This document shows positions 1-64,000 of a stretch of 64,000 bases of DNA, in pieces. This DNA comes from an uncultured Spirochaetaceae bacterium (lineage in GTDB: Bacteria; Spirochaetota; Spirochaetia; DSM-27196; SLST01). A model generated the notes under the pieces. The model was not told the origin of the DNA and did not search any database. It saw only the letters and a list, made by a program, of their open reading frames with translations. The position numbers and the translations under genes are program-made. The DNA is taken from NCBI GenBank assembly GCA_964599075.1, contig CAZREG010000003.1:21257-85256 (forward strand), given 5' to 3'. Every line of letters starts with the position of its first letter. Positions within the stretch are counted from its first letter, which is position 1.

Positions 1-535
1 TCAGAATCAGCCGCTCGGTTCGCTGAGCTCGCTCGCGGGCCATGGTCATGGCTACGTGTCCCCCGGCACCGTGTCCCCCAACTGTCCAGCCCTGCGTTGG
101 AATGAATGCGTTGGTTTCGGTATCAATTCTGTCCAGCAGTGACCAGAGCAGCTCCGCGCGGGCGGAAAAGGTGTGCTCGAACTCCGTGGCTGGTGAGCTG
201 AACCCAAAGGCCGGAAGATCAACTGAGACTACCGCATAGCCGGCGCGCGCAAGCTCCTCGGCGAGCAGCCGATAGGTGGCAGTGGAGCCGCCCTCGTCCG
301 GCAGCAGCAGCAGCTTTCCCGCTGTTTCCTGCCCCGGTTCCCACAACCGGTAGTGGAGACGAACAGAGGACACGCTCATGAAGCGGCTGTCGGGGAAGGG
401 GCGCGTCTCTGGAAACTGTGTCTGAAGTCGGGTCAGCGCTGGATCCGGCGCCGTTGCGCAGGCAGAAAGCAGGACGCCGGCGAGCGCAACCAGCAGGAGT
501 AACGGTCGCTTTGGTGTATGACGGTCTGTGCTCAC
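1..535 (-). CDS. alpha/beta-hydrolase-fold lipoprotein, 3' end cut by window edge
   Basis: Open minus-strand frame from GTG at 535 running off position 1; it is absent from the ORF track because it is open-ended. My translation gives VSTDRHTPKRPLLLLVALAGVLLSACATAP (lipobox LLSAC), then HYRLWEPG..GKLLLLLPDEGGSTATYRLLAEELARAGYAVVSVDLPAFGFS...TVGGHGAGGHVAM. This is the alpha/beta hydrolase layout up to the nucleophile elbow. Confidence 0.6.
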   Translation of the reverse strand, partial: MSTDRHTPKRPLLLLVALAGVLLSACATAPDPALTRLQTQFPETRPFPDSRFMSVSSVRLHYRLWEPGQETAGKLLLLPDEGGSTATYRLLAEELARAGYAVVSVDLPAFGFSSPATEFEHTFSARAELLWSLLDRIDTETNAFIPTQGWTVGGHGAGGHVAMTMARERAQRTERLIL

Positions 536-619
536 TCCCAGACCGTATCGTTCTTGCACAGAGTGGTCAATTCGGAACTACATCGGTATGTTCTAAAAAA
601 ATCCAGGCAGGGAGACTCC

Positions 620-1378
620 ATGATAGAGGTTTCATCGCTTGTAAAAGAGTTCGAACAGAAAAAGACAAAGACGCTGGCCGTCTCCAATGTCAGCTTCCGG
701 GTCGAGCCGGGGAAGATATACGGGCTACTCGGTCCCAATGGTGCCGGCAAAACCACCACGCTACGCTGTATTGCAACGCTCCTCAAGCCAACCTCCGGTT
801 CCATTACTGTCCAGGGAACAGATGTCACCCGAGAGCCGCGAAAGATCCGAGACGCGATTGGCTTTCTTACCGGAGACATGAAACTTTCTGGAAACCTGAG
901 TCCGCGCGAGCTGCTGGTCTTCTTTGGGGATCTCAACCATCTTGATCGCCAGACCACGCAGGAGCGGGTGACCTGGCTCGCCGACTACCTGGACATGAAC
1001 GAGTTCCTGGACAGACCAGTTGCAAAGCTCTCGACCGGCATGACACAGAAGGCGACCATTGCGGTGAGCCTGATTCATGATCCGGATGTGATCATCTTCG
1101 ACGAACCGACATCCGGGCTCGACATCCTTGCCGCCAAGACTGTTGTTGACTTCCTGAATGACTCCAGAGAGCGTGGCAAGACGGTTATGCTCTCCACGCA
1201 CATCATGTCTGAGGCGGAGAAGCTGTGTGACACCATTGGCATTCTCCTCAACGGAGAGCTCGCTGCCGAGGGTAGCAAGGAAGAGCTGATGGACCGTTTT
1301 GGCAAGACCAACCTGGAGGAAGTGTTCTTCTCTCTTGCCCAGGAGAAGGGCGTAACGAAGGAGGCTGCACATGCTTAA
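620..1378 (+). CDS. ABC transporter ATP-binding protein (ABC-2/NatA-like)
   Basis: Walker A GPNGAGKTT, signature LSTGMTQK, Walker B VIIFDEPTSGLD. I chose ATG 620 (MIEVSSLVKEF), preceded by GGAGA at 611-615, rather than track start 518, which would overlap the divergent hydrolase gene. Confidence 0.9.
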   Translation: MIEVSSLVKEFEQKKTKTLAVSNVSFRVEPGKIYGLLGPNGAGKTTTLRCIATLLKPTSGSITVQGTDVTREPRKIRDAIGFLTGDMKLSGNLSPRELLVFFGDLNHLDRQTTQERVTWLADYLDMNEFLDRPVAKLSTGMTQKATIAVSLIHDPDVIIFDEPTSGLDILAAKTVVDFLNDSRERGKTVMLSTHIMSEAEKLCDTIGILLNGELAAEGSKEELMDRFGKTNLEEVFFSLAQEKGVTKEAAHA

Positions 1379-2561
1379 GGATGCCCGTATCATCTTTCGA
1401 AAAGAGATGCGAAACGCATTCAAGGACAAGCGCACCATCTTTTCCAACTACGTGCTGCCGTTCCTGCTCATGCCGGCGCTCTTTCTGGCCATTACGTTCT
1501 TCCAGAACATGCTTCAGGAGGAGCGGCAGGAGCAGGTGTACGAGGTGGGGATTGTGAATGCCGAGGGAACTGCCTTCATGCAGATACTGAGTCAGCAGCT
1601 TCGCTTCACCGAGCCGGACGCATCGCTCGCGCGACCACAACCGGGAACAGATCCCTCCGAGCTGTCGGGGAATGCGCTCTGGGTCGTCTTTCCCGAAGGG
1701 TACCAGCGAGGCGACCAGTCACAGGTCGCGATCTACGCTAACTCCACATCCACCGACCAGAGCTATGCGTCGGAGGTTATCAGACGCGCCCTCCAGACGT
1801 ACGAACAGCAGATCAGTAACGAGCGTCTCGCGGAGGTGGGACTTTCCCAGGCAGATCTCAACACCATTACCATATCTGCCCGTGATACGGCGCCGGAAGA
1901 GTCACAGGGCGCCAACTTCCTGGCCATCTTTCTGCCGTACGTGATCATCATCTACCTCTTTGCCGGCAGCATGTCGATGGGGATCGATACAACCGCCGGG
2001 GAGAAGGAGCGCGGAAGCTTGAGCTCTCTGCTGGTAAACCAGGTTTCCCGCTCTTCGATCGCGCTTGGCAAGATCGGTTTCGTGGTGGCCTCTTCTCTGC
2101 TCAACAGCATTGCAAGCTTCGCCGGGCTTCTGATTGCCTTCAGCCTCAGCGCGGGACTCTTTGGATCTGGCGCATTTGCCGGCACGATTGCTCTCACCCC
2201 GCTGTCGGTGGTGAACCTGCTCCTGGTGCTGCTTACCGGGAGCGGCCTTGCGGCGACACTCTTAGTGCTGCTGGGCAGTTTCGCGGGAAGTCTGAAGGAG
2301 GCACAGGGCTACATTGGACCAGTCTATATCCTGGTCATCGTGATCGGGGTGGTGACTATGAACATGGATCCCAGCCAGTCCCTTGGCCTCTATCTGGTAC
2401 CGGTACTCAACGTGATCTTCAGTCTCAAGGCGATCATTCTCAGCCAGGCGACTCTGAGCGCACTGCTCCTGACTCTGGGCTCCAACATCGTCTTCATCTC
2501 CGTGCTCACGTATCTCACGAGCCGTCTGTACAACAGTGAGCGAATTTTGGCCAAGAGCTGA
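1371..2561 (+). CDS. ABC-2 type transporter permease (NatB-like)
   Basis: 396 aa with 8-nt overlap onto the upstream ATPase. One N-terminal TM, a large extracytoplasmic loop, then about 5 hydrophobic C-terminal segments, which is typical ABC-2 permease topology. Confidence 0.75.
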   Translation: MLKDARIIFRKEMRNAFKDKRTIFSNYVLPFLLMPALFLAITFFQNMLQEERQEQVYEVGIVNAEGTAFMQILSQQLRFTEPDASLARPQPGTDPSELSGNALWVVFPEGYQRGDQSQVAIYANSTSTDQSYASEVIRRALQTYEQQISNERLAEVGLSQADLNTITISARDTAPEESQGANFLAIFLPYVIIIYLFAGSMSMGIDTTAGEKERGSLSSLLVNQVSRSSIALGKIGFVVASSLLNSIASFAGLLIAFSLSAGLFGSGAFAGTIALTPLSVVNLLLVLLTGSGLAATLLVLLGSFAGSLKEAQGYIGPVYILVIVIGVVTMNMDPSQSLGLYLVPVLNVIFSLKAIILSQATLSALLLTLGSNIVFISVLTYLTSRLYNSERILAKS

Positions 2562-2605
2562 AGCAGGGTAAATCACCCCCGTCCTTTCTGCCGATAGGAG
2601 AGTAG

Positions 2606-3637
2606 ATGCGTAGCAGATCTTCTCTCCTCCTTACCTTGCTCCTCGTTCTTTCGGGGCCTCTCTCTGCCGTGGAGGAAGGTGCGGATATTCGCGAGCTACT
2701 CATGGCAACCGGTGCCATCCTGGAGTGGGATGAGTTCTCACGTACCGGCCTGCTCTGGGGGGCAGAAGAGTCGATCGGGTTCACTCCCGGAGAGTCGATT
2801 GCAGTCGCCGATTTTGAGGAGCTCCTCTCAATCCAGCCGGTAGCCTACGAGCAAGGACGGCTGATCGTGCCGGATGAGACGTTTGAGCTCTTTCGCGAGC
2901 GGCTCGGGCTTCGGGGAAACGCCGCGCGAATCCGTCCCATAAAGGCGATCGTCATAGACGCAGGCCACGGAGGCGTGGATCCGGGCGCAAACCGATCGAT
3001 TACCGTGGAGGGGCGGACCGTTCTGGTCAAGGAGAAGGATCTGGCGCTCGACATGGCCATACGGGTCAAGGCGGAGCTCGAGCGACTGCTCGACGGACCG
3101 GAAATCCACCTCTCGCGGGATACCGACGTGTTCCTTGAGCTTGGAGAGCGGACGGATTTCGCGAACAGTCTCCGCGAGGAACAGTTGGACAACATCCTGT
3201 TCATCTCGCTTCATGTGAATGCCAGCCGCGACCAATGGACCGACGCACGAGGCGTTGAAATCTACTACCTGCCGCCCAGCCAGCGACGCCAGGTGCTTGA
3301 TGAGGATGCCTCCGGTGAGTTCTCCGCAGATCTGCTCCCGATCCTGAACAGCGTGAAAGAGGACGAGTACACCGTGGAGAGCGTACTCATGGGACAAACC
3401 GTACTCTCCACCATTGCCGAGCAACTACCGCAGACGCCTATCACTCGCGGTGTCAACGTGGCCAACTTCTTTGTGGTGAGAGAGGCCCGAATGCCGTCCA
3501 TTCTTATTGAAACGGGCTTCATCAACAATCGCGAAGAGATAGTGCTGCTCAACAATCCCGAATATCGCCGGCAGATGTCTGCCGCCATTGCTGCCGGCAT
3601 TGCCCGCTATGTCACTGATTTTGAGTCGATCCGGTAG
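2606..3637 (+). CDS. N-acetylmuramoyl-L-alanine amidase (Amidase_3 family) with signal peptide
   Basis: Signal-like N-terminus MRSRSSLLLTLLLVLSGPLSA. Amidase_3 motifs VIDAGHGGVDPGA, FISLHVNAS and LIETGFINN. Confidence 0.85.
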   Translation: MRSRSSLLLTLLLVLSGPLSAVEEGADIRELLMATGAILEWDEFSRTGLLWGAEESIGFTPGESIAVADFEELLSIQPVAYEQGRLIVPDETFELFRERLGLRGNAARIRPIKAIVIDAGHGGVDPGANRSITVEGRTVLVKEKDLALDMAIRVKAELERLLDGPEIHLSRDTDVFLELGERTDFANSLREEQLDNILFISLHVNASRDQWTDARGVEIYYLPPSQRRQVLDEDASGEFSADLLPILNSVKEDEYTVESVLMGQTVLSTIAEQLPQTPITRGVNVANFFVVREARMPSILIETGFINNREEIVLLNNPEYRRQMSAAIAAGIARYVTDFESIR

Positions 3638-3646
3638 CCCGCTGCA

Positions 3647-3674
3647 TTGACAAAGCCACCCCTCCAACTACACT
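3647..3674 (+). promoter_or_regulatory. candidate sigma70-type promoter for fba
   Basis: TTGACA at 3647-3652, 16-nt spacer, TACACT at 3669-3674. It lies between the amidase stop and the fba RBS GAAGGAG (3686-3692). Confidence 0.3.
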
Positions 3675-3697
3675 CTGAGAGAGACGAAGGAGAAACA

Positions 3698-4774
3698 ATG
3701 GCTACATTACGTGTAAAACCCGGTGTTCTGACCGGTAATCAGCTTCAAGAAGTTTTTGAGTACTGCAAGAGCGTTCCCTGCGCCCTGCCGGCCGTCAACG
3801 TGGTCGGCAGCAACACCATCAACGCGGCGCTCCAGTCCGCCAGAGAGGCGGGAGCCCCCATCATTATCCAGTTTTCCAACGGTGGAGGACAGTTCAACGC
3901 GGGCAAGTTTCTCGACAACACCGATCAGAAGGCTGCGGTAGCCGGGTCGGTGGCGGGAGCGCATCATATTCGACTGCTCGCTGAGCACTACGGTGTTCCG
4001 GTCATCCTCCACACCGATCACTGTGCTCGCAAGGTGATCAAATGGGTGGACGGCCTTCTTGATGCCGGGGAAGAGTACTTCAAGGCACATGGCGAACCGC
4101 TGTACAGCTCTCACATGCTTGATCTCTCCGAAGAGACGCTGGAAGAGAACCTGGAGACCAGCCTGGCATACCTGGAGCGAATGGCGAAGATCAAGATGAC
4201 CCTTGAGATCGAGCTTGGAGTGACCGGCGGTGAGGAGGACGGTGTCGACAATTCAGATGTTGACAGCTCTCGGCTCTACACCCAGCCGGAGGAGGTGCTT
4301 GCTGCATACGACAAGCTCAACGGCGTGGGCAAGTTCACCGTTGCGGCTGCCTTTGGCAATACACACGGCGTCTATAAGCCGGGGAACGTGAAGCTGCGTC
4401 CAGAGATTCTTAGAAACAGTCAGGAGAGAATCAAGGCCGATCGCAAGACCGGCGAGAAGCCGCTTGATCTTGTCTTTCATGGCGGGTCAGGATCTACGGT
4501 CGAAGAGATCAAAGAGGCTGTCTCCTACGGCGTGGTGAAGATGAACATTGACACGGATACGCAATGGGCCTTCACAAGTCCGATCAAGGAGTACATGGAC
4601 AAGTACGACGCCTATCTCCATGCGCAGATTGGAAACCCTGAGGGACCGGACCAGCCCAACAAGAAGCGCATTGATCCGCGGGCCTGGCTTCATGAGGGCG
4701 AGAAGGGTATGGTAACCCGGCTCAAGGAAGCGTTCGACAACCTTGGAAGCACCGGGCAGTTCGATTTCAGCTAA
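3698..4774 (+). CDS. fba: class II fructose-1,6-bisphosphate aldolase
   Basis: MATLRVKPGVLTG.., PAVNVVG, IIQFSNGG, ILHTDHC, VFHGGSGS are class II FbaA hallmarks. Start moved to ATG 3698, which has a good RBS; the track ORF begins at 3647. Confidence 0.9.
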   Translation: MATLRVKPGVLTGNQLQEVFEYCKSVPCALPAVNVVGSNTINAALQSAREAGAPIIIQFSNGGGQFNAGKFLDNTDQKAAVAGSVAGAHHIRLLAEHYGVPVILHTDHCARKVIKWVDGLLDAGEEYFKAHGEPLYSSHMLDLSEETLEENLETSLAYLERMAKIKMTLEIELGVTGGEEDGVDNSDVDSSRLYTQPEEVLAAYDKLNGVGKFTVAAAFGNTHGVYKPGNVKLRPEILRNSQERIKADRKTGEKPLDLVFHGGSGSTVEEIKEAVSYGVVKMNIDTDTQWAFTSPIKEYMDKYDAYLHAQIGNPEGPDQPNKKRIDPRAWLHEGEKGMVTRLKEAFDNLGSTGQFDFS

Positions 4775-5706
4775 TCGACCGTCTCTATCATCTCCGTGAA
4801 AGAAACACCGGCCGTCGCGGCAAGCGCGACGGCCGCTTTTTTTGCCTGACCGTGCTCTGAAAAGACACCAAAGAACGCCCCACCGCCACCGGCTCCACTC
4901 AGCTTTGCACCAAGCGCACCTGCGTCGCGGAGCACAGAGAGCAGCTGTTCGAGCGCGCCGGTGCTCAGCCCGAGCTGACAGAGATGTGCCTGAGCCTCGG
5001 TGGCCAGATCGCCGAGCGTCCGGGCGTCGGGGGCTGCGGCTGCCTCTCGTGAAATCTCACCCAGCCTCTTCAGTCGCTCCTCGACCGGTCCCGGCGAGTG
5101 TTCGCGCCGCCGGCGGAGACCCGCAATGAGGGCCGCAGTCGACTCTTGCCGGCCGATCGCTCCTACTACCAGCGTGGCTTCCGCCAGCCGGCACGGTGAG
5201 CGAATGGGCAGAGTGCCGGGGACCGGCTCGATCAGGCTGGCTCCGGGAAAGATGGAGAGTCCGGTGTCTATGCCGGAGGGGTTCCCGTGGAAGATGTGCT
5301 CCAGTTCGTGTGCCGCTGCCCAGAAGCGCTGGAGTCCGTGCCTCTCTGCTCCGGGAAATACCGAACGTATGACGGCGGTACAGAACGCTGCCGAACTCCC
5401 GAAGCCCATGCTCATGGGCAGCGGTCCGGCAATACGCTCAAGAACGGGAGGGCGGCGGGCAGCCGGGGGCAGATCCGTGCCATAGTGAGAATCAAGGAGT
5501 GCGGGTAGCCGCTGCAGCGCGGTCTGAAGCTGCAAGCGCGCCTGCGACGGCAGGGATGTGAGCAACTTTTGCTCGCGTTCGGTGCCGGCCTCCGGTTCAC
5601 CGATGGTGACCTCCAGGGTCGCTGCAAGGCGGATGCCGAGCGCCGGGTATCCGTACACTGCAGCATGTTCCCCGAACAACAGAAGCTTGCCGTACCCTAC
5701 TGCCAC
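4771..5706 (-). CDS. mvk: mevalonate kinase (GHMP kinase)
   Basis: N-terminal GKLLLFGEHAAVYGYPALG, GHMP motif MSMGFGSSAAF, C-terminal KLSGAGGGGAFFGVF. Last gene of the MVA operon. Confidence 0.85.
   Translation of the reverse strand: MAVGYGKLLLFGEHAAVYGYPALGIRLAATLEVTIGEPEAGTEREQKLLTSLPSQARLQLQTALQRLPALLDSHYGTDLPPAARRPPVLERIAGPLPMSMGFGSSAAFCTAVIRSVFPGAERHGLQRFWAAAHELEHIFHGNPSGIDTGLSIFPGASLIEPVPGTLPIRSPCRLAEATLVVGAIGRQESTAALIAGLRRRREHSPGPVEERLKRLGEISREAAAAPDARTLGDLATEAQAHLCQLGLSTGALEQLLSVLRDAGALGAKLSGAGGGGAFFGVFSEHGQAKKAAVALAATAGVSFTEMIETVD
4809..4843 (+). terminator. rho-independent terminator of fba, embedded in the mvk coding region
   Basis: 11-bp perfect GC-rich stem CGGCCGTCGCG (4809-4819) / CGCGACGGCCG (4825-4835), loop GCAAG, then C plus T7 (4837-4843). 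It sits 35 nt after the fba stop. Confidence 0.7.
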
Positions 5707-6644
5707 ACCAGTCCCTCCCTGCTCAAAATGAGTAACTCTGCTTCAGGTGAGGTGGGGATCCTCTCCGACCTGCCGTTGAGAACTCCAACTCCCAGTTCAT
5801 TGCCGGCTCCCACCGCCTTCCACCACTCAAGAGTCGGCAGCAGATCGGCCGGAGGCGTTATCTGCGCAGACACACCGATTCTGGTTCCAAGCTCCTCGGC
5901 CAGCTTCCGATAGCGGGAGAGTGCGACGCATCCCTCCTCCCAGCTTCCTGATTGGAGAATGGCAGCCACGTGCCCGTTTGAGCTGCGAAGGAACTCCTGC
6001 GCATCACCGGGGCTCGCGGCCATCCAGGAGGTGAATCGGGCAACCGCCCCGGTTGTTGCAACCGGCGCGGCCCCGGTAAACAGCACCATAGGTGGGAGCC
6101 AGTCGAGCCGCACCCGCTCTGCTCTCGGCGTCCGTCCCCCGGTGAACCGGATGATCTCGCCGCAGAGGCTTGCCGCAACATCGTAGCCGCTGCCTCTCCC
6201 CCCCTGGGCCCTGCGGTGAACGCGGATGCTCTCCTGGAGCAGCCCCTCGAGTCCACGTCCCGCGGCCCGGTACCAGAGCGCCGTGAGAAGTCCCACCATG
6301 ACCGCGCTGGAGCCGTATCCCCGCTTGGAGCCGTCAGGACGGTGGAAGCGACTGGTATCTATGCTGAACTCTCCGCCAGGGTCGCCGCAGCTGCTCTTCA
6401 GCTGCTCTACACACGCCCCGAGCAGCCCTTGGTCACCGGGCCAGCTGAATGAGGGAAGGTCTGCACCGGAGAACCCCTGCACCCGAAGCGGCCCCCCCGG
6501 CGACCAGCTTCCGCTCGCCCGGGTGTTGATGGCCAGTCCAATGCCAACGCCTCCCTCCAGCGTCACCGCGTACTCACCGGCAAGCAGGAGATTGGCCGGG
6601 AGCGTTGCAGAGAGTTCGGGGTGAACGGAAGGAGACACGCTCAC
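5697..6644 (-). CDS. phosphomevalonate kinase (GHMP kinase family)
   Basis: ANLLLAGEYAVTLEGG N-terminus and GHMP motif KRGYGSSAVMVGLL. Positioned between mvaD and mvk as in Gram-positive and Borrelia MVA operons. The assignment rests on family plus context. Confidence 0.65.
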   Translation of the reverse strand: MSVSPSVHPELSATLPANLLLAGEYAVTLEGGVGIGLAINTRASGSWSPGGPLRVQGFSGADLPSFSWPGDQGLLGACVEQLKSSCGDPGGEFSIDTSRFHRPDGSKRGYGSSAVMVGLLTALWYRAAGRGLEGLLQESIRVHRRAQGGRGSGYDVAASLCGEIIRFTGGRTPRAERVRLDWLPPMVLFTGAAPVATTGAVARFTSWMAASPGDAQEFLRSSNGHVAAILQSGSWEEGCVALSRYRKLAEELGTRIGVSAQITPPADLLPTLEWWKAVGAGNELGVGVLNGRSERIPTSPEAELLILSREGLVWQ

Positions 6645-7609
6645 CCGACACTCCCGGCACCATCAAGGAGCGACGGGGCTCCGCCCACGGGTGTAATGAT
6701 CAGCTGAGCGTCAGGAACCACACCGGTGATCGTCCGGCAAATCTGCTCAACGTGTGGCGCAGTCGTGAGAACCTTGACCTGCGGTCCCGCGTCCATGGTC
6801 TCCCAGGCTGGAACACCCTCTGAGCGCAGTTCCTCAAGGGTGCGCAACAGCGCCACGCTCTCAGGAATCCAGTACAGGAACGGTGGTCTTGCCGTAAACA
6901 TGGTTGCAAACATGGTGAGGTAGCTTTCCCGCATGATCGGACCCAAATGTTCAAGAGAGCGCGCCTGAACCGCCGCGCATCCCCGCTCGAAGAGCTCTGC
7001 GGCGTGGTTGACCCACGCTGAGTAGAGGGGGGAGGTACGCTTGCTTCGCTCCATCCCGGCGCGGGAGCCGACCGGCTTCTTCCCCGCTGAGAGAATCGCG
7101 ACCACTACTCTGAGCTGTGGCCAGTGATCTGCCGGGAGAAACCGCTGTGCCCACGGCTCTCCGGCCTCCCATCTGGTGAAGCCCCCGTACACCGCACGGC
7201 TCGCGCTCCCGGAGCCGGTGCGCGCGAGAGAGCTGAGCTGTTCATCCGACAGCTGAGTCTCCAGCAGAGCGTTTAACGCCAGGGTCAGGGCCGCGAACCC
7301 GCTTGAGGAGCTTGCGATACCGGCTGCGGTGGGAAAGTTGTTGCTCGATTGCACGGTGAATGAACCGTTGTAGCCGCTGAGCTTGCGGAACGCGTCAAAC
7401 AGGGGGACAAACGGCTCCAGAGGTTGGTCCACGCCATCAAGAGTCACGGCGTCTCTCTCAGAGGGAACAACGGTTGTAGAGGTACGAAGGGTTTCAAGAC
7501 CGATAGCCAGATTGGAGGTAGCGGGGAGGTTTGGGGGACCATCGCTCTTGCCCCAGTACTTTACCAGTGCCAGGCTTGGGGAAGCCTCCGCAGTCGCTTG
7601 TGCCTTCAC
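6641..7609 (-). CDS. mvaD: diphosphomevalonate decarboxylase
   Basis: SLALVKYWGK, FPTAAGIASSSSGFAALTLAL and MDAGPQV motifs; 322 aa. Confidence 0.9.
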   Translation of the reverse strand: MKAQATAEASPSLALVKYWGKSDGPPNLPATSNLAIGLETLRTSTTVVPSERDAVTLDGVDQPLEPFVPLFDAFRKLSGYNGSFTVQSSNNFPTAAGIASSSSGFAALTLALNALLETQLSDEQLSSLARTGSGSASRAVYGGFTRWEAGEPWAQRFLPADHWPQLRVVVAILSAGKKPVGSRAGMERSKRTSPLYSAWVNHAAELFERGCAAVQARSLEHLGPIMRESYLTMFATMFTARPPFLYWIPESVALLRTLEELRSEGVPAWETMDAGPQVKVLTTAPHVEQICRTITGVVPDAQLIITPVGGAPSLLDGAGSVG

Positions 7610-8877
7610 CCGCCGCTGGTCTCCGGCTCACCGGTGCGAACGACCGAGAGGGCGCGCTCGGCCGCCTGTCGGGTGAACTCTCCTTCCGCCTTGAGCGCCG
7701 CTACCACGGCAGCCCGTTCCTTCCCTCGTGCCCCGGCAAGCCAGGCGAGTCTCTGGGCGTGCAGGCCCATATGACCGGGCTGAATACCCTCACCCACCAG
7801 CGCAAGGATGGCGGCCAGATTCTGGGCAAGCCCGAGTGATGCCGCTATGCAGGCGAGCCGCTGTGCTCCGGGGTTTCCCATCACCGCCCGCGCTGCTCCA
7901 CTGGTGGGATGAACCTCCGCAGCGCCGCCAACGGTACCGAGCACGATCGGCACGGCAAGACCTGCGTACAGTTGGTCTCCCTCCACCCGGTACACGGAGA
8001 GGGGTTTGTAGCGTCCTGACTCGGCTGCGTAGGAATGGGCAGCGGCCTCCAGTGCCCGTGTGTCGTTTCCGGTGGCCAGTGCCAGAGCCGTTATCCCGTT
8101 CATGATGCCCTTGTTGTGGGTGACCGCGCGGTGCGGATCGGCTGCGGCGACCGCCGAGGCAAGCTCACACCGTCTGGCCATCTCAGCCCCGCTCCGGCCG
8201 GCCCGCTCGAGATAGCGCACCGGCACACGGCACTCCGCCACGGTGAGGCGCTCAACTGCGCTGTTGGAGAGAATTGCCATGAGGCACTGCCCTCCGGTCA
8301 GCCGCTCGGCTACCGGCCGGACGCGCTCCATGGCGGTGTTCACCAGGTTGGCCCCCATGGCGTCGCGGACGTCAATCAGGAACTCGATCCGCACGCTCTC
8401 TGATTCCGGCAGCCACTCTACGTCCAGCTCGACCAGCCCACCACCGCGAGCCGCCATTCGTTGGAGAACCGGGGCCGCTTCGGCGGCCAGCTCACTGCGC
8501 CGGGCCCGCAGGAGCTCCGCTGAATCCGCGCCCGCACCCTGCAGGTATATCTGTCCTCTGGTAACGGTCTTTCCCGGGCGAGTCGTGAATCCACCTCCAC
8601 GGCTGACTATGCTCGCCCCATAGCCGGCGGCCGCTATGACCGAGGGCTCCTCCGTTGCCATGGGAATATCAAGCTGCTCGTCATCAATCAGGAAACCGGT
8701 AGCAATCCCCAACGGCAGACTCAGGTACCCCACGGCGGACTCCACCATGACGTCTGCGAGCTCAATCATCTCCGGGTCGGAACCAAAGCTCCGATCACCG
8801 GAGAGTTTGATCAGTTGGGTGACCTCAGCGCGTCTGGTAGCCAGATCGCCTCTGCGGAACCTACGAGAGAGGGCCAC
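7606..8877 (-). CDS. mvaA: hydroxymethylglutaryl-CoA reductase (class II)
   Basis: 423 aa with ATEEPSVIAAA, RDAMGANLVNT, GTVGG and HMGLHA motifs of class II HMGR. Confidence 0.9.
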   Translation of the reverse strand: MALSRRFRRGDLATRRAEVTQLIKLSGDRSFGSDPEMIELADVMVESAVGYLSLPLGIATGFLIDDEQLDIPMATEEPSVIAAAGYGASIVSRGGGFTTRPGKTVTRGQIYLQGAGADSAELLRARRSELAAEAAPVLQRMAARGGGLVELDVEWLPESESVRIEFLIDVRDAMGANLVNTAMERVRPVAERLTGGQCLMAILSNSAVERLTVAECRVPVRYLERAGRSGAEMARRCELASAVAAADPHRAVTHNKGIMNGITALALATGNDTRALEAAAHSYAAESGRYKPLSVYRVEGDQLYAGLAVPIVLGTVGGAAEVHPTSGAARAVMGNPGAQRLACIAASLGLAQNLAAILALVGEGIQPGHMGLHAQRLAWLAGARGKERAAVVAALKAEGEFTRQAAERALSVVRTGEPETSGG

Positions 8878-9958
8878 GGCCGACCGCTCCTTCGCGCGCC
8901 TGGATGAGCTGTGTCACAGTGGATGAGAAGGTCTCGGTTCGCAGCATAGGTGCGTCGCGAAGCGCCTCAAGCGTGGCCGAACCGGTGAGCACCATTGCGG
9001 TGCGGAGCACCCGGCCGAACCGCTGTGCAAGTGCTACCCCCGCATCCACTCCTCCGCTCTGAACGGCTCTGACAAACGGCAGCGCCATCCCAACGCTGTG
9101 CGCCCCAAGGGCCACGCACTTGGCCAGGTCCATGCCGGTGCGAAGCCCGCCTGAGGCGAGCACTTTCCCACGCAGGTGCGAGAGGGTGGCAAGCAACGGT
9201 CCGGTCGGGGTTCCCCAGTCAGAGAACTCCCGGGCAACAAGCTCATCCTCCCCGTGGAGGCGGTAGCGCTCAACGGTGATCCAGTTCGTCCCGCCGCTTC
9301 CGGCTATGTCCACATAGAAGGCGCCTGCAGCAAGCAGCTGTTCCGCCTCCCATGGCGCAATGCCGCAACCGGTTTCCTTTACCAGCACCGGAACGGGAGA
9401 CTCACTGCAGAGCCTGCGCACCCCCTCGAGTACTCCGCGGAATCCCCGGTCTCCCTCAGGCTGCGCGAGCTCCTGGCCCGGGTTGAGGTGCACGGCAACG
9501 CCGTCTACACCGAGCTCCTGAAGCAGTTCGATGAGCGGCCGATTGTCCGCGTCAATGAGCTGGACTCCCCCAATGTTTGCAAACACCGGCACATCCGGGG
9601 CGTACGTTTTCAGGCGGAAGTGATCAATCACCTCAGGCTTGCGGAACAGGATGCGGATAGAGCCCATGCCCACCGGGATTCCAGTTCTCTGTGCCACCTC
9701 AGCGAGTTGCTTGTTGACCCGGTAACTCTCAGTGCTCCCCCCGGTCATGGAGCTGATGAACAGGGGCATCGAGACGCCGGTCCCGAGAAACTCTGTCTGA
9801 ATGCGGACCTCGCGCTCGTCAATCTCAGGGAGTGCCCGGTGGACGAAGTGAAGACCGGCAAGGCCGGTCGTTCCCCCCTCCACGTCGTAGGTGTCGGGTT
9901 GGGAGCAGATCTCGAGGTGCTGCGCCTTTCGATCGCCTATAGAGTGCCCGTCGCTCAT
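8861..9958 (-). CDS. fni: type 2 isopentenyl-diphosphate delta-isomerase (FMN-dependent)
   Basis: RKAQHLEIC, ISSMTGG, IAGSGGTNW and ASGGLRTGMD motifs of the IDI-2 TIM barrel. Confidence 0.9.
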   Translation of the reverse strand: MSDGHSIGDRKAQHLEICSQPDTYDVEGGTTGLAGLHFVHRALPEIDEREVRIQTEFLGTGVSMPLFISSMTGGSTESYRVNKQLAEVAQRTGIPVGMGSIRILFRKPEVIDHFRLKTYAPDVPVFANIGGVQLIDADNRPLIELLQELGVDGVAVHLNPGQELAQPEGDRGFRGVLEGVRRLCSESPVPVLVKETGCGIAPWEAEQLLAAGAFYVDIAGSGGTNWITVERYRLHGEDELVAREFSDWGTPTGPLLATLSHLRGKVLASGGLRTGMDLAKCVALGAHSVGMALPFVRAVQSGGVDAGVALAQRFGRVLRTAMVLTGSATLEALRDAPMLRTETFSSTVTQLIQAREGAVGRGPLS

Positions 9959-11256
9959 GATCCGGCGAAGAAGGAGTACTGACGATAACCGTCATCACGA
10001 ATACCGGAGAGGTAGAACCGGTGCGACGGAATGGAGGCTGCGGTGAGAAGCGACTCAAGGGTCCCATTCTGGTGTGGTGCCCTGAGCCAGGTCTCGTACT
10101 GTTCAACACTTGCGTCATACTGGTGCGCGTAGATCGCGTCCAGATCCCAGCTCGCGATGACCTGCGGCGCCTGCGGTGCGACCCTGCCACTGATCACTAC
10201 CATGGTGTTTCCTGAACCGTATGAAGCCATCAGGAACGACTTGCCCACAATCTCGTTGCCATACTTCTCATAGCGCTCTCGAAGCAGGAACGCCATTGCA
10301 AGGAACGTGCTTGCGGTATAGAGATTACCAACTTTTCTATTCGGTTCCAGGCTCATCTCAAAACCGGTAGATGCGACGAACTGGTCCAGGTCATCCTGAT
10401 GCATGCCGGTGTGGTGGCTGACCAGACGGTGGAACGCGGTGAGCGCCATGAGCTTGAACGGCACGTGAAAGAAAAACATGTCCGTGCCGCGAATGACCTC
10501 TTCCGGGGCCGCACCACGGCGGTCACAGTGATCCTGAAACGCAACGTCGAGCGCCTCGTTGTAGCACTGCATGGAGTAGGTACCCTTCACCTTTGCGGTT
10601 ACTGAACCGTTTGGACGGAAGAAGTCGTCCACGTCGCGGGAGCAGAAGCCGGGAGTGCTCATATCCAGTTCGAGCAGACGGGGATTCTGCTCTACAAGCA
10701 GGCTGACCGACCCCGCGCCTTGTGTGATCTCTGCGGTCGACGGAGCGTCGTATCGTGCAATGTCAGAGCTCACCACAAGCCCGGACTCGTTTCGCGGTGC
10801 AATAGAGAGCATACCCGCAATGCTCATCATGGCGATAGTGCCGCCGGCGCAGGCGTGCTGTGCCTGAAAGGTGAGAAGCCTCTCCGGTACCTGGAGTCCA
10901 CTTCTCTGGAGCATGCCCTCCAGGTAGGCCGCCATCGGTTTGGACTGATCAACGGTGGTCTCTGTGCCGGCCCCTATATAGCGCAGTCGCTTCGTGGCCT
11001 CGGGGTTGCGGTCCAACAGCTCGTAGGCAGACTGGCCGGCAATCGTGGCACTGTCCTCCCACGGCTCCGGGAATCGAATGGCCTCCTGTCCGGTCTTCTC
11101 CACTGCCCTCCGCAGCCGCCGCTCGAGCGCCGGCTGCTGACGCACCCTGTAGTCAATCAGGGCGTCAAGTGCCATTCGCGGCGACGGCACGAAGATCTGA
11201 AGGTCGCTGATTCCTACCGGCTTCTGTTCCATCACTAGTGCTGCCTTTCTACTCAA
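9955..11256 (-). CDS. mvaS: hydroxymethylglutaryl-CoA synthase
   Basis: Thiolase-like fold with catalytic-Cys context QHACAGGT, FFHVPF and SYGSGN. The start could instead be the internal ATG at 11232 (MEQKPVGISD). Confidence 0.9.
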   Translation of the reverse strand: MSRKAALVMEQKPVGISDLQIFVPSPRMALDALIDYRVRQQPALERRLRRAVEKTGQEAIRFPEPWEDSATIAGQSAYELLDRNPEATKRLRYIGAGTETTVDQSKPMAAYLEGMLQRSGLQVPERLLTFQAQHACAGGTIAMMSIAGMLSIAPRNESGLVVSSDIARYDAPSTAEITQGAGSVSLLVEQNPRLLELDMSTPGFCSRDVDDFFRPNGSVTAKVKGTYSMQCYNEALDVAFQDHCDRRGAAPEEVIRGTDMFFFHVPFKLMALTAFHRLVSHHTGMHQDDLDQFVASTGFEMSLEPNRKVGNLYTASTFLAMAFLLRERYEKYGNEIVGKSFLMASYGSGNTMVVISGRVAPQAPQVIASWDLDAIYAHQYDASVEQYETWLRAPHQNGTLESLLTAASIPSHRFYLSGIRDDGYRQYSFFAGS

Positions 11257-11380
11257 GAATATGGAGTGCGTCTAATATACGGGTCGCTCTTTTGGGCGGC
11301 AAACAAAATCTTGACGTACCGGCAATAGATTTGAACACTCAAATAGCTTTACTCAATGAAAGAGCTCTCCTTTTGGCGCT

Positions 11381-12496
11381 ATGCCGCTATTTACCCGGCA
11401 TTTCCTGTCTCACTACCTTGAACAGGTGCACTACAAGCTGCTGCTCTCCGGCGGCGTTGACAGTTCCACCGCGCTAGCGGAGCTTGCCTCGGCGGGCCAC
11501 GACGTCTCGGCCTACTACTTGAAAGTATGGCTGGAGGATGAGCTCAGCTATCTTGGGGCCTGCCCCTGGGAGGCTGATCTGGAGTACGCCCGGGCAGTCT
11601 GCTCGCAGTACCATGTTCCGCTGACCGTTGTCCCCCTCCAGCTCCAGTACCATGAGGCAGTGGTCTCCTACACGCTTTCCGAGCTCAAGCGCGGTCGAAC
11701 ACCCAGTCCGGATATCTTTTGTAATGAGCGGATCAAGTTCGGGGCCTTTCTCGACTACCTGCTCTCATCCGGGCAGCTGGGAGCGGATGATCGGATTGCC
11801 TCCGGGCACTACGCCCGGATAGACCGGTCTGACGGGCAGGTGCTGTTGAAGCGCTCGCCCGACCAGGTGAAAGACCAGACCTACTTTCTCTCCCATCTCT
11901 CCCGGCAGCAGCTTGCCAGGCTGGAGTTCCCCATTGGCGCGTGGACGAAAGCAGAATTGCGGCGACGGGCCGCTGAGCTGGACATCCCGGCGCGTGACCG
12001 AAAAGATAGTCAGGGTATCTGTTTTCTGGGAAAGATCCGATACCCGGAGTTTGTCCGACACTACCTTGGTGAGAAGCCGGGAGAGATAGTTGAGCTTGAA
12101 AGCGGCCGGCGCCTGGGCGATCACCGTGGCTACTGGTTCCACACCATCGGTCAGCGCCAGGGATTGGGATTGAGCGGCGGACCGTGGTACGTGGTCAAGA
12201 AAGAGATGGAAACGAATACTATCTTTGTCTCTCACGCTGAGCATATCGACCGGCAGGGACGACGCGCACTGTTGCTCAGTGATCTGCACTGGACCGGCAC
12301 GCCGACGGCCCTGAAGCGCGTCCAGGTCAAGCTGCGTCACGGCCCGGCGATGCACCCGGCCCGGCTGAGCTGGACCGGTGAGGACGAGATGTCCGTAGAG
12401 CTTGACGAGCCTGATCGCGGTATAGCTCCGGGTCAGTTTGTTGTGCTGTATGATGGGGAGGTCTGTCTGGGGGCCGGCTCGATCAAGGGGGAGTGA
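11381..12496 (+). CDS. mnmA: tRNA 2-thiouridine(34) synthase MnmA
   Basis: PP-loop LLLSGGVDSS, PDIFCN, KDQTYFL, KDSQGICFLG. Start is uncertain; GTG 11426 would give a more typical short N-terminus. Confidence 0.9.
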   Translation: MPLFTRHFLSHYLEQVHYKLLLSGGVDSSTALAELASAGHDVSAYYLKVWLEDELSYLGACPWEADLEYARAVCSQYHVPLTVVPLQLQYHEAVVSYTLSELKRGRTPSPDIFCNERIKFGAFLDYLLSSGQLGADDRIASGHYARIDRSDGQVLLKRSPDQVKDQTYFLSHLSRQQLARLEFPIGAWTKAELRRRAAELDIPARDRKDSQGICFLGKIRYPEFVRHYLGEKPGEIVELESGRRLGDHRGYWFHTIGQRQGLGLSGGPWYVVKKEMETNTIFVSHAEHIDRQGRRALLLSDLHWTGTPTALKRVQVKLRHGPAMHPARLSWTGEDEMSVELDEPDRGIAPGQFVVLYDGEVCLGAGSIKGE

Positions 12497-13170
12497 TGCA
12501 CATCCTGGTGCTCGAAGATGATGAGAAGATCTCTCAGTTCGTGGTTCGTGGACTCAAGGAGGCCGGATACGCGGTTGACAGCTTTGAGCGGGCAGAGCAT
12601 GCGTTGCCCCGGCTTGCCGACGGAGCCTACGACGCGGCCGTTGTGGATGTAATGCTTCCCGGCATGGATGGGCTGGAGATGATTGAACAGCTGCGGGGTC
12701 GGGGCGTTGATACTCCAATCCTGGTTCTCAGCGCCAAGCGCTCGGTCGACGATCGGGTCAGTGGATTCACCCGTGGCGGTGACGACTACCTCACCAAGCC
12801 GTTTTCATTCTCAGAGCTTCTGGTGCGCATCCAGGCGCTCATCCGGCGCAGCTCTCAGAGCTCCGGTCCTACCACTCTCTCTGCCGCCGGATTGGAGATG
12901 GATCTTCTCGCCCGGACCGTTCGTCGGGAAGATGCAGAGATCGATCTGCAACCCCGAGAGTTTGCCCTGCTTGAGTACCTCCTTCGAAATCCGGATCGCG
13001 TTCTCTCAAAGACCATGATCATGGAACACGTGTGGGACTATGACTTTGATCCACAGACCAACGTTGTAGATGTGCTGGTGTCCCGCCTGCGCGGCAAGGT
13101 GGACAAAGACTTTGACCGGAAGCTCATCCACACGGTGCGAGGAGTAGGGTATGTCCTACGAACCAGCTAA
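12493..13170 (+). CDS. OmpR-family response regulator
   Basis: Receiver ILVLEDDE..VVDVMLPGMDG..KPF plus winged-helix REFALLEYL..TVRGVGY. ATGA overlap with mnmA. Confidence 0.9.
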   Translation: MMHILVLEDDEKISQFVVRGLKEAGYAVDSFERAEHALPRLADGAYDAAVVDVMLPGMDGLEMIEQLRGRGVDTPILVLSAKRSVDDRVSGFTRGGDDYLTKPFSFSELLVRIQALIRRSSQSSGPTTLSAAGLEMDLLARTVRREDAEIDLQPREFALLEYLLRNPDRVLSKTMIMEHVWDYDFDPQTNVVDVLVSRLRGKVDKDFDRKLIHTVRGVGYVLRTS

Positions 13171-14614
13171 GGGGAGTTCCTGGCGAGTACTTGGTCGGGT
13201 CGATATCAGACTCACGCTCTGGTTCACGCTGATCTTTCTCCTGGCCTCCCTGCTGCTGTTCGGGCTCACCTTCATCAACCTCTATCAGACACTGCGGGAT
13301 CAGGAACGGCGTGAGCTGCAGAACCGTGCGCTGGGGTACATGCTCCAGTACCGTCGCCACGCGAGCGCGGAGGCGGGGCTCACCTATCTGCTGAATGAGA
13401 TCAGCAGCGATATCCAGACGCCCTCCGGTCGGCCGTTCTTCGCACGGGTGACAACCCATGACAATCAGCTCCTCTTTCAGGTCATTCCTGAGCTCGACTG
13501 GCAGACAGTGGATCTGAGCGTACTGCGAACGGCTGACGAACCCCACCACGAGGGCTTCCTGATTATAGAGGCGGAGCAGTTCGACTACCAGGTGGAGGTG
13601 CTTGGAGTCTCGCTCAGTGACAACTTTGTGCTCCAGCTTGGCGCGGCAACGGACAATCGTTCGCGCGTGCTTGCTGTATTTCAGCGCAGCTTTCTGCTCA
13701 CCTTCCTGGCGATGCTCGGCTTCAGCGCCATTGGTGGCCTCTTCTTCGCCTCACGGACACTGCGTCCGATCGGGTCGCTCAATTCCGCCATCAAATCGAT
13801 CGTAGAGACCGGTGAGCTTCACCGTCGTATTCCCACATCTGAGACCCGGGACGACCTGGACGACATGACCCACTCGTTTAACGACATGCTCGATCGCATT
13901 GAGACGCTTGTCACCAGTCTGCGCGACGCGCTCGACGCGGTCGCCCACGATCTGCGGACACCGTTGACCAGGCTGCGTAACACGGCCGAGAGGGCGATCC
14001 TGCATGAGACTGAGCCTGACCGGTACCGCGAGGCACTCTCGGACGCAATGGAGGAGTCCGAGCGCATACTGGGCATGCTGAACAGCATGATGGATATCTC
14101 GGAGGCGGAGAGTGGCGCGATGAACCTGCACCGGGAGGCTGTGGACCTTGCTGAGGTTGCCCGGGAGGTGGCTGACGTCTACTCGATCGTTGCGGAGGAG
14201 TCCCGTATGCAGATCACGGTGGAGGGCAACGGCCCGGTGACCGTTCTGGCGGACCCGGCACGAATCCGTCAGGTGATCGGCAATCTCTACGACAACGCAC
14301 TGAAGTACGGGGATGAGGGCAGCACCGTGACGGTCTTATGCACAAACCGATCGGCAGCTCTCAACGGGGAGTCCGCCGGCGTGCTGCAGGTCACCAATGC
14401 GGGGCCGGGCATAGCGCAGGATGATCTGGGCCACGTCTGGACCCGGCTCTACCGGGGTAGCCGGCATGGCTCACGTCGGGACGGTCTGGGACTTGGCCTG
14501 GCCATGGTGCGCGCCATTGTCCAGGCACACGGTGGGCAGGCCACCGTTGAGAGCACCCCCGGAGAGACCACAACCTTCACCGTACACCTTCCGTCAACCA
14601 TTACAAATCTGTAA
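13151..14614 (+). CDS. sensor histidine kinase (two TM, HAMP, HisKA, HATPase_c)
   Basis: H-box VAHDLRTPLT, N-box NLYDNALKY, G-boxes GPGI and DGLGLGLAMV. Two hydrophobic segments flank a periplasmic region of about 140 aa. Confidence 0.9.
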   Translation: MSYEPAKGSSWRVLGRVDIRLTLWFTLIFLLASLLLFGLTFINLYQTLRDQERRELQNRALGYMLQYRRHASAEAGLTYLLNEISSDIQTPSGRPFFARVTTHDNQLLFQVIPELDWQTVDLSVLRTADEPHHEGFLIIEAEQFDYQVEVLGVSLSDNFVLQLGAATDNRSRVLAVFQRSFLLTFLAMLGFSAIGGLFFASRTLRPIGSLNSAIKSIVETGELHRRIPTSETRDDLDDMTHSFNDMLDRIETLVTSLRDALDAVAHDLRTPLTRLRNTAERAILHETEPDRYREALSDAMEESERILGMLNSMMDISEAESGAMNLHREAVDLAEVAREVADVYSIVAEESRMQITVEGNGPVTVLADPARIRQVIGNLYDNALKYGDEGSTVTVLCTNRSAALNGESAGVLQVTNAGPGIAQDDLGHVWTRLYRGSRHGSRRDGLGLGLAMVRAIVQAHGGQATVESTPGETTTFTVHLPSTITNL

Positions 14615-14674
14615 CCGTCCGGCAACCATTCAGCAATAGTCTCACCGTATACTCTCCATTGTCAGGAACCAGAG

Positions 14675-16186
14675 ATGATAGCGGAAATGAAGCCAGGAAA
14701 AACGAGCGTACGACACAGAGACAGACAAATCGCATTTGTGATTGCGATGGTCGTTCTGGCTGGGTTCGCCCTGGGCCCGACCGCAGTAGCGGTACAGGCT
14801 CAGAGCTCTGCAGCGCCTTCCACCAATCCCACCTTGCCTGAAACCCCCGCAAGTGAGGAGGTGCTGTGGGCCTACCAGAACGCCTTTCGCAATGCGGCCC
14901 AGATGGCCCTGCCGGTTGTCGTACGGATAGATATTGCTGAGGTCGTCACCCGGACACAGCGATCGTTTGCGAATCCGTTCAGTTTCTTCTTCGGGCGCGA
15001 GCGTGAAGCGCCGGAGGAGCAGACCCGCGAGTTCACCCGAACCGGGCTTGGCTCCGGAGTTATCGTGCGGCGGATCGGCTCTAAGGTGTACGTTCTCACG
15101 AACGATCACGTAGTGGGTGACGCGGATGAGATCACTCTGACTCTGAATGACGGACGGAGATTTGACGCGGTCCTCCTGGGAACCGACAGCAGACGTGACC
15201 TGGCGGTTGTCGTGTTCGAGACGGGGGAAGAGGTACCGTTAGCCACACTCGGTGACAGCAGTAACGTGGCGATCGGGGACTGGGCGTTCGCTATTGGAAA
15301 CCCGCTCGGTTTTGAGAGCACCGTTACCTCCGGGATTATCAGTGCCGTCGGTCGCAGACCGGAGGGCGCCGGTCAGCAGATCTCCCCGCTGACTGACTAC
15401 CTCCAGACTGATGCGGCAATCAACCAGGGGAACTCCGGTGGGGCGCTCGTCAACCTGGCCGGAGAGGTGATAGGAATCAATACCTGGATCGCGAGCCGGT
15501 CCGGAGGCAACATCGGTCTTGGATTTGCTATCCCGATCAACAATGCACGGGAAGCGATGGAAGAGCTGATCACTCTTGGTCGCGTGCAGGACGGATGGCT
15601 GGGAATTCGAGCTGGAAGCGCGCTTGATGGATCCATGGTGGCCAGTCTGGAGCTTTCCAACGACGCCGGCGTTCTGGTGGCAAGCACCTATCGCGGATCC
15701 CCGGCGTCAGACGCCGGGTTGCTGCCCGGGGACGTGATTGTCCGGATTGACGATCGGCCGATAAGCCGGTTCGAAGATCTGGTCAACATAGTAGGCAATA
15801 TCTCCCCCGGTGAGTTTGCCACGTTTCGCATTGAGCGGGATGGTCGATCCATTACCCGTCAGATTCAGATTGGCGTGCGAGATGAAGAGAGCATCCGCGC
15901 GCTCGAACCGTGGCCGGGCTTTATTGTCATGCCACTGACAGATGACCTTCGCACCGGTCTTGGGCTGAGGAATGAGCCTGGTCAGATTGTAGTGGGGGAT
16001 ATAGAGCCGCTGAGCCCCGCTGCCCGGGCGGGCCTGCGACGGGGTGACGTGATTCGAGCGGTTAACTCGACAGAGATTCTGAATGTGTCCGAGTTTTATC
16101 GGGCGCTCAACAGGCAGGCCGATGGGGAGTTCGCGTTTCGCATATCCCGCATGGGGCGCGAACTCCTTATCGGACTTGTCCGATAA
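14675..16186 (+). CDS. htrA: HtrA/DegP-family periplasmic serine protease with two PDZ domains
   Basis: Trypsin-like triad context TNDHVV, RRDLAVV, GNSGGALV, followed by two PDZ-like regions. N-terminal signal/anchor IAFVIAMVVLAGFALGPTAVAVQA. Confidence 0.9.
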   Translation: MIAEMKPGKTSVRHRDRQIAFVIAMVVLAGFALGPTAVAVQAQSSAAPSTNPTLPETPASEEVLWAYQNAFRNAAQMALPVVVRIDIAEVVTRTQRSFANPFSFFFGREREAPEEQTREFTRTGLGSGVIVRRIGSKVYVLTNDHVVGDADEITLTLNDGRRFDAVLLGTDSRRDLAVVVFETGEEVPLATLGDSSNVAIGDWAFAIGNPLGFESTVTSGIISAVGRRPEGAGQQISPLTDYLQTDAAINQGNSGGALVNLAGEVIGINTWIASRSGGNIGLGFAIPINNAREAMEELITLGRVQDGWLGIRAGSALDGSMVASLELSNDAGVLVASTYRGSPASDAGLLPGDVIVRIDDRPISRFEDLVNIVGNISPGEFATFRIERDGRSITRQIQIGVRDEESIRALEPWPGFIVMPLTDDLRTGLGLRNEPGQIVVGDIEPLSPAARAGLRRGDVIRAVNSTEILNVSEFYRALNRQADGEFAFRISRMGRELLIGLVR

Positions 16187-16205
16187 GAATACTCCTCTCC
16201 TTCTT

Positions 16206-16243
16206 GGCAGTCCCGCGGTCGTTGGCCCGGGGCTGCCTTTTTT
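16206..16243 (+). terminator. rho-independent terminator after htrA
   Basis: 10-bp stem GGCAGTCCCG (16206-16215) / CGGGGCTGCC (16228-16237) with one G-U pair, then T6 (16238-16243). Confidence 0.55.
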
Positions 16244-16259
16244 GTACCTTCGACCGCGC

Positions 16260-17327
16260 ATGGTGGAAACGAGGACGCTCCCTCAGACAGAACGGACGGC
16301 TCCGGTGCTCTCCCCGCAGGATCATGCGCCCGGCAGCCGGCCGCTCGCCCCGCCGGTGAGTATTGCTCCTATGATGGAGAAGACCGATCGGCACTACCGC
16401 TACCTTATGCGCCTGATCACCCGACGGACGTTGCTCTACACGGAGATGATTACCTCAGGAGCAATAGTACATGGGGACCGTGACTACCTGCTGAGCTTTG
16501 AGCCGGTCGAGCATCCAATTGCCTTGCAGCTTGGCGGTGACGATCCGCAGGAGCTGGCGGCAGCGATCCGGATTGCGGAAGGTTACGGCTACGACGAGTA
16601 CAATCTGAACGTTGGATGTCCGAGCGACCGCGTGCAGAACGCCAACTTTGGCGCCTGCCTTATGGCGGATCCCGGACGCGTACGGGAGCTTGTTGCGGCT
16701 ATGCGTGAGGCGACTGCGCAGCCGGTGACCGTGAAGCATCGGATTGGAATAGACGGCCGGGAGAGCTACGCGGAGCTTCGGGAGTTCGTAGAGACGGTTG
16801 AGCAGGCTCGGCCGGCACGCTTCACCGTACATGCGCGTATTGCCGTCCTCACCGGCCTCTCACCCAAGGAAAACCGCACCGTTCCCCCGCTTCGCTACCA
16901 GGACGTATACCGGCTCAAGCAGGAGCTACCTGATCTGCAGGTTGAGATCAATGGCCATATCAAGAGCGTGGAAGAGATCCATCGCCACCTCGCCAGGCTT
17001 GATGCGGTGATGGTGGGCAGGGCTGCGTACGACGAGCCGTGGTTCTTTCATCGCGTAGACCCTGAGTTCTTTGGAGCTGCACCACCTACGCGGAACCGCG
17101 GAGAGGTGATCGACCGCATGATTCCCTACATTGAGCGCTGGGCGGCCAACGGCTGGCCGGAGCGGTCAATTCTTCGGCACATGCTCGGGCTGTTCACCGG
17201 CACTCCGGGGACCCGGCGTTACAAGCAGGCGCTGAGCGGGCCGCTGACCCCAGGTCAGGGTGTGGCGGCACTGAAGGAGGCTGCCGCTGCTATACCCGAC
17301 GCCGTTCTCCGGGAGGGGGCCTGGTGA
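16260..17327 (+). CDS. dusA: tRNA dihydrouridine synthase (DusA-like)
   Basis: IAPMMEKTDRHYRYLMR, LNVGCPS and VKHRIG motifs. Start set to ATG 16260 because track start 16083 lies inside htrA and upstream of the htrA terminator. Confidence 0.85.
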   Translation: MVETRTLPQTERTAPVLSPQDHAPGSRPLAPPVSIAPMMEKTDRHYRYLMRLITRRTLLYTEMITSGAIVHGDRDYLLSFEPVEHPIALQLGGDDPQELAAAIRIAEGYGYDEYNLNVGCPSDRVQNANFGACLMADPGRVRELVAAMREATAQPVTVKHRIGIDGRESYAELREFVETVEQARPARFTVHARIAVLTGLSPKENRTVPPLRYQDVYRLKQELPDLQVEINGHIKSVEEIHRHLARLDAVMVGRAAYDEPWFFHRVDPEFFGAAPPTRNRGEVIDRMIPYIERWAANGWPERSILRHMLGLFTGTPGTRRYKQALSGPLTPGQGVAALKEAAAAIPDAVLREGAW

Positions 17328-18055
17328 GCGATCGGCAGGAGAGCTGTCCGCAGGCGCTTCTCTCACCGCTGTCGCCTCACCGTGTGCTCGACGTGGGCTG
17401 TGGAGACGGAAGCTTCACCCGCACGCTTGCAGCGCTCCTGCGCTCTGCCCACGAGATCCTTGGGATAGATCCAGACAAGGACAGCATCGACGAGGCCCGT
17501 ACGCTTACGGGGGACCCGCGTGTCCGCTATCGCGTTCTCGCCGACCATGAGCTGACCAGGGCAAGCGGTCGGTACAATCTAGTTTCAATCTCCAACACGC
17601 TCCATCACCTGACTCAGCCGGTCCTCTCCATCCGCAGAGTGCAGACGTTTCTCGCGCCCGGAGGCCTTCTGCTGGTGCGGGAAATGGTCAGCGATGGGCT
17701 TACTGAGGCGGAGGTGAACAGCAGGGAGATCCATCACGTAAAGGCGGAGGTCGACCGGGCGTGCGGGAGGGTGCATGATCCGACCTATACGCGGGAGCAG
17801 ATCAGGCGGATTGTCCACGAAGGCGCTGCCGGCTGGAAGATTCTTGCCTCGTGCGAAGAGCACTCCACCCCGGTTCCCGACACCGGTGCGCTCGACTACG
17901 TTCGCGGCTACCTGTCCCATCTCAGCGACCAGCGGTTGATTGAACTCTCCGGGAGACGACTGGATGAAGTTGGAGCCGCTATTGCCCGGGTGGGGATTGC
18001 TCAGCCTCCTCGTCTGCTGGTGCTTCTGGCTGCCCCTGATAAATCGATCTCATGA
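17324..18055 (+). CDS. class I SAM-dependent methyltransferase
   Basis: Motif I VLDVGCGDGSFT and post-I/II pattern LAPGGLLLV. 4-nt overlap with dusA. Confidence 0.75.
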   Translation: MSDRQESCPQALLSPLSPHRVLDVGCGDGSFTRTLAALLRSAHEILGIDPDKDSIDEARTLTGDPRVRYRVLADHELTRASGRYNLVSISNTLHHLTQPVLSIRRVQTFLAPGGLLLVREMVSDGLTEAEVNSREIHHVKAEVDRACGRVHDPTYTREQIRRIVHEGAAGWKILASCEEHSTPVPDTGALDYVRGYLSHLSDQRLIELSGRRLDEVGAAIARVGIAQPPRLLVLLAAPDKSIS

Positions 18056-18554
18056 TCTGTATCAGGCTGAGCACCACAAAGAGCGTGAGCAACATGACGG
18101 CCAATAACTGCAGGCGAAGCGTAACGGCAACTGCTGAAAGGGAGAAAAGTGCCGTGAGAATGCCCACCACCAGCAGATGGAACAGGTGAGTGATCCAGAC
18201 CGCCCGCTGCGCAGCCGGCGAACTTCCAACGGGAAAGCGGCGTACCAGACGGTCCAGGTCAACGGTTGCCACCAGCGTTAGCGCTCCGGTAATGGAGAGC
18301 CAGAGCAAACTCTCACGAAAGCCCCAGACCAGCAGCAAGCCCAGTACCAGATAGAGCGGTGCGACTACCTGGTCACTTCGCGCGGGGAACGTACGCCAGA
18401 GCGTGATGCCCGCCGCCGGTACCATTGCGGCTATCGCTACACCAACCCAGTTGCCGACCACTCCCTGGTGCACTCCGGCTGCTGCAGCCGTCAGGATAAG
18501 AACAAGATCCCGTGCCAGTCGGACTTGGCGAAAGAGAGCGCTCGAACGGCTCAT
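17979..18554 (-). CDS. polytopic membrane protein, unknown function (last gene of MoxR module A)
   Basis: 191 aa with about 5-6 hydrophobic helices and an acidic C-terminal tail. 4-nt overlap with the upstream DUF58 gene. Its 3' end overlaps the methyltransferase by 77 nt. Confidence 0.5.
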   Translation of the reverse strand: MSRSSALFRQVRLARDLVLILTAAAAGVHQGVVGNWVGVAIAAMVPAAGITLWRTFPARSDQVVAPLYLVLGLLLVWGFRESLLWLSITGALTLVATVDLDRLVRRFPVGSSPAAQRAVWITHLFHLLVVGILTALFSLSAVAVTLRLQLLAVMLLTLFVVLSLIQIMRSIYQGQPEAPADEEAEQSPPGQ

Positions 18555-19819
18555 CTACCCCTCCGGCGCCAGACCGCCTGGACCCCGCGGAGGCTTTGTG
18601 CCACCGCGAGCTCGAGTGGCTCGCGCGTGTCCCAGTCTATGACGGCCACCCCAGCATGCCGCAGTCGCCGCATGAGCACTGCGCGTTCGAGCTCCATGAG
18701 GTAGTTGGAGGCTGCAACATCCCTGCTCCCCGCCTGCCGTCTAAAAGGAGTTGGATCCGGACTCACGACGAGCACGGCGTAGCCAAACGCAAGCATTCGT
18801 TCCAGAGCTGCCACATCATCGGTGCCCAACGGTGATACCACCACAATCTGACTTCCCTGCGGGAAGAGGCGTTCCGGGACACTTGCAAGAGAGCGGAACA
18901 CCGCACTCTCCCCCGGGGAACTTCTGGCAATACGGGTGAGGATCTTCTGCCGTTGAATTTTGCCAAAGCCCGGAGCGATCCAGTCTACCATCAGTCCGTG
19001 TGCAAGGTAGCCGACCCGGTTTCCTGCGTCAATGATTGCATCTGCCATGCTCGCCGCGGCAGTGGCCGCCGCTTCAAAGAGGTGAGAGCCGGCAGGGTAG
19101 GCTCCGGTGCGGCAGTCGAGCATGACCGCAACATCCGCCACCCGCTCCTGCTGAAAGAGATTGACGTAGACGCGACCGCTCTTTGCGGTCGCACGCCAGT
19201 TCACGTGTCGCGGGCTCTCAGCCCCGCGGCTCTCCTGAACGTCAAAGAACTCAGTGCCCTCGCCACCGGTGCGGGCCGGGTTCGTCCCGGAATAGACCAG
19301 TGTTCTTCTTGGCGCAATGGGAATCCTTGAGAGCGCCTTGTGGTCTGGAAGCGTCACCAGCTCCTGTTCCGAAGGGATCTCGTAGCGCTGAGACCGGGTC
19401 GGAAGCAGTCCGGCAACCTCAGCGACGACACCTGCAAAGGTGTAACTCCCCCGAATCGCTTCCAGCGTGTAGCTCCACTGTGCCTCCTCTCCCCGGGCAA
19501 GGGTCACACTGGTTGCAGGCTCTCCATCCACCAGCTTCAGGCCAACCGGCACGCGATCCACCAGACGCACCTCATTCAGCGGCTGCCCCCGGTTCTCCAG
19601 ACGCAGACGGATCTGGACTCGCTGGCCCGGCAGTGCCTGCGCCGGGGTAATGGTTCGTTCTACCAGGAGATCCGGCCTGCCGGGCTGCAGGAGAAAGCCG
19701 CCAAGCAGGTAGAGTACCGGTGGAAGCGCAACCAGCACAACCGTCCCGGAGACGGTAACCAGCCCGGTGAAGAGGAAGAGAAAAGTGAGCAGGCACAGGA
19801 CGAACAGCTGCTGCTTCAC
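18551..19819 (-). CDS. DUF58-domain protein with N-terminal double TM
   Basis: 422 aa. N-terminal hydrophobic pair, then DUF58-like core FFDVQESRG..PRHVNWRATAKSGRVYVNLFQQERVADVAVMLD. Located immediately downstream of MoxR. Confidence 0.8.
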   Translation of the reverse strand: MKQQLFVLCLLTFLFLFTGLVTVSGTVVLVALPPVLYLLGGFLLQPGRPDLLVERTITPAQALPGQRVQIRLRLENRGQPLNEVRLVDRVPVGLKLVDGEPATSVTLARGEEAQWSYTLEAIRGSYTFAGVVAEVAGLLPTRSQRYEIPSEQELVTLPDHKALSRIPIAPRRTLVYSGTNPARTGGEGTEFFDVQESRGAESPRHVNWRATAKSGRVYVNLFQQERVADVAVMLDCRTGAYPAGSHLFEAAATAAASMADAIIDAGNRVGYLAHGLMVDWIAPGFGKIQRQKILTRIARSSPGESAVFRSLASVPERLFPQGSQIVVVSPLGTDDVAALERMLAFGYAVLVVSPDPTPFRRQAGSRDVAASNYLMELERAVLMRRLRHAGVAVIDWDTREPLELAVAQSLRGVQAVWRRRGR

Positions 19820-19821
19820 CG

Positions 19822-20775
19822 TCAGATGACCGGGACTCTGGCGTTGGAGATAACCGCGTCCACAACCTCCCGCGCGGCATTTTCCCGCATCCAGAGCTCC
19901 GGAGAGAGTACCAGACGATGCACAAGAGCGGGAGGTGCGGAGTGCTTCACGTCGTCAGGAATCACAAAGCCTCTCCCGTTTATTGCCGCGAGCGCCCGGG
20001 AGAGTTTCATGATTGACAGAGATGCGCGTGGGCTCGCCCCCACGCTGATACCGTTGTGGTGGCGAGTACGCTGCACAAGATCAACAATGTACGCCTCAAT
20101 GTCCTCATGGACCCCGACCTCCTCAACGAGCTCCCTCATGCCCTCGATCTCCTCTGCTGAGGCGACTGAGTGGATGTCAAACGCATCAGCTTTGCGCTCT
20201 CGGCGGTTGCGAAGGATAGCGCGCTCGGTTGCCGCGTCCGGATAGCCCAGGGAGAGTTTGATCAGAAAGCGGTCTAGCTGCGCCTCCGGGAGCGGAAACG
20301 TGCCCTCATACTCAATCGGGTTTTGGGTGGCGAGGACGAAGAACGGCTGCGGGAGCGGATGGGTCTCTCCCTCGAGTGTCACCTGTCCCTCCTGCATAGC
20401 CTCAAGGAGCGCGCTCTGGGTTTTGGGACTCGCTCGGTTGAGCTCATCCGCCAGCAGAACATGGGTGAACACCGGCCCCTTTCGCAGCTCGAACGCCCCG
20501 GTCTCGCGGTTGTATACTGAACCTCCGGTGATGTCAGCGGGGAGCAGGTCCGGAGTAAACTGGATTCGGGTGAATGCCAGGTCCATCGACCGGGCAAGTG
20601 AGCTCGCCAGAAGGGTCTTTCCCAGGCCTGGGAAGTCTTCAAAGAGTACGTGGCCCCCGGCAAGCATGGCTGCAATAACGGTCCGCACGGTCTCTGACTT
20701 GCCGAGCACGGCCGCCTCCACCGCAGCCTGGACACGGGCAGTAAACTGCTCCACTGGTCTGAACTGATCACTCAT
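19822..20775 (-). CDS. MoxR-family AAA+ ATPase (module A)
   Basis: Walker A DFPGLGKT, Walker B LLADELNRASPKTQSALLEAM, LATQNPIEYEGTFPLPEAQLDRF. Confidence 0.9.
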   Translation of the reverse strand: MSDQFRPVEQFTARVQAAVEAAVLGKSETVRTVIAAMLAGGHVLFEDFPGLGKTLLASSLARSMDLAFTRIQFTPDLLPADITGGSVYNRETGAFELRKGPVFTHVLLADELNRASPKTQSALLEAMQEGQVTLEGETHPLPQPFFVLATQNPIEYEGTFPLPEAQLDRFLIKLSLGYPDAATERAILRNRRERKADAFDIHSVASAEEIEGMRELVEEVGVHEDIEAYIVDLVQRTRHHNGISVGASPRASLSIMKLSRALAAINGRGFVIPDDVKHSAPPALVHRLVLSPELWMRENAAREVVDAVISNARVPVI

Positions 20776-21229
20776 ATGGTTCCTCTATCTGTGACTGAAG
20801 TCTTGAAATAATCGTCCGACAGCGGGGCGGCAGCGGTGCTATCCGCTCATCCACCTCCGCCGGCTCGCCACGTCGCTCCCGGGGTGCGTCGCCAAGATGC
20901 TCCTGTATTGCCAGAACAAGCTCAATGTCACTCAACGCTTCCATAAACGAGCGGCATGCAGCGGTGGAGTAGCCGGAGTAGCCGTTCGCCTGGAGGAGGT
21001 AGGAGAGGCACAGCCGCTCAAGCTCGAGCTCCGAGAAGCGATCTGCCCGCGCCATGGCGATGAGGCTGGTGAATCCGCCTCCATGGCTCACCACAGAGCG
21101 ATGGGCGCGGTCCGGGCGCCCGTCACCGCGAAGAAGGCGAACGGTGACGACACCCGCGTAAGCCAGGAGTCCCAGGACAAGTGGATACCAGTAGAGCCCC
21201 TGTGGGAGAGTGGAGACCAGGTCACGCAT
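20768..21229 (-). CDS. small membrane-anchored protein, unknown function
   Basis: 153 aa with one N-terminal TM (YWYPLVLGLLAYAGVVTV). Overlaps both neighbours (8 nt and 1 nt), which supports co-translation. No motif recognised. Confidence 0.5.
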   Translation of the reverse strand: MRDLVSTLPQGLYWYPLVLGLLAYAGVVTVRLLRGDGRPDRAHRSVVSHGGGFTSLIAMARADRFSELELERLCLSYLLQANGYSGYSTAACRSFMEALSDIELVLAIQEHLGDAPRERRGEPAEVDERIAPLPPRCRTIISRLQSQIEEPYE

Positions 21230-22257
21230 CAGTGCCGCAGAGCCTCCGAGATACCGGTGAGGCAGGCAACTGCGTGCGCCTCATCCTCACGCGAGAGCGT
21301 TATCTCTCCGTAGCGCGCCCGCTCAAAGAGCGCGGTGAGGTCATCTGCATGGGTACGGGATACTCCGGCGGCTATGAGCTTTGCAGCGAACTCACGGGGA
21401 GTCACACTCTGTGGCCTGCCGCTGAAGCGGGTCTCTTGATAGACCTCGAGCATCTCCCGGTAGCAGCTCAGCACCACTGAGAGGACCTCCCGGGAGCTTC
21501 CTGCGTCCGCCGCTCCCTGCGCAGCCTGATCGGCCACTGCCGCCGAGGGATCGGCCATCTGCTGTCTCCGTCGTCGGCCCAGCCTCACGTTGGGGCGCAA
21601 AATGATGAGCAACCCCAGTCCCCCAACAATGGAAACGATCCATGCGACAGGATCAGACGCCGACTGACGGGGCACCGAAACATCCTCTGCGAACTCTTCA
21701 GGCAGCTCCTCGGTGGTACCAAGAGCTCCCTGGCCTATGAGAGTTGGATCTCCCTCAACAAGCTCCGGAGGCGGCTGATCACCGGCCGGGGGAAGCCGGC
21801 TGAATAGAACAACTATGAGACCCAGGATAAGAATAAGGAGCGCGGTCACAATGCGATTCTCTTTTCTCGTCTGTGAGACAAAGAAGAGAACTATGGAAAG
21901 GGTCACTGCAAGGGAGACGAAGCGGCCAAGGACTTCGCCACTGAGCCAGACTCGATCAGTTGAGCGGCTTGTCTCGATAGCTTCCTGGATGCGATCGGCC
22001 TGCTCGGTGGACTGGATCCGCAGTCCTGAGGCAAGCTCAAAGCTGTTTAGGCCGGCGGCAAGGAAAACGAGCCCCAGCACGATAGCCGCGCTGAGTGCGA
22101 TCCTTCTTCTTCCCGAGCTTTGCTGCACCCGGCAGAAAGTATACTTTGAACGGGCGAGAGTAAAGATGACTGCGACCGACGCCCTCATAGCCGAGCTCCA
22201 ACAGCAGAGTGAAATAGATGGAACCTGGAGCGTGAGCTCCGACGAGCTCGGTTCCAT
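21229..22257 (-). CDS. DUF4129-like membrane protein (first gene of MoxR module A)
   Basis: Several TM segments and a C-terminal TPREFAAKL...LTALFERARYGEITLS pattern typical of DUF4129. True start is probably internal: ATG 22188, or GTG 22128 giving MQQSSGRRRIALSAAIVLGLVF. Confidence 0.6.
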   Translation of the reverse strand: MEPSSSELTLQVPSISLCCWSSAMRASVAVIFTLARSKYTFCRVQQSSGRRRIALSAAIVLGLVFLAAGLNSFELASGLRIQSTEQADRIQEAIETSRSTDRVWLSGEVLGRFVSLAVTLSIVLFFVSQTRKENRIVTALLILILGLIVVLFSRLPPAGDQPPPELVEGDPTLIGQGALGTTEELPEEFAEDVSVPRQSASDPVAWIVSIVGGLGLLIILRPNVRLGRRRRQQMADPSAAVADQAAQGAADAGSSREVLSVVLSCYREMLEVYQETRFSGRPQSVTPREFAAKLIAAGVSRTHADDLTALFERARYGEITLSREDEAHAVACLTGISEALRH

Positions 22258-23038
22258 CTATGATCCGGTGGACTACTACCGCGCCTCCTACCAGGTCGAG
22301 CAGCTGGGGGTTGACCGGTACGGCCCGCAGAACGCGGGTGAGTTCGCCGAACTGGTCTCCACCGTCGCTCAGCGTGACTACCGTCCCGAGCTCCGCGCCG
22401 CAGGGCTCTACCTGACCCACGAGGATCGCATCGAGCTCACCGGTCGATTCGTCAGATCAGTCCGGGCAGCCATAGTGCTGCACACACCGGAGCCTGAGAC
22501 CTTTCGTGCCATGCTGCGGCAGTTCCGCCGCTACGATGAGGCAGAGCTTATCTACATTGATACGTTCCTCTCTCCGCAGCGAATCATTTCCCGTTGCACC
22601 GCCGAGTATATCGATGTCAGATCGCCCGATTCCGCAGAGGCCACCCTTCGCGCGACCGTTGAGACCTATCTCAAGTTGCTGCTGCAGCGCCACGTGGTTG
22701 AGATCCGCGCGCTTGGCCAGACACTGTTTGACATCCTCCAGACCGTCGCCCGGGCGGAGGGCCTGCTCCGGGGCCCGACGGCAGATGCATCAGACGGAGA
22801 ATCAGAGACCGGGGATGGCGGCCCCAACGCAGCTGATCCGAACGGTGTTCAAGCGATAACCCGCGCGAAGGGTCTGCTCGAGCTTCGGGGCGTCCGCCTG
22901 ACGCGTTCACAGGTACAGAAGGCGTACCGCGCGAAGATGCGGCGCTACCACCCGGATGTGAATCCGTCCGGGCTTGAGATGGCGAAACGCATCAATCACG
23001 CCTACGGAGTGCTGCTTGCCGCGATCGCGGAGTCCTGA
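22166..23038 (+). CDS. C-terminal J-domain protein with uncharacterised N-terminal domain
   Basis: The last ~65 aa read LLELRGVRLTRSQVQKAYRAKMRRYHPDVNPSGLEMAKRINHAYGVLL, a J domain with HPD. Start set to ATG 22166 because the upstream part of track ORF 21815 is antisense to the DUF4129 gene. Confidence 0.7.
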   Translation: MTATDALIAELQQQSEIDGTWSVSSDELGSIYDPVDYYRASYQVEQLGVDRYGPQNAGEFAELVSTVAQRDYRPELRAAGLYLTHEDRIELTGRFVRSVRAAIVLHTPEPETFRAMLRQFRRYDEAELIYIDTFLSPQRIISRCTAEYIDVRSPDSAEATLRATVETYLKLLLQRHVVEIRALGQTLFDILQTVARAEGLLRGPTADASDGESETGDGGPNAADPNGVQAITRAKGLLELRGVRLTRSQVQKAYRAKMRRYHPDVNPSGLEMAKRINHAYGVLLAAIAES

Positions 23039-23053
23039 CGGCCCGACCGGTCG

Positions 23054-25858
23054 CTACTCTTTTCGTTTTCTCGCAATGTAGATCTTGCGCTCGGCGACCG
23101 GGTTGTGTTCGCCGCCCTCGAACCAGGTGCGGCTGCGAGCCTCCCTGGCTTCCTTCCGGTAGTCCTCTGCAACCTGGCGACGGAGCTCCTGATAGCTTGC
23201 GATCTGTTCTTCCTTTGCAGCCGGGCGGGCCTCCCGTTCACTCTGAACAGACGCCTGCTTCAGCCGGGGCCGTCGCTCCCCCGGGCGTCCCCAGCCTGTG
23301 GTGGCCACGGTTCCAACCGGAAGGATGATTTTCTTCAGGAGAAGCTCAATGACAAGGAGCACCACTGCAGCAATCAGAAGCCCCTTCCAGATTCGATCGG
23401 TGAACAGCCTGCCGGAGATCTCTGCATCAAAGAGGCGATCCGCGCCCTCGAGCGGGAGGAGCTCTCCGTTTCCGCGACGCGCAATCTGGTCAAGCAGTTC
23501 AAAATCTGTGCGAAACTGCAGGTACTCCTGCGCGAACGGAACAGAGAGCCCGTAGGTTCGCGGAGCGTTCTCCGGGTCTCCGAACAGTGTGATAAGATAG
23601 CTGCCCTGTTCACTGGTGCGCACCCGTTGTTCGTACCTGCCGGGCGCCGATTGCCTGAGCGTGACCTCATACGGCTCACCGGCGGGTGGCTGGATCAGCG
23701 CCTTCAGTTCGAGCAGGTCACGAAAGGAGCCATCGGTCTCAAAGGCGTCCACAATGACCGTAGTGCCGCCGGCCTCTCGATCAAACCTGACTACGTAGCG
23801 TCCCGCACCAGGGGGGCGTTGGGCCCAACGAACACTCTGCGCCAGAAGCTGCTGATAGCCCTGCCAGTCGAGCCAGTTGATTCCCCATTTTGCCCGCAGA
23901 TCGGATGTGAACGCGACACTGCGACCAAGACCGTACTGCCAGGCGCTCAACACCGGACTCTCCTGCGTGCCGGAAAGCAGCATCTGCGCTCCATCTTTCT
24001 GATACGTCAGCACAAAGCCCTCCAGCGGTGGAATGTCCTGCTGCGAGATCCCTTCCAGAATTGGGCCGCGGGTCACCACGCGTGGGATAAACGTCTCCTC
24101 CACTATCAGGTCCCGACTGACGATGGTTGTCTCTGCGGCAAAGATGCGCGGCACGCTGCGGGAGTCGCTCGCGTGATAGCTTCTGCCGGCCCCCCGCTCG
24201 GCAATGCTGCGCATGAGCTCCCTGTTTGCGCTCGACCCGACTGAGACCGTACTGACGGTAATTGACTCCTCGGCCAGGGCGTCAATAAGCGCATCAAACT
24301 CTCCGTCGTTCGTGAGACCGTCGGAGAGGACCACCAGATGCTTCACTGCTGCCTCGGTCTCTGCAAGGGTTCGCCGAGCCTCCTCCAGGGCACCTTCGAG
24401 TACCGTACCACCGCCGGACTCAAGACCCGCCAGGTCGTCAATTATGGCGGCGCGATCTCCTGCTCGGGTGACCGGGACCGTCCACTCCCAGTCCGCGTCG
24501 AATGCGATAAGCCCCACGGTGTAAAACGGATTCATGATCTCCACCGCAGAGACAACAGCCTCCTTTACCAGGTCAAGCTTGCTCTCTCCCGAGACCTCGA
24601 TCGCACCCATGCTGCCGGACTTATCTATGACGAATACCATGGCGAGGGATGGAATCCTCATAGTGGAGGTGACATCCATATCCACCGGCATCGCGCGCTC
24701 GACCGGCGTCTGGTAGTAGCCGCCGGCGCCAAAGCTCGCATCCCCTCCTATCATGATAAGCCCGCCACCGGTATCACGGACGTAGCGCTCGAGGGCCTCC
24801 ATCCGCGGGAGCGACATGTCGTAGGCCGGCACATTGTCCAGTATGACCGCGTCATAGGTCACCAGGCCGCCAACTGCTGCAGGCATCTGCTCAACGGTGA
24901 CCGAATCAGCTGCTATTCCCTGACCCGCGAGAGCCCGCAGGACCGGCTCTGCGGGCTCTGCTGCCACGTAGAGGATCGCCGGTTCGCCGGAGACCCGTAC
25001 CAGGGCCTCGTACTCGTTGTTGACGGCAACCGGGTCGCCGGGACTTGAGACCGTGACACTGTACCGGTGAACACCCTCCTGCTCAAAGATCCCCTGAAAG
25101 GCAATCACGTTGTCTCCGGGGCCAAGAAGCACCTGATCCTCTCCGTAGTACTCTCCATCGCGAAAGACCGTAACGGTGGCACGTCGCTGGTCGGAGGCGC
25201 CGATCACCACGCCGAACTCATGGGTCTCGTCTACCCGCACCTCCTGCGGGACGTTTACCGATCGAATAAAGACGTCTCCCTCTCCAGGACGCGCCGAGAG
25301 CGGCACGGCGAAGAGCCTGATTCCTGCGTCCGCCGCTATGCGGGCCGCACGTGCCGCGTCTCCGCGCGTCTGCTGGCCATCTGAGAGGAGAACGATCCGC
25401 CGATCGCGGTCATCCTCAAAGAGCGAGACCGCCCGAAGAATTCCTTCGTCAAGGGAGCTCTCGGAGGCAGAGATCACCGACTCACGTGAAAGCTCTCCAA
25501 GCCCACTCTGAAGCCCCCGTTCCACCGCCGCACCGTCGCCAACAAGAACGATCGCCGCTCTGTCCACGTCACTCCCGGACGCAAGCGAGCGCCGCACGAA
25601 CTGCTCGGCCTGGTCTTCACCGGCCGGTCCAAGACTGTCTGAAACATCTACCACAAAGACGACGTCTATGCCGGGGCTCTGAGCAGACCACTGGAGCCCC
25701 GCTGCCGCGAGGGTAAGCAGAAGGAGCGCGGTCAGCCGCAGCGATAGTGGAATCACGCGACGCATGCCGGGGCGGTTGCGTCCCAGGAAGAGTGCCGCGG
25801 CGGCAAGCGGAAGAAGCACCAGGGCGGCAAGCGCGAGGGGGTAGAGAACTCTCATCAC
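23054..25858 (-). CDS. 934-aa membrane protein with N-terminal double TM, two vWA domains and a C-terminal TM
   Basis: N-terminal hydrophobic pair. MIDAS motifs VVDVSDS and VIDKSGS. A central region (AILYVAA...YDAVILDNV...GGGLIMIGG) resembles a class-I glutamine-amidotransferase-like fold. C-terminal TM LLIAAVVLLVIELLL plus a basic tail. Confidence 0.8.
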   Translation of the reverse strand: MMRVLYPLALAALVLLPLAAAALFLGRNRPGMRRVIPLSLRLTALLLLTLAAAGLQWSAQSPGIDVVFVVDVSDSLGPAGEDQAEQFVRRSLASGSDVDRAAIVLVGDGAAVERGLQSGLGELSRESVISASESSLDEGILRAVSLFEDDRDRRIVLLSDGQQTRGDAARAARIAADAGIRLFAVPLSARPGEGDVFIRSVNVPQEVRVDETHEFGVVIGASDQRRATVTVFRDGEYYGEDQVLLGPGDNVIAFQGIFEQEGVHRYSVTVSSPGDPVAVNNEYEALVRVSGEPAILYVAAEPAEPVLRALAGQGIAADSVTVEQMPAAVGGLVTYDAVILDNVPAYDMSLPRMEALERYVRDTGGGLIMIGGDASFGAGGYYQTPVERAMPVDMDVTSTMRIPSLAMVFVIDKSGSMGAIEVSGESKLDLVKEAVVSAVEIMNPFYTVGLIAFDADWEWTVPVTRAGDRAAIIDDLAGLESGGGTVLEGALEEARRTLAETEAAVKHLVVLSDGLTNDGEFDALIDALAEESITVSTVSVGSSANRELMRSIAERGAGRSYHASDSRSVPRIFAAETTIVSRDLIVEETFIPRVVTRGPILEGISQQDIPPLEGFVLTYQKDGAQMLLSGTQESPVLSAWQYGLGRSVAFTSDLRAKWGINWLDWQGYQQLLAQSVRWAQRPPGAGRYVVRFDREAGGTTVIVDAFETDGSFRDLLELKALIQPPAGEPYEVTLRQSAPGRYEQRVRTSEQGSYLITLFGDPENAPRTYGLSVPFAQEYLQFRTDFELLDQIARRGNGELLPLEGADRLFDAEISGRLFTDRIWKGLLIAAVVLLVIELLLKKIILPVGTVATTGWGRPGERRPRLKQASVQSEREARPAAKEEQIASYQELRRQVAEDYRKEAREARSRTWFEGGEHNPVAERKIYIARKRKE

Positions 25859-27675
25859 GTTCTCCGTGCCCAGATGATCCAGTCGCCGGCCAGAACGAGG
25901 AGCGCCGCCAGAGCAAACAGGTGCCAGAGCGGTCGGCCTGCCCGGTCCGTGTCTCCGGATCGCGCTCCCGGCAGCTCGCGCTCCTGCTCCACTGCCGGCG
26001 TCTCCGGGATCAGGCGGCTCTCCTCACGCGAGGCGACGCTCACCGCGAACCTGCTCGTGAATGATTCTCCGAGCACCCGATAGACTCCCACCTGCTCCGT
26101 GTCTGCAAACTCGAACGGGCTTGTCCGGGGCTGGAAGCGTAGTGGCGTCTCGTCCGGCTGGACAACGAGAACCGCTTCTCCCGGCGGGACGTAGAGCGGG
26201 ACAACAGAGCCGCTGGCGACGTACCCGGCTCCGGCCGCCTCACCGGTTGGAGCGAGCCAGCTGATGATGTTGCTCATAAGAATGGGGAAACTCCCTCGCA
26301 GGGCGATGTCGCTGTCACGCAGATCAAAGAGGAATCCCACCACACTCACCGATTCACCGCGCCAGGCGTAGATAAGCGGGATCTCACCCGCGTTCGCCAG
26401 CACCGTCGCCCGGGGATCGAGCGTTCCGGCAATAGCCGCGCTCACCTGGACTTGTGGGAGCTCTGCGTTCTCAGTGATCGGGTGGACAACGGTTGCTACC
26501 GCCCGATCAACCTGCACCGCGCGCTCGGCCTGGAACGGGCCCTCAGGAAGGGCCGTACCAACGGTGATTACGTTGCCCTGGAGCCGAGCCGGCGCCGGAA
26601 CACCGTCGAGCACGATCAGGTCGTACTCACGCGGTCGGGAGACCTCGTTTGTGATGGTGAGCTCGGTCTCCGGGAAGATCGAGAAGAACGACTCAAGGAA
26701 GAGGTTGCCATTGGTCACCAGCTGCACGCGAACCGGCCGCTCACTTCCTGAGGTTGCGAACGCCACGTCGTCAATGGGAAGCGCGTCCTCATTGCCTACG
26801 AGTTCGCCGGAAAAGGTTCCTCGGACTCCCGGGAAGGTGGCGGTAAGGAGGCGCTCCTCAAACGGTTCAAGAGAGAGGGCTTCTCTTGCGTACTCTTCAC
26901 CCTCCACCGTCAGGCGGAGGGAGAGGGTGGCCGCCTGCGGTCCGAAGTTTGAAACACCAATGAGCGCTTCCGTTTCACCTCCGTCGGGCCGTTCCCGTAA
27001 CTCGAATGCGGTTATGCCACGGTTCGCTGCAGTTGTTCCCACCTGCTCCACGATGTAGCGCGTAGACCAACGCTCAAACTCAGTGATCCGGGAAGCACCT
27101 GAGGCATCCGTGATCAGCACAACGTCCGAGTTCCTGCCCCCCTCAAGGCCGGTGATGAGATCGGCCAGGCGGTCCAGATTATTCGTTCCTCCGGTGGGCA
27201 GGAGCGCTGCAAGCGTATCAGAGACTGACTGCATATTCGTCGTAGGGGCAAGGAATACCGATGGGCTCTCGCCGGTTCCTACAAGCGTGACCCGCTCGGA
27301 TCGGCTTGAGGCTGCCAGCGCTGAGGCCCGGCGCACCGCCAGGGAGAACGAGCTCTCACCACGGGTCTGTGCCTGCATGCTCGCGCTTGTGTCGAGCACC
27401 AGGATCAGCTGATCTGCGCCGGTGATACCGGATCGCACTCGTGAGGGCTCACTGAGGGCGAACGCCGCTGCAATGACCGCCAGAAGTTGCAGGAGCAGGT
27501 GAATGTTGCGCAGCAGCCGCGGCCTGATCCGGCGGGACGACTGGTCGGAGATCTCTCTCCAGAGGTAGAGCGAGCTCACCAGCTCACGCCGCCGTTCCTG
27601 CCGAAAGAGATGGAGAAGCACGATCACGGGGACGGCAGTGAGTAGCAGGAAGCCGAGCGGGTTCGCGAAGCTCAT
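25855..27675 (-). CDS. BatA-type N-terminal double-TM domain protein with vWA domain
   Basis: MSFANPLGFLLLTAVPVIVLLHLFRQERRRELVSSLYLW matches the aerotolerance-regulator (BatA) N-terminal domain. MIDAS LVLDTSAS. C-terminal TM LFALAALLVLAGDWIIW. Confidence 0.8.
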   Translation of the reverse strand: MSFANPLGFLLLTAVPVIVLLHLFRQERRRELVSSLYLWREISDQSSRRIRPRLLRNIHLLLQLLAVIAAAFALSEPSRVRSGITGADQLILVLDTSASMQAQTRGESSFSLAVRRASALAASSRSERVTLVGTGESPSVFLAPTTNMQSVSDTLAALLPTGGTNNLDRLADLITGLEGGRNSDVVLITDASGASRITEFERWSTRYIVEQVGTTAANRGITAFELRERPDGGETEALIGVSNFGPQAATLSLRLTVEGEEYAREALSLEPFEERLLTATFPGVRGTFSGELVGNEDALPIDDVAFATSGSERPVRVQLVTNGNLFLESFFSIFPETELTITNEVSRPREYDLIVLDGVPAPARLQGNVITVGTALPEGPFQAERAVQVDRAVATVVHPITENAELPQVQVSAAIAGTLDPRATVLANAGEIPLIYAWRGESVSVVGFLFDLRDSDIALRGSFPILMSNIISWLAPTGEAAGAGYVASGSVVPLYVPPGEAVLVVQPDETPLRFQPRTSPFEFADTEQVGVYRVLGESFTSRFAVSVASREESRLIPETPAVEQERELPGARSGDTDRAGRPLWHLFALAALLVLAGDWIIWARRT

Positions 27676-28550
27676 CGGACGAAGACCCCCCTGCGAAGGT
27701 ACGAGAATACTACGTCCTCGAACGGCACCGCCGTGGATGTGCGCAGGTACTCAACACTGTGGCTGAGACAGAACGTCTCCGCTTCACCAAAGAACTCGCT
27801 CAGTCGCCGTTGATACGCCTGCACGGTCTCAGGCTCCACATTGAGCTCACTCTCTTCCTCGGTCTCCCCGTCGATCAGTCGCAACGGCCCCCGCATCTGA
27901 GGATCAAGCTCCTGCTCATCCATGACCTGGATCAGCATGATATCGAACTTGCGGTAGATGAGCGCACGCAGGCCATCCTGGTAGCCGGCGGGGTCAAGGA
28001 GATCGGTGATGAGGATTGCGAGGCCGGGACGGCGGGTTCGAAGCGAGTAGTCTTTGAGGGCACGGTTGAAGTCGGTCTTGCCGGAAGGACGAAGATTCTC
28101 CACGTAGTCAAAAATGGAGAAGACACGGCTCTTCTGGCGAACCGGCGGGAGGGAGTGCTCAACGCCCTCCGCGAATGCGCTCAGGCCCACCCGATCGAGG
28201 TTGTTGACGGCAAGGTATCCAAGAGCGGCCGCCAGTCGACCGGCGTACCAGAGCTTGCCCGGCGAGCCGAACGACATCGATCTACTGGTGTCTATGAGGA
28301 TGTGAACCGTCAGGTTCTCCTCAGCGGTGAAGATCTTCACGAACAGCCGGTTCAGCCGGCTGTAGATGTTCCAGTCGAGATAGCGAAAGTCATCCCCGGG
28401 CTGGTAGAGACGGTAGTCGGAGAACTCGAGCGAGGCGCCGCGGTCGATAGAGATATTCTCACCTCTGCTTGCGCCTGCGCGGATCCTGCGCGAGAGGAGA
28501 GAGAGCTGTTCGAGTCTGTGCAGGAACGCCTCGTCGAACATCTTTACCAC
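27672..28550 (-). CDS. DUF58-domain protein (module B)
   Basis: EFSDYRLYQPGDDFRYLDWNIYSRLNRLFVKIFTAEENLTVHILIDTSRSM is the canonical DUF58 core. Confidence 0.85.
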   Translation of the reverse strand: MVKMFDEAFLHRLEQLSLLSRRIRAGASRGENISIDRGASLEFSDYRLYQPGDDFRYLDWNIYSRLNRLFVKIFTAEENLTVHILIDTSRSMSFGSPGKLWYAGRLAAALGYLAVNNLDRVGLSAFAEGVEHSLPPVRQKSRVFSIFDYVENLRPSGKTDFNRALKDYSLRTRRPGLAILITDLLDPAGYQDGLRALIYRKFDIMLIQVMDEQELDPQMRGPLRLIDGETEEESELNVEPETVQAYQRRLSEFFGEAETFCLSHSVEYLRTSTAVPFEDVVFSYLRRGVFVR

Positions 28551-29557
28551 TATCGCGCCTCCGGCGTGCTCTCTAACACTCGAGTGACAATGGAGTCCGG
28601 GTCCACTCCTTCCGCTTCGCCCTGGAAACTGAGAATAAGCCGATGGCGGAGCGAGGGTAGCGCCGCCGTTCGAACATCGTCAAAGCTCACGGTGTAGCGA
28701 CCGTCGAGCAGCGCGTACACCTTGGCTGCGAGGATAAGACTCTGGGCGCCACGCGGACTCGAGCCGTAGCGAACAAATCGCTTCACTTCATCCGGAGCCG
28801 TCTCAGTGTCCGGGTGAGTCGCGAGTACCAGCCGAGCGGCGTACTGCTTGACGACCGTAGAGGCCGGCACCGAGCGGATGAGTGCCTGGTACTCGGCAAT
28901 CTGGGATGCGTTGAGCACGGTGCTCAGTGGGCCCAGGTCACTACCGGTGGTTCTGTCTATGATGGTGAGAAGCTCGTCCTCCAGGGGGTATCCTACCTTC
29001 AGCTTGAAAAAGAATCGGTCAAGCTGTGCCTCCGGCAGCGGGTAGGTTCCCTCCATCTCAATGGGGTTCTGGGTGGCAAGGACAATAAAGGGAGGCCCGA
29101 GCGGATAGGTCTGCCCGCCGACCGTTACGTTCTGCTCCTGCATCGCCTCCAGAAGTGCACTCTGTGTCTTGGGCGTCGCCCGGTTGATCTCATCCGCCAG
29201 GACAACCTGTGAGAATACAGGCCCTTTCTGGAAGGTAATAAGCTGATTCCCCTCCTCATCTCTGACAAGCACGTTTGTGCCTACGATATCCGCCGGCATG
29301 AGGTCCGGAGTGAACTGGATCCTCGTGGTGGTGAGATCGAGCACGTCACCGAAGGTCTTGATGAGAAACGTCTTACCCAGACCAGGAACGCCCTCGAGAA
29401 GTGCATGTCCGCGGCACATAAGGCAGACGACCACCTGTTCCATGAGGGTCCGGTGGCCAACAATGTAGCGGCTCATCTCTTCCTGAACCGATCGGATGGT
29501 TGTACCTGCCTCCAGCGCTCGCTCTTCAATCTGCGGGTTCCCGTTACTGTTGCTCAT
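28550..29557 (-). CDS. MoxR-family AAA+ ATPase (module B)
   Basis: Walker A GVPGLGKT, Walker B VLADEINRATPKTQSALLEAM, LATQNPIEMEGTYPLPEAQLDRF. Confidence 0.9.
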   Translation of the reverse strand: MSNSNGNPQIEERALEAGTTIRSVQEEMSRYIVGHRTLMEQVVVCLMCRGHALLEGVPGLGKTFLIKTFGDVLDLTTTRIQFTPDLMPADIVGTNVLVRDEEGNQLITFQKGPVFSQVVLADEINRATPKTQSALLEAMQEQNVTVGGQTYPLGPPFIVLATQNPIEMEGTYPLPEAQLDRFFFKLKVGYPLEDELLTIIDRTTGSDLGPLSTVLNASQIAEYQALIRSVPASTVVKQYAARLVLATHPDTETAPDEVKRFVRYGSSPRGAQSLILAAKVYALLDGRYTVSFDDVRTAALPSLRHRLILSFQGEAEGVDPDSIVTRVLESTPEAR

Positions 29558-31064
29558 TCCTTTCCTCTTCTGCCACCCGGGTTACTCTCAGGAAGTAGTT
29601 GCGCACCAGCCGCTGCAGCTCCGGTGGCGTCCCCTCCCGTGATATTGCCTGCTCGATTACTCGTTCGAATACAACGTCCCGTTCCTGCTCACTGAGTCCG
29701 GAGGTTGCCTCGGAGGGCAACTCCCGGATAATGACATCCATGATCGTACTATCCGTCACAATGCCCTGAAGCTCGCGAAACACCGGACTTGATTCTTCTA
29801 TTCGTGAGAAGTCGTCTCCTCGCTCGTCCGCTATCGCCATGTCTCCACCCTGCTGGCCCTGGGCGTCCTGATCCGACTGATTGCGCTCCTGCGCCGATCG
29901 CTCGTCCTGATTCTCATCACCACCCTGGGAGATCCCGCTCTCACCCCGCGGACCGGCAGGCAGGTCCTCACCCTGAGTGACCTCCGCAAGACCCTCTCCG
30001 GTCTGCTCCACTACGCGACGACTCTCCCTCAGATCGTTCACAATATCGCTCTCCGCCTCTTCCGATGGGGCAGGGCGGTTCAGCTGGTCCATCAGCTCCT
30101 GCACCTGTTCCCGCTCAAGGCCCAGGTTTGTATCCGGGGCTCTGTCAGGCGTAGCCTCTTCGAGTGCCTCGACCATCTCCGGCACCGTGTTGCCCTCACT
30201 TCGCATGCGGGTGAAGAACTCCTGCACCTCTTGCTCTCCCATTCCACGCTGCAACGCGCTTCGAATGGCTTCTTCTGTCTCCGGTGGAATCACTACGTCT
30301 TCGCTTTGCTCGAACGGGCGGGTACGCTCAATGCTGCGAATCTGCTCCTCAATCCGGCTGCTCAGCTCTTCTATACGCGCTCTCGCCTCCTCGGGATCAA
30401 TCCGGCTCTGGGTAAGCCGGTCGCCGAGCTCCTGCATCTGTCGGGCGAGGTCCTGCAGCACTTCGTTTGCATCTGCCCGTTCCGCGAGTCGCCGTCCCGC
30501 GTCCTGCAGCTCGACTCCCCGCGCAACAACTGCGGGTTGCTCGCTGTCGAACCAGCCGCTGACACTGAGCACAACTGCAATGAGCAGGGCAACCGCCAGG
30601 CCCGCCGCGCTTGCCGCCTGCCCCGGTATCTCGAGGGGATAGACCTGATCGGGCTCCACCTCCGCCACGAACGCATCCGCGCGTCTGCAGACCGCTTGCT
30701 GGAACGCGAGCTCGTCAGCTGAAGCGGGCGCCGCCTTCCCCGTGGATTGCTCAAACTGATACGCTGAGACCAGCAGGGCGTGAGTGTTGTACCGACGGTC
30801 GGCCTCTATCAGAAGTCCGGTGGGTTCTACCCGTTGGACGGCTGCGAGCAGGAGGGTGAGCAGGAGAGCAATTCCTGCGATCACGGTGACAAGCCTTACA
30901 AGCGGGAGGTCCAGGCCAAGTCCAATGTCGGTAACCGTGAGGGCGAGCGAAAGAGCAAGCGAAACGGTAGCTATCCGGGCGCCAAGCGCAAGGATCTGGG
31001 TGATCCGGTAACGAGTGTCGAGCAGACGCACCAGAGTCTCCAGTTGTGTGGGTCTGCTGCTCAT
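29544..31064 (-). CDS. membrane-anchored acidic coiled-coil protein, unknown function
   Basis: 506 aa. Two N-terminal TMs, a third at about aa 150-170, then a long E/D/Q-rich helical region and a C-terminal PPELQRLVRNYFLRV motif. 14-nt overlap with moxR. Confidence 0.6.
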   Translation of the reverse strand: MSSRPTQLETLVRLLDTRYRITQILALGARIATVSLALSLALTVTDIGLGLDLPLVRLVTVIAGIALLLTLLLAAVQRVEPTGLLIEADRRYNTHALLVSAYQFEQSTGKAAPASADELAFQQAVCRRADAFVAEVEPDQVYPLEIPGQAASAAGLAVALLIAVVLSVSGWFDSEQPAVVARGVELQDAGRRLAERADANEVLQDLARQMQELGDRLTQSRIDPEEARARIEELSSRIEEQIRSIERTRPFEQSEDVVIPPETEEAIRSALQRGMGEQEVQEFFTRMRSEGNTVPEMVEALEEATPDRAPDTNLGLEREQVQELMDQLNRPAPSEEAESDIVNDLRESRRVVEQTGEGLAEVTQGEDLPAGPRGESGISQGGDENQDERSAQERNQSDQDAQGQQGGDMAIADERGDDFSRIEESSPVFRELQGIVTDSTIMDVIIRELPSEATSGLSEQERDVVFERVIEQAISREGTPPELQRLVRNYFLRVTRVAEEERNEQQ

Positions 31065-31828
31065 TGGTTCCTCCTGTTCGCGAGCGTACGGTGCCGCTGT
31101 AGCACCCCCCAGAATACGCCGGCTAACGCTACCGTCAGGAGTGAGAGTGAGATGACGCCGGCCGTCGCCGCCCCGGTACCGCCCGGCTCAACTCCGGCAA
31201 CCGCACCCGGTGCACCCGCGGCAATCTGCTCAACCGCGGCGACCACCGGATTGAGCGGCCGAAAGAGTCTCAGGGTCAGAACAAAGAAGAGCACTGCAAA
31301 GACCCAGACTCCGATCGTTTTCACGACGTAGGAATCCTCACCATAGTGACTGACAATCATAGCTGCGATGCGGCAGGCCAGGGCTGTGAGGAACACCACC
31401 AGCAAGAGGCCCGGGATGACCCCGATGGGTACACCTGAAGGACCGGCGGCGGCGACCAGCACCGGGATGCTGAGGGCAGTCAGGAAGGCAGTGTGGAGCG
31501 TCGCTGCCATTAGCTTGCCGGCGACCAGCGAGCGGACCGGCACGCGGGTGCGCTCAAGCCACTCGGAATACCGGATGATGCCGGCCGAGCCAATCCGATC
31601 CGTTCCTGCAGAGAAGCTGAAGAATCCGGAGAGAATTATCAGGAACACCACATTTGCCAGGAACACCAGCGGGACCGTCTCCATGCGGAAAAAGTACATG
31701 TAGCCTCGCGAGGGCCAGGCAATGACGAGAAACAGAGCAAGCAACACCAGGTACCCAACGTGGAGCTTCAGAAACCCACGGCTTCGGATGTAGAGCTCCG
31801 CTGATTCTTCCAGGACTGGATTTTTCAT
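31061..31828 (-). CDS. six-TM integral membrane protein (ABC-2-permease-like), unknown function
   Basis: 255 aa with about 6 hydrophobic helices. 4-nt overlaps on both sides. No cognate ATPase is adjacent. Confidence 0.55.
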   Translation of the reverse strand: MKNPVLEESAELYIRSRGFLKLHVGYLVLLALFLVIAWPSRGYMYFFRMETVPLVFLANVVFLIILSGFFSFSAGTDRIGSAGIIRYSEWLERTRVPVRSLVAGKLMAATLHTAFLTALSIPVLVAAAGPSGVPIGVIPGLLLVVFLTALACRIAAMIVSHYGEDSYVVKTIGVWVFAVLFFVLTLRLFRPLNPVVAAVEQIAAGAPGAVAGVEPGGTGAATAGVISLSLLTVALAGVFWGVLQRHRTLANRRNQ

Positions 31829-33747
31829 GAGGATGTTCCTGTTGTGGTGTCCGCGGGCTCATCCAGCCAGACCGGTATGGTGAGTACGCCCAGACCAAGC
31901 GTCCGGGAGAATGGTGGGGATATCTCCACCGGGATAAGTTCCTCCTCAAGCCAGGCAACTACCATAATACTCGGAGCGCGCTCGTCTGCAAAATATTGAC
32001 TGCGGCCAATGTCACCGAGCAGCCGAATCCGATTGGGACGCAGCTCTCCCTCATCAACGTAGGCGTCCCAGTCAATCGCCTCAAAACGGGCTACCGGGTC
32101 CGGTTCCGCAACGACCTCCACTGTTTCACCCGGTTGCAGATCTCCCACCCGCTGCGGAAAACCCCGATGGATGAAGGTAATTCCCCTCAGCGTGAGGTCA
32201 CTCTGGTTCTGAAGGGTGATCACGGCAAACGCCGGGTCTTCCTCCACGTCCACCCGGAGTGCCAGCGGTACCAGGTCTATCGCGAGAGCGTTGCTGTGGC
32301 CCCAGCTCTCGGTCTCAAGAACGGCAACGCGTGAAGCGGTCCGTTCGCGTATCATCTGGTTTTGATTGTCCAGCGGCATCACCAGCGGTCGGCTTGGGTA
32401 AGAGAGCTCGTAGCGACCCGCCTGACGGCTGAACAGCACACTGTCCCGCGTCACGGAGGCGTACTGCTCACCCGGACGCAGATTGACCCGTTCAAGCGAA
32501 AACGCGAGCGCCTCGTCCGGCTGGAGGCTGACGGTGAGAGCCAGATGTGCGGTCCCCGCTACCAGCGTGATCGCCAGCAGCACCAGCGGCAGCCCCAGCA
32601 TGCGTCGCGCCGCCGACCGCCCGCGCTGTAGCCAGAACAGGAGCGTCCCCAGCGCAATCAGGTAACTGACGAACAGGCCGATCACCAGTCCATGACCGGG
32701 AAACTGGTAGACCGGTAGAGCAAGCTGATTCGCCATGAGCTCGTCCTCGAATACGCGGCGGCGCATCTCGGTTGCGATCGGGTTAAGCGCTGAGCGATCC
32801 GTGAGAAGGGCACTCCAGAGCGCCACGCTCGACAGCGGGGCAACCCGCACCAGATTCACGTAGTCGAAGGGAAGAAACACGATATCGCCGGCGCCGACTT
32901 TAGTCCGTGAAACCTGTTGACCGTACTCCAGCGTAGCTCCTACAACAACCTCCCGCGTCCTCTCGACCGGCTCGAGAGGAAGACCCGCCTCCAGCAGCCC
33001 CACAGACTCAACCGTCCGGAGGTCTATCCCCGCCGGAGTGAGAGAGATGAGCGGTGCAAGTGCCTGCGAATCCGCCGGACCGAGGTGCGTGCCACCGGAG
33101 ATAACAAGGCGGCCACCGGCGGCAATCCAGCTCTTGATAGCCTGCGTCTGCCCCGTTGAGAGTTCCGCGAGCCGGGCATCCTGAATCACCAGCACATCCA
33201 CCCCGTCGTAGCCGTGCCAGTCGTGCGGAAGGAACTCAATAAGGGGATAAGCGATATCAAGCGCCCGCTCCTCCCGAGAGTTGAACAGCGGCAGCAGGAA
33301 GTCCAGATTGGGCCGTCTGGCCAAGACCGTAACCAGACGGCCGGGCGCACTCTTGCCGGAGAGCTCAATCTGCTGCTCAAACACCAGCTCATTCTCCTCT
33401 CGTATCTGGAGCACAACCGGGTAGACCGTCGTTTCAAGCGGCAGAACAAAGGAGAATGCCTTGCTTGCTCCTGAAACGAGCTCGAGGTCCCGGGTATACT
33501 CAACCGTTGTCCGGTCGTCTCCAAAACGGTTCCCGCGCGCTACCCGGACGGACAGGGTCCCGCGTATGTCCTGGCCCAGATTCTGGGTGAAAATGCGAAC
33601 GGGAGTCCACGCGCCGGCCCGAAAGACACCGCTGAACCCAACGGCAGCATCTACAGAAATTGAGGAGTGCTGCTGTGAAAAGGCCAGAGATCCTGAAGCG
33701 CACAGAAGGATCAGGAGCATGAGTGATCGGTTCACTGGCTTAAACAT
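31825..33747 (-). CDS. large secreted/membrane protein, unknown function (first gene of module B operon)
   Basis: Start chosen at ATG 33747 (MFKPVNRSLMLLILLCASGSLAFSQQ, a signal peptide); the track start is 33822. Has a segment VDVLVIQDARL..IKSWIAAGGRLVISGGTHLG and two central TMs. Confidence 0.6.
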   Translation of the reverse strand: MFKPVNRSLMLLILLCASGSLAFSQQHSSISVDAAVGFSGVFRAGAWTPVRIFTQNLGQDIRGTLSVRVARGNRFGDDRTTVEYTRDLELVSGASKAFSFVLPLETTVYPVVLQIREENELVFEQQIELSGKSAPGRLVTVLARRPNLDFLLPLFNSREERALDIAYPLIEFLPHDWHGYDGVDVLVIQDARLAELSTGQTQAIKSWIAAGGRLVISGGTHLGPADSQALAPLISLTPAGIDLRTVESVGLLEAGLPLEPVERTREVVVGATLEYGQQVSRTKVGAGDIVFLPFDYVNLVRVAPLSSVALWSALLTDRSALNPIATEMRRRVFEDELMANQLALPVYQFPGHGLVIGLFVSYLIALGTLLFWLQRGRSAARRMLGLPLVLLAITLVAGTAHLALTVSLQPDEALAFSLERVNLRPGEQYASVTRDSVLFSRQAGRYELSYPSRPLVMPLDNQNQMIRERTASRVAVLETESWGHSNALAIDLVPLALRVDVEEDPAFAVITLQNQSDLTLRGITFIHRGFPQRVGDLQPGETVEVVAEPDPVARFEAIDWDAYVDEGELRPNRIRLLGDIGRSQYFADERAPSIMVVAWLEEELIPVEISPPFSRTLGLGVLTIPVWLDEPADTTTGTSS

Positions 33748-33785
33748 ACTTTGACCGCAGCGTGCCCGAGTAGTGTCCCGCACGT

Positions 33786-35036
33786 GTGGGGGTGCTTGAC
33801 CCGCGTCCGTTCCTCTCTCCATACTATCCCCACAATCTCGAGAGGTATTTCTTGCTCGTTCGTTACTCCAAAGACACGGCGGGACGCCATGTCCGCCAGG
33901 CCGTCATTTACACAAAAGAAGAACACGGCATCTCTTCCGACTCTGTCGATGCTGATGCGATCAAGATCATCAAGCGACTGCGCGGTGCCGGTCACCACGC
34001 CTACATTGTTGGCGGGGCGGTTCGCGATCTGTTGATCGGAAAGAATCCGAAAGATTTTGATATTGCCACTGATGCCCAGCCCAACCGGATTCGCAGGCTC
34101 TTTCGTAACTCACGGATCATTGGTAAACGTTTCCGATTGGTGCATATCTTCTTTGGCCCCAAGATCATTGAGGTCTCCACCTTTCGCAGTGAGACGTCAG
34201 CCGGCTTTCAGAATGAGTACGGCGACATAGAAGAGGACGTGTTCCGGCGTGACTTCACCATCAATGCTCTCTACTACTGCCCGATCGAGGACCGGATCAT
34301 CGACTATGTGGGCGGCGTGAAAGACGTCCGGGATCGCAAGGTCCGCAACCTCATCCCGCTTGACCGCATCTTTGGCGAGGATCCTGTTCGTATGATCCGC
34401 GCCATCAAGTATGCCTGCACCACCGGATTCACGCTCATCGGCAAGCTTCGTCGTCAGATCAAGCGCTCGGCTGATCTGCTGTCGGAAACGCCGTACAGCC
34501 GAATGACTGAGGAGGTGTTCAAGATTCTCCTCTCCGGTCGTTCAGCAGAGATTGTCTCCCAGTGCATCAAGATGAAACTGTTTGAGCACATGCTCCCGGA
34601 GTTCCACGCTCTGCAGGTGGGTAATCGAGACTTCGAAAGGCAGCTGACCGGTCGTCTCGCGGATCTTGACCGGGAGGTCAGGGACGCCGGTGAGGATCGC
34701 CGGTCCCGGGCAATTGCCTATCTCTGTGCCGACTATCTGTTTGCGCATACGGAGGTGGGAAGCATGAGTCGCATTCCATTCGCCGACGGCTTCTCTGAGT
34801 TGAAGCGTGTCATCAAGCCGATTGTGCCGGCGAACAAAGAGGTTGAGATGGCACTGGTCTACCTCATCCGACGCCGAAAGAATTACACCAAGCTTGGAAA
34901 ACTTGAGACCGTGCCACCGGGCGAACGCGAGCGGGTGGAGGATCAGCCGTGGCGTCATGAGGATGACCCGGATGCGCCGAAGACCAAAAAAAAGAGGCGC
35001 CGCAAGCGACGCCCCCGTTCAAAATCAGACTCGTAA
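33786..35036 (+). CDS. pcnB: poly(A) polymerase I / tRNA nucleotidyltransferase family
   Basis: AIKIIKRLRGAGHHAYIVGGAVRDLLIGKNPKDFDIATDAQPNRIRRLFRNSRIIGKRFRLVHIFFGPKIIEVSTFR closely parallels my recollection of E. coli PcnB. Lys/Arg-rich C-terminal tail. Confidence 0.85.
   Translation: MGVLDPRPFLSPYYPHNLERYFLLVRYSKDTAGRHVRQAVIYTKEEHGISSDSVDADAIKIIKRLRGAGHHAYIVGGAVRDLLIGKNPKDFDIATDAQPNRIRRLFRNSRIIGKRFRLVHIFFGPKIIEVSTFRSETSAGFQNEYGDIEEDVFRRDFTINALYYCPIEDRIIDYVGGVKDVRDRKVRNLIPLDRIFGEDPVRMIRAIKYACTTGFTLIGKLRRQIKRSADLLSETPYSRMTEEVFKILLSGRSAEIVSQCIKMKLFEHMLPEFHALQVGNRDFERQLTGRLADLDREVRDAGEDRRSRAIAYLCADYLFAHTEVGSMSRIPFADGFSELKRVIKPIVPANKEVEMALVYLIRRRKNYTKLGKLETVPPGERERVEDQPWRHEDDPDAPKTKKKRRRKRRPRSKSDS
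34986..35013 (-). terminator. candidate rho-independent terminator of the TPR gene, embedded in the pcnB tail codons
   Basis: On the minus strand, an imperfect GC hairpin (35013-34996: GGCG, mismatch, CG, loop CTTG, CG, mismatch, CGCC) is followed by TC and T8 (34993-34986). It sits 27 nt after the minus-strand stop at 35040. Confidence 0.4.
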
Positions 35037-35039
35037 TCG

Positions 35040-36233
35040 TCAGCCGCCGATCCGCTCGAGCAGCTGGTTCGCCTTCTGTTCATAGTTCTCCGGATCAAGC
35101 GCAATTGTCTCTTCCAGATAAGAGGTCGCGTCCTCAAACCGATTATCCGCGAACGCGTTCACTCCCAGTGCGTAGTAGGTGATCGCCTCCTCAGAGCCGC
35201 GCTCCAGAGCTTCCTTGTAGTAGAAGTCTGCAAGGTTGAAGTCCTGACGGTCGTAGTTGATCAGACCCATGTAGTAGTACGGAACCGGATTGTCCTCACG
35301 GAGCTGCAGCGCGGTTACAAACGCTTCTTCTGCCGCCGCCTTCTCATCGGTCTGGTAGAGTTCAATCCCGTCCTGCACAAGCGCACGGAAGCTTCTCCGC
35401 TCGACGGTGTAGCTGACGAATGCGTCGATAAGGATCGGCTCCTGAACCCACTGGAACGCCTGGCGGTAGACGCGTGTGGAGTTCTCCTGCAGCGTTGCAG
35501 CAGGGTCGAGCGCGCTGATTGAGTCCCACAGGATCCGGTTATAGTCTCGGTTGGGGCTGTTGAGCAGGAAACTCACCATACCCCAGGCCTGCGGGTAGAA
35601 CACCTCGATCTGTTCACGGGCCTCATCCACCGTCATGTTCAGAATCTCGGAGAACGGAACTGCGGTCACGCCGGCACTCCCGTCGATGATCGACTGAAGA
35701 GTCTCCAGCCAGGAGAGATTCTCACGATAGGTCGCCAGTCCCAGTGACTCGTCGTACTCTATCTGTTCAAAATAGACCGCGAAGCCCTCCCGGAGCCAGA
35801 GAGGAGGATTGGGCACAAACGCACGCAGGAACTGAATGAAGCCCTGATGCTTGAGCGAGAGATCAAACGCCTCACCCTGGAGTTCGTATCCGACGAGCTC
35901 GCTGCGCGCCAGATCGGAGTAGTGGAGATACACAAAGTCATCTCTCTGTTCATCCAGGAAACGTTCTATGTATCCGTCGAAGCTATCCTTGGATGCGTAG
36001 AATCGTGCTCGCATCCTGACTGGAAGCTCATCGAGCTCGAAGTGGAAGTAGTCATTGAACAGCTCCAGGTACGCCTCGAGCTTCTCTGCGGTCTGCCGGG
36101 CGTGCTCGTCGCCAAGTTCAGACAGTACTCGATAGTGGGTGGTCTGGTACTCTGCAAACGTAGAGTCCTGGGCTACCGCGCTGCCGACAGCGATTGCGAG
36201 ACAAGCGAGCAATGGTGCGATTCTGCGCATCAA
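35040..36233 (-). CDS. secreted TPR-repeat protein
   Basis: Signal peptide MMRRIAPLLACLAIAVGSAVA. C-terminal TPR-like repeats (AEEAFVTALQLREDNPVPYYYMG..., YYKEALERGSEEAITYYALG...). GGAGG lies 6 nt upstream of ATG 36233. Confidence 0.6.
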   Translation of the reverse strand: MMRRIAPLLACLAIAVGSAVAQDSTFAEYQTTHYRVLSELGDEHARQTAEKLEAYLELFNDYFHFELDELPVRMRARFYASKDSFDGYIERFLDEQRDDFVYLHYSDLARSELVGYELQGEAFDLSLKHQGFIQFLRAFVPNPPLWLREGFAVYFEQIEYDESLGLATYRENLSWLETLQSIIDGSAGVTAVPFSEILNMTVDEAREQIEVFYPQAWGMVSFLLNSPNRDYNRILWDSISALDPAATLQENSTRVYRQAFQWVQEPILIDAFVSYTVERRSFRALVQDGIELYQTDEKAAAEEAFVTALQLREDNPVPYYYMGLINYDRQDFNLADFYYKEALERGSEEAITYYALGVNAFADNRFEDATSYLEETIALDPENYEQKANQLLERIGG

Positions 36234-36273
36234 ATTCCTCCGATTTCATAGTAGTCGCTGGCAAAACGCGGTG

Positions 36274-37155
36274 TCAAACGCTTTTTCGCAGCGCCGCCGG
36301 TTCGTCCATCAGGTTCTCAACCGTTATGTTGAGCTCATCAATGATAATGCTTGTGTACTTTTCCACCTGTTCCACGATATAGCGCTGCAGGTCGTGAATG
36401 GTGCCGGCAAGTTGCACGCCGAATGGGACATTCAGGTACAGGTCGATGTGGTACCCGTTACGATCCTTCGAGATCGACATTCTTCCCATAGAGATTCCAT
36501 TTCCGTACTCTGCGACGCAATGCAGGATCATCTGGGTGAGCGCACCTTTGGAGATGTTCACCTCCCCCTTCCTGCTGTACTCAGGCCGGACAACCGTCTT
36601 TTCAAAGATGTTCCGCTTCCGTCTCACGCCGCCGGTGAACAGCAGTCGCAGGGAGTCCGCCATGATGCGCGGATAGGTCCGTTTCACCTCCACACTGGGC
36701 ACCGGAATCACATGACGTCCCTGCACGTTCCGGTACTGGATGGCGGTGTTGATCTCCTCAGCAGTCGCGATGTCCTCTATCTGAATCATCTTGTAGATGG
36801 GGGGAAGACGAAGGACCTGGGCAATTTTGACGACCATTCGGTCACTGGTTCCCAGGATCAGGATCCGCTTGAACTTGAGACCCTCGAGCGCCTTTATCAC
36901 CTCGTGCCGGTGTGTCTTTTCGTTGAACAGCGCCGCCTTGACCGCCGCGAGGTAGTTCTTCTCACGCTTGGCCGACTTGCCCGCTATGATCTTGTGATCC
37001 TTTATCACCAGGCCGTCGTCAATGAGTACCTCTATGCTGTACTTCTCTGCAACAAGCTGTGCCCTGAAGCTCTTGCCGGAACCGCTCTTGCCTACAAGTG
37101 CAAATACCCTGACGCCACGGAGTCGGAACAAGAGCGACTCTAACAGCTTCAACAT
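36274..37155 (-). CDS. P-loop NTPase fused to an Asp23/Gls24-like domain
   Basis: N-terminal Walker A ALVGKSGSGKS. The C-terminal ~110 aa (GEVNISKGALTQMILHCVAEYG..YHIDLYLNVPFGVQLAGTIHDLQRYIVEQVEKYTSIIIDELNITVENL) follow the Asp23-family pattern. Confidence 0.6.
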   Translation of the reverse strand: MLKLLESLLFRLRGVRVFALVGKSGSGKSFRAQLVAEKYSIEVLIDDGLVIKDHKIIAGKSAKREKNYLAAVKAALFNEKTHRHEVIKALEGLKFKRILILGTSDRMVVKIAQVLRLPPIYKMIQIEDIATAEEINTAIQYRNVQGRHVIPVPSVEVKRTYPRIMADSLRLLFTGGVRRKRNIFEKTVVRPEYSRKGEVNISKGALTQMILHCVAEYGNGISMGRMSISKDRNGYHIDLYLNVPFGVQLAGTIHDLQRYIVEQVEKYTSIIIDELNITVENLMDEPAALRKSV

Positions 37156-37208
37156 AGATGCAGTATACGTGGGCCGGCACTCAATGTGCAGCCCTCTTTC
37201 GTCCGTGA

Positions 37209-38222
37209 CTACCAGAACGCCGGCTTGAGCCCGTGCTCCAGCAGCACCTCCGGCACTCCCTCCGGAAAGGCCTGACGAAGCCGCCCCACGCTCGTCCGGG
37301 GCAGTGGCGCAATCAGCTCGTGAAAGTCGAGCACCTCGCTTCTCTCCCGCAGTGTCAGCCGTATCGCGTGCAGAAAGTAGGGCTGCGACCGTGAGGCGCC
37401 GTACTTGGCGTCACCAGCGAGCGGATATCCGTTGGCAGCCGCATGTGCCCGGATCTGGTGCGTGCGGCCGCTTTCAATGGTGACCAGGGCCAGTGTGACG
37501 CCCTCGCGTGAGAGAAGTGGCAGTGCGATCGAGCGCGCGGAGTGGCCGGCTGGATCGATGAAGCTCGTGTGACGGCTCCGATCGCGGTCAATTGGCTGTG
37601 ACCAGACGGTACGCGCGGGAAGGGCACCCTGGAGCAGCGTCAGGTACTCCTTCTGTATCAGTCGCATTTGAAGGAGCCGGCTTGCTTCCTGTGCTCCGGC
37701 GGTGCTGAGCGCGTACATCACCAGGCCACTCGTGTTGCGATCAAGGCGGTGCACGGGGCCGGGCCGGAAGCTCACGCCGCTGACTGCCTTGCGAAGGCCG
37801 TGCTGCTCCCAGTGTGCTTCAACCCGCTGCAACAGCGAGTGCTCTCCGTGGGTCAGTTCGCCCGGCAGCTTGTTTACGACCATCACGTCTGCGTTCGCGT
37901 GGATGATACGTTGCGCCTCTATCGCAGGCGCCTTCGACGCCGGGTCCGGCAGCACCACCGCCTCAGCGATCGGTCCCCGAAACGTCAATGCGTCCCCGTC
38001 GCAGACGCGTGTCTCAGGCGTCGCGCGACCGCCGTTTATCCGGATGTCCTTGCGTCGCAGGGCACGGAAGATGGAACCCATGCCCATGTCGGGCAGGAGC
38101 TTGCGCAGCACCCTGTCGAGCCTTCGCCCGTCGTCGTTGGTTCCCAGGTCGACCCGGCGCTCAGAATTGGCCATCTGCCATGCTATCACGTTGTGGTTGA
38201 CAAAGGGAGGAGCCGGGGACAC
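37209..38222 (-). CDS. RluA-family pseudouridine synthase with S4 domain (RluD-like)
   Basis: S4-like RLDRVLRKL...RINGGRA, catalytic HRLDRNTSGLVMYA, and RTHQIRAH. Start may be ATG 38174. Confidence 0.85.
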   Translation of the reverse strand: MSPAPPFVNHNVIAWQMANSERRVDLGTNDDGRRLDRVLRKLLPDMGMGSIFRALRRKDIRINGGRATPETRVCDGDALTFRGPIAEAVVLPDPASKAPAIEAQRIIHANADVMVVNKLPGELTHGEHSLLQRVEAHWEQHGLRKAVSGVSFRPGPVHRLDRNTSGLVMYALSTAGAQEASRLLQMRLIQKEYLTLLQGALPARTVWSQPIDRDRSRHTSFIDPAGHSARSIALPLLSREGVTLALVTIESGRTHQIRAHAAANGYPLAGDAKYGASRSQPYFLHAIRLTLRERSEVLDFHELIAPLPRTSVGRLRQAFPEGVPEVLLEHGLKPAFW

Positions 38223-38234
38223 TCTAACAGCACC

Positions 38235-38714
38235 ATGGTGTCAGCTCAGACGACCGGGCTCTTTGCGTTTCTCTCCGGACCGGTCTTTTTATCCGCATTC
38301 TTCTCCTGGTTTCTCGCGCAGCTTCTGAAGACCATCATAGACCTGGCACGCCAGCGGAGCCGATCCGCCGCCGGGGTGGTCTCCACCATGTTCTGGAAGA
38401 CCGGTGGCATGCCGAGCAGCCACAGTTCCCTCGTAACGAGTCTGGCCACCTCAATTGGCTTTGTCCATGGTCCCGATTCGCCGATATTCACCTTGAGCCT
38501 CTTCTACGGGGTACTCATAATCCGAGACGCGCTCGGTGTGCGTCGCAGCTCCGGGGTGCAGTCACGAACACTCAATGAGATGGGCTCCGAGCTCAAGCGG
38601 GCAATCGGGTATGAGTACCGACCGGTGAAAGAGGTGTACGGACATACACCCACGGAGGTGGCGGTCGGGGTACTGTTGGGCTTCTTCATCGCGCTCGCCT
38701 TTTCACTGTTGTGA
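38235..38714 (+). CDS. divergent PAP2-family (DUF212) membrane protein
   Basis: MVSAQTTGLFAFL..., GGMPSSHSSLVTSLATSIG and RDALGVRR motifs. Start set to ATG 38235; the upstream part of track ORF 37668 is antisense to the rluD-like gene. Confidence 0.75.
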   Translation: MVSAQTTGLFAFLSGPVFLSAFFSWFLAQLLKTIIDLARQRSRSAAGVVSTMFWKTGGMPSSHSSLVTSLATSIGFVHGPDSPIFTLSLFYGVLIIRDALGVRRSSGVQSRTLNEMGSELKRAIGYEYRPVKEVYGHTPTEVAVGVLLGFFIALAFSLL

Positions 38715-40228
38715 GAGTATCTCAATCCAGACGCATAGTTTCCCTGCTCTCCGCCCTGGCCTTTTTTGCGGCGAGTCTTCTTCTGTGGGCGCTCCTGCCG
38801 TCGATCTACCAGCCCGCACGTTCGTTTGCGCCGTACGTAACGGTGGCGACGGAGATGACCCATGATGATGCTGCCGAACGGCTTAAGGCCGCCGGGGCAG
38901 AACAGATCATCACACCCGCTACAACCTACGTGCTGCTCTCGCGAATCGGCCGTGTTGATGAGGTTCCGCTCTCGGCTGTTGATGAGCTGCTTGATCCCGT
39001 GGATCCGCGGCGTGACCCCTTTATGAAGGAGCTCTCCGCGTACTTCCGTATTGGTGGACAGAACGCCCTCTACGTTGAAGCCCCCGGCTCCCTGCTGGAT
39101 GCCCGGCGTCTGGTCAATAACGCCCTCGGGCCGGGCGCACGGGTGGCAGAGCTCGACCTCGCCGCCCGCTGGGCGTCTGCTGCGTTCCCGCTTCTGGCTG
39201 CACTGGCCGCGCTTGCGTACTCACTCCGTTCGGGCGGAGTCCGATTCATCTCATTTTTACCGTTCTTTCTCCCCTCGTTCTTTTTTGGGATCGGGGCGGG
39301 GGTCTCGGCTGCCCTCATGGCTCTTGCCATTGACTGGCTGCTCCTGGTGATGGATGCACCAAGGCGCGTTATGGACCGTGAGCTGGCCACTGCGCTTTTC
39401 GCGCAGCGCAGACGTCTGTTCTGGGTCGCTCTGGTGGTGCTCGCCGGGTTGCTCAACGCTTTTGTCCTTCACGGGCCGCAGGCGCTCCTGGCGCTGCTGC
39501 TTGCTATCGCCGGCTGCCTGTCGGTGCGAGCGGGTGCGGCCATCCTTGCACGTCCGGCCGTACGCGACGAAGAGCACCGTGCGTTTCGTCCGGTTCCAAT
39601 ACTGGTCAAGCCGCGGTTCAGAAGCACCAACAGCCGGGAACGTCTGGTCGCGGTTGTCGCGGTAGCCGGCATCCTTGTTCTCGCGCCGCTGATTGACCGC
39701 GTACTTACGACTCGGTCGGTCGACCGTCCGGTGCCGCATGCCGAACAGAGCGGTCCGGTCTCATTTGAGACCCTCCGCAACGTTGCCGCATCCCGCGTCT
39801 CCGGCTCCCTCCCGGATCTGTCCGACTACCTCGCGCACCGGGCATACCAGGAGAGCTTTGCCTACGGCGGCACGTATCAGTTCCCTGATCCTGATCAGCC
39901 CGTCATGCTCGAGCGCTTCCGACTGGGCGAGGACGGAGCCTTTACCTCGTTCTCCGAGCCGGTCCTCCAGTTTGATGATCAGTGGCTGCAGGCGGCTCTT
40001 ACCGACCCTCCGCCGGGCATCGTCTCGCTGCTGGCGACCCGCGACTACCCGTCAGGGGTTGCTCTGTCAGGGAGGGAGGCACTATACTCGCGCTATTCTC
40101 GGATTGCACTGCACGTCTTGTTTCTCACTCTCACGCTGCTCCCGTTTGCCGTCGGCTCGCCTCACCGGGTGCGTCTGAAGGGGAGAACAGGGGCCATCAC
40201 GACAGGACGCAGTCGCCAGGTTGCATGA
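38711..40228 (+). CDS. polytopic membrane protein, unknown function, translationally coupled to rnfC
   Basis: 505 aa. N-terminal TM, a ~100-aa soluble segment, a cluster of TMs, and a C-terminal soluble domain plus final TM. Its stop TGA (40226-40228) overlaps the rnfC ATG (40225). Confidence 0.55.
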   Translation: MRVSQSRRIVSLLSALAFFAASLLLWALLPSIYQPARSFAPYVTVATEMTHDDAAERLKAAGAEQIITPATTYVLLSRIGRVDEVPLSAVDELLDPVDPRRDPFMKELSAYFRIGGQNALYVEAPGSLLDARRLVNNALGPGARVAELDLAARWASAAFPLLAALAALAYSLRSGGVRFISFLPFFLPSFFFGIGAGVSAALMALAIDWLLLVMDAPRRVMDRELATALFAQRRRLFWVALVVLAGLLNAFVLHGPQALLALLLAIAGCLSVRAGAAILARPAVRDEEHRAFRPVPILVKPRFRSTNSRERLVAVVAVAGILVLAPLIDRVLTTRSVDRPVPHAEQSGPVSFETLRNVAASRVSGSLPDLSDYLAHRAYQESFAYGGTYQFPDPDQPVMLERFRLGEDGAFTSFSEPVLQFDDQWLQAALTDPPPGIVSLLATRDYPSGVALSGREALYSRYSRIALHVLFLTLTLLPFAVGSPHRVRLKGRTGAITTGRSRQVA

Positions 40229-41559
40229 TGCGCAAGACCAGCTTCCCAATTGGCGGGTTCTTCCCCGCCTCTCACAAGCAGAACACTCAGAACGAGCGCA
40301 TCCGGAACGCGATTATTCCCGCGGTTTCGGTAGTTCCCTTTGCTCAGAGCTCCGGTGACCCGGCAGAACCAACCGTTGGCATCGGCAGCAGGGTAGGCGA
40401 AGGCATGAGGATCGGGCGGGCCAGGAAACGGGGTTCCTGTGACCTTCACAGCCCGGTACCCGGCATAGTGGATGCGATTCGACCAATCGAGCTCCCGGGC
40501 GGTGTCCAGTGTGATGCTGCCGTTATTGCCATGGACGGCGAGTTCTCCCGGCTTGGCAAGCCTGCCGAGCAGTATGGCTGGTCGTCCTTTGCACCGTCGA
40601 CACTGCGGCGGCTCATCCGTGAGGGGGGTGTCGTTGAGCTTGCGGATGGCGGGCATCCTGTTGATGCGGTGCTCGCAAAAACGGTTGCCGACAGGTGCTC
40701 CACGCTCGTGGTCAGCGGCGCTGAGAGCGAGCCGTACCTCTCTGTGACGCAGCGGATGATGGTTGAGCATCCGGCCCAGCTTGCTGAGGCGACCGCCATT
40801 GTTGAGAAGCTGCTCTCTCCGGCAAAGACGGTTGTCGCCGTGGAACGGGACAAACGTGACGGCCTGCTGGCTCTGCAGGACGCCTTTCGCAAGCGACAGA
40901 TGCGTGTGCAGCTTTTCTCCCTCGATCTCAAGTATCCGCAGAGTGATCGGCTGCAGCTCATTCGCGCGACCACCGGCAGAGAGGTTCCCTCAGGCAGCGA
41001 GCCCATTGACATTGGATGTGTCGTGATCACTGTTCCCACCCTCTTTGCTATCTGGGAAGCGGTTGTGCTGCGAAAGCCGCTTATTGAACGCATTGTGACG
41101 GTTGCCGGCGGCGCGGTGGAGGCTCCCGCGAACCTCAAAGTCCGGATTGGAACGCCGGTAGGTTCTCTTCTCAGAGAGTGCGGTCTGCTACAGGAAGAGG
41201 TCGCGCGCGTAGTGGTCGGCGGGCCGTTCCGTGGATTTGCCGTCACTGATCTCACCACTCCCATCACCAAGACAACCCCTGCGGTTCTTGCGCTCACCCG
41301 GAAGGAGGTAAAGTCCGGAACGGTGCGTCCCTGTATCGAGTGCGGACGCTGCATGGAGGTGTGTCCGATCGGATTGAATCCCACGCGCCTGACCAGACTG
41401 GTGGATGCGGGGGAGGCTGGGCGCGCAGTCGCAGAGGGTTTGCTCGACTGCACCGAGTGCGGTCTGTGCAGCTACATCTGCCCGTCGCGCATCCCGCTTG
41501 TTGACAAGCTGAAAGAGGCTCGGGGAGCACCACGGACGGGTATCAGGACGCGTCAATGA
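40225..41559 (+). CDS. rnfC: RnfC-like subunit (two 4Fe-4S motifs; degenerate flavin/NADH motif)
   Basis: CIECGRCMEVCP and CTECGLCSYICP ferredoxin motifs, and SGAESEPYL where NGAECEPYL is expected. Positioned 5' of rnfD. Start ATG 40225 (track ORF 39982 extends into the upstream gene). Confidence 0.8.
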   Translation: MMRKTSFPIGGFFPASHKQNTQNERIRNAIIPAVSVVPFAQSSGDPAEPTVGIGSRVGEGMRIGRARKRGSCDLHSPVPGIVDAIRPIELPGGVQCDAAVIAMDGEFSRLGKPAEQYGWSSFAPSTLRRLIREGGVVELADGGHPVDAVLAKTVADRCSTLVVSGAESEPYLSVTQRMMVEHPAQLAEATAIVEKLLSPAKTVVAVERDKRDGLLALQDAFRKRQMRVQLFSLDLKYPQSDRLQLIRATTGREVPSGSEPIDIGCVVITVPTLFAIWEAVVLRKPLIERIVTVAGGAVEAPANLKVRIGTPVGSLLRECGLLQEEVARVVVGGPFRGFAVTDLTTPITKTTPAVLALTRKEVKSGTVRPCIECGRCMEVCPIGLNPTRLTRLVDAGEAGRAVAEGLLDCTECGLCSYICPSRIPLVDKLKEARGAPRTGIRTRQ

Positions 41560-42605
41560 TCACCAGTACAGCCCAATCGCCGCCGCAGGTGCGGCATCAT
41601 ACGACAACCAGCCGGATGATGTGGACCATGGTCGTTGTGCTTCTCCCGGCTTTCGGGTGGGGCGTTTTTCAGTTTGGTCTGCGTTCGATCACCGTCGTTG
41701 GCACGGCTGTTGTCACGGCTGTCGCCGCAGAGTTTGTCGCGGTGAAGCTTCTCAGGCGCTCGCTTCCCGGTGACGGGCACTCATTGCTCCTGGGTCTGCT
41801 GATCGGGCTCAGCCTGCCGGTTTCTGTCCCGCTCTTTGTTCCAGTGGTGGCTTCACTGTTCGCGCTTCTTGTGGTGAAGTGGAGCTTTGGGGGGCCCGGA
41901 GCATACTGGATGAACCCGGCGCTCGCCGGCTGGTCGTTCGCCTATATCTCTTTTCCTCAGGCGTGGACCGGAGTCGACGCGATGAGCGGTGCCACTCCAC
42001 TCTCGCTTGCGGCAGGAACAGCACCGGATGCGCTCGGCGCCGCTCGACAGGCCGGTATCGTTGGCTCGGTGCTTGATGATCAGGTGACCGACTGGCTCAA
42101 CGCTCATCTGCTCTCACGTGCGGATATCGACCTCCCCGGTGGCTACATAGATCTGTTTCTTGGGACCGCCGGCGGCGCTATTGGCGAGGTGAGTGCTGCG
42201 CTGCTTCTCCTGGGGTCGATCATCCTGCTCGGAGGCCGCGTTGTGCGCTGGCATATTCCAGCGGCCATGTTCGCGACCTATGCACTGCTGATTCGGCTTT
42301 TTGGGGGTTTGCAGTACGGAACCGGGCTCTTCAGTGGCGACGTTCTCTTCCATACGCTGAGCGGCGGTTTCCTGCTCGCGCTCTTCTTCCTGGCACCTGA
42401 GCCGGGCAGTGCCCCCTATACCCGTGGCGGGATGTGGATCTTTGGCGTTCTGGTCGGCGGTCTTGCCGCCCTGTTCCGGCTGTTCGGGGCCGCCGGGGAG
42501 GGTGTAGCGTTTGCGGTGATCATTGCAAACATCTGCGTCCCGCTCATTCACCGCTATACTCAACCGAGGCGATTCGGACAGCAACGCAGGGGAGTGGCCT
42601 CATGA
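41556..42605 (+). CDS. rnfD: Rnf electron-transport complex subunit D
   Basis: 349-aa polytopic NqrB/RnfD-like protein with flavinylation motif DAMSGATPLS. Confidence 0.9.
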   Translation: MITSTAQSPPQVRHHTTTSRMMWTMVVVLLPAFGWGVFQFGLRSITVVGTAVVTAVAAEFVAVKLLRRSLPGDGHSLLLGLLIGLSLPVSVPLFVPVVASLFALLVVKWSFGGPGAYWMNPALAGWSFAYISFPQAWTGVDAMSGATPLSLAAGTAPDALGAARQAGIVGSVLDDQVTDWLNAHLLSRADIDLPGGYIDLFLGTAGGAIGEVSAALLLLGSIILLGGRVVRWHIPAAMFATYALLIRLFGGLQYGTGLFSGDVLFHTLSGGFLLALFFLAPEPGSAPYTRGGMWIFGVLVGGLAALFRLFGAAGEGVAFAVIIANICVPLIHRYTQPRRFGQQRRGVAS

Positions 42606-43264
42606 GCGAAGCCAACGCAAGGCCGAGGCCCGGCCACTTCCGCAACGGATTCTTTGCCCACAACCCCATCTTTACCACCTTCCTTGGTCTCTGTCCTTCG
42701 CTTGCCGTTACCGCAGTGGTGTACCATGCCTTTGTGCTCTCGGTGGTGGTCTCAGCGGTGCTTCTTCTCTCTGCGCTCTGCGTCTCTCTCCTTCGTACGG
42801 TCGTTCCGCTGCCGTTTCAGAGGTTGGTGACGCTCGCGCTCATGGCCGTGCTCACGGTGATCGCGACCATGCTGCTCTCACGCTATATGCCGGATGTGCG
42901 TGAGGCGCTCGGCATCTATCTCCCGTTGGTTGCCGTCAACGTTGTTGTCATCTCTCAGGTGCAGACGGTCAGCTGGACCTCTGCGGTCGGGCAAAGTCTG
43001 GGTGATGCGGCTGGGCGGGCTGCCGGCTTCCTGGTTGGTCTTGTCCTTATTGCGCTGCTTCGTGAATCCATTGGTTCCGGGACCATTACGCTGATCGCTC
43101 GATCCGCACGAGAGCTCGTGCTCGTGCTCCCCGGACTCTCTGAGAATCCTGTCTCTGCCGTGGCAACGAGCGTCGGCGCGTTCCTTATTGCAGGATACCT
43201 CTCCGCACTCGTTCGGGTAGTCCGTCGACGAAAGAGCCCGGGCCGCATGGAGGACGATACATGA
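42602..43264 (+). CDS. rnfE: Rnf electron-transport complex subunit E
   Basis: FFAHNPIFTTFLGLCPSLAVT is the RnfE/NqrD signature. Start ATG 42602 overlaps the rnfD stop. Confidence 0.9.
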   Translation: MSEANARPRPGHFRNGFFAHNPIFTTFLGLCPSLAVTAVVYHAFVLSVVVSAVLLLSALCVSLLRTVVPLPFQRLVTLALMAVLTVIATMLLSRYMPDVREALGIYLPLVAVNVVVISQVQTVSWTSAVGQSLGDAAGRAAGFLVGLVLIALLRESIGSGTITLIARSARELVLVLPGLSENPVSAVATSVGAFLIAGYLSALVRVVRRRKSPGRMEDDT

Positions 43265-43857
43265 CGTTTCTCGGCGGTCTGCTTATGCTCACGCTCTTCT
43301 CCAACGTGGTTCTTGATCAGTTCCTTGGTCTCTGTGAGACCCGGGTATCCGGACGGGACCTCACCGGCACCGCACTGCTGTCTGCGATTATGACCCTGGT
43401 CGCTCTGATTGCCACCACGGTCAACTGGACGCTGTTCACATTTGTCCTTGAGCCCCTTGGGATCGCCTCTCTCTCGCCCCTGTTCTTTGTACTCGTAAAC
43501 CTGGGTATTGTGACCGGTTTCGCACTGCTCGCGGTGCGGGCGATCCCCGCGTACGCGGCGCTTCTCACCGACTACCTCTTCCGTGTTGGCGCGAACAGCC
43601 TCACTCTCGGGCTCGCCATTATTGCAGCAAACAGGATGGCGACCTTCGGTGGCGCGGTTGCTGCAGGTCTAGCCGGCGGAGCAGGATTCTTTCTGGTGAG
43701 CGCCCTCCTTGGAGCCATACAGGACCAGCTGAGGATTGCTCCGGTACCCCCGGCGATGCGCGGCATGCCCATCACGCTCGTGACCCTCGGTCTCATGGCA
43801 CTGGCATTTCTTGCATTTGATCAACTTTTGCTGCAGAACCTTGTGGGTTCCTGGTAA
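43261..43857 (+). CDS. rnfA: Rnf electron-transport complex subunit A
   Basis: 198 aa with six TMs. Has N-terminal NVVLDQFLGLC, matching the RnfA/NqrE pattern. Confidence 0.9.
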   Translation: MTFLGGLLMLTLFSNVVLDQFLGLCETRVSGRDLTGTALLSAIMTLVALIATTVNWTLFTFVLEPLGIASLSPLFFVLVNLGIVTGFALLAVRAIPAYAALLTDYLFRVGANSLTLGLAIIAANRMATFGGAVAAGLAGGAGFFLVSALLGAIQDQLRIAPVPPAMRGMPITLVTLGLMALAFLAFDQLLLQNLVGSW

Positions 43858-43964
43858 GACCCATTTACAAGCCATGGCTGCGGAAGTAGAATCCTGAGCA
43901 CGGTAGGTGCTTGCTGGGGGGCCCCGTGACGCACGGGTGATGGCGCCGATCCTACAGGAAGATA

Positions 43965-45947
43965 ATGAAGAAGGTGAGGCTCATCTTTGGTTCCACGAAC
44001 AGTCAGGCTGTTGGGATCACAGATGAGGAGTTCGAACAAGTCTACCAACGCTCCTACAAGCCCTACCTCAGAGCTCTCTACAACGCCTCCGAAGTTCCCG
44101 TCACTCTCCACTTCTCCGGACATCTGCTCCAGTGGCTCGAGCGCCATCATTCAGAGTACACGGACGTCCTCTCGGAGATGGTCAGTCGCAAGCAGTGTGA
44201 GCTGCTCGGCGGTGGCTTCTACGATCCGGTTCTGACCCTCATTCCGCGTCTCGATCGGCTTGGCCAGATTGAGAACATGACCACCTATATAAGAAAGCGC
44301 TTCGGTCGCAGACCGCGCGGAGCATGGATCACCGAGCACGTCTGGGAACCGAGCCTTGCGAGCACACTCAAGTCGAGTGGAATCGAATATGCGTTCCTGG
44401 ATGATCACCATTTTGTTGCCGCCGGGCTCCACGGTGAAGACCTCTGTCGTCCCTGTATCACGGAGGATCAGGGCAAGACCATCGTGGTGTTCCCCGTCTG
44501 TCACGAGATGCGCTCCATCTCCCGTCACGGCACTCCCGAAGAGGTGATCGCCTATCTGAAGAAGCATCGTAACGCGGACGACTCTCAAGTACTCTCCCTG
44601 ATCGATCGTGGCGAGCAGTACGGCGACGACGAGACGGTGGACAGACCTGCAATGCGGAATGTCTGGCTCGGGCAGTTCGTCGAGCTGCTCCAGGAGAACC
44701 GGGATTGGATCGATATTGTCCTGCCGGCGACGATTGTGAAGGAACCAAGAGCCCGTGCTCGCGCCTACTTTCATACTGCGAGCTACAAGGACATCGTGGG
44801 AGGTAACGGGAACGGAGCGACTGCGGAAAACGGTGATCGAATTGTGGGGCACTTTCGTCAGTTTCTCGCGCAGTATGCAGAGAGCAATCAGATGTACGCG
44901 AAGATGCAGTATACGCATGTGCTGGTGAACCAGATACGAGGAGACAAGTACCGCAAGCAGGCTGCCCGTGAGGAGCTCTGGCGCGGCCAGTGCCATAACG
45001 CGTACTGGAACAGCCATCGCGGCGGCATCTTTCGTAATCGACTGCGCAAGCAGGTCTATCACGCTCTCATTGAGGCGGAGAAGAAGACGCGCGAGCGTGG
45101 AATTTTCATTCCTTCCATAGTCAAGATAGACTTTGACATGGATGGTCTGGAGGAGTACCTCTATCAGGGGCAGGATCTCAATGCGTACGTCCATCAGTGC
45201 GGCGGGGTGATGTTTGAGCTTGACCATCTGCAGACCTGCTGGAACTACCTGGACACGCTTGCGCGCCGCATGCCCCGCCAGAGTCCCGGAACAGCACCCC
45301 AGGAAGGGTACGACCGCTACTCGCGTCAGGCGTTCCTTGATCACTTTCTGACCAGGGAGCTCTCGCTCGCGGAGTTCAGCTCCGGCACCTACGAGCAGCT
45401 CGGTAGTTTCGTAGCGCAGAACTACGTGCCGGTCCGGGTCAAGCGAGACAGCCACGTCATTGCCTTTGAGGTAGAGGGAGTGGTCCACGCCGGCGGTGCG
45501 GAGTGCCTGGTGGGGCTGCACAAGCAGTATCGATTCAAGCGTGGCATCGTGGAGGTTGATTACACGGTGGAGCTGCTTGCAGGAGAGCAACTCGCTGTTT
45601 GCTTTGCCCCGGAACTCAACTTTGCCTTCCTCTCAAGCGAAGGTGACGTCCTCCGGTTGCTCTGGCGGGCGGCAGAGGGTGAACTGTCCGAGATGAGTGA
45701 GGAGAGTGTGGAGCTGCCTGCCACGCAGGAGCTGAGGATGGAAGACCTCCACAACGGAACGGCCCTCAACGTACAGCTGGACCGGGATATCCCTGTCTGG
45801 ACCATGCCGGTGCGAACTGTCCACCATGTAGACGGTGAGGAACGGTCTGAATATCAGAGTACCAGTGTCATTCCACGCTTCCTGCTCGAACTCAAGCCGG
45901 GCGAGTCGTTTTCTACGTGTGTGAGACTCAAGCTTGAGAAGCTCTGA
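43965..45947 (+). CDS. glycoside hydrolase family 57 protein (4-alpha-glucanotransferase-like architecture)
   Basis: Collinear with my recollection of the Thermococcus litoralis GH57 enzyme: VRLIFG..., HFSGHLLQWLE, GGGFYDPVL, GAWITEHVWEP, GQCHNAYWN. Confidence 0.85.
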   Translation: MKKVRLIFGSTNSQAVGITDEEFEQVYQRSYKPYLRALYNASEVPVTLHFSGHLLQWLERHHSEYTDVLSEMVSRKQCELLGGGFYDPVLTLIPRLDRLGQIENMTTYIRKRFGRRPRGAWITEHVWEPSLASTLKSSGIEYAFLDDHHFVAAGLHGEDLCRPCITEDQGKTIVVFPVCHEMRSISRHGTPEEVIAYLKKHRNADDSQVLSLIDRGEQYGDDETVDRPAMRNVWLGQFVELLQENRDWIDIVLPATIVKEPRARARAYFHTASYKDIVGGNGNGATAENGDRIVGHFRQFLAQYAESNQMYAKMQYTHVLVNQIRGDKYRKQAAREELWRGQCHNAYWNSHRGGIFRNRLRKQVYHALIEAEKKTRERGIFIPSIVKIDFDMDGLEEYLYQGQDLNAYVHQCGGVMFELDHLQTCWNYLDTLARRMPRQSPGTAPQEGYDRYSRQAFLDHFLTRELSLAEFSSGTYEQLGSFVAQNYVPVRVKRDSHVIAFEVEGVVHAGGAECLVGLHKQYRFKRGIVEVDYTVELLAGEQLAVCFAPELNFAFLSSEGDVLRLLWRAAEGELSEMSEESVELPATQELRMEDLHNGTALNVQLDRDIPVWTMPVRTVHHVDGEERSEYQSTSVIPRFLLELKPGESFSTCVRLKLEKL

Positions 45948-45948
45948 G

Positions 45949-47253
45949 TCAGCGTCTCCCAAGAATGTGCCCGATCCACGCCTCTGACTCAGGATAGTAG
46001 CGGTCCCGGGCAAGCAGGAACTCCAGAAGCGCCTGCCGGCTGTCGTGAAGCTGGTAGTAGAGCTGCGCCCGGTAGTAGTGAGCCCGCGCGCGAAGCTCTT
46101 CGGTCAACGGGAGCGAGAGGAAGTTATTGAGCTGTATCAGCGCCTCTTCCCACGCCATACGGGCAAACGGACCCTGCAGTATTGTCTGAAGCGTGTAGTT
46201 TGCGCCCGAAGGATTCTCGATGGTGTCTATCTCGAGAAGCCTTGGCCCTGTGGGTACCGCCGACTGTGCCGTTGACAGGTCAAGGAGCGTTCGGATGGCC
46301 CCCTCCGTTTCACGGCCCACACGGACACGGTCACCCAGGAAAAATCTTGGATTGCGCAGCTGCTCATCAGTAGAGAGTCTGGTCTGTAGCTGCAGGAACG
46401 GCAGGGGCAGGGCCCGAACGGCGGTGGAGATGGGCTCAAACGCGGGCGACTCACCGGGCTGCGTGTTTTCTGTGCGGGCAGGTGCGGCCGTTGAAGCGTC
46501 GTCTGCCGCGGCCACCGTCAGCGGGAGGAGCACCGGCGCGGCAGTGGTATTTCGACCGGCCTCGAGCTCAACCTCTTCTGCGAGTATCCGAGCGGTGTCA
46601 ACCGCAGCGTAGTAGTACTGCACCCCCGGCACGGGGAAGTCTTCCGCAGAGCGCAGCTCACTGGCTACCTCGCGAAAGAGTGTCGCCGTCCTGAGATCGT
46701 TTATGCTGAGAATTGGAGTAGTGCTGCGGTAGAGGGCGAGCGTTCGCCCGCCGCGGTCGGCGCTAATGGTGAGCTCGACGGTTCTGGCATCTGCCACAGT
46801 CGCCTCAATGGCGCGAATGACCGCGCTTCGTTCCAGTTCGCTTGCGAGCTCGGCTACCTCAACGGGACGGATGGACGCGTTTCGTCCCGGAATCACAAAA
46901 CGGATCGGCCGGCCGTCGGCCGCCTCCACGAGCACCGCATAGTGGTAGGACCCCCGTTCAAGCGGGATGTCGAGGTAGCTGCCGGTCTCTGCGCTGACCT
47001 GTCCTATCAGCTCAGCCTGGTCAAGCGTTTCGGTGGTGATCTCTTCCTGTGAACGGTAGACGAGGTAGCTGGAAACGACGCCCGGCGCCGGGTCCCAGGT
47101 TATCCGCACCTGCGGATCGTTGATGGCAAGTCTCAGGCGCGAGACAAACGGGGCAAACACCCCCCCTTCGCTCTGCTGGGCAGAGAGAGCCGTGCTCAGC
47201 GTAACCATGAGCAGGAAGAGCATGAGTCGAGGAACCAACCGCACCATTCGCAT
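45949..47253 (-). CDS. secreted protein, unknown function
   Basis: Signal peptide MRMVRLVPRLMLFLLMVTLSTALSA. An N-terminal region resembles an Fn3/Ig-like module (VRITWDPAPGVVSSYLVYRS). The C-terminus is helical and TPR-like. Confidence 0.55.
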   Translation of the reverse strand: MRMVRLVPRLMLFLLMVTLSTALSAQQSEGGVFAPFVSRLRLAINDPQVRITWDPAPGVVSSYLVYRSQEEITTETLDQAELIGQVSAETGSYLDIPLERGSYHYAVLVEAADGRPIRFVIPGRNASIRPVEVAELASELERSAVIRAIEATVADARTVELTISADRGGRTLALYRSTTPILSINDLRTATLFREVASELRSAEDFPVPGVQYYYAAVDTARILAEEVELEAGRNTTAAPVLLPLTVAAADDASTAAPARTENTQPGESPAFEPISTAVRALPLPFLQLQTRLSTDEQLRNPRFFLGDRVRVGRETEGAIRTLLDLSTAQSAVPTGPRLLEIDTIENPSGANYTLQTILQGPFARMAWEEALIQLNNFLSLPLTEELRARAHYYRAQLYYQLHDSRQALLEFLLARDRYYPESEAWIGHILGRR

Positions 47254-47361
47254 ACACTATACTAATCGGCAGGTTACGCGTATCCCTCAGCAATTCAAAA
47301 TGTGAGGCGGGTGGAAGCCATGGCATGCTTTCGCTATACTCGCGGTACGACTGGAGGAATC

Positions 47362-48463
47362 ATGCTACAAGAACTTTCTACACCAATTCAAGAGCTCCAG
47401 GAGCAGATCCAGACCACCTGGAGGTCTCTTTGACTCGGATAAAATTCGTTCAGAGATAGCCAAACTGGAGCAGAAGTCCGCAGATCCCAACCTCTGGAAC
47501 AACCACGATGAAGCCGAGCGTGTGATGACCGAGCTCAAGCGTGTCAAGGAGCGGATTGAGCCGTGGGAGACGCTGAGCTCACAGGTTCATGATCTTTCCG
47601 AGCTCTACGAGCTTGCCGTTGCCGAAGAGGCATCCGGCATGGAGGCTGAGATACGGTCAACCCTTGGGGTCCATAAGAGGACCTTTGACCGGCTTCAGAC
47701 AAGGGAGCTGCTCTCCGACGAGTTTGATACCGCGAATGCGTTCCTCACCATTCATTCCGGTGCCGGCGGTACAGAGGCCTGTGACTGGGTGAGCATGCTC
47801 TACCGGATGTACAACCGCTGGGCCGAACAGAGCGAGTTCAAACTGGAAGTCATCGATCTGCTGGAGGCTGAGGGCGGTATCAAGAGCCTGACCATGCAGG
47901 TCAGTGGTAACTACGCGTACGGTTACCTCAAGAGCGAGACCGGCATCCATCGGCTTGTGAGAATCAGTCCGTTCGATTCCAGTGGGCGAAGACACACCTC
48001 CTTCGCCTCAGTCTACGTGAGTCCGGTGATAGAAGATGATATTGAGGTGGATATCAGACCTGAGGACATCCGCGTGGATACCTACCGTGCGAGTGGTGCA
48101 GGGGGACAACACGTCAACAAGACTGACAGTGCGGTCCGGCTCACCCACCTGGAAACCGGGATAGTTGTGCAGTGCCAGAACGAACGGAGTCAGCACAAGA
48201 ACCGGGCCACCGCCATGAAAGTGCTCAAGAGCCGGCTCTACGAGCACTATCGCGCACAGCAGGAGGCGGAGCAGGCGAAGAGCGCGGCAGAGAAGAAGGA
48301 TATCAGCTGGGGGAACCAGATCCGCTCCTACGTGTTTCAGCCGTACACCATGGTGAAGGATCATCGAACCAATCACGAGACCGGGAACGTCCAGGCAGTC
48401 ATGGACGGTGCGCTTGATCCGTTTATTGACGCCTGGCTGCATCATCGCTGGGACGGCACATGA
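47362..48463 (+). CDS. prfB: peptide chain release factor 2, with programmed +1 frameshift (join 47362..47430, 47432..48463)
   Basis: Frame 0 reads MLQELSTPIQELQEQIQTTWRSL then TGA. The +1 frame continues DSDKIRSEIAKLEQKSADPNLWNN... into the 47522 ORF, which carries RISPFDS (SPF) and GAGGQHVNKTDSAVR (GGQ). Confidence 0.9.
47420..47434 (+). promoter_or_regulatory. RF2 autoregulatory frameshift site
   Basis: An internal SD-like GGAGG (47420-47424), 3 nt before the slippery CTT TGA C (47428-47434). This is the canonical prfB recoding signal. Confidence 0.85.
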
Positions 48464-48861
48464 GCGTGCGGGTGCTCCTGGTCGACGATCTGCCGTTTAT
48501 CCGGTCACTGCTGACCGACATTCTCAAGGATGCCGGCATGCGCGTGGTCGCTGAGGCGGACAACGGCCGGACGGCGCTCAAGAGGTATCTGGTCTCCCAG
48601 CCGGACGTGGTCCTGCTCGACATCGCCATGCCGGTGATGGATGGAATTGCTACCCTCAAGCGCCTTCGCCAGATGGATGATCGCGCACGGGTGATCATGT
48701 GCAGCGCTTTAGGCGAGCAGGCGATGATCGTCAGAGCGATTCAGCTTGGGGCCCGTGACTTTGTAGTGAAGCCGTTCAAGGCCGAGCGTGTGGTGAGTGC
48801 CATTCGCAAGGTTCTCGAGAGTGACGGGCTTCTTGAGATGCCGGAGCAAGACGCGCGATGA
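48460..48861 (+). CDS. single-domain CheY-like response regulator
   Basis: VLLVDDLPFIR, VLLDIAMPVMDG, DFVVKPF. 133 aa with no output domain. ATGA overlap with prfB. Confidence 0.85.
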   Translation: MSVRVLLVDDLPFIRSLLTDILKDAGMRVVAEADNGRTALKRYLVSQPDVVLLDIAMPVMDGIATLKRLRQMDDRARVIMCSALGEQAMIVRAIQLGARDFVVKPFKAERVVSAIRKVLESDGLLEMPEQDAR

Positions 48862-50339
48862 GGCTTGCGGCGCTATTCACCCTGCTGCTGCTTCCCGCCC
48901 TTCTGTTCGCTCGGCAGCCTGCCGACTCGCAGCCCGTGGATGTGGATGCGCTTCTTCCCGGTCCGCGCGAAGAGTTTCGGGTAGGGTTTGCAGAGCTTCA
49001 AACTGCATCGTTGCCGCCTGAGCGGCGCTTTATTGCCGCAACCTTTCCCCGCTTGCTCTACGAGGAGCTGCGCACCAGTAAGAGTCGGCTGCTCTCCCGG
49101 GTTGAGCTCAACGCCTATCTTTCCCAACGGATTGCCGATGCACGAGAGTCGGCCGGTCGCCGGCTGACCGCGGCGGTTGATGCCCGCGATCTCCTGCTCT
49201 TTCGCCCGGAAGTGACCGCAGAGCAGCGTGAACGGGCGCAGCATGAAGTGCTGCAGGCTCGCGCGGAGTTTCAGGCGCTTGAAGACGCCAATATCAGCGC
49301 AACTGAGGGGCAGGAGCGACCGGTTGCTTTCCTCTCGGAGGTTGAGTCGGGTCGGCTGCTCCCGCCGATCCAATTTGCGCAGGGGCGCGTACCGGTATCA
49401 TCCGCTGTGCACGCGACAGCCGAGGAGTCTGACCTTGACTACCTGATCTTTGGTCTTGCTGAGGAACAGGCCGGATACACTATCGTTGATATCTATGGCT
49501 ACCACCGGTTTCTTGAGTCTGTGGAGCTCCTGACCCGGACTACCCGTCTTTCCGAAGAGGTTGGAGAGGATGCCCCGGCGGTTGCTGATGAGATGGCAAG
49601 TCTGCTGCTCGGTCGCGAATGGGCAACGCTGCTCGTTGTCTCCGAGCGTCCGGATGCCGCCATTCGGGTGAATGGTGAGCTCGTCGGGTTCGGGCGCGCG
49701 GAGGTCCGCTACGCGAAACCGGGAGAGTACTCCGTGAGTGCCCGGGTTGCAGGATTCGAGCGTGTGACTGAACAGATCGCGCTCTCCTCCGGAGAGCGTA
49801 CGGTCGTCACCCTGGAGTTCCTCCGGAGTGAAGGGCAGCGGACAACCCTTCGCAGTTCTCCGACCGGGGCAGACGTCTACGTTGATAGTCTCTGGGTCGG
49901 TAGAACACCTCTGGTCTATCCGTTTCCCTCCGGCAGCTCGGTCGTTCATATACGAAGCGCCGGGTACCTTGAGTCACGTTTTATGGTGGATGCAGAGTCG
50001 CCACCGGTGATCTCGAGAGCGCTGCTGAGCGAGCAGATCGACTGGACTGTGGAACTGCGGGAGCAGCGCGACGAGTTCTACCGTGCGCTTGGCTACTTCG
50101 TACTCTCGGTTCCCGTCACGGTTCTGCTCTGGGGTGGATACCAGAATGTCCTTGGTACCCGCGCCAGCCCTGATCTCTCGCTGCTTCCTCCGCAGGAGGA
50201 TGCCCGCCTTGTCCAGCTGGGAAACACCTTTTACTGGTCGGCGCTCGGTGGATTTGCCGTCAATACAGGGCTCTTTATCAACATGATTATCAACCTTCTC
50301 GACTACGTGGCGGTAGGTGAAGGCGCACACAATCAGTAG
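48858..50339 (+). CDS. PEGA-domain envelope protein
   Basis: Signal-like N-terminus, two PEGA-type beta modules (DAAIRVNGELVGFGRAEVRYAKPGEYSVSARVAGFE; PTGADVYVDSLWVGRTPLVYPF..VHIRSAGY), and C-terminal TM segments. ATGA overlap with cheY. Confidence 0.7.
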   Translation: MRLAALFTLLLLPALLFARQPADSQPVDVDALLPGPREEFRVGFAELQTASLPPERRFIAATFPRLLYEELRTSKSRLLSRVELNAYLSQRIADARESAGRRLTAAVDARDLLLFRPEVTAEQRERAQHEVLQARAEFQALEDANISATEGQERPVAFLSEVESGRLLPPIQFAQGRVPVSSAVHATAEESDLDYLIFGLAEEQAGYTIVDIYGYHRFLESVELLTRTTRLSEEVGEDAPAVADEMASLLLGREWATLLVVSERPDAAIRVNGELVGFGRAEVRYAKPGEYSVSARVAGFERVTEQIALSSGERTVVTLEFLRSEGQRTTLRSSPTGADVYVDSLWVGRTPLVYPFPSGSSVVHIRSAGYLESRFMVDAESPPVISRALLSEQIDWTVELREQRDEFYRALGYFVLSVPVTVLLWGGYQNVLGTRASPDLSLLPPQEDARLVQLGNTFYWSALGGFAVNTGLFINMIINLLDYVAVGEGAHNQ

Positions 50340-50351
50340 CTTAAGGACGGC

Positions 50352-51227
50352 ATGAAGAAACAGGGATTAGGCAGCCGACTGAAACAGTTGTTCTCCGGTG
50401 GGCTCTCAACTGAAGAGCTCTTCGAAGAGCTCGAGGACGCGTTGGTCGGTGCAGACGTGGGCGCACGCGGCGCCATGCAGATTGTGGACTCGCTCCGCGG
50501 GGCCGGCGCCCTTGAAGGTGCAAGCAGCCGAGACTCCCTCACGCGAATCCTCCGGCGGGAGATCGAGAGCTCGGTCAAGCAGACCTCTTTTCAGCTGGTT
50601 CCCGGTGTCCTGAACGTGATTCTGGTCCTTGGCGTCAACGGCGTAGGCAAGACGACGACGATTGCGAAGCTGGCACACCACTTTCGGAGTACCGGGCAGA
50701 CCGATAAGATCTGTCTTGCGGCCGGTGACACGTTCCGTGCGGCAGCAGTCGAGCAGCTGACCGTTCATGCCGAACGGTTGGGCATCCGGATCGTCAAGCA
50801 GTCTTCCGGTTCCGACCCGGGTGCGGTCATCTACGACGCTATAGAGAGTGCCCGTAGTCGGGGTGATGAGCTGGTCATTGCAGATACCGCCGGGCGAATG
50901 CATACAAAGAAACACCTGGTGGAGGAGCTCTCCAAGATTGATCGAATTGTAGCCTCAAGAGCACCAGACGCGAGCTACCGTCGGCTTCTGGTGATAGACG
51001 CTACGACCGGGCAGAACGGACTTCACCAGGCGGAGGTCTTCAGCTCCGCGGTGGATGTTGACGGCATAGTCCTTGCCAAGTACGACTCCACGGCGCGAGG
51101 CGGCATTCTGGTTCCCATATCCGAGCAGCTCGGCATAGCGGCCGCCTTCCTGGGAACCGGCGAGGGCTACAACGATCTCAAACCGTTTAACGCCGCGCAG
51201 TACGCGTTCGAGCTGACGGAGGCATAG
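50352..51227 (+). CDS. ftsY: signal recognition particle receptor FtsY (NG domain only)
   Basis: GVNGVGKTTTIAKLA, AAGDTFRAAA, ADTAGR, LAKYDSTARGG. Confidence 0.9.
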   Translation: MKKQGLGSRLKQLFSGGLSTEELFEELEDALVGADVGARGAMQIVDSLRGAGALEGASSRDSLTRILRREIESSVKQTSFQLVPGVLNVILVLGVNGVGKTTTIAKLAHHFRSTGQTDKICLAAGDTFRAAAVEQLTVHAERLGIRIVKQSSGSDPGAVIYDAIESARSRGDELVIADTAGRMHTKKHLVEELSKIDRIVASRAPDASYRRLLVIDATTGQNGLHQAEVFSSAVDVDGIVLAKYDSTARGGILVPISEQLGIAAAFLGTGEGYNDLKPFNAAQYAFELTEA

Positions 51228-52162
51228 TGACCGCTCGTCCGCTCACTCTGCTGATGCTGCTACTTGCCGCGGCTTCTCTCCAGGCACAGCGCTACTATCG
51301 CTCAGATGAGTTGGGGGCTCAGGGAGCGCTGGCCAGTGAGGAGGATCGTGACGGCCAGGAGTGGGTCCTCCGAGTAGAGCAGGCAGGCGAACAGACACTG
51401 CGCACGCTTCTCAGGGACGGGGTGGAGAGCGAGCAGAGTGTCTACCGTGATGGAAAGCTTGTGACGCACACGCGCTACGACAGCGCCGGCGAGGTTACCG
51501 TTCAGCAGCGGTTTCGCTACTGGCGGGACGGTAGCCTGCGGATGGTTGAACGAACCGACAATCGGCGCGTTCTCTTTCGCTACCGCGACGGGGTGCTTGT
51601 CTCAGAGGAGCGGACCGACGATGCGCTGCGGGAGCGCCACGAGTACGACCTGTTTGGCCGAACGGCAGCTCGCGAGCTCTGGTTGGATGGAGAGCTCGCT
51701 GAGCAGGAGAACCGGACCTACTGGGGTGAACCTCCCCTGGGTATCCGCCGGATCGAACTGACTCAGGGCGCCGTGACTCGCGTTGAGCAGTATGCTCAGA
51801 GCGGTGAGCTCATCGGATCGCAGCAGCTTGTCGGGGGTGCCCCGCTACGGGAGGTCGAGCGCTTTTTCCGCAACGATCGTCTGGTTTCAGAGCGTGAGAT
51901 GCTCGACGGACAGGTGTACGAGTCGCGGTACCGCTACGAAGGCGACACGCTTGTGGAACAGAGCTCTTTCGTGGATGACGAGCTTATTGAACGGGTTCTC
52001 TATCATCAGCAGCAGTCGATCACCCGAACGCAGATCATCTTTCGCGACGGCGAACCGCTTCTGGAGGTCGACTATGCAGACGAGCGGCGCTTGCAGGAGC
52101 GGGTCATCCGTGACGGCGCGGTGGTTCGCGTCCGCACCTTTGAGCCGGAGGCGGACGGGTGA
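51227..52162 (+). CDS. secreted repeat protein (MORN-variant/YwqK-like repeats)
   Basis: GTG start overlaps the ftsY stop by 1 nt. Signal peptide LTLLMLLLAAASLQA. About nine degenerate repeats of the type (Y/F)R(D/N)G.L(V), e.g. VYRDGKLV, YWRDGSLR, RYRDGVLV, FRDGEPLL, IRDGAVVR. Confidence 0.5.
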   Translation: MTARPLTLLMLLLAAASLQAQRYYRSDELGAQGALASEEDRDGQEWVLRVEQAGEQTLRTLLRDGVESEQSVYRDGKLVTHTRYDSAGEVTVQQRFRYWRDGSLRMVERTDNRRVLFRYRDGVLVSEERTDDALRERHEYDLFGRTAARELWLDGELAEQENRTYWGEPPLGIRRIELTQGAVTRVEQYAQSGELIGSQQLVGGAPLREVERFFRNDRLVSEREMLDGQVYESRYRYEGDTLVEQSSFVDDELIERVLYHQQQSITRTQIIFRDGEPLLEVDYADERRLQERVIRDGAVVRVRTFEPEADG

Positions 52163-53451
52163 ATCTCCGCTGGATCCTCTTTGTCTCTGCTCGACACTTT
52201 CGAACCAGACGGCGTGAGAAGGGTCACACCGCCGCAATTCTCTCCGTACTTGGCATTGCAGCCGGGGTGATGACCCTTAATGCCGTGCTGGCGGTCATGA
52301 ATGGATTTCAGCTGGGCACCATTGAGAACATTCTGGAGGTCGGCAGCTACCACCTGCAGGTTGAAACAGACGCTCCGCAGGCGCTGGCAGATGAGCTGCA
52401 GGAGCTCGGAGGTGTGCGCACGGCGGTCCCCTATCAGGATCTTTTTGGTCTTGCATCGGGATACTTCCGGGACCCTGCTGCGATTGTCATCAGATCGGTC
52501 CCGGAGGACGTTCTTGCACGCGACGCCCGTTTTGCCTCAAGCCTTTCGGTTCCGTCCGGAAGCTTTGATCTGGCAACACCGGGCTCAGTGGTTATAGGCG
52601 AGCAGCTCGCGAGGCGGCTCGGACTGCGGGCGGGCGACGAGATGCAGGTGGTTGGCTTCGACGGCGTCGGAGCCGGTTCCGCGTCTACTTCTGCCGGCCT
52701 GCGGGTGACCGGGCTCTTTACCAGTGGTTTTCTCGAGTACGATGCCGGATGGGCCTATGTCTCTCTTGAGACCGCCGGCATTCTGGGAATTGAAGGCGCT
52801 GGAACAGTCGGGGTGAAGCTCACCGACCGGTTTGCCGACCGCCGAATGGTCGCGCAGATCTCAGCCCTGGCACCGGATGCTCGCATAGAGAGCTGGCGGG
52901 AGTTCAATCGCGCCATATTTGGCGCACTTCGTCTTGAGAAGACGCTCATGATGCTTCTGGTGGGACTCATATTCGTCGTGGTTGCTCTCAATATCTTTCA
53001 GTCGCTTCGACGTAGCGTGGTAGAACGAACCGAAGAGATTGCCGTACTCAAGGCAATTGGCGCCGGTCCGCTCGCCTTGCAGACGGTGTTTGTGTTCGAG
53101 GGGTTGCTGATAGGACTCCTCGGGGGCGGAATTGGCACGGTGGGCGGGCTTCTGGTGAGCAGCAATGTGAACGAGCTGTTTGGGTTTGCTGAGTACCTGA
53201 TCAATCTTCTCTCCGGTGCGACCCAGTGGCTTGGGGCCGTGCTCTCAGGCGTGAATCCGCAGAGTGCGGGGGCGGCGTTCTCCGTGTTCAGCCCGGCCTA
53301 CTTTTACATAGAACGCATCCCATCTTCTCTTCTTCCGGGAGAAGTTGCGGGTATCTTTGTTTTCGCGCTTGGATCAGCAACACTGGCAGCGTTCGCAGCG
53401 TCACGCCGGGTTGCGCGGATTATGCCTGCCCAGGTACTGAGGTACGAGTAG
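52159..53451 (+). CDS. LolC/E-family lipoprotein-release ABC permease (MacB/FtsX type)
   Basis: N-terminal TM, periplasmic domain, C-terminal FtsX-like 3-TM bundle with EIAVLKAIGA motif. Confidence 0.8.
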   Translation: MNLRWILFVSARHFRTRRREKGHTAAILSVLGIAAGVMTLNAVLAVMNGFQLGTIENILEVGSYHLQVETDAPQALADELQELGGVRTAVPYQDLFGLASGYFRDPAAIVIRSVPEDVLARDARFASSLSVPSGSFDLATPGSVVIGEQLARRLGLRAGDEMQVVGFDGVGAGSASTSAGLRVTGLFTSGFLEYDAGWAYVSLETAGILGIEGAGTVGVKLTDRFADRRMVAQISALAPDARIESWREFNRAIFGALRLEKTLMMLLVGLIFVVVALNIFQSLRRSVVERTEEIAVLKAIGAGPLALQTVFVFEGLLIGLLGGGIGTVGGLLVSSNVNELFGFAEYLINLLSGATQWLGAVLSGVNPQSAGAAFSVFSPAYFYIERIPSSLLPGEVAGIFVFALGSATLAAFAASRRVARIMPAQVLRYE

Positions 53452-54122
53452 TGATTGTAGAGCTTCACAACGTAAGCAAAGAGTTTCAGAGCGGACCGGC
53501 CACCCTTACAGTGCTCAACGGCGTGACCCTCGGGCTTATCAAAGGAGAGGTTGCCGTGGTTACCGGAAGCTCCGGCAGCGGCAAGAGCACATTGCTCAAC
53601 CTCATCGGTGGGCTTGATACCGTCACCTCCGGTGAGATTGCCGCCTGTGGCTATCCGGTCCATACCCTCAACGAGAGTGAGATAACAGATTTCCGCGCCC
53701 GGAGCCTTGGGTTCGTCTTTCAGTTTCACTATCTGCTGAAAGACTTCACGGCACTGGAGAACGTTTTGCTGCCGGCGTATATGCTCGGAGAGTCAAAGAA
53801 CTCCTGCCGAGGTCGCGCCGCCGAGCTTCTTACGGAGGTGGGCCTGGGTGAGCGTCTGGACCACTATCCTTCTGAGCTCTCAGGCGGCGAACGCCAGCGG
53901 GCAGCTCTTGCGCGTGCGCTTATAAACCGTCCGCCGCTCCTGCTTGCCGACGAGCCGACGGGGAATCTGGACGCCGCTACCAGCGCCATGGTGGAGGACG
54001 TGCTTATGCAGCTTGTCCGCTCTCATGGCGTTACCCTCCTGCTGGTCACCCACGACGAGGGCCTTGCCGCTCGTGGCGACCGCCGCTTCACACTCGAGCG
54101 CGGGGTCCTCGCAGAGCTATGA
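53451..54122 (+). CDS. lolD: lipoprotein-releasing ABC transporter ATP-binding protein
   Basis: GTG 53451 overlaps the upstream stop. GSSGSGKST, LSGGERQR, LLLADEPTGNLD. Confidence 0.85.
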   Translation: MIVELHNVSKEFQSGPATLTVLNGVTLGLIKGEVAVVTGSSGSGKSTLLNLIGGLDTVTSGEIAACGYPVHTLNESEITDFRARSLGFVFQFHYLLKDFTALENVLLPAYMLGESKNSCRGRAAELLTEVGLGERLDHYPSELSGGERQRAALARALINRPPLLLADEPTGNLDAATSAMVEDVLMQLVRSHGVTLLLVTHDEGLAARGDRRFTLERGVLAEL

Positions 54123-55471
54123 CTGTTCGTTCCACGATTGCCATTGCACGCCGATTCCTCTTTGGTCGGCCCGGTACCCCGGGGCTCTCCCGGCGGGTCC
54201 GCGGTGGTATTGTTGGTGTGGGGCTCAGCCTTATCCCGCTGGTCGTTGTCCTTCAGGTCGCAGACGGCATGATTGCAGGAATCACCTCGCGATTCATAGA
54301 GGCGGGATCCTCTCACATTCAGGCTGTCGCTCGGCTGGATGTGGAGCCTGAGCAGGCCGCCGGCCGCCTCAGGCGAGCGGCGGCGATAGACGGTATCACG
54401 CTTGCCACTGCAGAGCGTCAGGGAATCGGGCTTGCTGCGGCCGGTGACTCGCGTGCCGCTGTAACCATTCGGGCTGTGGAGCCGGATCTGCTCTTCCGCG
54501 ATCCAGGGCTGCAGCACTACCTCCGTATTGAGTCCGGTGAGTGGGACCTGAGTGATTCCGGTTCCATCGTTCTCGGGAGGCAGGTGGCAACTCAGCTTGG
54601 CGTGGTCCCCGGGGATACGGTACGCGTACTCACGGCGCGTCCACTGGCCGGTGGACGCTTTCTTCCGCGCAGCAGCAACTTTGTGGTCACGGGGATCGTG
54701 TCCACCGGGTATGCCGACCTGGACCGGCTCTGGGCGTTCATCGCCTATTCCCGCGGACAGGCCATTCTGCCGGCGGAAAGCTCGCGGCTGTTGCTTCAAT
54801 TCAAGGTGGAACAACCGCTTGCCCTGCCAAACCCGCTCTTTCGTTCACGTGCGGCAGCGCTCGAGCGTGGAGAACAGCTTGTTGGTGCGGTTCGGGAGGC
54901 CCTTGGCAGCGAGTATCGCGTAGCCACCTGGTTCGAGGCCGATCGTGCCCAGTACATGAGCTTCCAGACGACCAAAGACCTTCTGGTGTTTATCATGGTG
55001 CTTATTGTGCTTGTAGCTGCGGTGAACATCAGTTCCACGCTTGTAATGCTGGTACTCGAAAAGCAGGAGGAGATTGCCGTGCTCAAGAGCCTTGGTGCCT
55101 CTCCGGAGGGGGTGCGCACGGCATTTGTTTTTTCCGGTTTTGTTCTGGGACTCATCGGGACCGTCGTCGGCATTGGGCTTGGGCTGCTGATTGCAGTCCA
55201 CATCAATGAGGTTCTCTACGCAATCGAGTGGTTGATCAACGCGGGGGGCGCCGTGCTTGTATGGCTCGCGAGCCCATTTAGAGAGCTCGACGGCCCGGAC
55301 GTGCAGTTGCTCTCCGGCGGGTTCTACCTTGAGCAGATTCCTATCACGATTCGGCTCCGCGATCTGCTCCTGGTGAGTTTTCTCTCACTCCTGCTCTCAA
55401 CTGCCGCCGCTTACTTTCCCGCGCGCCGGGCCGGTCGTGTTCGTCCGCTGGAGGTGCTTCGACGCCACTGA
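54119..55471 (+). CDS. LolC/E-family lipoprotein-release ABC permease (second copy)
   Basis: Same architecture as 52159..53451, with EIAVLKSLGA motif. 4-nt overlap with lolD. Confidence 0.8.
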   Translation: MTVRSTIAIARRFLFGRPGTPGLSRRVRGGIVGVGLSLIPLVVVLQVADGMIAGITSRFIEAGSSHIQAVARLDVEPEQAAGRLRRAAAIDGITLATAERQGIGLAAAGDSRAAVTIRAVEPDLLFRDPGLQHYLRIESGEWDLSDSGSIVLGRQVATQLGVVPGDTVRVLTARPLAGGRFLPRSSNFVVTGIVSTGYADLDRLWAFIAYSRGQAILPAESSRLLLQFKVEQPLALPNPLFRSRAAALERGEQLVGAVREALGSEYRVATWFEADRAQYMSFQTTKDLLVFIMVLIVLVAAVNISSTLVMLVLEKQEEIAVLKSLGASPEGVRTAFVFSGFVLGLIGTVVGIGLGLLIAVHINEVLYAIEWLINAGGAVLVWLASPFRELDGPDVQLLSGGFYLEQIPITIRLRDLLLVSFLSLLLSTAAAYFPARRAGRVRPLEVLRRH

Positions 55472-55537
55472 GCCGTCTCCCGGCATAGACGATCCGAGCC
55501 GGTTGCGATATTCTCAACCCCACCCAAGGAAGCCATT

Positions 55538-56815
55538 ATGATCGATCTGAACCTCATTCGAACAGAGCGGGAAGCAGTTGAAGCGGCTCTGCGCAAGCGC
55601 CTTGATCACGTTGATCTGCGCGGATTGCTGGAGCGTGACACGGAACGGCGGGGGCTCATTGGCGAGGCAGAGAAGCTGAAGGCGCGCCGCAATGAGGTCA
55701 GCTCCGACATCCCGAAGCTCAAGAAAGAGGGCAAGGACGTCAGCGAGCTGCTGGATGAGATGAAGCAGGTGAGCACGCGGGTCAAGGAGCTCGATACGCA
55801 GCTGCGTGCGCTCGATGAGTCGATCCAGGAGGAGCTTGCGGGTCTGCCCAACCTGCCGGCCCCGGAGGTTCCGCAGGGTGGCAAAGAGGCGAACCAGGTT
55901 CTGCGGCAGTGGGGCGAGAAGCCTGAGTTCTCCTACCAGGCGGCAAACCATGTAGACCTGGTCACTCGACTCGGCCTGGTGGACTATGAGCGTGGTGTAA
56001 AAATGGGTGGAACAGGATTCTGGCTCTACCGCGGTGTTGGTGCGAAGCTCGAGTGGGCGCTCCTCAACTACTTCATTGATACCCATGTAGCGGATGGATA
56101 CGAGTTCATTCTTCCGCCCCATCTTCTGACCTACGAGTGCGGCTATACTGCCGGCCAGTTTCCCAAGTTCAAGGACGATGTGTTCCAGATTCGAACCGAA
56201 GATGGTGAACTCTCCCAGTTCCTGCTGCCAACCGCAGAGACTGCGCTTATCAACTTCCACCGTGACGAGATCGTGGAAGAGTCGCAGCTTCCCCTGAAGT
56301 ACTTCGCCTACACTCCGTGCTACCGTCGGGAGGCCGGCAGCTATCGTGCCCAGGAGCGCGGAATGATTCGCGGCCATCAGTTCAACAAGGTGGAGATGTT
56401 CCAGTTCACCCGGCCGCAGGAGTCGGAGAAGGCGCTCGAGGAGCTCATTGGCAAGGCGGAGGCGCTCATGCAGGGCCTCGAGCTCACCTACCGAGTGAGC
56501 CTGCTCGCCGCACGCGACGCATCGGCCTCCATGGCAAAGACCTACGACATAGAGGTCTGGATCCCCAGTATGGATGAGTTCAAGGAGGTGAGCTCTGCCT
56601 CTACCGCCGGCGAATATCAGGCACGGCGTGGCAATATCCGTTTCCGTCCAGAAGGGGCCAGGAAGCCTGAGTACCTGCACTCCCTGAACGCCAGCGGGCT
56701 TGCTACCAGCCGGATTCTGCCGGCTCTTCTGGAGCAGCATCAGCAGTCCGACGGTTCGGTTCGACTGCCGGCAGTGCTTGCCGAGCGTCTGGGAACCGAC
56801 ACGCTTCTGCCGTAG
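55538..56815 (+). CDS. serS: seryl-tRNA synthetase
   Basis: N-terminal coiled-coil arm MIDLNLIR..., and class II core with FRPE, RVHQFNKVE-type (GHQFNKVEMF) and GSGLA-type (ASGLATSR) motifs. Confidence 0.95.
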   Translation: MIDLNLIRTEREAVEAALRKRLDHVDLRGLLERDTERRGLIGEAEKLKARRNEVSSDIPKLKKEGKDVSELLDEMKQVSTRVKELDTQLRALDESIQEELAGLPNLPAPEVPQGGKEANQVLRQWGEKPEFSYQAANHVDLVTRLGLVDYERGVKMGGTGFWLYRGVGAKLEWALLNYFIDTHVADGYEFILPPHLLTYECGYTAGQFPKFKDDVFQIRTEDGELSQFLLPTAETALINFHRDEIVEESQLPLKYFAYTPCYRREAGSYRAQERGMIRGHQFNKVEMFQFTRPQESEKALEELIGKAEALMQGLELTYRVSLLAARDASASMAKTYDIEVWIPSMDEFKEVSSASTAGEYQARRGNIRFRPEGARKPEYLHSLNASGLATSRILPALLEQHQQSDGSVRLPAVLAERLGTDTLLP

Positions 56816-56889
56816 CCAGTACTCGTTTTTCTGCTCCACCATGGAAAAGCACACCCGGGAAATCCGTCTTTCTGGTAGAATTAGGTGGG

Positions 56890-57381
56890 ATGTCTGAACG
56901 ATCGTGTGATGGATGCGGCCGCATGGGCGACCTGGTGCAGGTGTACCAGACGCGCGGCAACGACTACTACGAACTCTGGCTCTGCGAGCGCTGTGCGGCA
57001 GTCCTTGGGGTAGAATCAACTGGCGAGGAAGCCGCCAGCGCTGAGGAACTGCTCAGCGGTCTGGTGAGTGCTGACGCTCTCTCTTGCCCCGGCTGCGGGA
57101 CAAGCTTTCAGACGGTCGAGAAACGCGGAACGGTGGGGTGCGCAGAGTGCTACCGCGCATTCGCGGGAAGAATCCGCGCGTTTCTGCATGAGCTCGAGAT
57201 TCCCCTTGCCCACACCGGGAGATTCCCCGAGCGTCTGGCCTCCTACAAGCGTCTGCTCATGGACCGTGAAGCCTACCGTGATGAGCTCAAGCGGGCCGTG
57301 GAGGCTGAGGAGTACGAGCGAGCCGCGCAGCTTCGCGATGAGCTTGACCAGCTCGACGGAGTTGATGGTGAAAAGCGCTAA
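56890..57381 (+). CDS. mcsA: McsA-like protein (zinc-ribbon pairs plus UVR motif)
   Basis: CDGCGR..CERC and CPGCG..CAEC cysteine pairs. C-terminal UVR motif EEYERAAQLRDELDQL. Located immediately 5' of mcsB and clpC. Confidence 0.75.
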   Translation: MSERSCDGCGRMGDLVQVYQTRGNDYYELWLCERCAAVLGVESTGEEAASAEELLSGLVSADALSCPGCGTSFQTVEKRGTVGCAECYRAFAGRIRAFLHELEIPLAHTGRFPERLASYKRLLMDREAYRDELKRAVEAEEYERAAQLRDELDQLDGVDGEKR

Positions 57382-58456
57382 TCCGTCGGTGCTGCCTCCG
57401 GTTATGCCCTGGTTGAGTGAGCCGCGAGCTGACGGGGACGTTGCGCTCTGCGCACGGGTTCGCCTGGGTCGAAACCTGGCGGAGTACCCGTTTACCGATA
57501 CCCCGCAGTCGGTGCACCCGTACTGGGATGCGATTGCCGCCTGTCAGGAGGCGGTGGAGGAGGCGAGCGCTGGCGAGCTCGAGCTGATGCGGATAGAAGG
57601 GATCTCCCTGAAGGCCGATCAGGCCAGTTTCCTGCGTGACAGAGCGCTGCTTGAAGAACAGGTGCCGGCGGCGCTTGCCGTGGACGTGGGAGAGCGGACC
57701 GCCTTTCTTTTCGGCGGTCGCGATCACCTGTGTATAACCACGATTGAACCCGGACTCCACGCCCGGGTCGCCCAGGAGCGTGCGCAGCACTGGGATCAAC
57801 GCCTCGAGCAGCGACTGAACTACGCCGTGGCCCTCGACTGGGGGTACCTCTCTACCGATATCACGGAGCTCGGGACGGCGATGCGCGCGTCGCTCCTGTT
57901 TCATCTGCCGGCACTGGTTGAGGTGGAGCGTTTCAGCCTGCTCAGTGACGTGCTTCAGGAGCGCGGGTTCCGGCTTCGTAAGCTCAATGACGAGAGCTCC
58001 TCCCTCTTCTGGCTCGAGAACCGGCAGACGATCGGAATGAGTGAAGAGGTAATTATCTCCAAACTTGAAGATGCCGGTCGTTCAGTGGTATCTTCTGAAA
58101 GAGAGGCTAGAACAACGCTTCTGCGCGGCCGTCGCACGGAGGTCTCCGAGCGGGCGCACCGTGCGTATGGGCTGCTGCAGTTCTCTCGATCGCTGTCGTC
58201 GAAAGAGGCGTTACAGTTGATCAGTGATCTGCGGCTGGGAGTTGTCTGCGGGTTACTCACTTCGATCGGGGTACCTCTTGCAGACTCCCTTTTCTTTCTG
58301 GCCCGGGATGGTCATATTAGCGTGTATTGTGATGAAAATAATGAGCAACAAGAGGGAGAGAGGAACATCAATCAGGCTCGGGCACAGCTTATCCAGGATC
58401 TGCTGCGTGAAGAGCCACGGTCACCCGGTAGACTGGGAGGAATAATAGATGTTTAA
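57365..58456 (+). CDS. mcsB: McsB-like ATP:guanido phosphotransferase (protein arginine kinase homolog, divergent motifs)
   Basis: Collinear with my recollection of B. subtilis McsB: [37 protein letters not shown], and a C-terminal dimerisation-like region. Start ATG 57365; the track ORF 57068 extends antisense-free into mcsA. Confidence 0.8.
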
Positions 58457-60962
58457 AGGACTGACACAGCGAGCACAGAAAGTCCTGACAATACTCGCAC
58501 AGGATGAGGCAAAGCGGTTTCATTCCGATCAGCTTCTTCCTGAGCATATCATGCTTGCCCTTCTCAAGGAGGGCGGAGGTCTGGGTTACAAAGCACTGGA
58601 GAAGGCGAGTGTTGACCCGGCCAAGATGCAGATTGAGATTGAGAAGGAAATTCCGCGCAAGAGAGGCGGGTTTATCCTGGGCGACGTGCCCCCGAGCTCC
58701 CGCGGCAAGAAAGTACTTGAAGACAGTGCGGAAGAGGCACGGAGCCTTGGGCACGAGTACATAGGGACCGAGCACCTGTTGCTCGCGTGTGCCCGGGAAT
58801 CCCAAAGCGCGACCTCCCGGTTCCTTGATGAAAACGGCTCGAGTGCCGACGGGCTGCGTGAGATTATTGCAGATCTCAGCGGTTCATCTCAGCCGTCCGG
58901 AGCCGCCGCACCGGCTACCCGCAGCACCCAGTCGAAGCGCAGGAGCTCCACGAGTACGGCATCCGCCAAGAAGACAACTCCCACACTCGACGAGTTCAGT
59001 CGTGATCTCACCCAGTACGCGAGAGAGAACCGGCTTGATCCGGTTGTGGGTCGCGGTCGGGAGATTCAGCGCGTCATCCAGATCCTGGCCAGGCGCACCA
59101 AGAACAATCCGGTGCTCATCGGTGAGCCTGGTGTGGGCAAGACCGCGATTGTTGAGGGCCTTGCCCAAAGCATAGTGGACGGGTCCGCCCCCGAGGTCTT
59201 GATTGGAAAGCGGGTGATGACGCTCGATCTGGCAAGCCTCATTGCCGGTACCAAATACCGTGGTGAGTTTGAGGAGCGGCTAAAGCGGGTGATGAAAGAG
59301 ATCACCAACGCGGGCAACGTGGTGCTCTTTATTGATGAGCTGCACACCATTATTGGTGCCGGAGGCGCCGAGGGTGCTATAGATGCAAGCAACATGCTCA
59401 AGCCATCACTCAGTCGCGGTGAGATCCAGTGTATCGGCGCCACCACGCTCAACGAGTACAAGAAGTACGTGGAGAAGGACGCGGCGCTCGAACGACGCTT
59501 CCAGACCATCTATGTTGACGAGCCGTCGGTGGAAGAGACGCTTGAGATTCTGAAGGGCATCAAGGAGCGCTACGAGGATCATCACAACGTGAGCTACACC
59601 CCCGGTGCACTCGAGGTCTCAGCGCTGCTCTCCCGACGCTACGTGCCGGATCGGTTTCTGCCGGACAAGGCGATCGACCTCATTGACGAGGCCGGAAGCC
59701 GCAAGCGAATCCATAACTCTGTTCGTCCCACTGAGCTCGCAGAGCTCGAGCGGGAGATTGAGCAGTTGAACGCAGAGAAGCTCAGCTTGGTCAACGGGCA
59801 GAACTACGAGCGAGCCGCTGCGGTACGGGATCAGGTTCGTCAGCTGAAGGCGAAAGTCGAAGAGATGAAGAACCAGTGGAAGGTGACACTCAAAACCGAG
59901 CAGAACGTGGTGGACTCCGAGGACATTCAGTATGTCCTCAGTGACATCACCGGGATCCCGCTCTCCCGTATCGCTCAGAGCGAGAGCGAGAAGCTGCTGC
60001 GCATAGAGGATGAGCTTCACAACACGGTAGTCGGCCAGGACGATGCGATCAAGGCGATCAGCTCAAGTATCCGAAGAAGCCGCACGGGTCTGAGCTCGCC
60101 CAAGCGACCGCTGGGTTCGTTTATCTTCCTCGGTCCCACCGGGGTCGGCAAGACACTGCTGGCCAAGACGCTGGCAGAGTTTCTGTTCGGGAGTGAAGAC
60201 TCACTGATACGCATTGATATGTCCGACTACATGGAGAAGCACAACGTGAGTCGGCTCGTGGGAGCTCCTCCCGGCTATGTAGGCTACGATGAAGGCGGTC
60301 TGCTGACTGAGAAGATTAGGCGCAAACCGTACAGCGTGGTCCTGTTTGACGAGATAGAGAAGGCGCACCCGGATGTCTTCAACATCCTGCTTCAGGTGCT
60401 CGAGGAAGGCCAGCTCCAGGACAGCCTTGGTCACACCGTAAGTTTCCGCAACACGGTGCTTATCATGACCAGCAACGCAGGCGCCCGGGAAATCACCCGG
60501 GAGACATCGGTCGGTTTCAAGCCGTTCGACGGGCTTCTGAGCTACACGGATATCAAGTCGAGCGCAATGAATGAACTGAAGCGGATCTTCCGTCCGGAGT
60601 TCATCAACCGTGTGGACGAGATCGTGGTCTTCCACAGTCTCAGCCGTGAACAGGTACGATCGATCCTGGAGATCGAGATAGCCGAGGTTCAGACACGGCT
60701 GGTGGAGAAGGAGATCACTCTTGAGTTCACCAAGAAGGTCAAGGAGTATCTGATAGACCACGGCTACGACGCAAAGTTCGGCGCCCGGCCGCTGCGACGC
60801 ACCATCCAGCGGGAGGTGGAAGACCCGCTGGCAATGGAGCTCCTGAGAGGCCGATTCGGCGAGGGGAGCCACGTCCAGGTCACTCTGCGCAAGGAAAAAA
60901 TTGCGTTTCGCGAGAAGAGTGTGAAGAACAAGCAGGAAGAAGAGGTGGCGGTCACGACCTGA
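58449..60962 (+). CDS. clpC: ATP-dependent Clp protease ATP-binding subunit ClpC
   Basis: Two Clp_N repeats, AAA-1 GEPGVGKT, a UVR-containing middle domain ([13 protein letters not shown]), AAA-2 GPTGVGKT, and a C-terminal D2-small domain. 837 aa. Confidence 0.9.
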
Positions 60963-61001
60963 CCGCCATCCAGGCGCCGGTTCAGCGGCCAGGGCCGTTT
61001 C

Positions 61002-61943
61002 TCAACGGCCCCTGCCGGCGAGATCAAAGTAGGCAAACAACATGTTCGAGAGTGCCGCACGTTCTGACACGCCCGGCCGGTAGCTGTACTGCGTCCGGTT
61101 TCCTACAAAGGTCACCGTGAATCGGTTTGAGCTGACCAGGGTAAGAAGGCGATCGGCAAGGGGTCCGGTCACCTCTGCGGTGATGCTCTCAAGCAACCGT
61201 TGCCCATCACTTCTGCGTGTCGGTTCATCAGTGGGTTCATCAGAGAGTACGATAGGATCAACCGGGTCGACGGGGTCACGACCTTCAATGGAGATGAATA
61301 CCGACCGCAGGTAGAGCGGACTCTCCTCAGTGACGTACTGCGTGTGCAGGGTGAGCCGGGGTTCGTTTCCGGCGGGGTCGGAGATGGTGAGAAAGATGGC
61401 GGTCCGCCGGTAGTCGAGGCGGGAATCAAACAGGCGCGGAACCCCCGACTGCCGATCCGCCGCTATTCCCGGTGCTGCCGCGGCAAATCTCCTGGCTATC
61501 CTGGGATCGTTGCGGAGTCCCAGCTCTTCTACCGGCAGGAACCCGCCGCCACCGGCGAGAGCCTGCTCAGGGGTCTGTGGTGATCTCTCAGGTTCCTGAT
61601 CTGCGAGCATATCCTGCAGGCCGTTTAACTGCTCGAGCAGTGCCCGGCGCTCCTCCCGCAGTGCACCCAGCTCGGAGAGCGAGACCGAGAGTTCCTCCTG
61701 CGTCTGCGCCGCTTGAGCCTCCGCCCTCTCCGCCGCGGCGACAGCGGCCGCAAGAGCGTCTTCCTGTGCGGCAATCCGGGCGCCCAGTTCGGTGAGTTCA
61801 CCTTCAAGAAGCGCCACCTGGTCGAGCGCGGCCTGGTGCTCTTCCTCTGGTACGGTGGCGCAGCCGGCAAACATGAGCACGCAGACAGCAACAAGCCGTA
61901 CGCTCAGCGGTGTGAGCGCACCAATCCCCCATCGGTCTCCCAT
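61002..61943 (-). CDS. lipoprotein with N-terminal coiled coil, unknown function
   Basis: Lipobox LMFAGC. Ala/Glu/Leu-rich heptad region (ALDQVALLEGELTELGARIAAQEDALAAAVAAAERAEAQAAQTQEEL), then a globular C-terminal domain. Confidence 0.55.
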   Translation of the reverse strand: MGDRWGIGALTPLSVRLVAVCVLMFAGCATVPEEEHQAALDQVALLEGELTELGARIAAQEDALAAAVAAAERAEAQAAQTQEELSVSLSELGALREERRALLEQLNGLQDMLADQEPERSPQTPEQALAGGGGFLPVEELGLRNDPRIARRFAAAAPGIAADRQSGVPRLFDSRLDYRRTAIFLTISDPAGNEPRLTLHTQYVTEESPLYLRSVFISIEGRDPVDPVDPIVLSDEPTDEPTRRSDGQRLLESITAEVTGPLADRLLTLVSSNRFTVTFVGNRTQYSYRPGVSERAALSNMLFAYFDLAGRGR

Positions 61944-62026
61944 GGCATGATTGTCCGCTACCCATTCAATTTGATCAAGCCCGGGCCATGTGGTACCATT
62001 TCCACAGATCTTACCGTGAGGTTGTT

Positions 62027-63862
62027 ATGGGAAGGGGAGCAACCGCCGCGGCATCACGCGGTAGCGCTGCACAAGCAAAGAAACAGACCTACGACGAGAG
62101 CAAGATAAAGACGTTGAGCTCGCTCGAGCACATCCGGCTGCGCACCGGTATGTACATCGGTCGGCTTGGCGACGGCTCGAACGTTGACGACGGCATCTAC
62201 GTGTTGCTCAAGGAGGTCATCGACAACAGCGTTGATGAGTTCATCATGGGCGCCGGAAGCTCCATTCGGGTCGACATTAAAGGCTCTACCGTCAAGGTAC
62301 GTGACTTTGGCCGTGGTATACCGCTGGGGAAGGTGGTTGAGTGCGTGAGCGTCATCAACACCGGCGCAAAGTACAACGACGAGGTCTTCCAGTTCTCCGT
62401 TGGTCTCAACGGCGTGGGCACCAAAGCGGTCAACGCGCTTAGCTCACAGTTCCGAGTGGTCGCGTTTCGGGATGGAAAGTACGCGGAGGCTCGCTTTGAA
62501 AAGGGCGAACTCAAGAGCGAGAAGAAGGGTAAAACAACTGAGAAGAACGGTACCTACGTTGAGTTCGAGCCGGACACTGAGATTTTTGGTGACTACGAGT
62601 ACAACGTGGAGTACGTGGAGCAGCGGCTCTGGAATTACGCGTATCTGAACTCCGGGCTCACCCTCTATCTGGGCAAACAGAAGTTTGAAAGCAGGAATGG
62701 ACTCCTGGATCTTCTCTACAACGAGGTTGGGGACGAGACGGCCTATGAGATCGGGTATCACAAGGGTGATCACCTTGAGTTTGCGTTCAGCCACACGGCA
62801 AACTACGGAGAGAGTTACTTCAGCTTTGTGAATGGACAGTTCACCTCAGACGGCGGGACACACCAGAGCGCGTTCCGCGAGGGCTTCCTGAAAGGGGTGA
62901 ATGAGTTCTATCGCAAGAACTATTCGGGCGTGGACGTGCGCGAGGGGTTCGCCGGAGCGGTGGCCATACGCATTCAGAATCCAGTCTTTGAGAGTCAGAC
63001 AAAGAACAAGCTGGGCAACACGGAGATCCGTAGCTGGATCGTCAACGAGACCAAGAGTGCTGTCGTGGACTTCCTGCACAAGAACCAGAAGGCCAACAAG
63101 GCGCTTCATGACAAGATTGTCAACAACGAGAAACTGCGCAAAGAACTCAACGCGGTCAAGAAAGAGGCACGCGAGGCGGCAAAGAAGATCGCCCTCAAGA
63201 TCCCCAAGCTGAAGGATTGCAAGTACCATCTCCAGGATGGAGAGAAGGGCAGGGAGTCCACCATCTTTATCACCGAGGGGGCGAGTGCCACCGGAAGCAT
63301 GGTCAGCTGCCGGGACGTCTATCTCCAGGCAATTTTCAGCCTGCGCGGCAAGCCGCAGAACGTCTTTGCCCGCAAGCGTGCGGATCTCTACAAGAACGAA
63401 GAACTTTACAACATGATGATGGCGCTCGGGATAGAGAACAACGTGGAGGACGTCCGGTACGATCGCATTGTGATTGCGACCGACGCAGACTACGACGGGT
63501 TCCACATTCGAAACCTGCTTCTCACCTTCTTCCTCAACTACTTTGAGGAGCTGGTCCTGCACAAGCGATTGTTCATCCTTGAGACTCCACTGTTTCGCGT
63601 GCGGAACAAGCAGGAGACGCGCTACTGCTACAACGCGAAGGAGCGTGACCAGGCGATCGAAGAGATTCGCGGTCCGGAGGTGACCCGGTTCAAGGGACTT
63701 GGTGAGATCAGCCCCAGGGAGTTCGGGCAGTTCATTGGACCGGACATCCGGCTCGTTGAGGTAACGGTGAAAAGCATCAAGGGCATTCAGGAGACCCTTG
63801 AGTTCTACATGGGCAAGAACACGCCACAGCGGCGGGAGTTCATCATGGAGAACCTGGTCTGA
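62027..63862 (+). CDS. parE: type IIA topoisomerase subunit B (ParE-like, no GyrB insertion)
   Basis: [17 protein letters not shown] ATPase motifs ([22 protein letters not shown]), Toprim TEGASATGS and [12 protein letters not shown]. Start ATG 62027 is preferred over 61988. Confidence 0.8.
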
Positions 63863-64000
63863 TGGCCTACGTCAACAAGCTGTTCAACGACAACTTTCTA
63901 GAGTACGCAAGCTACGTCATAAAGGATCGCGCCATCCCGCATCTGGACGACGGCCTGAAACCGGTGCAGCGAAGAATTATGCACAGCCTGCTGGAGATGG
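63862..64000 (+). CDS. parC: type IIA topoisomerase subunit A (ParC-like), 5' fragment running off the window
   Basis: ATG 63862 overlaps the parE stop by 1 nt. My translation [46 protein letters not shown] matches the conserved GyrA/ParC N-terminus. Confidence 0.8.

Follow-up and report, generated by a model that had tools for sequence, protein, structure and literature searches.

Within the window, a 64,000-nucleotide stretch of DNA from an uncultured Spirochaetaceae bacterium, five minus-strand genes lie together in the order 4TM-DUF4129, small TM protein, MoxR, TM-hairpin/Ig/DUF58 and small 6-TM protein; this set is referred to here as module A (Table 1). An earlier note on this DNA had listed the five ORFs with their overlaps and domains, and all were found where it had placed them except for the start of gene 1. 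Reading of the sequence at the junctions gave a 1-nt overlap (TGATG) at 21229 between genes 1 and 2, an 8-nt overlap (ATGAGTGA) at 20768-20775 between genes 2 and 3, a gap of 2 nt at 19820-19821 between genes 3 and 4, and a 4-nt overlap (ATGA) at 18551-18554 between genes 4 and 5. The junctions, together with Pfam matches, hydropathy and AF2 models, support the view that this is an overlap-coupled module that includes a MoxR of its own and a DUF58 protein anchored by TM helices; the tight overlaps suggest translational coupling and a fixed stoichiometry. The module had been placed 3 kb from a first such module (module B), a distance that is ~3.6 kb if the 934-aa gene is left out of module B but only ~0.8-0.9 kb if it is included.

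Table 1. Module A and adjoining features in the window.
Feature	Position	Strand	Basis
Gene 1, membrane protein with four TM segments and a cytoplasmic DUF4129 helical domain at its C-terminus	21229..22188	-	Pfam, hydropathy
Gene 2, 153-aa bitopic protein (slot 2)	20768..21229	-	AF2, HMMER, hhalign
Gene 3, MoxR-family AAA+ ATPase (MoxR-A), 317 aa, without TM segment	19822..20775	-	Pfam, PDB, motifs
Gene 4, 422-aa DUF58 protein (DUF58-A)	18551..19819	-	Pfam, AF2, Foldseek
Gene 5, 191-aa polytopic membrane protein (slot 5)	17979..18554	-	hydropathy, alignment, hhalign
Divergent intergenic stretch, ~37 bp, between likely starts of gene 1 and the J-domain gene	22129..22165	.	
934-aa vWA/GATase1-like gene, countable as part of module B or not	23054-25858		

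Compared with one close relative (93-99% amino-acid identity in the five proteins), dN/dS was between 0.04 and 0.37 for all five genes (0.115 for gene 1, 0.04 for MoxR-A and 0.08 for DUF58-A), and homologues of each gene occupy the same position in other genomes; these are therefore not chance ORFs. Purifying selection acts on all five, both small proteins included, and module A is predicted to be a genuine operon of five intact genes, encoding an AAA+ (MoxR) machine tethered to the membrane. The order was also judged in ~95 related loci, wherever the contig extends far enough, and is the same in nearly all of them; the loci come from Spirochaetaceae, from Chloroflexota (mostly Anaerolineales) and from single MAGs labelled as other phyla. 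In two Chloroflexi loci (L027 and L046) the DUF4129 and slot-2 genes are duplicated in tandem as a unit, which suggests that the pair forms a sub-module.

The DUF4129 match of gene 1 (E=2.2e-10, 40.9 bits against a cut-off of 24.8) covers residues 265-333 of a 342-aa ORF. The ORF is as previously noted, but its full extent did not hold: the start at 22257 is probably over-extended and, since relatives are called at 284-319 aa, in-frame starts at ATG 22188 (319 aa) or GTG 22128 (299 aa) fit better. Either start also removes the overlap of the ORF with the divergent J-domain gene. The short stretch then left between the two genes is presumed to be their shared promoter region; the corresponding gap in relatives is 37-45 bp in L001 and L007 and 19 bp in L009, and a sigma-70-type scan of 17700-22700 returned no promoter-like site anywhere in that interval. 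Across 69 family members the protein has four hydrophobic segments, and its K/R-rich N-terminus, the 127-136 loop and the stretch after TM4 are interleaved with two acidic loops (72-112 and 156-205).

Gene 2 encodes an N-terminal SLPQGxxWYP motif, a single TM helix, a basic stretch and a five-helix cytoplasmic domain, and its motifs are conserved in the family alignment. The protein has no match in Pfam, NCBIfam or PADLOC; a word index returned only 3 homologues, and an exhaustive HMMER search 20 representative clusters at E<=1e-10, all of 105-166 aa. Comparison by hhalign with the slot-2 family of Chloroflexi gave a probability of 96.2% (E=2.7e-9 over 144 columns), and gene 2 is a spirochaete-type, N-terminally shortened member of that family, whose proteins are ~200 aa in Chloroflexi. 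The AF2 model (pLDDT 79.8) has its TM helix at 14-33 and further helices at 50-152, and has no fold match in the PDB. The similarity to DUF7269 is sub-threshold in Pfam (18.4 bits) and has an hhalign probability of 33%.

Judged from hydropathy and from the positive-inside pattern in 85 family members, gene 5 has about six TM helices, which form three hairpins. The cytoplasmic loop between TM4 and TM5 carries a conserved (A/V)xDLDRxxxR motif, and R59, D99 and R106 are invariant in the alignment. The final 77 nt of the gene are shared with a convergent methyltransferase gene. The slot-5 proteins of spirochaetes and Chloroflexi match each other by hhalign with 96% probability (E=2.6e-9). The family consensus matches Pfam DUF7519 over its full length at E=1.9e-4, although its 21.8 bits are below the cut-off, and hhalign against haloarchaeal DUF7519 gave 70% probability (E=4e-5).

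The earlier note had regarded module A as a differently built variant of a DUF4129/DUF4350/MoxR/DUF58/TgpA cluster, with substitutes in the DUF4350 and TgpA positions. If the cluster were instead a decayed one, the 153-aa and 191-aa ORFs would be fragments of DUF4350 and TgpA genes. Such a history could draw on the comparison in that note with clusters of this kind in other phyla and on the sole Pfam match of gene 5, to TgpA_N, but at E=0.15 (11.4 bits against a cut-off of 30) this match is not usable; only one of nine slot-5 proteins shows it, and the family consensus does not, pointing weakly to DUF7519 instead. No DUF4350 or transglutaminase match was obtained with eight slot-2 members, nine slot-5 members or the family consensus sequences, so that the last gene does indeed lack a transglutaminase domain, and the one DUF4350-like protein that the window encodes is part of module B. 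Furthermore, neither small protein is remnant-like in its dN/dS (0.27 for gene 2 and 0.37 for gene 5), different phyla share their sizes, TM layout and motifs, and the same layout recurs in ~95 loci. Decay is thus effectively refuted, and the arrangement with two small proteins is not a variant with substitutes but the standard, widely conserved build of this subfamily.

MoxR-A matches AAA_3 (E=3.5e-64) and AAA_lid_2 (E=4.2e-21) in Pfam, and PDB entry 2R44 (E=7.6e-75). Its ATPase motifs are intact, with Walker A GLGKT at 50, Walker B VLLADE at 106, ATQNP at 149, LDRF at 167 and GASPR at 246. DUF58-A begins with a TM hairpin, which is followed by an Ig-like beta-sandwich, a flexible and conserved GGxGTEF loop and an alpha/beta domain of vWA-like type. 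Its Pfam matches are to DUF58 (E=1.2e-8, 34.9 bits against 23.4) and, weakly, to DUF11 (E=0.014) and CARDB. The TM pair that had been proposed is real by hydropathy and in the AF2 model (pLDDT 83.6), where helices span 2-22 and 25-43; the module-B DUF58 has no such pair, its 19-residue hydropathy reaching 0.96 at most. The model continues with strands at 51-156, a low-confidence region at 172-192 and an alpha/beta region from 189 to ~400, and is consistent with an Ig + vWA-like fold: Foldseek against the PDB found TRAP-beta, CARDB 3idu and CLIPPER 9ifr for the Ig-like part (E 1e-7 to 1e-4) and 8pfd_B and ArnB 8s05_B for the vWA part (E ~3e-4). The claim that no vWA partner is present stands in that module A lacks a BatA/BatB-type vWA gene apart from DUF58-A, but it needs qualifying, as DUF58-A itself is modelled with a vWA-like fold. 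In place of the MIDAS DxSxS this protein has DxR, with D235 and R237 invariant in 87/87 family members, as against the intact DTSRS of the module-B DUF58.

Module B is an operon of the Bat-like/aerotolerance MoxR-DUF58-BatA-BatB type (as Borrelia BB0170-BB0176, PMC5700661) and likewise has a MoxR + DUF58 core with membrane-anchored partners; module A differs in having neither BatA/BatB vWA proteins nor a DUF4350-like protein, and in the TM hairpin and Ig-like domain added to its DUF58. In every sufficiently flanked spirochaete relative module A, module B and the J-domain gene are adjacent. With module A lacking a BatA/BatB-type vWA protein of its own, this could mean that it is a lineage-specific duplicate of module B which works with or through it, sharing its clients, its vWA proteins and the J-domain protein encoded between the two modules. 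We think this improbable. MoxR-A is only 44% identical to MoxR-B, compared with 57-60% to module-A MoxRs from Chloroflexi and 47-54% to those from actinobacteria and haloarchaea; DUF58-A and DUF58-B can be aligned over only 107 residues (24% identity), while haloarchaeal DUF58 proteins are 27-33% identical to DUF58-A over ~85% of the length. Both proteins are thus closer to distant orthologues than to paralogues 1-10 kb away in the same window, and these pairwise identities argue for distinct subfamilies rather than recent duplication. Moreover, the adjacency is confined to the spirochaete relatives, in one of which a GGDEF/EAL gene is inserted between the modules; Chloroflexi, actinobacterial and haloarchaeal loci carry module A without module B nearby.

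The best reading, which we consider rather probable on the strength of sequence features, is that module A is a conserved operon encoding a membrane-anchored MoxR/vWA-like remodelling complex at the cytoplasmic face, without a catalytic domain; no catalytic or output domain is present in its proteins. Every large soluble part would lie on the cytoplasmic side, namely the hexamer formed by MoxR, the Ig + vWA-like DUF58 body, the DUF4129 domain and the helical part of the 153-aa protein. They would be anchored by 2 + 4 + 1 + 6 TM helices, a topology that fits the positive-inside pattern across whole families. RavA-ViaA, CbbQ-CbbO and NorQ-NorD are documented MoxR/vWA pairs and, by analogy, DUF58 would be the adaptor that docks the MoxR ATPase. 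The MoxR-vWA-TGL operon has been predicted to form a membrane-proximal machine (PMC3495828), and in 2025 DUF58 still had no known role (PMC12067865). The 153-aa protein may partner with DUF58, since some haloarchaea encode both as one polypeptide, and the DUF4129 and 6-TM proteins would make up a platform in the membrane. ATP hydrolysis would power a conformational step of chaperone-like character, either remodelling or assembly, on a membrane-associated client or on the complex's own membrane subunits. Among the surveyed loci no sixth gene is conserved and no client is identifiable from the gene neighbourhood.

vWA adaptors normally grip their clients via the MIDAS motif; DxR replaces it in DUF58-A, and therefore the analogy to ViaA and CbbO may fail. 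Ig/CARDB-like domains are usually extracellular, and the putative cytoplasmic location of the DUF58-A body is deduced from the TM hairpin and a weak charge bias. The prediction that related archaeal Ig-vWA proteins are secreted (Makarova et al., PMC5898192) counts against this location.

Alternatively, module A could act together with an unlinked protease, which we consider unlikely. DUF4129 is also annotated in Pfam at the C-terminus of transglutaminase-core (TgpA-type) proteins, and this would tie module A to those systems. Zhang & Aravind proposed that MoxR unfolds substrates which the vWA protein recruits for a TGL peptidase (PMC3495828); that degradation model is itself only a proposal, however, and no peptidase or TGL domain is found in module A or conserved in its flanks in the ~95 loci, while the MIDAS motif of DUF58-A is degenerate. 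A signalling or threat-sensing MoxR-vWA module with the membrane proteins as sensors, modelled on the MoxR-vWA-beta-propeller ternary conflict systems or the actinobacterial Esr/PFNA pathway, is to us a doubtful prospect. It would be consistent with the transduction of signals by MoxR-vWA pairs in the Esr pathway (bioRxiv 10.64898/2026.09.08.750141), with the two variable acidic extracytoplasmic loops of the DUF4129 protein and with one module copy on a mobilizable mycobacterial plasmid, where it adjoins recombinase genes. Yet genes for a kinase, an FHA or beta-propeller protein, an effector or a transglutaminase are lacking, bpMoxR is matched only below threshold (20.4 bits against 27), PADLOC gave no match for any of the five proteins, and the flanks hold housekeeping genes such as those for tRNA-modification enzymes, HtrA and a two-component system.

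Among known systems, it is well supported that module A is a transglutaminase-less relative of the MoxR-DUF58(vWA)-TgpA/YebA operons, three-gene operons of the B. subtilis yeaC-yeaD-yebA type which include that of P. aeruginosa TgpA (PMC3495828, PMC3507681). Common to both are an AAA_3-type MoxR paired with a DUF58 protein and one or more polytopic membrane partners. In contrast to those operons, module A has no transglutaminase/TGL domain anywhere, its TgpA_N match not being significant; its DUF4129 is on a 4-TM protein of its own, there are two extra small membrane proteins, and its DUF58 carries the TM hairpin and Ig-like domain.

It is likewise well supported that module A is an instance of a five-gene operon that is conserved widely, in Spirochaetaceae and Chloroflexota and on actinobacterial plasmids. 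The order is identical in the moxR3-type operons of M. marinum pMMRN (L104) and a plasmid of Streptomyces sp. NBC_01708 (L105), both plasmid-borne; one of these plasmid MoxR copies is annotated moxR3_2. MoxR is 52% identical to MoxR-A, and the proteins are of the same sizes as in module A (DUF4129 325-353, small protein 161-178, MoxR 323-335, DUF58 419-448 and small protein 152-197 aa); the small proteins are too diverged for detection with the slot profiles or Pfam. This type of operon is probably equivalent to M. tuberculosis Rv3166c-Rv3162c. The haloarchaeal DUF4129/DUF7269/DUF58/DUF7519 (+MoxR) clusters are, again with good support, the same module type with MoxR displaced. In eight loci on haloarchaeal megaplasmids (L096-L103) DUF4129, DUF7269, DUF58 and DUF7519 follow one another with 4-nt overlaps, and MoxR is adjacent in five; the same five components are thus present, four of them in the same internal order. 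The DUF58 has the same Ig + DUF58 build as DUF58-A and the MoxR is 47-53% identical to MoxR-A. Matches of the two small module-A proteins to DUF7269 and DUF7519 stay below threshold. In three of the eight loci DUF7269 and DUF58 form a fusion. Whereas MoxR lies between slot 2 and DUF58 in module A, in the haloarchaea it is terminal, on the opposite strand or non-local.

The five genes of module A, the minus-strand cluster built around MoxR-A and DUF58-A, were taken from the ORF listing and translation, and both the five-ORF arrangement and the junction sequences are as the earlier note gave them. All five components lie on one strand, tightly coupled, in the order DUF4129 protein, small TM protein (slot 2), MoxR, TM-Ig-DUF58 and small polytopic TM protein (slot 5). 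Genes 1 and 2 overlap by 1 nt (TGATG), genes 2 and 3 by 8 nt (ATGAGTGA) and genes 4 and 5 by 4 nt (ATGA); a gap of 2 nt separates genes 3 and 4. No frameshifts or internal stops were found in the module A genes, and comparison with the relative L006 (93-99% identical) gave dN/dS values of 0.115, 0.27, 0.04, 0.08 and 0.37 for genes 1 to 5. For the five proteins NCBIfam added nothing specific beyond Pfam. An Rfam scan of 17000-23500 returned nothing credible, and scans for sigma-70 promoters and terminators did not rise above shuffled expectation.

Features of the window discussed in the text (genes 1 to 5 from ORF listing and translation)
Feature	Positions	Strand	Remarks
Gene 1, DUF4129 protein	21229-22257	minus	342 aa ORF
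Gene 2, slot 2	20768-21229	minus	153 aa
Gene 3, MoxR-A	19822-20775	minus	317 aa
Gene 4, DUF58-A	18551-19819	minus	422 aa, GTG start
Gene 5, slot 5	17979-18554	minus	191 aa
Module B	23054-33822	minus	seven-gene Bat-like operon, upstream of module A, same strand
J-domain protein gene	22166-23038	plus	likely start ATG 22166; ORF 21815-23038
SAM-methyltransferase gene	17324-18055	plus	convergent with gene 5
HMG-CoA synthase and FMN-dependent dehydrogenase-like genes	8861-11256	minus

Downstream of module A the convergent genes are those for a SAM methyltransferase, Dus and HtrA, for a two-component system and for MnmA. At its 3' end the slot 5 gene runs for 77 nt (17979-18055) into the methyltransferase gene, so that a terminator could not fit between the two; the comparable overlap is 92 nt in L006 and 29 nt in another relative, L001. 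Elsewhere in the window lies a pair of HMG-CoA synthase and FMN-dependent dehydrogenase-like genes, and in L006 an HMG-CoA reductase gene adjoins this pair; these genes together point to a cluster for the mevalonate pathway in a spirochaete-like genome.

The closest public relative is on a contig of GCA_963992505.1, where the five proteins are 93-99% identical to those of module A at the amino-acid level, and more remote relatives are labelled Spirochaetota or Spirochaetaceae. Every DUF58-A homologue context with enough flank encodes, in this order, a DUF4129 protein (~285-305 aa), a small protein (137-222 aa), MoxR (~320 aa), DUF58 (~425 aa) and a second small protein (160-200 aa), both small proteins being unannotated. 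A scan of genome contigs with the single DUF58-A sequence gave no match; a 30-sequence alignment, run against one genome per species, gave at least 463 confirmed relatives, of which the best 80 were kept. These best 80 of at least 463 comprise 8 Spirochaetaceae/Spirochaetales MAGs and about 70 Chloroflexota (mostly Anaerolineales), with single MAGs labelled Bacteroidota, Adiutricales, Deltaproteobacteria and Syntrophothermus. When the loci were annotated with HMMs made from the five module A families, the full order was found in essentially all loci without contig-end loss. Order and sizes recur on the Mycobacterium marinum plasmid pMMRN and on a Streptomyces plasmid. Clustering of the flanking ORFs showed only synteny specific to lineages, and no sixth gene that is conserved. 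The earlier note had seen in the layout an unusual substitution into a DUF4350/TgpA template; it is instead the way in which a widespread operon subtype is normally built.

Parts of the operon are duplicated in some Chloroflexi loci: tandem DUF4129 and slot 2 pairs are present in L027 and L046, two slot 5 paralogues in L040, L050, L072, L083 and L094, and two DUF4129 genes in L011, L012, L051 and L094. These duplicated sub-parts hint at sub-complexes.

MoxR-A is a MoxR-family AAA+ ATPase. Its AAA_3 match scores 215 bits against a cut-off of 27 (E=3.5e-64) and its AAA_lid_2 match 74.9 bits against 22.7; PDB 2R44 is matched at E=7.6e-75, and the Walker A/B, sensor and Arg-finger motifs are intact (GLGKT 50, VLLADE 106, ATQNP 149, LDRF 167, GASPR 246). 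It has no TM segment. In DUF58-A the Pfam DUF58 match (PF01882; E=1.2e-8, 34.9 bits against a gathering score of 23.4) covers residues 202-350, beside a weak DUF11/CARDB signal. The AF2 model (pLDDT 83.6) consists of a TM hairpin (2-43), an Ig-like sandwich (51-156), then a loop and an alpha/beta domain. The loop, 172-192 (GGxGTEF), is of low model confidence and highly conserved. By Foldseek the sandwich resembles CARDB, CLIPPER and TRAP-beta domains; for the alpha/beta part the matches are the vWA domains of 8pfd_B (TM-target 0.58), of 8s05_B and of an integrin, with E values of about 3e-4, so that on the predicted model this part appears to adopt a vWA-type fold. At the first MIDAS motif, in place of the canonical DxSxS, it has D235-C-R237-T-G, in which D235 and R237 are invariant in all 87 of 87 DUF58-A family members; DUF58-B, the paralogue in module B, retains an intact MIDAS motif, DTSRS. 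Since the hairpin anchor keeps the body of DUF58-A on the side of its N-terminus, and MoxR is free of TM segments, the cytoplasm is the parsimonious site for this body, which is accordingly predicted to be cytoplasmic.

Modules A and B are not close copies. MoxR-A and MoxR-B share 44% identity, and for DUF58-A and DUF58-B the alignment covers no more than 107 residues, at 24%. To its spirochaete orthologues MoxR-A is 67-80% identical, to its Chloroflexi orthologues 57-60%, and to the plasmid-borne MoxRs of like clusters in actinobacteria and haloarchaea 51-54% and 47-53%; DUF58-A aligns with haloarchaeal DUF58 over ~85% of its length at 27-33% identity. From these identities the two modules are therefore old, distinct subfamilies. 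The alternative that module A arose by recent duplication of module B, for which the adjacency of two MoxR-DUF58 pairs might be cited, was rejected, the identities between A and B being below those between A and its orthologues; the claim of a second, distinct MoxR-DUF58 system thus holds. Besides MoxR-B and DUF58-B, module B encodes a BatA-vWA protein, unannotated TM proteins of 255 aa and 506 aa, a 934-aa protein with vWA and GATase1-like matches, and a 665-aa DUF4350-like protein (E=1.6e-4), the sole DUF4350-like protein in the window. The adjacency of A and B is a feature of the spirochaete lineage. In one spirochaete relative, L007 (GCA_964537725.1, 1265-3820), module B and the J-domain gene are separated by an inserted PAS-GGDEF-EAL gene, so the adjacency is not strictly fixed.

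This J-domain gene lies between the two modules on the opposite strand, divergent from module A, and keeps its position in every spirochaete relative examined. Its product has an HPD motif and a Pfam DnaJ match (E=6e-7) at the C-terminus, preceded by an N-terminal region of ~200 aa without assigned function; a link from either MoxR module to DnaK could run through it. The gene 1 ORF is probably over-extended, because the relatives are called at 284-319 aa. Starting at either of the alternative in-frame codons, 22188 (ATG) or 22128 (GTG), removes the overlap with the J-domain gene, and the likely starts of the two genes are then ~37 bp apart, as in relatives. Pfam DUF4129 (PF13559) matches the C-terminus of gene 1 at residues 265-333 (E=2.2e-10, 40.9 bits against a gathering cut-off of 24.8), and the family consensus scores 60.8 bits. 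Charge counts over whole families, which were used for this protein, slot 2 and slot 5, favour four TM helices with both termini inside, two acidic outside loops and a predicted cytoplasmic DUF4129 domain.

The small proteins gave the first impression of being orphans, a word-indexed search returning only 3 homologues for slot 2 and 1 for slot 5; synteny and exhaustive HMMER searches showed both to be real families. With the spirochaete slot 2 profile, 20 representative clusters were found at E<=1e-10, all of 105-166 aa. Their alignment has a strongly conserved N-terminal SLPQGxxWYP, then a TM helix, and beyond it the motifs ELERxCIGLLLQAxGYxGYSVxNCR, EHL and LPxR. The spirochaete family aligns with the Chloroflexi slot 2 family of ~200 aa at an hhalign probability of 96.2% (E=2.7e-9, 144 columns), the Chloroflexi form having additional N-terminal hydrophobic segment(s). 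In the AF2 model (pLDDT 79.8) the TM helix is followed by a small helical bundle, and a PDB fold search with this model gave no match. The family charge pattern suggests that the short N-terminus lies outside and the helical domain in the cytoplasm.

Is slot 2, which stands at the DUF4350 position of the earlier note's template, a DUF4350 protein? Proteins of that family have a signal peptide and then a large extracytoplasmic flavodoxin-like domain (PMC5898192); slot 2 has a single TM segment and ~120 aa, all helical, an architecture that does not fit DUF4350. Pfam gave no match for the slot 2 protein of the window, and DUF4350 (PF14258) gave none at E<=1 in 8 members and 2 consensus sequences. 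A Chloroflexi-dominated consensus instead matched DUF7269 (PF23933) at 18.4 bits (E=2.3e-3), below the cut-off of 29.1, and by hhalign the Chloroflexi family aligned with haloarchaeal DUF7269 at 33% probability (E=4.4e-4). Between the spirochaete family and haloarchaeal DUF7269 hhalign gave no signal, and the link from slot 2 to DUF7269 rests on spirochaete-Chloroflexi homology (96%) and conserved position. A divergent DUF4129/DUF4381-like domain was also considered for slot 2: it aligned with the DUF4129 proteins at 39% probability (E=3e-4), and the spirochaete consensus matched DUF4381 at E=1.6e-3, below the Pfam cut-off.

The spirochaete and Chloroflexi families of slot 5 are likewise related (hhalign 96% probability) and have in common a DLDRxxxR-type cytoplasmic loop. 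By the same charge counts slot 5 would have about six TM helices, and the loops rich in K/R, among them the conserved one, would lie inside. Pfam gave only noise-level matches for the protein of the window, among them TgpA_N (PF11992; E=0.15, 11.4 bits against a cut-off of 30), which was found in 1 of 9 members and not from the family consensus. No slot 2 or slot 5 member or consensus matched DUF4350 or a transglutaminase domain, and the transglutaminase (TGL) catalytic core is absent from the five module A proteins and the homologous loci. The reading of the small proteins as pseudogene remnants of a DUF4350/TgpA cluster, to which this single TgpA_N match might be thought to point, was rejected: profile searches of the members and consensus sequences gave no DUF4350 or transglutaminase match, and the earlier view that they are not such remnants stands. 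The slot 5 consensus instead matched DUF7519 (PF24363) at 21.8 bits (E=1.9e-4; 4-152 of 155 positions; gathering score 27); the window protein alone gave no match and the member from L014 gave 22.2 bits (gathering score 27). Against 7 haloarchaeal DUF7519 proteins hhalign gave 70% probability (E=4e-5) and placed the AWDL motifs in register, and both stand in the same position, after DUF58.

In searches of plasmids by tblastn, DUF58-A matched 41 records, those among the matches listed being all haloarchaeal megaplasmids, and the DUF4129 protein gave one weak match. The eight annotated haloarchaeal loci read DUF4129, hypothetical, DUF58, hypothetical, with 4-nt overlaps; in 5 of the 8, MoxR follows closely downstream or lies on the other strand. 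Pfam assigns the hypotheticals to DUF7269 (E=8.7e-34) and DUF7519 (E=1e-27 to 1e-45). In L096 (4104-6140) DUF7269 and DUF58 are fused, a 678-aa Halomontanus protein matching DUF7269, DUF11 and DUF58 in Pfam; from gene lengths corresponding to ~650 aa, similar fusions are indicated in L098 (3158-5125, Halomicrobium) and L100 (3173-5125, Haloarcula). The correspondence of the bacterial and haloarchaeal clusters as wholes is well supported. Membership of slots 2 and 5 in DUF7269 and DUF7519 is probable though unproven, the bacterial-haloarchaeal profile-profile tests being suggestive.

Among actinobacteria, the module on the mobilizable plasmid pMMRN (L104, record 85690-89934) lies beside P450, UbiB-kinase and TetR genes and two tyrosine recombinases, and a sister record annotates its MoxR as moxR3_2. 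The actinobacterial small proteins gave no match with the slot HMMs or Pfam. M. tuberculosis Rv3166c-Rv3162c (moxR3 = Rv3164c) probably has the same five-gene layout. Rv3160c-Rv3162c has been reported to be a lipid-response operon in that species (PMC13464648).

In MoxR/vWA pairs such as RavA-ViaA, CbbQ-CbbO and NorQ-NorD, an AAA+ hexamer is docked by a vWA adaptor and a client is remodelled. By this model DUF58-A would tether MoxR-A at the inner face of the membrane, on a platform formed by slot 5 together with the DUF4129 protein's TM bundle. Slot 2 may bind DUF58, as proposed because of the haloarchaeal DUF7269-DUF58 fusion, and DUF4129 and slot 2 may act as a pair because they are co-duplicated in tandem in L027 and L046. 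Module A is without an enzyme or output domain, so its output would have to be a change of conformation by which a membrane-associated client, or the complex itself, is assembled, extracted or gated. Alternatively, a MoxR protein of this kind could belong to a defence system of the MoxR-vWA-beta-propeller ternary conflict type. The bpMoxR signal of MoxR-A (20.4 bits) is below the cut-off of 27, a beta-propeller or effector partner gene is absent at module A, and PADLOC models gave 0 matches for its proteins; the defence reading was rejected.

Our tentative proposal, which we consider rather unlikely, is that the five proteins form an ancient and hitherto undescribed membrane AAA+ machine of Bacteria and Haloarchaea, the transglutaminase-independent core of all MoxR-DUF58-TgpA-type systems, in which a MIDAS-less, vWA-like DUF58, with its invariant Arg at the metal site and its flexible, conserved GGxGTEF loop, couples MoxR to a DUF4129/DUF7269-like/DUF7519-like platform and remodels or inserts membrane components. 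If true, the uncharacterised mycobacterial moxR3-type operon would be part of the same machine.

MoxR-DUF58 pairs are among the commonest uncharacterised ATPase modules of prokaryotes, and a 2025 review gives the role of DUF58 as unknown (PMC12067865). The operon subtype, widespread as it is, is without description in the literature searched, and that on DUF7269, DUF7519, DUF4381 and moxR3 contains no functional study of the five-gene type. For the window itself the result is mainly a clarification, module A being a typical member of its subfamily and not a hybrid or a decayed cluster. The main interest is the cross-domain definition of a discrete five-component subtype, with fixed order, inferred topology and a natural DUF7269-DUF58 fusion, in Spirochaetota, Chloroflexota, Actinomycetota and Haloarchaea. 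It gives two orphan families of small membrane proteins a functional context and opens a very common "unknown" ATPase system to experiment, as a concrete complex now testable in tractable hosts (Haloferax, Mycobacterium smegmatis/marinum, Streptomyces). The conformational output suggested here can be set beside those proposed for related systems: a membrane-proximal degradation machine, predicted for TGL-containing relatives (PMC3495828); a secretion or membrane-remodelling complex, predicted for DUF4350-containing archaeal clusters (PMC5898192); and signal transduction by the kinase-linked Esr pathway (bioRxiv 10.64898/2026.09.08.750141).

Follow-up and report, generated by a model that had tools for sequence, protein, structure and literature searches.

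MoxR operons and GldG-like proteins

Among the closest described relatives of the operon reported here are the Bat/Cmd operons, of which those of Bacteroides fragilis (BatI), Borrelia (BB0170-BB0176), Leptospira (Bat) and Rhizobium leguminosarum (cmdA-D) were used for comparison. BB0173, a BatA-type protein of Borrelia, resides in the inner membrane with its VWA domain in the periplasm, and cmd mutants of Rhizobium have envelope defects (PMC5700661); the function of the classical Bat/Cmd system is unresolved (PMC3557215, PMC5700661). One published interpretation of paired MoxR and vWA proteins is that of an engine for unfolding or remodelling with its adaptor (PMC3495828). A secretion or membrane-remodelling complex of DUF4350 (arCOG01314), MoxR and vWA proteins was predicted by Makarova, Galperin and Koonin (2015), who described it for archaea and "several bacteria" (PMC5898192). 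The arCOG01314 domain is flavodoxin-like and GldG-like, and the system also contains membrane proteins with five and with two to three transmembrane (TM) segments as well as Ig-like domains (PMC5898192). The link of a GldG-like DUF4350 protein to MoxR and vWA proteins, drawn for archaea, is therefore not new but dates from that prediction (PMC5898192).

GldG-like proteins are also found in another setting. In the GldA/GldF/GldG ABC-2 transporter of gliding motility, and in the related "ABC-type uncharacterized transport system", whose auxiliary protein resembles GldG, the gene for an ABC-2-fold six-TM protein adjoins that for a periplasmic protein anchored in the membrane, the amidotransferase-like domain of which is non-catalytic.

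A seven-gene operon of an uncultured Spirochaetaceae bacterium

The window, a stretch of 64,000 nucleotides from contig CAZREG010000003.1 of an uncultured Spirochaetaceae bacterium (GCA_964599075.1), contains three translationally coupled, unannotated membrane genes at 29544-33747, here called g1, g2 and g3. The ORF list and the translations place them on the minus strand, exactly at the positions given in an initial annotation of this DNA. They are the first genes of an operon with the order g1-g2-g3-MoxR-DUF58-BatA-N/VWA-VWA/GATase1-like, in which starts and stops overlap by 1-14 nt at all six junctions, for instance by 4 nt between g1 and g2 and by 14 nt between the MoxR start and the g3 stop. 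Its genes are:

31825..33747, minus strand: g1, 640-aa periplasmic/membrane protein (ORF list, translation; AlphaFold pLDDT 87, pTM 0.83)
31061..31828, minus strand: g2, 255-aa six-TM protein with the membrane-domain fold of type V ABC exporters (ABC-2) (hydropathy; AlphaFold pLDDT 82, pTM 0.80)
29544..31064, minus strand: g3, 506-aa protein (translation, hydropathy, alignment)
28550..29557, minus strand: MoxR-type AAA+ ATPase, AAA_3 and AAA_lid_2 (Pfam E 1.9e-60)
27672..28550, minus strand: DUF58/vWA-type MoxR partner without TM segment (Pfam DUF58 E 1.1e-41, VWA_2 E 3.6e-8)
25855..27675, minus strand: 606-aa protein with BatA N-terminal double-TM domain, VWA domain and C-terminal TM segment (Pfam BatA E 3e-14, VWA_2 E 3e-12; TIGR02226 E 2.8e-4)
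23054..25858, minus strand: final gene of the operon, for a 934-aa membrane protein that contains two VWA stretches as well as a GATase1_like domain (Pfam VWA E 1.5e-32, GATase1_like E 1.9e-15)

By Pfam, a Bat/Cmd-type gene set is thus present in one operon: MoxR (AAA_3), followed by DUF58 and by BatA N-terminal/VWA membrane proteins, and the spirochaete setting is shared as well. In contrast to the Bat/Cmd operons, none of the seven proteins matches the TPR (BatC), BatD or SH3 (BatE) families of Pfam, and the operon has g1-g3 upstream and the 934-aa VWA/GATase1-like protein in addition. Anti-phage defence models (PADLOC) gave chance-level matches alone (E ~1e-3, 14-17 bits).

The initial annotation had proposed examining the co-occurrence of the three genes with MoxR and DUF58 across genomes. 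The seven-gene order around g2, with g1-g2-g3-MoxR-DUF58 in synteny, was found in 12 of 13 independent contexts, which come from Spirochaetota, Thermodesulfobacteriota and one further lineage, that is, at least two phyla; the 12 include one frameshifted assembly in which six of the seven genes are visible. The order is seen in Spirochaetota MAGs (L006-L012), in two high-GC loci (L005, L013), in a Spirochaetales MAG whose g2 is only ~20% identical, in a "Deltaproteobacteria" MAG (L018), in L019, which belongs to the cluster containing Ca. Adiutricales (Thermodesulfobacteriota), and in L020. HMM comparisons confirmed that the g1- and g3-like proteins of the syntenic loci are homologues, and in L018 the counterpart of the 934-aa VWA/GATase protein is fused to the BatA/VWA protein. 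At one further locus, L016, a g1-g2 pair stands without g3 or MoxR alongside.

g2 has the fold of ABC-2 membrane domains

The likeness of g2 to ABC-2 permeases, which had been noted from the sequence, was borne out by a structure-based search. In a Foldseek comparison of the template-free AlphaFold model with the PDB, ranks 1-33 are all ABC-2-type transmembrane domains aligned over the full length, with query-normalised TM-scores of 0.50-0.68 to type V ABC structures at 9-19% sequence identity and weak E-values (best 0.026, range 0.03-1). The structures matched are almost all type V ABC membrane domains and include ABCG2 (5njg), NosY (NosDFY, 7o12/7qba), PmtCD (9q1y), KpsM (8tsi), Wzm (7k2t) and CcmB (7f02). 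With these the model shares the six-helix fold, the length, the N-in/C-in orientation, an amphipathic helix at the N-terminus and a short helix on the outer side between TM5 and TM6. The solved type V examples all use an ABC ATPase, and none is tied to an AAA+ protein.

Sequence comparisons are less clear, and one might argue that g2 is unrelated to ABC-2 permeases, the six-helix bundle being a convergence or a modelling artefact and g1-g3 being lineage-specific membrane proteins. For the g2 protein of the window, Pfam gave no match up to an E-value of 10, nothing significant came from profile searches against PDB sequences, the Foldseek E-values are about 0.03 or worse, and hhalign comparisons with two true ABC-2 permeases, the protein encoded at 1371-2561 of the window and E. 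coli YadH, were insignificant (E 0.07-0.12). This reading is nevertheless very improbable. The 33 top structural matches to a template-free model with a pTM of 0.80 are all type V ABC membrane domains, and while only one of ten close relatives matches ABC2_membrane (E 0.42), 150 more distant relatives yield eight weak matches to four Pfam models of the ABC-2 clan (best E 5.7e-6). Moreover, both hhalign runs chose as their best segment the positionally equivalent TM2-TM3 loop. With 331 clusters in 1.84 billion, the family is a small one, and its members have ~250 aa; the best 150 range from 82 to 289 aa, save one frameshift artefact of 705 aa, and none of them is fused to a nucleotide-binding domain (NBD).

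Three elements of g2 stand out by their conservation:

31514..31606, minus strand: cytoplasmic TM2-TM3 loop, aa 75-105 (G75, D77, E89-W-L-E-R-T94, P97, S100, G104-K105)
31490..31495, minus strand: H112-T113 in TM3 (AlphaFold helix 98-119); the His is kept in 74% of 139 full-length relatives
31370..31372, minus strand: R153, a membrane-embedded Arg in TM4 (AlphaFold helix 135-162), 88% conserved across the family

The TM2-TM3 loop is the best-conserved part of the protein, and its motif is visible in divergent members too. In ABC-2 permeases, the loop with the pattern ExGTxE...TPxSR...GK is the NBD-contacting or coupling region. The g2 loop appears to be co-linear with it and, as judged by eye, keeps a TP-x-S...GK-like pattern.

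g1 combines GldG-like and arCOG01314-like features

The g1 ORF at its full extent covers 31825..33822. The start at 33747 assumed in the initial annotation gives 640 aa beginning with MFKPVNRSLMLLILLCASGSLAFS, a length for which the description as a giant was overstated. The start at 33720 (631 aa) was picked by gene callers in four metagenome copies, and from the first ATG, at 33822 (665 aa), the gene would run into the divergent poly(A)-polymerase gene. Residue numbers of the g1 domains refer to the 631-aa form:

33676..33747, minus strand: signal peptide (MFKPVNRSLMLLILLCASGSLAFS) (hydropathy; N-terminal helix in the AlphaFold model; homologue alignment)
33346..33660, minus strand: N-terminal Ig-like beta-sandwich, aa 21-125 (seven strands in the AlphaFold model)
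32803..33339, minus strand: alpha/beta domain, aa 128-306, class-I-glutamine-amidotransferase-like/DUF4350/DUF7408-like (Pfam; alternating strands and helices in the AlphaFold model)
32527..32694, minus strand: central TM hairpin, aa 343-398 (hydropathy; AlphaFold helices 343-366 and 370-398)
31870..32514, minus strand: C-terminal beta-rich region with a small alpha/beta element, aa 403-617 (AlphaFold secondary structure)

The signal peptide and the central TM pair, both proposed previously, are recovered as a signal-like N-terminal helix and as a hairpin seen in the hydropathy scan and in the model. The signal is more likely of the SPase I type than a lipobox because the Cys is not conserved among homologues, and the two halves flanking the hairpin are probably both periplasmic. 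For the N-terminal Ig-like part, full-length Foldseek matches of g1 are to the beta-sandwich domains of transglutaminases and macroglobulins at a TM-score of ~0.11, which supports the domain type only, and the C-terminal region has no match in Pfam or NCBIfam.

An amidotransferase-like segment had been suspected in the stretch VLVIQDARL...AAGGRLVISGG, which falls within the alpha/beta domain. This assignment is supported in the form of a GldG/DUF4350-type domain, with all matches lying below the Pfam thresholds: g1 matches DUF4350 (PF14258) over aa 176-283 with an E-value of 1.5e-4 to 1.6e-4 and 22.4-22.6 bits, below the gathering score of 30.4, and among eight family members DUF7408 was matched in all and DUF4350 in seven (E<0.1, best 2.3e-6). 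One homologue (P0053) has a precomputed PF14258 match, and an hhalign comparison with the GATase1_like region of the 934-aa protein gave an E-value of 7.9e-4 at a probability of 25%. No Cys is found among the invariant alignment columns of g1, and the domain, lacking a conserved Cys nucleophile, is therefore presumed to be non-catalytic.

The GldG and ABC_transp_aux models PF09822 and TIGR03521 did not match g1 (Pfam E<=10; NCBIfam E<=0.1). The genomic context is that of GldG-type proteins, with a membrane-anchored periplasmic amidotransferase-like domain encoded beside the ABC-2-fold g2; unlike in GldA/GldF/GldG systems, no GldA-type ATPase is encoded nearby, the partners are MoxR, DUF58 and VWA proteins, and g1 has additional Ig-like and beta-rich domains. 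The layout is also that of arCOG01314-type proteins, which have a signal peptide, a GldG-like domain outside the cytoplasm and a TM anchor and whose genes accompany those for MoxR and a vWA protein of the DUF58 type. Compared with these, g1 stays below the DUF4350 threshold and differs in architecture by its central TM hairpin and large C-terminal half; the five-TM proteins of the archaeal system have not been identified as ABC-2-like, and the archaeal set is devoid of BatA-type proteins.

g3 is a three-TM protein with a conserved C-terminal motif

In g3, aa 24-76 form a TM hairpin, aa 77-149 a basic loop that is conserved (LLIxADRRY) and aa 150-168 TM3; a further ~340 aa follow, in which conserved blocks are separated by a variable low-complexity linker. 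No match was found in Pfam, NCBIfam or the PDB. Near its C-terminus lies a signature defined by invariant alignment columns:

29592..29627, minus strand: P480-P481...V487-R488-x-Y490-F491 (PPELQRLVRNYF)

In the family, the signature takes the form IPxxxxxV[KR]xYFxxIG, and the same motif is present in the homologues of L005, L013, L018, L019 and L020. Homologues in other phyla occupy the same operon position. The length of 506 aa, the three TM segments and the C-terminal motif of the initial annotation thus stand, the last across phyla, whereas the acidic coiled-coil character that it gave to g3 is not supported as a trait of the family: D and E make up 24.6% of residues 181-440 in the window's protein, but in homologues of other lineages D+E roughly equals K+R. 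The acidity is largely a lineage-specific trait of the source's Lys-poor, acidic proteome.

A permease-like protein without a nearby ABC ATPase

ABC-2 permease genes normally adjoin the gene of their ATPase. As had been noted before, the operon does not encode an ABC ATPase and MoxR is its sole ATPase; beyond that, a search of 12 loci for ABC ATPase ORFs found none within 10 kb of g2, while both positive controls in the window were detected. The two ABC ATPases of the 64-kb window each adjoin their own permeases, and no ATPase is found beside the g1-g2 pair of L016.

These observations bear on the question of whether g1 and g2 are the auxiliary protein and the permease of a conventional GldAFG-type ABC-2 transporter whose ATPase is encoded elsewhere, in which case their place in the MoxR operon would reflect a common envelope pathway and not membership in a single machine. 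The type V fold of g2, the GldG/DUF4350-like nature of g1 and the pair on its own in L016 speak for such a transporter, as does the TM2-TM3 pattern (E...TPxS...GK), which appears to be retained as the top-conserved element of g2; the conservation of this NBD-contact-type loop fits an ABC ATPase partner encoded elsewhere as well as, or better than, the complex discussed below. Against it stand the usual adjacency of permease and ATPase genes, the 12 loci from at least two phyla without an ABC ATPase within 10 kb, the two ATPases of the window sitting by their own permeases, and the L016 pair, which also lacks an adjacent ATPase. Taken together, we consider this explanation rather unlikely.

The initial annotation had raised the pairing of a permease-like protein with an AAA+ instead of an ABC ATPase. 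In an AAA+-powered permease of this kind, MoxR, together with DUF58, would dock without intermediary on g2, at its cytoplasmic loop, and power the conformational cycling of the ABC-2-fold domain. In different phyla, g2 and g3 are strictly linked to MoxR in the operon and translationally coupled to it, which is in line with this idea, as is the conservation of cytoplasmic g2 elements that would have no NBD to bind. Yet there is no precedent for it, the geometry of a hexameric AAA+ ring is unlike that of a dimeric NBD sandwich, and very many MoxR/DUF58 operons contain no ABC-2-like protein, so the generic role of MoxR and DUF58 does not need one. Direct powering of g2 by MoxR is therefore improbable.

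A possible membrane complex around g2

The preferred reading, to which we would assign slightly less than even confidence, is that g1, g2 and g3 are NBD-less inner-membrane subunits of one Bat/Cmd-like envelope complex together with MoxR, DUF58, the BatA-N/VWA protein and the VWA/GATase1-like protein. In such a complex, g1 and g2 would form a GldG/GldF-like pair, and g2, probably dimeric like other ABC-2 domains, would be a transporter-derived membrane core without a dedicated ABC nucleotide-binding subunit. Tethered by its TM hairpin, g1 would be seated on g2 in the periplasm with its Ig-like, non-catalytic amidotransferase-like and beta-rich C-terminal parts. g3 would serve as a three-TM anchor with a cytoplasmic basic loop, and its long C-terminal part ending in IPxxxxxVKxYF is probably periplasmic. 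If energy is fed in at all, its source would be the MoxR AAA+ ring in the cytoplasm, acting via the vWA adaptor DUF58; the task of this module would be the assembly or remodelling of the membrane complex and not ABC-type ATP hydrolysis. Candidate docking sites are g2's conserved loop on the cytoplasmic side, g3's basic loop and, in the 934-aa protein, the tail. It is gene order that points to a coupling of g2 to MoxR, be it functional or physical.

Some observations count against this complex. The best-conserved part of g2 is the loop that, as said, fits an ABC ATPase partner encoded elsewhere at least as well, and the Foldseek E-values are weak in spite of TM-scores up to 0.68. The pair on its own in L016 suggests that g1-g2 may be an autonomous module, and the membrane-embedded H112 and R153 of g2 suggest a substrate or ion site and not a passive scaffold. 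A bolder proposal would accommodate these residues as marks of a substrate or ion path: the g2 family would have permanently lost its ABC ATPase and be run by the MoxR AAA+ ring, directly or via DUF58 and the g3 loop, so that g2, the periplasmic g1, BatA and VWA proteins would constitute a new class of AAA+-driven trans-membrane machines for envelope assembly or export. We regard this as a long shot.

Significance

Few bacterial gene clusters without a known mechanism are as widespread as the MoxR-DUF58-VWA (Bat/Cmd) operons. To this set the present operon contributes a membrane core whose derivation from a transporter is recognisable and a periplasmic partner that resembles GldG, and it defines three uncharacterised families, whose signatures (g1, a GYD-VD...D...GGxLV-type alpha/beta core; g2, WP...HT...P...SG...R...NP; g3, IPxxxxxVKxYF) could seed family models. 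The vague label of "aerotolerance/envelope" can thereby be replaced by the testable idea of a membrane complex with an ABC-2-fold protein at its centre from which the usual motor is missing. Should g2 truly be without an ATPase, it would be a clear case of the reuse of an ABC transporter domain outside an ABC system, and it would provide the MoxR AAA+ protein with a defined client or partner.

Organization of the seven-gene MoxR operon

The three genes g1, g2 and g3, which the initial annotation had placed at 29544-33747, were recovered from the ORF list and by translation as three minus-strand open reading frames (ORFs), and are followed by four genes coding for MoxR, a DUF58 protein and two proteins with von Willebrand factor A (VWA) domains. 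Neighboring genes overlap by 1-14 nt at each junction and the seven genes thus look translationally coupled.

Genes of the MoxR operon (window positions; E-values refer to Pfam)
31825-33822, minus strand, g1: ORF with usable starts at 33747 (640 aa) or 33720 (631 aa)
31061-31828, minus strand, g2: ORF, 255 aa
29544-31064, minus strand, g3: ORF, 506 aa
28550-29557, minus strand, MoxR: AAA_3, E 1.9e-60
27672-28550, minus strand, DUF58 protein: E 1.1e-41
25855-27675, minus strand, BatA-N/VWA protein, 606 aa: BatA, E 3e-14
23054-25858, minus strand, VWA/GATase1_like protein, 934 aa: VWA, E 1.5e-32, and GATase1_like, E 1.9e-15

The start of g1 is ambiguous, with ATG codons at 33822, 33747 and 33720; the second was chosen in the initial annotation, the third by the gene callers in four metagenome copies. 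A divergent gene of the poly(A) polymerase family begins at 33786 on the opposite strand, so that the control region common to both genes is very short or overlapping. A scan for promoters and terminators identified neither a convincing sigma-70 promoter 5' of g1 nor an internal terminator of note. The host is an uncultured spirochete of microbial-mat metagenomes: identical proteins are encoded on ENA and JGI mat contigs, and the nearest relatives are Spirochaetota metagenome-assembled genomes (MAGs). A defense system was rejected, since a PADLOC scan produced matches at chance level only.

A second, different MoxR module is located directly downstream (17979-22257, minus strand), with a plus-strand DnaJ-like gene (21815-23038) between the two.

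Genes of the second MoxR module
21229-22257, minus strand: DUF4129 membrane protein
19822-20775, minus strand: MoxR2, 43% identical to the first MoxR
18551-19819, minus strand: DUF58 protein with N-terminal transmembrane (TM) helices
within 17979-22257, minus strand: 191-aa membrane protein without a family

Clusters of the DUF4129/MoxR2 type usually include a DUF4350 protein; here, g1 of the neighboring operon is the sole DUF4350-like protein. Both modules are also adjacent in two homologous loci (L001 and L008), and this adjacency is absent from distant loci. Hidden Markov models (HMMs) of g1, g2 and g3 detected no paralogs among all ORFs of the window and no kinship to its true ABC-2 permease or to the 191-aa membrane protein.

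Conservation of gene order

The order g1-g2-g3-MoxR-DUF58-BatA/VWA-VWA/GATase is found, as far as the contigs reach, in seven Spirochaetota MAG loci. It is also present in two high-GC loci, L005 and L013, whose g2 proteins are only 22-31% identical, in a MAG of Spirochaetales whose g2 belongs to a separate sub-cluster, in the 'Deltaproteobacteria' MAG L018, in L019, which belongs to a g2 cluster including Ca. Adiutricales of Thermodesulfobacteriota, and in L020. HMMs identified the flanking proteins of the distant loci as true homologs of g1 and g3. Co-occurrence with MoxR and DUF58, which had been proposed as a check, is therefore seen as synteny of g1-g3 with both genes in Spirochaetota and in other lineages. 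The exception is L016, in which a g1 homolog (E 4e-43) adjoins g2 and the rest of the operon is absent after this pair, which makes g1-g2 the tightest unit. In the spirochete loci, identity amounts to about 80% for MoxR and DUF58, compared to 40-55% for g1-g3.

L016:1-10328 (GC 43%) is the only context with the g1-g2 pair alone; the pair is preceded by a contig-truncated repeat protein of >2085 aa that by eye is rich in cadherin-like repeats, as well as by a PDDEXK_2 gene, and is followed on the opposite strand by genes for TIR-domain and PP2C proteins. In L018, a single protein of 1444 aa (L018:5366-9700) combines BatA-N/VWA with VWA/GATase1_like, a Rosetta-stone arrangement hinting that the last two operon products might act together.

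g2 probably belongs to the ABC-2 fold superfamily

For the window protein g2, a Pfam search up to E<=10 gave no family, and neither an NCBIfam model nor a PDB sequence matched; likewise, NCBIfam searches with g1 and g3 gave no match, and family profiles of all three proteins found nothing significant among PDB sequences. Among 5.8 billion proteins, four relatives of g2 were found by a word-indexed search and 23 by a profile, and when a profile was run in full with HMMER over 1.84 billion cluster representatives, a family of 331 emerged at E<=1e-3; the divergent member P0143, used to scan metagenomes, retrieved nothing. The best 150 of these 331 representatives are 82-289 aa long, except for the 705-aa protein P0203. 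Its apparent g2-g3 fusion was rejected as a frameshift artifact of long-read assembly: at its locus (L017:8200-13200, on a 1.2-Mb long-read contig), g1, g2, g3 and moxR are each spread over two or three frames, which accounts for the spurious fusion in the protein database. L017 nonetheless shows the operon order, with six of the seven genes recognizable.

A template-free AlphaFold model of g2, built from 24 sequences, is confident (pLDDT 82, pTM 0.80). In this model, an amphipathic helix at the N-terminus precedes six TM helices; one further helix lies in the TM2-TM3 loop and another, short one connects TM5 and TM6. The likeness to ABC-2 permeases noted in the initial annotation was borne out by a Foldseek search of the PDB, in which ranks 1-33 are occupied exclusively by membrane domains of ABC-2/type V exporters (PmtCD, ABCG2, NosY, ABCG5/8, ABCG25, KpsM, ABCA7, Wzm and CcmB), with query-normalized TM-scores of up to 0.68, but E-values of only 0.03-1. 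Furthermore, four models of the ABC-2 clan, ABC2_membrane_3 (best E 5.7e-6), ABC2_membrane_5, ABC2_membrane_4 and ABC_export, gave eight matches in total among the best 150 of the 331 family members; ten divergent relatives scanned singly against Pfam gave no ABC-2 match.

ABC-2 permeases carry an ExGTxE...TPxSR...GK loop. Conservation within the g2 family is highest in the cytoplasmic TM2-TM3 loop (G75, D77, E89, T94, P97, S100 and G104-K105), which reads like this loop. Alignment of the g2 profile by hhalign with the window's ABC-2 permease (1371-2561) and with E. coli YadH picked the equivalent loop at insignificant E-values of 0.07-0.12; these runs against single permeases served as positional hints only. 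Among 139 full-length members, additional hallmarks include W38-P39 (93% and 96%), P122 (99%) and G132 (82%), as well as the membrane-embedded polar residues H112 (74%) and R153 (88%). Taken together, these data place g2 in the ABC-2 fold superfamily, as a very divergent protein outside any described family.

Search for an ABC ATPase partner

As stated in the initial annotation, the operon lacks an ABC ATPase, and none is encoded nearby in other loci either: phmmer searches with the two ABC ATPases of the window, run on every ORF in 12 non-redundant loci and on 10-kb flanks where the contig allowed, recovered the queries alone. Both have partners of their own. The first (518-1378) is followed by a 396-aa NatB-like ABC-2 permease (1371-2561), and the second (53226-54119) lies between two FtsX/MacB_PCD permeases in a system (52159-55471) that by reading is LolCDE-like; neither system is related to the g1-g3 operon. 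No fusion of g2 to a nucleotide-binding subunit (NBD) was seen among the best 150 of the 331 family members. The conserved loop that formerly contacted the NBD, and the conserved His and Arg within the membrane, speak against g2 being just a passive element. These features would fit either an ABC ATPase partner encoded at a distant place in the genome or a repurposed docking and substrate site.

The FtsX/MacB_PCD system is preceded by a gene for an SRP54-type GTPase, FtsY-like by reading (50352-51227), and by a 311-aa ORF (51227-52162) without a Pfam family and with an extreme composition (R 14.6%, D+E 18.9%, K 0.3%).

g1 carries a putative GldG-like domain

A hydropathy scan agrees with the signal-like N-terminal segment and the central TM pair described for g1. 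The AlphaFold model, derived from 31 homologs (pLDDT 87, pTM 0.83), predicts the following architecture.

Predicted domains of g1 (631-aa numbering; gene on the minus strand)
N-terminus: signal helix
about aa 21-125: Ig-like beta-sandwich
aa 128-306: alpha/beta domain
aa 343-398: TM hairpin
aa 403-617: beta-rich C-terminal half with a small alpha/beta element

The segment VLVIQDARL...AAGGRLVISGG, previously likened to the amidotransferase-like folds of GldG-type proteins, forms the core of the alpha/beta domain. This likeness is supported by sub-threshold matches: the core matches Pfam DUF4350 below the gathering score (E 1.5e-4, 22 bits versus 30.4), and among eight family members DUF7408 is matched by all and DUF4350 by seven (best E 2.3e-6), whereas the GldG models PF09822 and TIGR03521 do not match g1. 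Comparison by hhalign with the GATase1_like region of the operon's 934-aa protein gave a weak match (E 7.9e-4, probability 25%), and comparison with the BatA/VWA family gave none. The domain is devoid of any invariant Cys across homologs; g1 is thus unlikely to be a catalytic amidotransferase. Foldseek matches of the full-length model in the PDB have a TM-score of about 0.11 and stem from the beta-sandwich domains that transglutaminases and macroglobulins contain; a transglutaminase identity was rejected on these grounds. A lipoprotein was likewise dismissed, as the Cys is not conserved among homologs.

g3 is a three-TM protein with a conserved C-terminal block

No match to g3 was found in Pfam, NCBIfam or the PDB.

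Features of g3 (gene on the minus strand)
aa 24-76: TM hairpin
aa 77-149: conserved basic loop with LLIxADRRY
aa 150-168: third TM helix

Beyond TM3, conserved blocks are separated by a variable low-complexity linker, and the C-terminal block ends with PPELQRLVRNYF. This motif, which had merely looked conserved, is kept across phyla as IPxxxxxV[KR]xYFxxIG (L005, L013, L018, L019 and L020). The positive-inside rule would put the N-terminus and the loop at aa 77-149 in the cytoplasm and the long C-terminal part in the periplasm. The acidic character assigned to g3 holds for the window protein (24.6% D+E in aa 181-440), but not for homologs elsewhere, in which D+E roughly equals K+R. An 'acidic anchor' as a functional property was rejected, because the acidity is absent outside its own lineage and the window proteome is Lys-poor.

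Lys avoidance in the window is extreme and uneven (mean K 2.4%, R 8.6% in 47 non-overlapping long ORFs): many lineage-specific proteins contain 0-1% Lys (g3 0.2%, BatA/VWA 0.0%, ORF 45949-47256 0.0%), and conserved housekeeping-type proteins keep 6-7%. Two other regions were noted. At 4771-9958 (minus strand), a gene run whose translations resemble, by eye, the mevalonate pathway comprises GHMP-type kinases, diphosphomevalonate decarboxylase, HMG-CoA reductase and type 2 IPP isomerase. At 38000-44000, the AT skew of the plus strand is strongly negative (-0.23 to -0.28); this stretch overlies plus-strand membrane-protein genes, including Rnf complex subunits identified on a matching metagenome contig, and the skew is probably a codon or hydrophobicity effect.

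Relation to known systems and a possible membrane complex

DUF4350 proteins are GldG-like (HHpred probability 99%) and, in archaea and some bacteria, are encoded together with MoxR, DUF58-type vWA, Ig-domain, 5-TM and 2-3-TM proteins, a set predicted to form a novel secretion or membrane-remodeling complex (Makarova, Galperin and Koonin 2015, PMC5898192). All spirochete families contain Bat-type MoxR/DUF58/VWA clusters, the function of which is not established (PMC3557215). In Borrelia, BB0173 resides in the inner membrane and its VWA domain lies in the periplasm; in Rhizobium, cmd mutants show defects of the envelope (PMC5700661). Zhang and Aravind (2012, PMC3495828) interpreted the combination of MoxR and vWA proteins as an engine for unfolding or remodeling that includes an adaptor for substrate binding. 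A description of an ABC-2-like protein in MoxR/DUF58/VWA operons was not found among open-access papers and preprints.

The most economical reading is that the seven products form one membrane complex. In it, g1 and g2 would constitute a pair resembling GldG and GldF, and this pair and the three-TM anchor g3 may unite with the BatA-type VWA proteins on the periplasmic side, while MoxR-DUF58 would work on the complex from the cytoplasm; g2 would then be a transporter-derived core without an ABC motor. Direct coupling of MoxR to g2, the unusual pairing suggested in the initial annotation, is possible, the one argument for it being gene order. The initial observation is thus confirmed and its interpretation partly supported. 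The cluster is a variant of a known, mechanistically unexplained kind of system, with three uncharacterized families and a clean comparative signal. While not yet a new principle, the g1-g3 operon is a good entry point into the MoxR-vWA envelope systems.

Follow-up and report, generated by a model that had tools for sequence, protein, structure and literature searches.

In the 64-kb stretch of DNA analysed here (hereafter the window), we found a cluster of rnfC, rnfD, rnfE and rnfA that lacks rnfG and rnfB and is probably a lineage-specific, reduced descendant of a spirochaete Rnf locus, no longer encoding a ferredoxin:NAD+ oxidoreductase or Na+ pump. Six genes on the forward strand are joined through five 4-nt start/stop overlaps: a gene for a 159-aa DUF212 (divergent PAP2-family) membrane protein (38235..38714; 137.5 bits against PF02681, above the gathering cut-off of 26.5, E 3.7e-40), a gene with a GTG start for a 505-aa membrane protein that we term X505 (38711..40228), rnfC (444 aa, 40225..41559; TIGR01945, 376 bits, cut-off 246), rnfD (349 aa, 41556..42605; TIGR01946, 208 bits), a divergent rnfE (220 aa, 42602..43264; TIGR01948, 106 bits against a cut-off of 213) and a divergent rnfA (198 aa, 43261..43857; TIGR01943, 83 bits against a cut-off of 229). 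The DUF212 gene opens the cluster, its TGA overlapping the GTG of X505 in the junction GTGA (38711-38714), and the other four junctions read ATGA (X505/rnfC, 40225-40228; rnfC/rnfD, 41556-41559; rnfD/rnfE, 42602-42605; rnfE/rnfA, 43261-43264). The sequence confirmed the coordinates given in a preliminary description of this DNA, along with all four overlaps it listed; the rnfC/rnfD overlap was absent from its list. Equally confirmed was the 107-nt gap it reported between rnfA and a GH57 gene. This spacer (43858..43964) occupies the position of rnfB in canonical relatives and contains a promoter-like match (43864-43892); the gene beyond it, also on the forward strand, is of the GH57 alpha-amylase/4-alpha-glucanotransferase type (43965..45947; PF03065, PF09094, PF09095). 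Both ends of the locus are conserved: GH57 is the syntenic downstream neighbour in nearly all related loci, lying only 15-17 nt past rnfA in four of them (L043, L050, L052, L054), and DUF212 (47-80% identity) precedes X505 in most. Because 20 further species-level loci, one of them on a 5.55-Mb contig (L072), have this gene order, the arrangement is neither a product of chance nor an assembly artefact.

RnfB is a membrane-anchored polyferredoxin that acts as the ferredoxin entry module, RnfG is a periplasmic FMN shuttle with a flavinylated threonine, and the [2Fe-2S] cluster held by RnfA and RnfE is fed by RnfB and drained by RnfG. As first described, neither gene has room in the cluster, given the overlap of rnfD with rnfE and the 107 nt between rnfA and GH57. 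Profile HMMs for RnfG (from 23 spirochaete sequences) and RnfB (from 22) found no match anywhere in the window when it was translated in all six frames, a Pfam scan of the other window genes found no FMN_bind, RnfB-type FeS or ApbE domain, and neither rnfG nor rnfB lies within the ±10-kb flanks of any reduced locus. The spacing between genes tracks this content: relatives with 560-790 nt between rnfD and rnfE encode there an RnfG with an FMN_bind domain, and relatives with about 830-1055 nt between rnfA and GH57 encode there an RnfB with FeS and Fer4 domains. The comparison with related loci that the preliminary description had called for, made across 58 spirochaete operons of which 21 are reduced, places the window as a reduced form of an X505-rnfCDGEAB-GH57 locus. 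The loci form a graded series, from CDGEAB through CDG*EA, CDEA, CD (L032) and C (L028) to none; two have a degenerate RnfG and no RnfB (L017, L020) and another retains a 72-aa rnfG remnant beside an intact rnfB (L027). Reduced operons fall into at least 2-3 separate clades of a tree of RnfC and RnfD, and this sequence comparison indicates no fewer than two in-place losses of rnfG and rnfB. The ancestor would have had the order (DUF212)-X505-rnfC-D-G-E-A-B-GH57, with rnfB and rnfG subsequently deleted where they stood and further decay in the window and its nearest relatives removing half of the RnfA/E cysteine ligands, the Na+-site glutamate of RnfE and the glycine loop of RnfC.

The remaining subunits preserve some cofactor sites and have lost others. 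In RnfC, the two CxxCxxCxxxCP motifs that bind [4Fe-4S] clusters, with all eight cysteines, are intact in every locus, and in the window they read CIECGRCMEVCP and CTECGLCSYICP. The glycine loop, which by analogy with NuoF/Nqo1 would form the FMN/NADH site (consensus GxGGAxFPTxxK), is degenerate in the window, where ELADGGHPVDAV aligns to GMGGATFPTHVK of 7ZC6_C; scored as GGxx[FY]P, it is found in 26/27 canonical operons and in 0/21 reduced ones. Window RnfD keeps both the flavinylation motif DAMSGAT (T147) and the riboflavin asparagine (N120), with the riboflavin aspartate replaced by glutamate (A. woodii D249, E282 here); carrying the covalent-FMN threonine and this riboflavin ligand, it is predicted to be flavinylated. 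By contrast, the RnfD flavinylation threonine is gone in a second reduced clade (L031, L043, L050, L052, L054). The [2Fe-2S] ligands have been defined as RnfA C25/C113 and RnfE C25/C108 (PMC11889175). Positions assigned by alignment to PDB 7ZC6, 9ERI and 8AHX show that the first cysteine is kept in window RnfE (C31) and RnfA (C25) and that the second has become valine in RnfE (V114) and serine in RnfA (S113), so that two of the four ligands are substituted and the four-cysteine set is broken. Losses equal to or worse than these occur in L074, L019, L075, L004, L012 and L072. The set is complete in 23/24 canonical operons; the 21 reduced operons have four cysteines in 13 cases, two in 6 and one in 2, and in those 13 the cluster may still serve, via other partners. 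The Na+-site glutamate of RnfE (A. woodii E115), which is invariably E or D across the canonical operons (27/27), is glutamine in the window (Q121), and neither the glutamate nor the arginine implicated in Na+ handling is conserved in reduced operons. In A. woodii, mutation of the AE1 cysteines, of RnfG T185 or of the riboflavin ligands abolishes Fd:NAD+ activity (PMC11889175), and the A/E cluster lies ~35 Å from the FMN of RnfD, with RnfG as the sole bridge (PMC12174285).

With RnfB, RnfG, two of the four cysteine ligands and the RnfC loop lost, the complex would lack its two substrate sites and the transmembrane input half of the canonical electron path, and these losses of subunits and cofactor sites make it very unlikely that the window complex is a ferredoxin:NAD+ pump. 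The earlier view that the cluster lacks rnfG and rnfB is supported, and the canonical electron path cannot operate here. From the residues retained (both [4Fe-4S] motifs of RnfC, and in RnfD the covalent-FMN motif and the riboflavin asparagine), our best guess is either a shortened wire from FeS to flavin or a role outside redox chemistry. As a wire, an RnfC–RnfD module would accept electrons from a donor in the cytoplasm through the Fe-S domain of RnfC and deliver them to the RnfD FMN that faces the periplasm; RnfE and RnfA would be kept as a structural scaffold. X505, a conserved spirochaete membrane protein that is probably co-expressed, is not a replacement for RnfG or RnfB. That RnfCDEA is a distinct, selected complex free of ferredoxin, NAD(H) and Na+ pumping, serving either as a one-way RnfC–RnfD electron conduit to the periplasm or in a non-redox capacity, is a tentative proposal, possible though on the doubtful side.

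We regard as unlikely a recruitment wholly independent of redox chemistry, in which RnfD with RnfE/A would form an ion-conducting or structural module, with the RnfC clusters in a structural or sensory role. It would accommodate the loss of both substrate sites, the continued selection on the membrane subunits and the persistence of intact genes in the second reduced clade, whose lack of the RnfD FMN threonine also speaks against a wire. However, reduced operons do not conserve the RnfE glutamate and arginine implicated in Na+ handling, and a redox role fits better because the cofactor ligands are the best-conserved residues of the window clade.

Quite unlikely, too, is that the four rnf genes are functionless relics decaying towards the full loss seen where X505 abuts GH57. 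The graded series and the successive loss of cofactor sites are what such decay would produce, and constraint is 2-5-fold looser than in canonical operons (dN/dS 0.05-0.30 for reduced pairs, 0.00-0.11 for canonical pairs). Yet values of 0.05-0.30, well under 1 for each of the four genes whichever reduced pair is taken, mean that the rnf genes of reduced operons are still under purifying selection (between the window and L074, dN is 0.28-0.40 and dS is saturated). Moreover, reading frames are intact, of conserved length and free of frameshifts across 21 species-level lineages (35-65% identity), the window, L072, L074 and L075 all keep the start/stop overlaps, and the RnfC cysteines are conserved 8/8 throughout.

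Still less probable is that rnfG and rnfB reside elsewhere in the genome and that an ordinary six-subunit Rnf ferredoxin:NAD+ pump is assembled. The window is a view of 64 kb of the genome, the 13 reduced operons with four [2Fe-2S] cysteines look as though their cluster were still serviced, and the intact flavinylation motif of window RnfD implies that an ApbE/Ftp is present somewhere. Against this, the path in the window would be broken at three points even if RnfB and RnfG were supplied, neither gene is found in the window or in the flanks of reduced loci, and the in-place rnfG remnant in L027 argues for deletion and not relocation. All 80 metagenomic spirochaete-type rnfG genes (80/80) lie between rnfD and rnfE, with 0 orphans. 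The preliminary description had offered a different electron path or partners encoded elsewhere; the first fits better because half of the RnfA/E cysteines and the RnfC loop are lost, and the second fits less well because not one of those 80 genes lies outside an rnfD-rnfG-rnfE context.

Judged by its sequence distribution, X505 is a new, unannotated, spirochaete-restricted membrane-protein family. It has no Pfam, NCBIfam or PDB sequence match; a HMMER scan collected 453 representative clusters, its genome loci are all from Spirochaetota (71/71), and an X505 pattern scan returned only non-Treponema Spirochaetota. The AF2 model (pLDDT 89.4, pTM 0.86) has eight TM helices and two alpha/beta domains that are probably periplasmic, in the order TM1, first domain, TM2-6, TM7, second domain, TM8. 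The protein has almost no cysteines, as had been noted (we count 1), and three residues are invariant in the family (D98, H289, W425), whereas no cysteine is conserved and a [ST]GA[TS] flavinylation motif is absent. The best Foldseek matches of the model are SecDF, MmpL3 and AcrB (E 1.4e-3, probability 0.97), at a TM-score of only 0.2-0.3; unlike RND/SecDF superfamily members, X505 has 8 and not 12 TM helices, no conserved charged TM residues were seen, and none of 67 X505 members has a Pfam match to MMPL, ACR_tran or SecD_SecF. Lacking the 12-TM pseudo-repeat and a profile match, it was rejected as a member of that superfamily, and the likeness between the models is a weak lead, not a classification. 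X505 adjoins rnfC in most loci, including those in which it precedes canonical rnfCDGEAB operons, such as L073, whose RnfD is identical to that of Spirochaeta isovalerica, and it also lies directly upstream of GH57 in six loci without any rnf gene (L049, L059, L061, L063, L064, L067). The least probable reading, a role as substitute partner that the preliminary description implied, is that X505 is a new Rnf subunit standing in for RnfG and/or RnfB, for example through a periplasmic domain contacting RnfD and RnfA/E: although the overlap of its stop codon with the rnfC start, the shared neighbourhood and the two putatively periplasmic domains favour it, X505 occurs equally before six-gene operons, and also in loci without rnf genes, and so is not a G/B replacement, its invariant residues include no cofactor motif, its hhalign probability against RnfG is 0.1%, and its dN/dS is 0.16-0.27 in canonical and reduced operon classes alike.

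When metabolic models are made for anaerobes and metagenome-assembled genomes, matches to RnfC and RnfD are routinely taken to mean that Rnf is present. In 21/58 operons, such matches mark a complex without the ferredoxin module, the FMN shuttle and the NADH-site motif, and often without the membrane Fe-S ligands; inferring energy conservation in these organisms from such matches is therefore unsafe, and genome annotations that call the window cluster a working Rnf pump are probably wrong. The graded series from CDGEAB to none is also a natural dissection of Rnf, separating dispensable parts from a remainder under selection, and X505 adds a widespread spirochaete family with a confident structural model.

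Compared with canonical Rnf (A. woodii 9ERI, Clostridium tetanomorphum 7ZC6 and Azotobacter vinelandii 8AHX), the window has homologous RnfC, D, E and A (E 1e-17 to 1e-83) in the same order, C-D-(G)-E-A-(B), and shares the RnfC [4Fe-4S] motifs, the RnfD motif and the riboflavin asparagine. It differs in the absence of RnfG and RnfB, in two changed [2Fe-2S] cysteines of four, in the replacement of RnfE E115 by glutamine and in the degenerate RnfC loop, and the scores of its RnfE and RnfA do not reach even half of the NCBIfam cut-offs. As a precedent, the noncanonical Rnf of Treponema pallidum (tp0153-tp0148) comes nearest, its recognisable subunits being limited to RnfC, RnfD and a putative RnfE (Deka et al. 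2015, PMC4436053); as described, that operon has no RnfG-type FMN motif, is flanked by unassigned membrane proteins and is co-transcribed from tp0147 to tp0153 (PMC4436053), a layout that fits the X505-rnfC-rnfD-...-GH57 synteny by its published description. On that layout TP0153 would be a candidate counterpart of X505, and TP0150, TP0149 and TP0148 candidate counterparts of RnfG*, RnfE and RnfA. No Treponema sequence is among the top 120 RnfD matches. Its authors modelled the T. pallidum complex as a working flavodoxin-driven ion pump (PMC7512555), and the degeneracies in the window argue against a pump of that kind here. The reduced loci thus offer a testable angle on the noncanonical Rnf invoked in T. 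pallidum bioenergetics, a long-standing puzzle; should the same losses occur in that operon, the chemiosmotic model proposed for the syphilis spirochaete, with Rnf at its base, would need revision. An evolutionary precedent for Rnf remodelling is Na+-NQR (NqrABCDEF), in which rnfB was lost and NqrA, the RnfC homologue, is without FMN and both Fe-S clusters (PMC12174285, PMC9588780). Na+-NQR gained the input module NqrF and keeps NqrC (the equivalent of RnfG) and a four-cysteine [2Fe-2S] cluster, whereas the window has gained no recognisable input module and has lost RnfG and cluster ligands while keeping the RnfC Fe-S motifs. A one-way transfer of electrons out of the cytoplasm to extracytosolic acceptors has been proposed for two-subunit Nqr/Rnf-like complexes (Meheust et al. 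2021; PMC10979944), which combine an RnfD-like protein fused to PF00175 and lacking the flavinylation site with an RnfG-like flavinylated subunit. Because window RnfD has PF03116 only, with no PF00175 NAD-binding fusion, and no FMN_bind protein accompanies it, we rejected membership of this class; even so, with its RnfD site kept where theirs is absent, these complexes are the closest analogue of the shortened wire that we propose.

The rnf-type cluster at 38235–43857 comprises, all on the plus strand, a DUF212/divergent PAP2 gene (38235–38714; PF02681, E = 3.7e-40), the gene for a 505-amino-acid (aa) membrane protein, X505 (38711–40228), which starts with GTG, contains one cysteine and matches no Pfam or NCBIfam family, rnfC (40225–41559; TIGR01945, 376 bits), rnfD (41556–42605; TIGR01946, 208 bits against a cut-off of 207), an rnfE-like gene (42602–43264; TIGR01948, 106 bits, cut-off 213) and an rnfA-like gene (43261–43857; TIGR01943, 83 bits, cut-off 229). 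At each of the five internal junctions the genes overlap by 4 nt (one GTGA, four ATGA), and a GH57 gene (43965–45947) starts 107 nt beyond rnfA. With these overlaps and the short gap, rnfG could not physically fit between rnfD and rnfE, and neither could rnfB behind rnfA. Moreover, hidden Markov models (HMMs) built from spirochaete RnfG (n = 23) and RnfB (n = 22) sequences had zero matches in a six-frame translation of the entire 64-kb window. Re-reading the window thus bore out the gene order, coordinates and overlaps of the preliminary description, together with its claim that the cluster lacks both genes.

Consensus scans found no promoter match immediately upstream of the DUF212 gene and no intrinsic terminator after rnfA; a promoter-like match lies at 43864–43892, inside the 107-nt gap. 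No Rfam family (riboswitches included) and no tRNA was found within the window. AT skew is strongly negative at 38001–44000 and limited to the cluster (−0.23, −0.15 and −0.28 in 2-kb bins), as expected from the T-rich codons of polytopic membrane proteins encoded on the plus strand. Long antisense ORFs within X505, within rnfC (335 aa, 40446–41453, minus strand) and GH57 (479 aa, 44151–45590, minus strand) and opposite the seryl-tRNA synthetase gene (501 aa, 55514–57019, minus strand) were rejected as artefacts of high GC content, given how well the genes on the plus strand match known families.

Pfam scans assigned housekeeping functions to the other window genes and detected no FMN_bind, RnfB-type or ApbE domain among them. 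A complete mevalonate-pathway operon (4771–11256, minus strand) encodes HMG-CoA synthase, an FMN-dependent (type 2 IDI-like) dehydrogenase, HMG-CoA reductase, diphosphomevalonate decarboxylase and two GHMP kinases, one without a Pfam match. Two tandem MoxR-AAA/DUF58 sets occupy 18551–33822 (minus strand), the second with Bat-like BatA and VWA proteins and, after these, three large ORFs of 506, 255 and 665 aa that match no Pfam family. The release factor 2 gene prfB (47362–48463, plus strand) has a classic programmed +1 frameshift at CTTTGAC (47428): a short ORF0 (MLQELSTPIQELQEQIQTTWRSL, then stop) ends in CTT TGA C with GGAGG before it, the main frame lies in +1, and the ORF list holds only the downstream part (47522–48463). 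At 57068–60962 (plus strand), the gene for a McsB-like ATP:guanido phosphotransferase (462 aa) comes immediately before, and overlaps at its end, that for a ClpC/ClpB-type AAA+ chaperone (837 aa); the two appear to form a protein-arginine-kinase quality-control pair.

A pattern derived from the 18 sequences closest to X505, scanned against one genome per species, identified 71 loci, all in Spirochaetota (numbered with the prefix L). Searches of these with the window proteins (tblastn) revealed a conserved order of DUF212, X505, rnfC, rnfD, gap, rnfE, rnfA, gap and GH57, in which both gaps are bimodal in length. The rnfD–rnfE distance is either below about 95 nt or 560–790 nt, and the long form encodes RnfG (PF04205 FMN_bind, with an SGAT-type motif); the rnfA–GH57 distance is 15–190 nt or 830–1055 nt, and the long form encodes RnfB (PF04060 FeS plus Fer4). 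One locus, whose RnfD is identical to the RnfD of the cultured species Spirochaeta isovalerica, reads X(497 aa)-rnfC-D-G-E-A-B-GH57 and has PolyA polymerase, TPR, Asp23 and RluA genes upstream in common with the window. The order DUF212-X-rnfC-D-E-A-GH57, with overlapping junctions and the upstream synteny of the window, recurs on a 5.55-Mb contig (L072).

The classification covered 58 operons: that of the window, those of the genome loci holding rnfC or rnfD and those of four loci obtained through RnfD. RnfG and RnfB are both present in 24 operons and both absent from 19, the window included; in three others RnfG is present and the contig stops before the rnfB position, and seven are unclassifiable. 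Two operons lack RnfB and keep a residual rnfD–rnfE gap of about 250 nt. The remainder are intermediates. One (L027) has an intact rnfB and, in a 308-nt rnfD–rnfE gap, a 72-aa fragment (6716–6931) that matches the RnfG HMM (25.6 bits, E = 5e-6) and is an rnfG pseudogene caught in place. Two more (L017, 6197–6751; L020, 13892–14446) encode degenerate 184-aa RnfG homologues in which an SGAS motif survives and which the spirochaete RnfG HMM scores at 190 bits; the L017 homologue, the only one of the pair scanned, no longer matches Pfam FMN_bind. In both, rnfB is lost and the first cluster cysteine of RnfA is serine. Shorter operons also occur, X505-rnfC-rnfD-GH57 (L032) and X505-rnfC-GH57 (L028); in both, RnfC is intact, with all eight Fe–S cysteines and most of the glycine loop. 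In a neighbour-joining tree of RnfC plus RnfD, the window is sister to L019, the reduced operons (those without rnfG and rnfB) form at least two to three separate clades and the intermediates adjoin them. Such a pattern is the signature of repeated in-place deletion of rnfG and rnfB from an ancestral six-gene operon.

Several cofactor sites of the remaining subunits have been lost. An intramembrane [2Fe–2S] cluster is ligated by four cysteines of RnfA and RnfE, and their mutation abolishes activity (PMC11889175; PMC12174285). Alignment to solved Rnf complexes indicated that the window keeps the first cysteine of each protein (C31 in RnfE, C25 in RnfA) and has Val114 in place of Acetobacterium woodii RnfE C108 and Ser113 in place of A. 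woodii RnfA C113. All four are present in 23 of 24 canonical operons, compared with 13 of 21 reduced operons, six others of which keep two and two keep one. The window's nearest relatives have lost as many or more: the second cysteine is gone from both proteins in L074, L019 and L075, and three of the four are gone in L072. At the position of RnfE E115, the glutamate that makes up the cytoplasmic Na+ site in A. woodii, canonical operons encode glutamate (26/27) or aspartate (1/27), the window has Gln121 and only 7 of 21 reduced operons have either acidic residue. The glycine loop (GxGGATFPTHVK) is established as binding FMN and NADH in NuoF/Nqo1, and the RnfC loop would by analogy do the same; the FMN site of RnfC has been described as complex-I-like (PMC9588780; PMC11889175). 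The window RnfC reads ELADGGHPVDAV here, and the core GGxx[FY]P, found in 26 of 27 canonical operons, occurs in none of the 21 reduced ones. RnfC retains its two CxxCxxCxxxCP motifs intact in all loci. In the window RnfD, the ApbE motif DAMSGAT (T147) is of textbook form and the riboflavin asparagine (N120) is kept, with the second riboflavin ligand changed from aspartate to glutamate; in a second reduced clade (L031, L043, L050, L052 and L054) the RnfD threonine is lost too.

Constraint on the genes of reduced operons is relaxed but clearly purifying. In closely related pairs (Nei–Gojobori), dN/dS in canonical and reduced operons, respectively, is 0.05–0.11 and 0.08–0.17 for rnfC, 0.04–0.09 and 0.05–0.18 for rnfD, 0.03–0.11 and 0.09–0.30 for rnfE, and 0.00–0.05 and 0.06–0.24 for rnfA; between the window and its closest relative, L074, dN is 0.28–0.40 and dS is saturated at 1.6–2.1. 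Given this constraint, reading frames that are intact and of conserved length across reduced loci, and the start–stop overlaps in the window, L072, L074 and L075, it is unlikely that these genes are dead relics.

Indirect evidence also argues against the possibility that rnfG and rnfB moved elsewhere in the genome. Both are absent from the window and from the ±10-kb flanks of reduced loci, the rnfG remnant of L027 is still in place, and in all 80 of the best metagenomic loci spirochaete-type RnfG lies between rnfD and rnfE. In the window, moreover, ligands that RnfB and RnfG serve are already lost, which would make a trans-encoded pair pointless.

X505 belongs to a large, unannotated family restricted to spirochaetes. 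A word-index search returned only three relatives, from the single sequence and from a 67-sequence profile alike; an exhaustive HMMER scan of 1.84 billion representatives returned 453 clusters at E ≤ 1e-3, mostly of 500–530 aa and aligned end to end. The family conserves the motifs DPxDPRxDP, EHRLFxPV, LPDxSDYLAHRAYQE and C-terminal RRRQVA and the invariant residues D98, H289 and W425, and its alignment contains no conserved cysteine or flavinylation motif. The extreme C terminus (R-R-x-Q-V-A-stop; 40166–40225) is kept family-wide to the final residue and is also the stretch that ribosomes cross just before the rnfC start that overlaps it; either protein-level constraint or translational coupling could account for this. 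No Pfam family matched any of 67 members, and the profile matched no PDB sequence. An AF2 model from the alignment (pLDDT 89.4, pTM 0.86; the single-sequence model, at pLDDT 43, was unusable) predicts TM1, an alpha/beta domain, TM2–6, a basic loop, TM7, a second alpha/beta domain and TM8, and by the positive-inside rule both soluble domains would be periplasmic. Its resemblance to SecDF, MmpL3 and AcrB is weak and topology-level only (Foldseek against PDB, E = 1.4e-3, TM-score 0.2–0.3). The idea that X505 might be a cryptic RnfG was rejected on a negative profile–profile comparison (hhalign probability 0.1%).

The preliminary description implied that the 505-aa protein stands in for RnfG and RnfB, a role that its distribution does not support. 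X505 also precedes canonical operons among the genome loci, and it does so in roughly 15 of the best 80 metagenomic rnfG loci. Full-length homologues (502–578 aa) abut GH57 upstream without rnf genes in L049, L059, L061, L063, L064 and L067, and others have different neighbours (L053, L055 and L071). Its dN/dS of 0.16–0.27 does not differ between the two operon classes. X505 is tied neither to rnfG/rnfB status nor to rnf itself, and is thus a neighbour that is conserved and co-transcribed rather than a subunit that substitutes for others.

A comparable operon, tp0153–tp0148, co-transcribed from tp0147, has been described in Treponema pallidum. Its only recognizable Rnf subunits are RnfC, RnfD and, putatively, RnfE; it lacks an RnfG-type motif and was termed a noncanonical Rnf, and the authors asked how widespread such systems are (Deka et al. 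2015, PMC4436053). Later work built a flavodoxin-driven chemiosmotic model on it (PMC7512555). Orthology with the window-type locus is a strong lead, and the link remains literature-based: no Treponema was among the best 120 RnfD matches, low-GC X505 family members are named only 'hypothetical protein', and a literature search with the TP0148–TP0153 locus tags returned Deka 2015 only. In L043, L050, L052 and L054 the rnfA–GH57 spacing is only 15–17 nt, so GH57 is probably co-transcribed there, in agreement with tp0147–tp0153 co-transcription. For free-living Spirochaetota, the question of distribution is now answered; beyond Deka 2015 we add the ancestral state, stepwise losses, ligand and motif degeneracy and a selection analysis, none of which was found in the literature searched.

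In the canonical path, electrons pass from ferredoxin to the RnfB clusters, the RnfA/E [2Fe–2S] cluster, the RnfG FMN, the RnfD FMN, the RnfD riboflavin, the RnfC [4Fe–4S] clusters, the RnfC FMN and NAD+. RnfG is the sole bridge over about 35 Å (PMC12174285). Of these stations, the first four are either missing or crippled in the window and the last is degenerate, which leaves only the middle, the RnfD flavin sites and RnfC Fe–S clusters. Of the preliminary proposals, the expectation of another electron path stood, in that the path is different or abolished, and the implied RnfG/RnfB role of the 505-aa protein did not. We infer that the window complex would be neither a ferredoxin:NAD+ oxidoreductase nor a Na+ pump.

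A redox-independent role for the reduced complex is conceivable, and is favoured by the clade that lacks the RnfD threonine. Read most economically, the features that selection preserves suggest that the complex may act as a short FeS-to-flavin wire, with a putative partner docked on the ferredoxin-like domain of RnfC at its cytoplasmic end, the covalent FMN of RnfD facing the periplasm at the other, and RnfE and RnfA retained as a scaffold. NqrA, which evolved from RnfC, is a precedent for cofactor loss, and two-subunit Nqr/Rnf-like systems, for which one-way electron delivery to extracytosolic acceptors has been proposed (PMC10979944), are another for the simplification proposed here.
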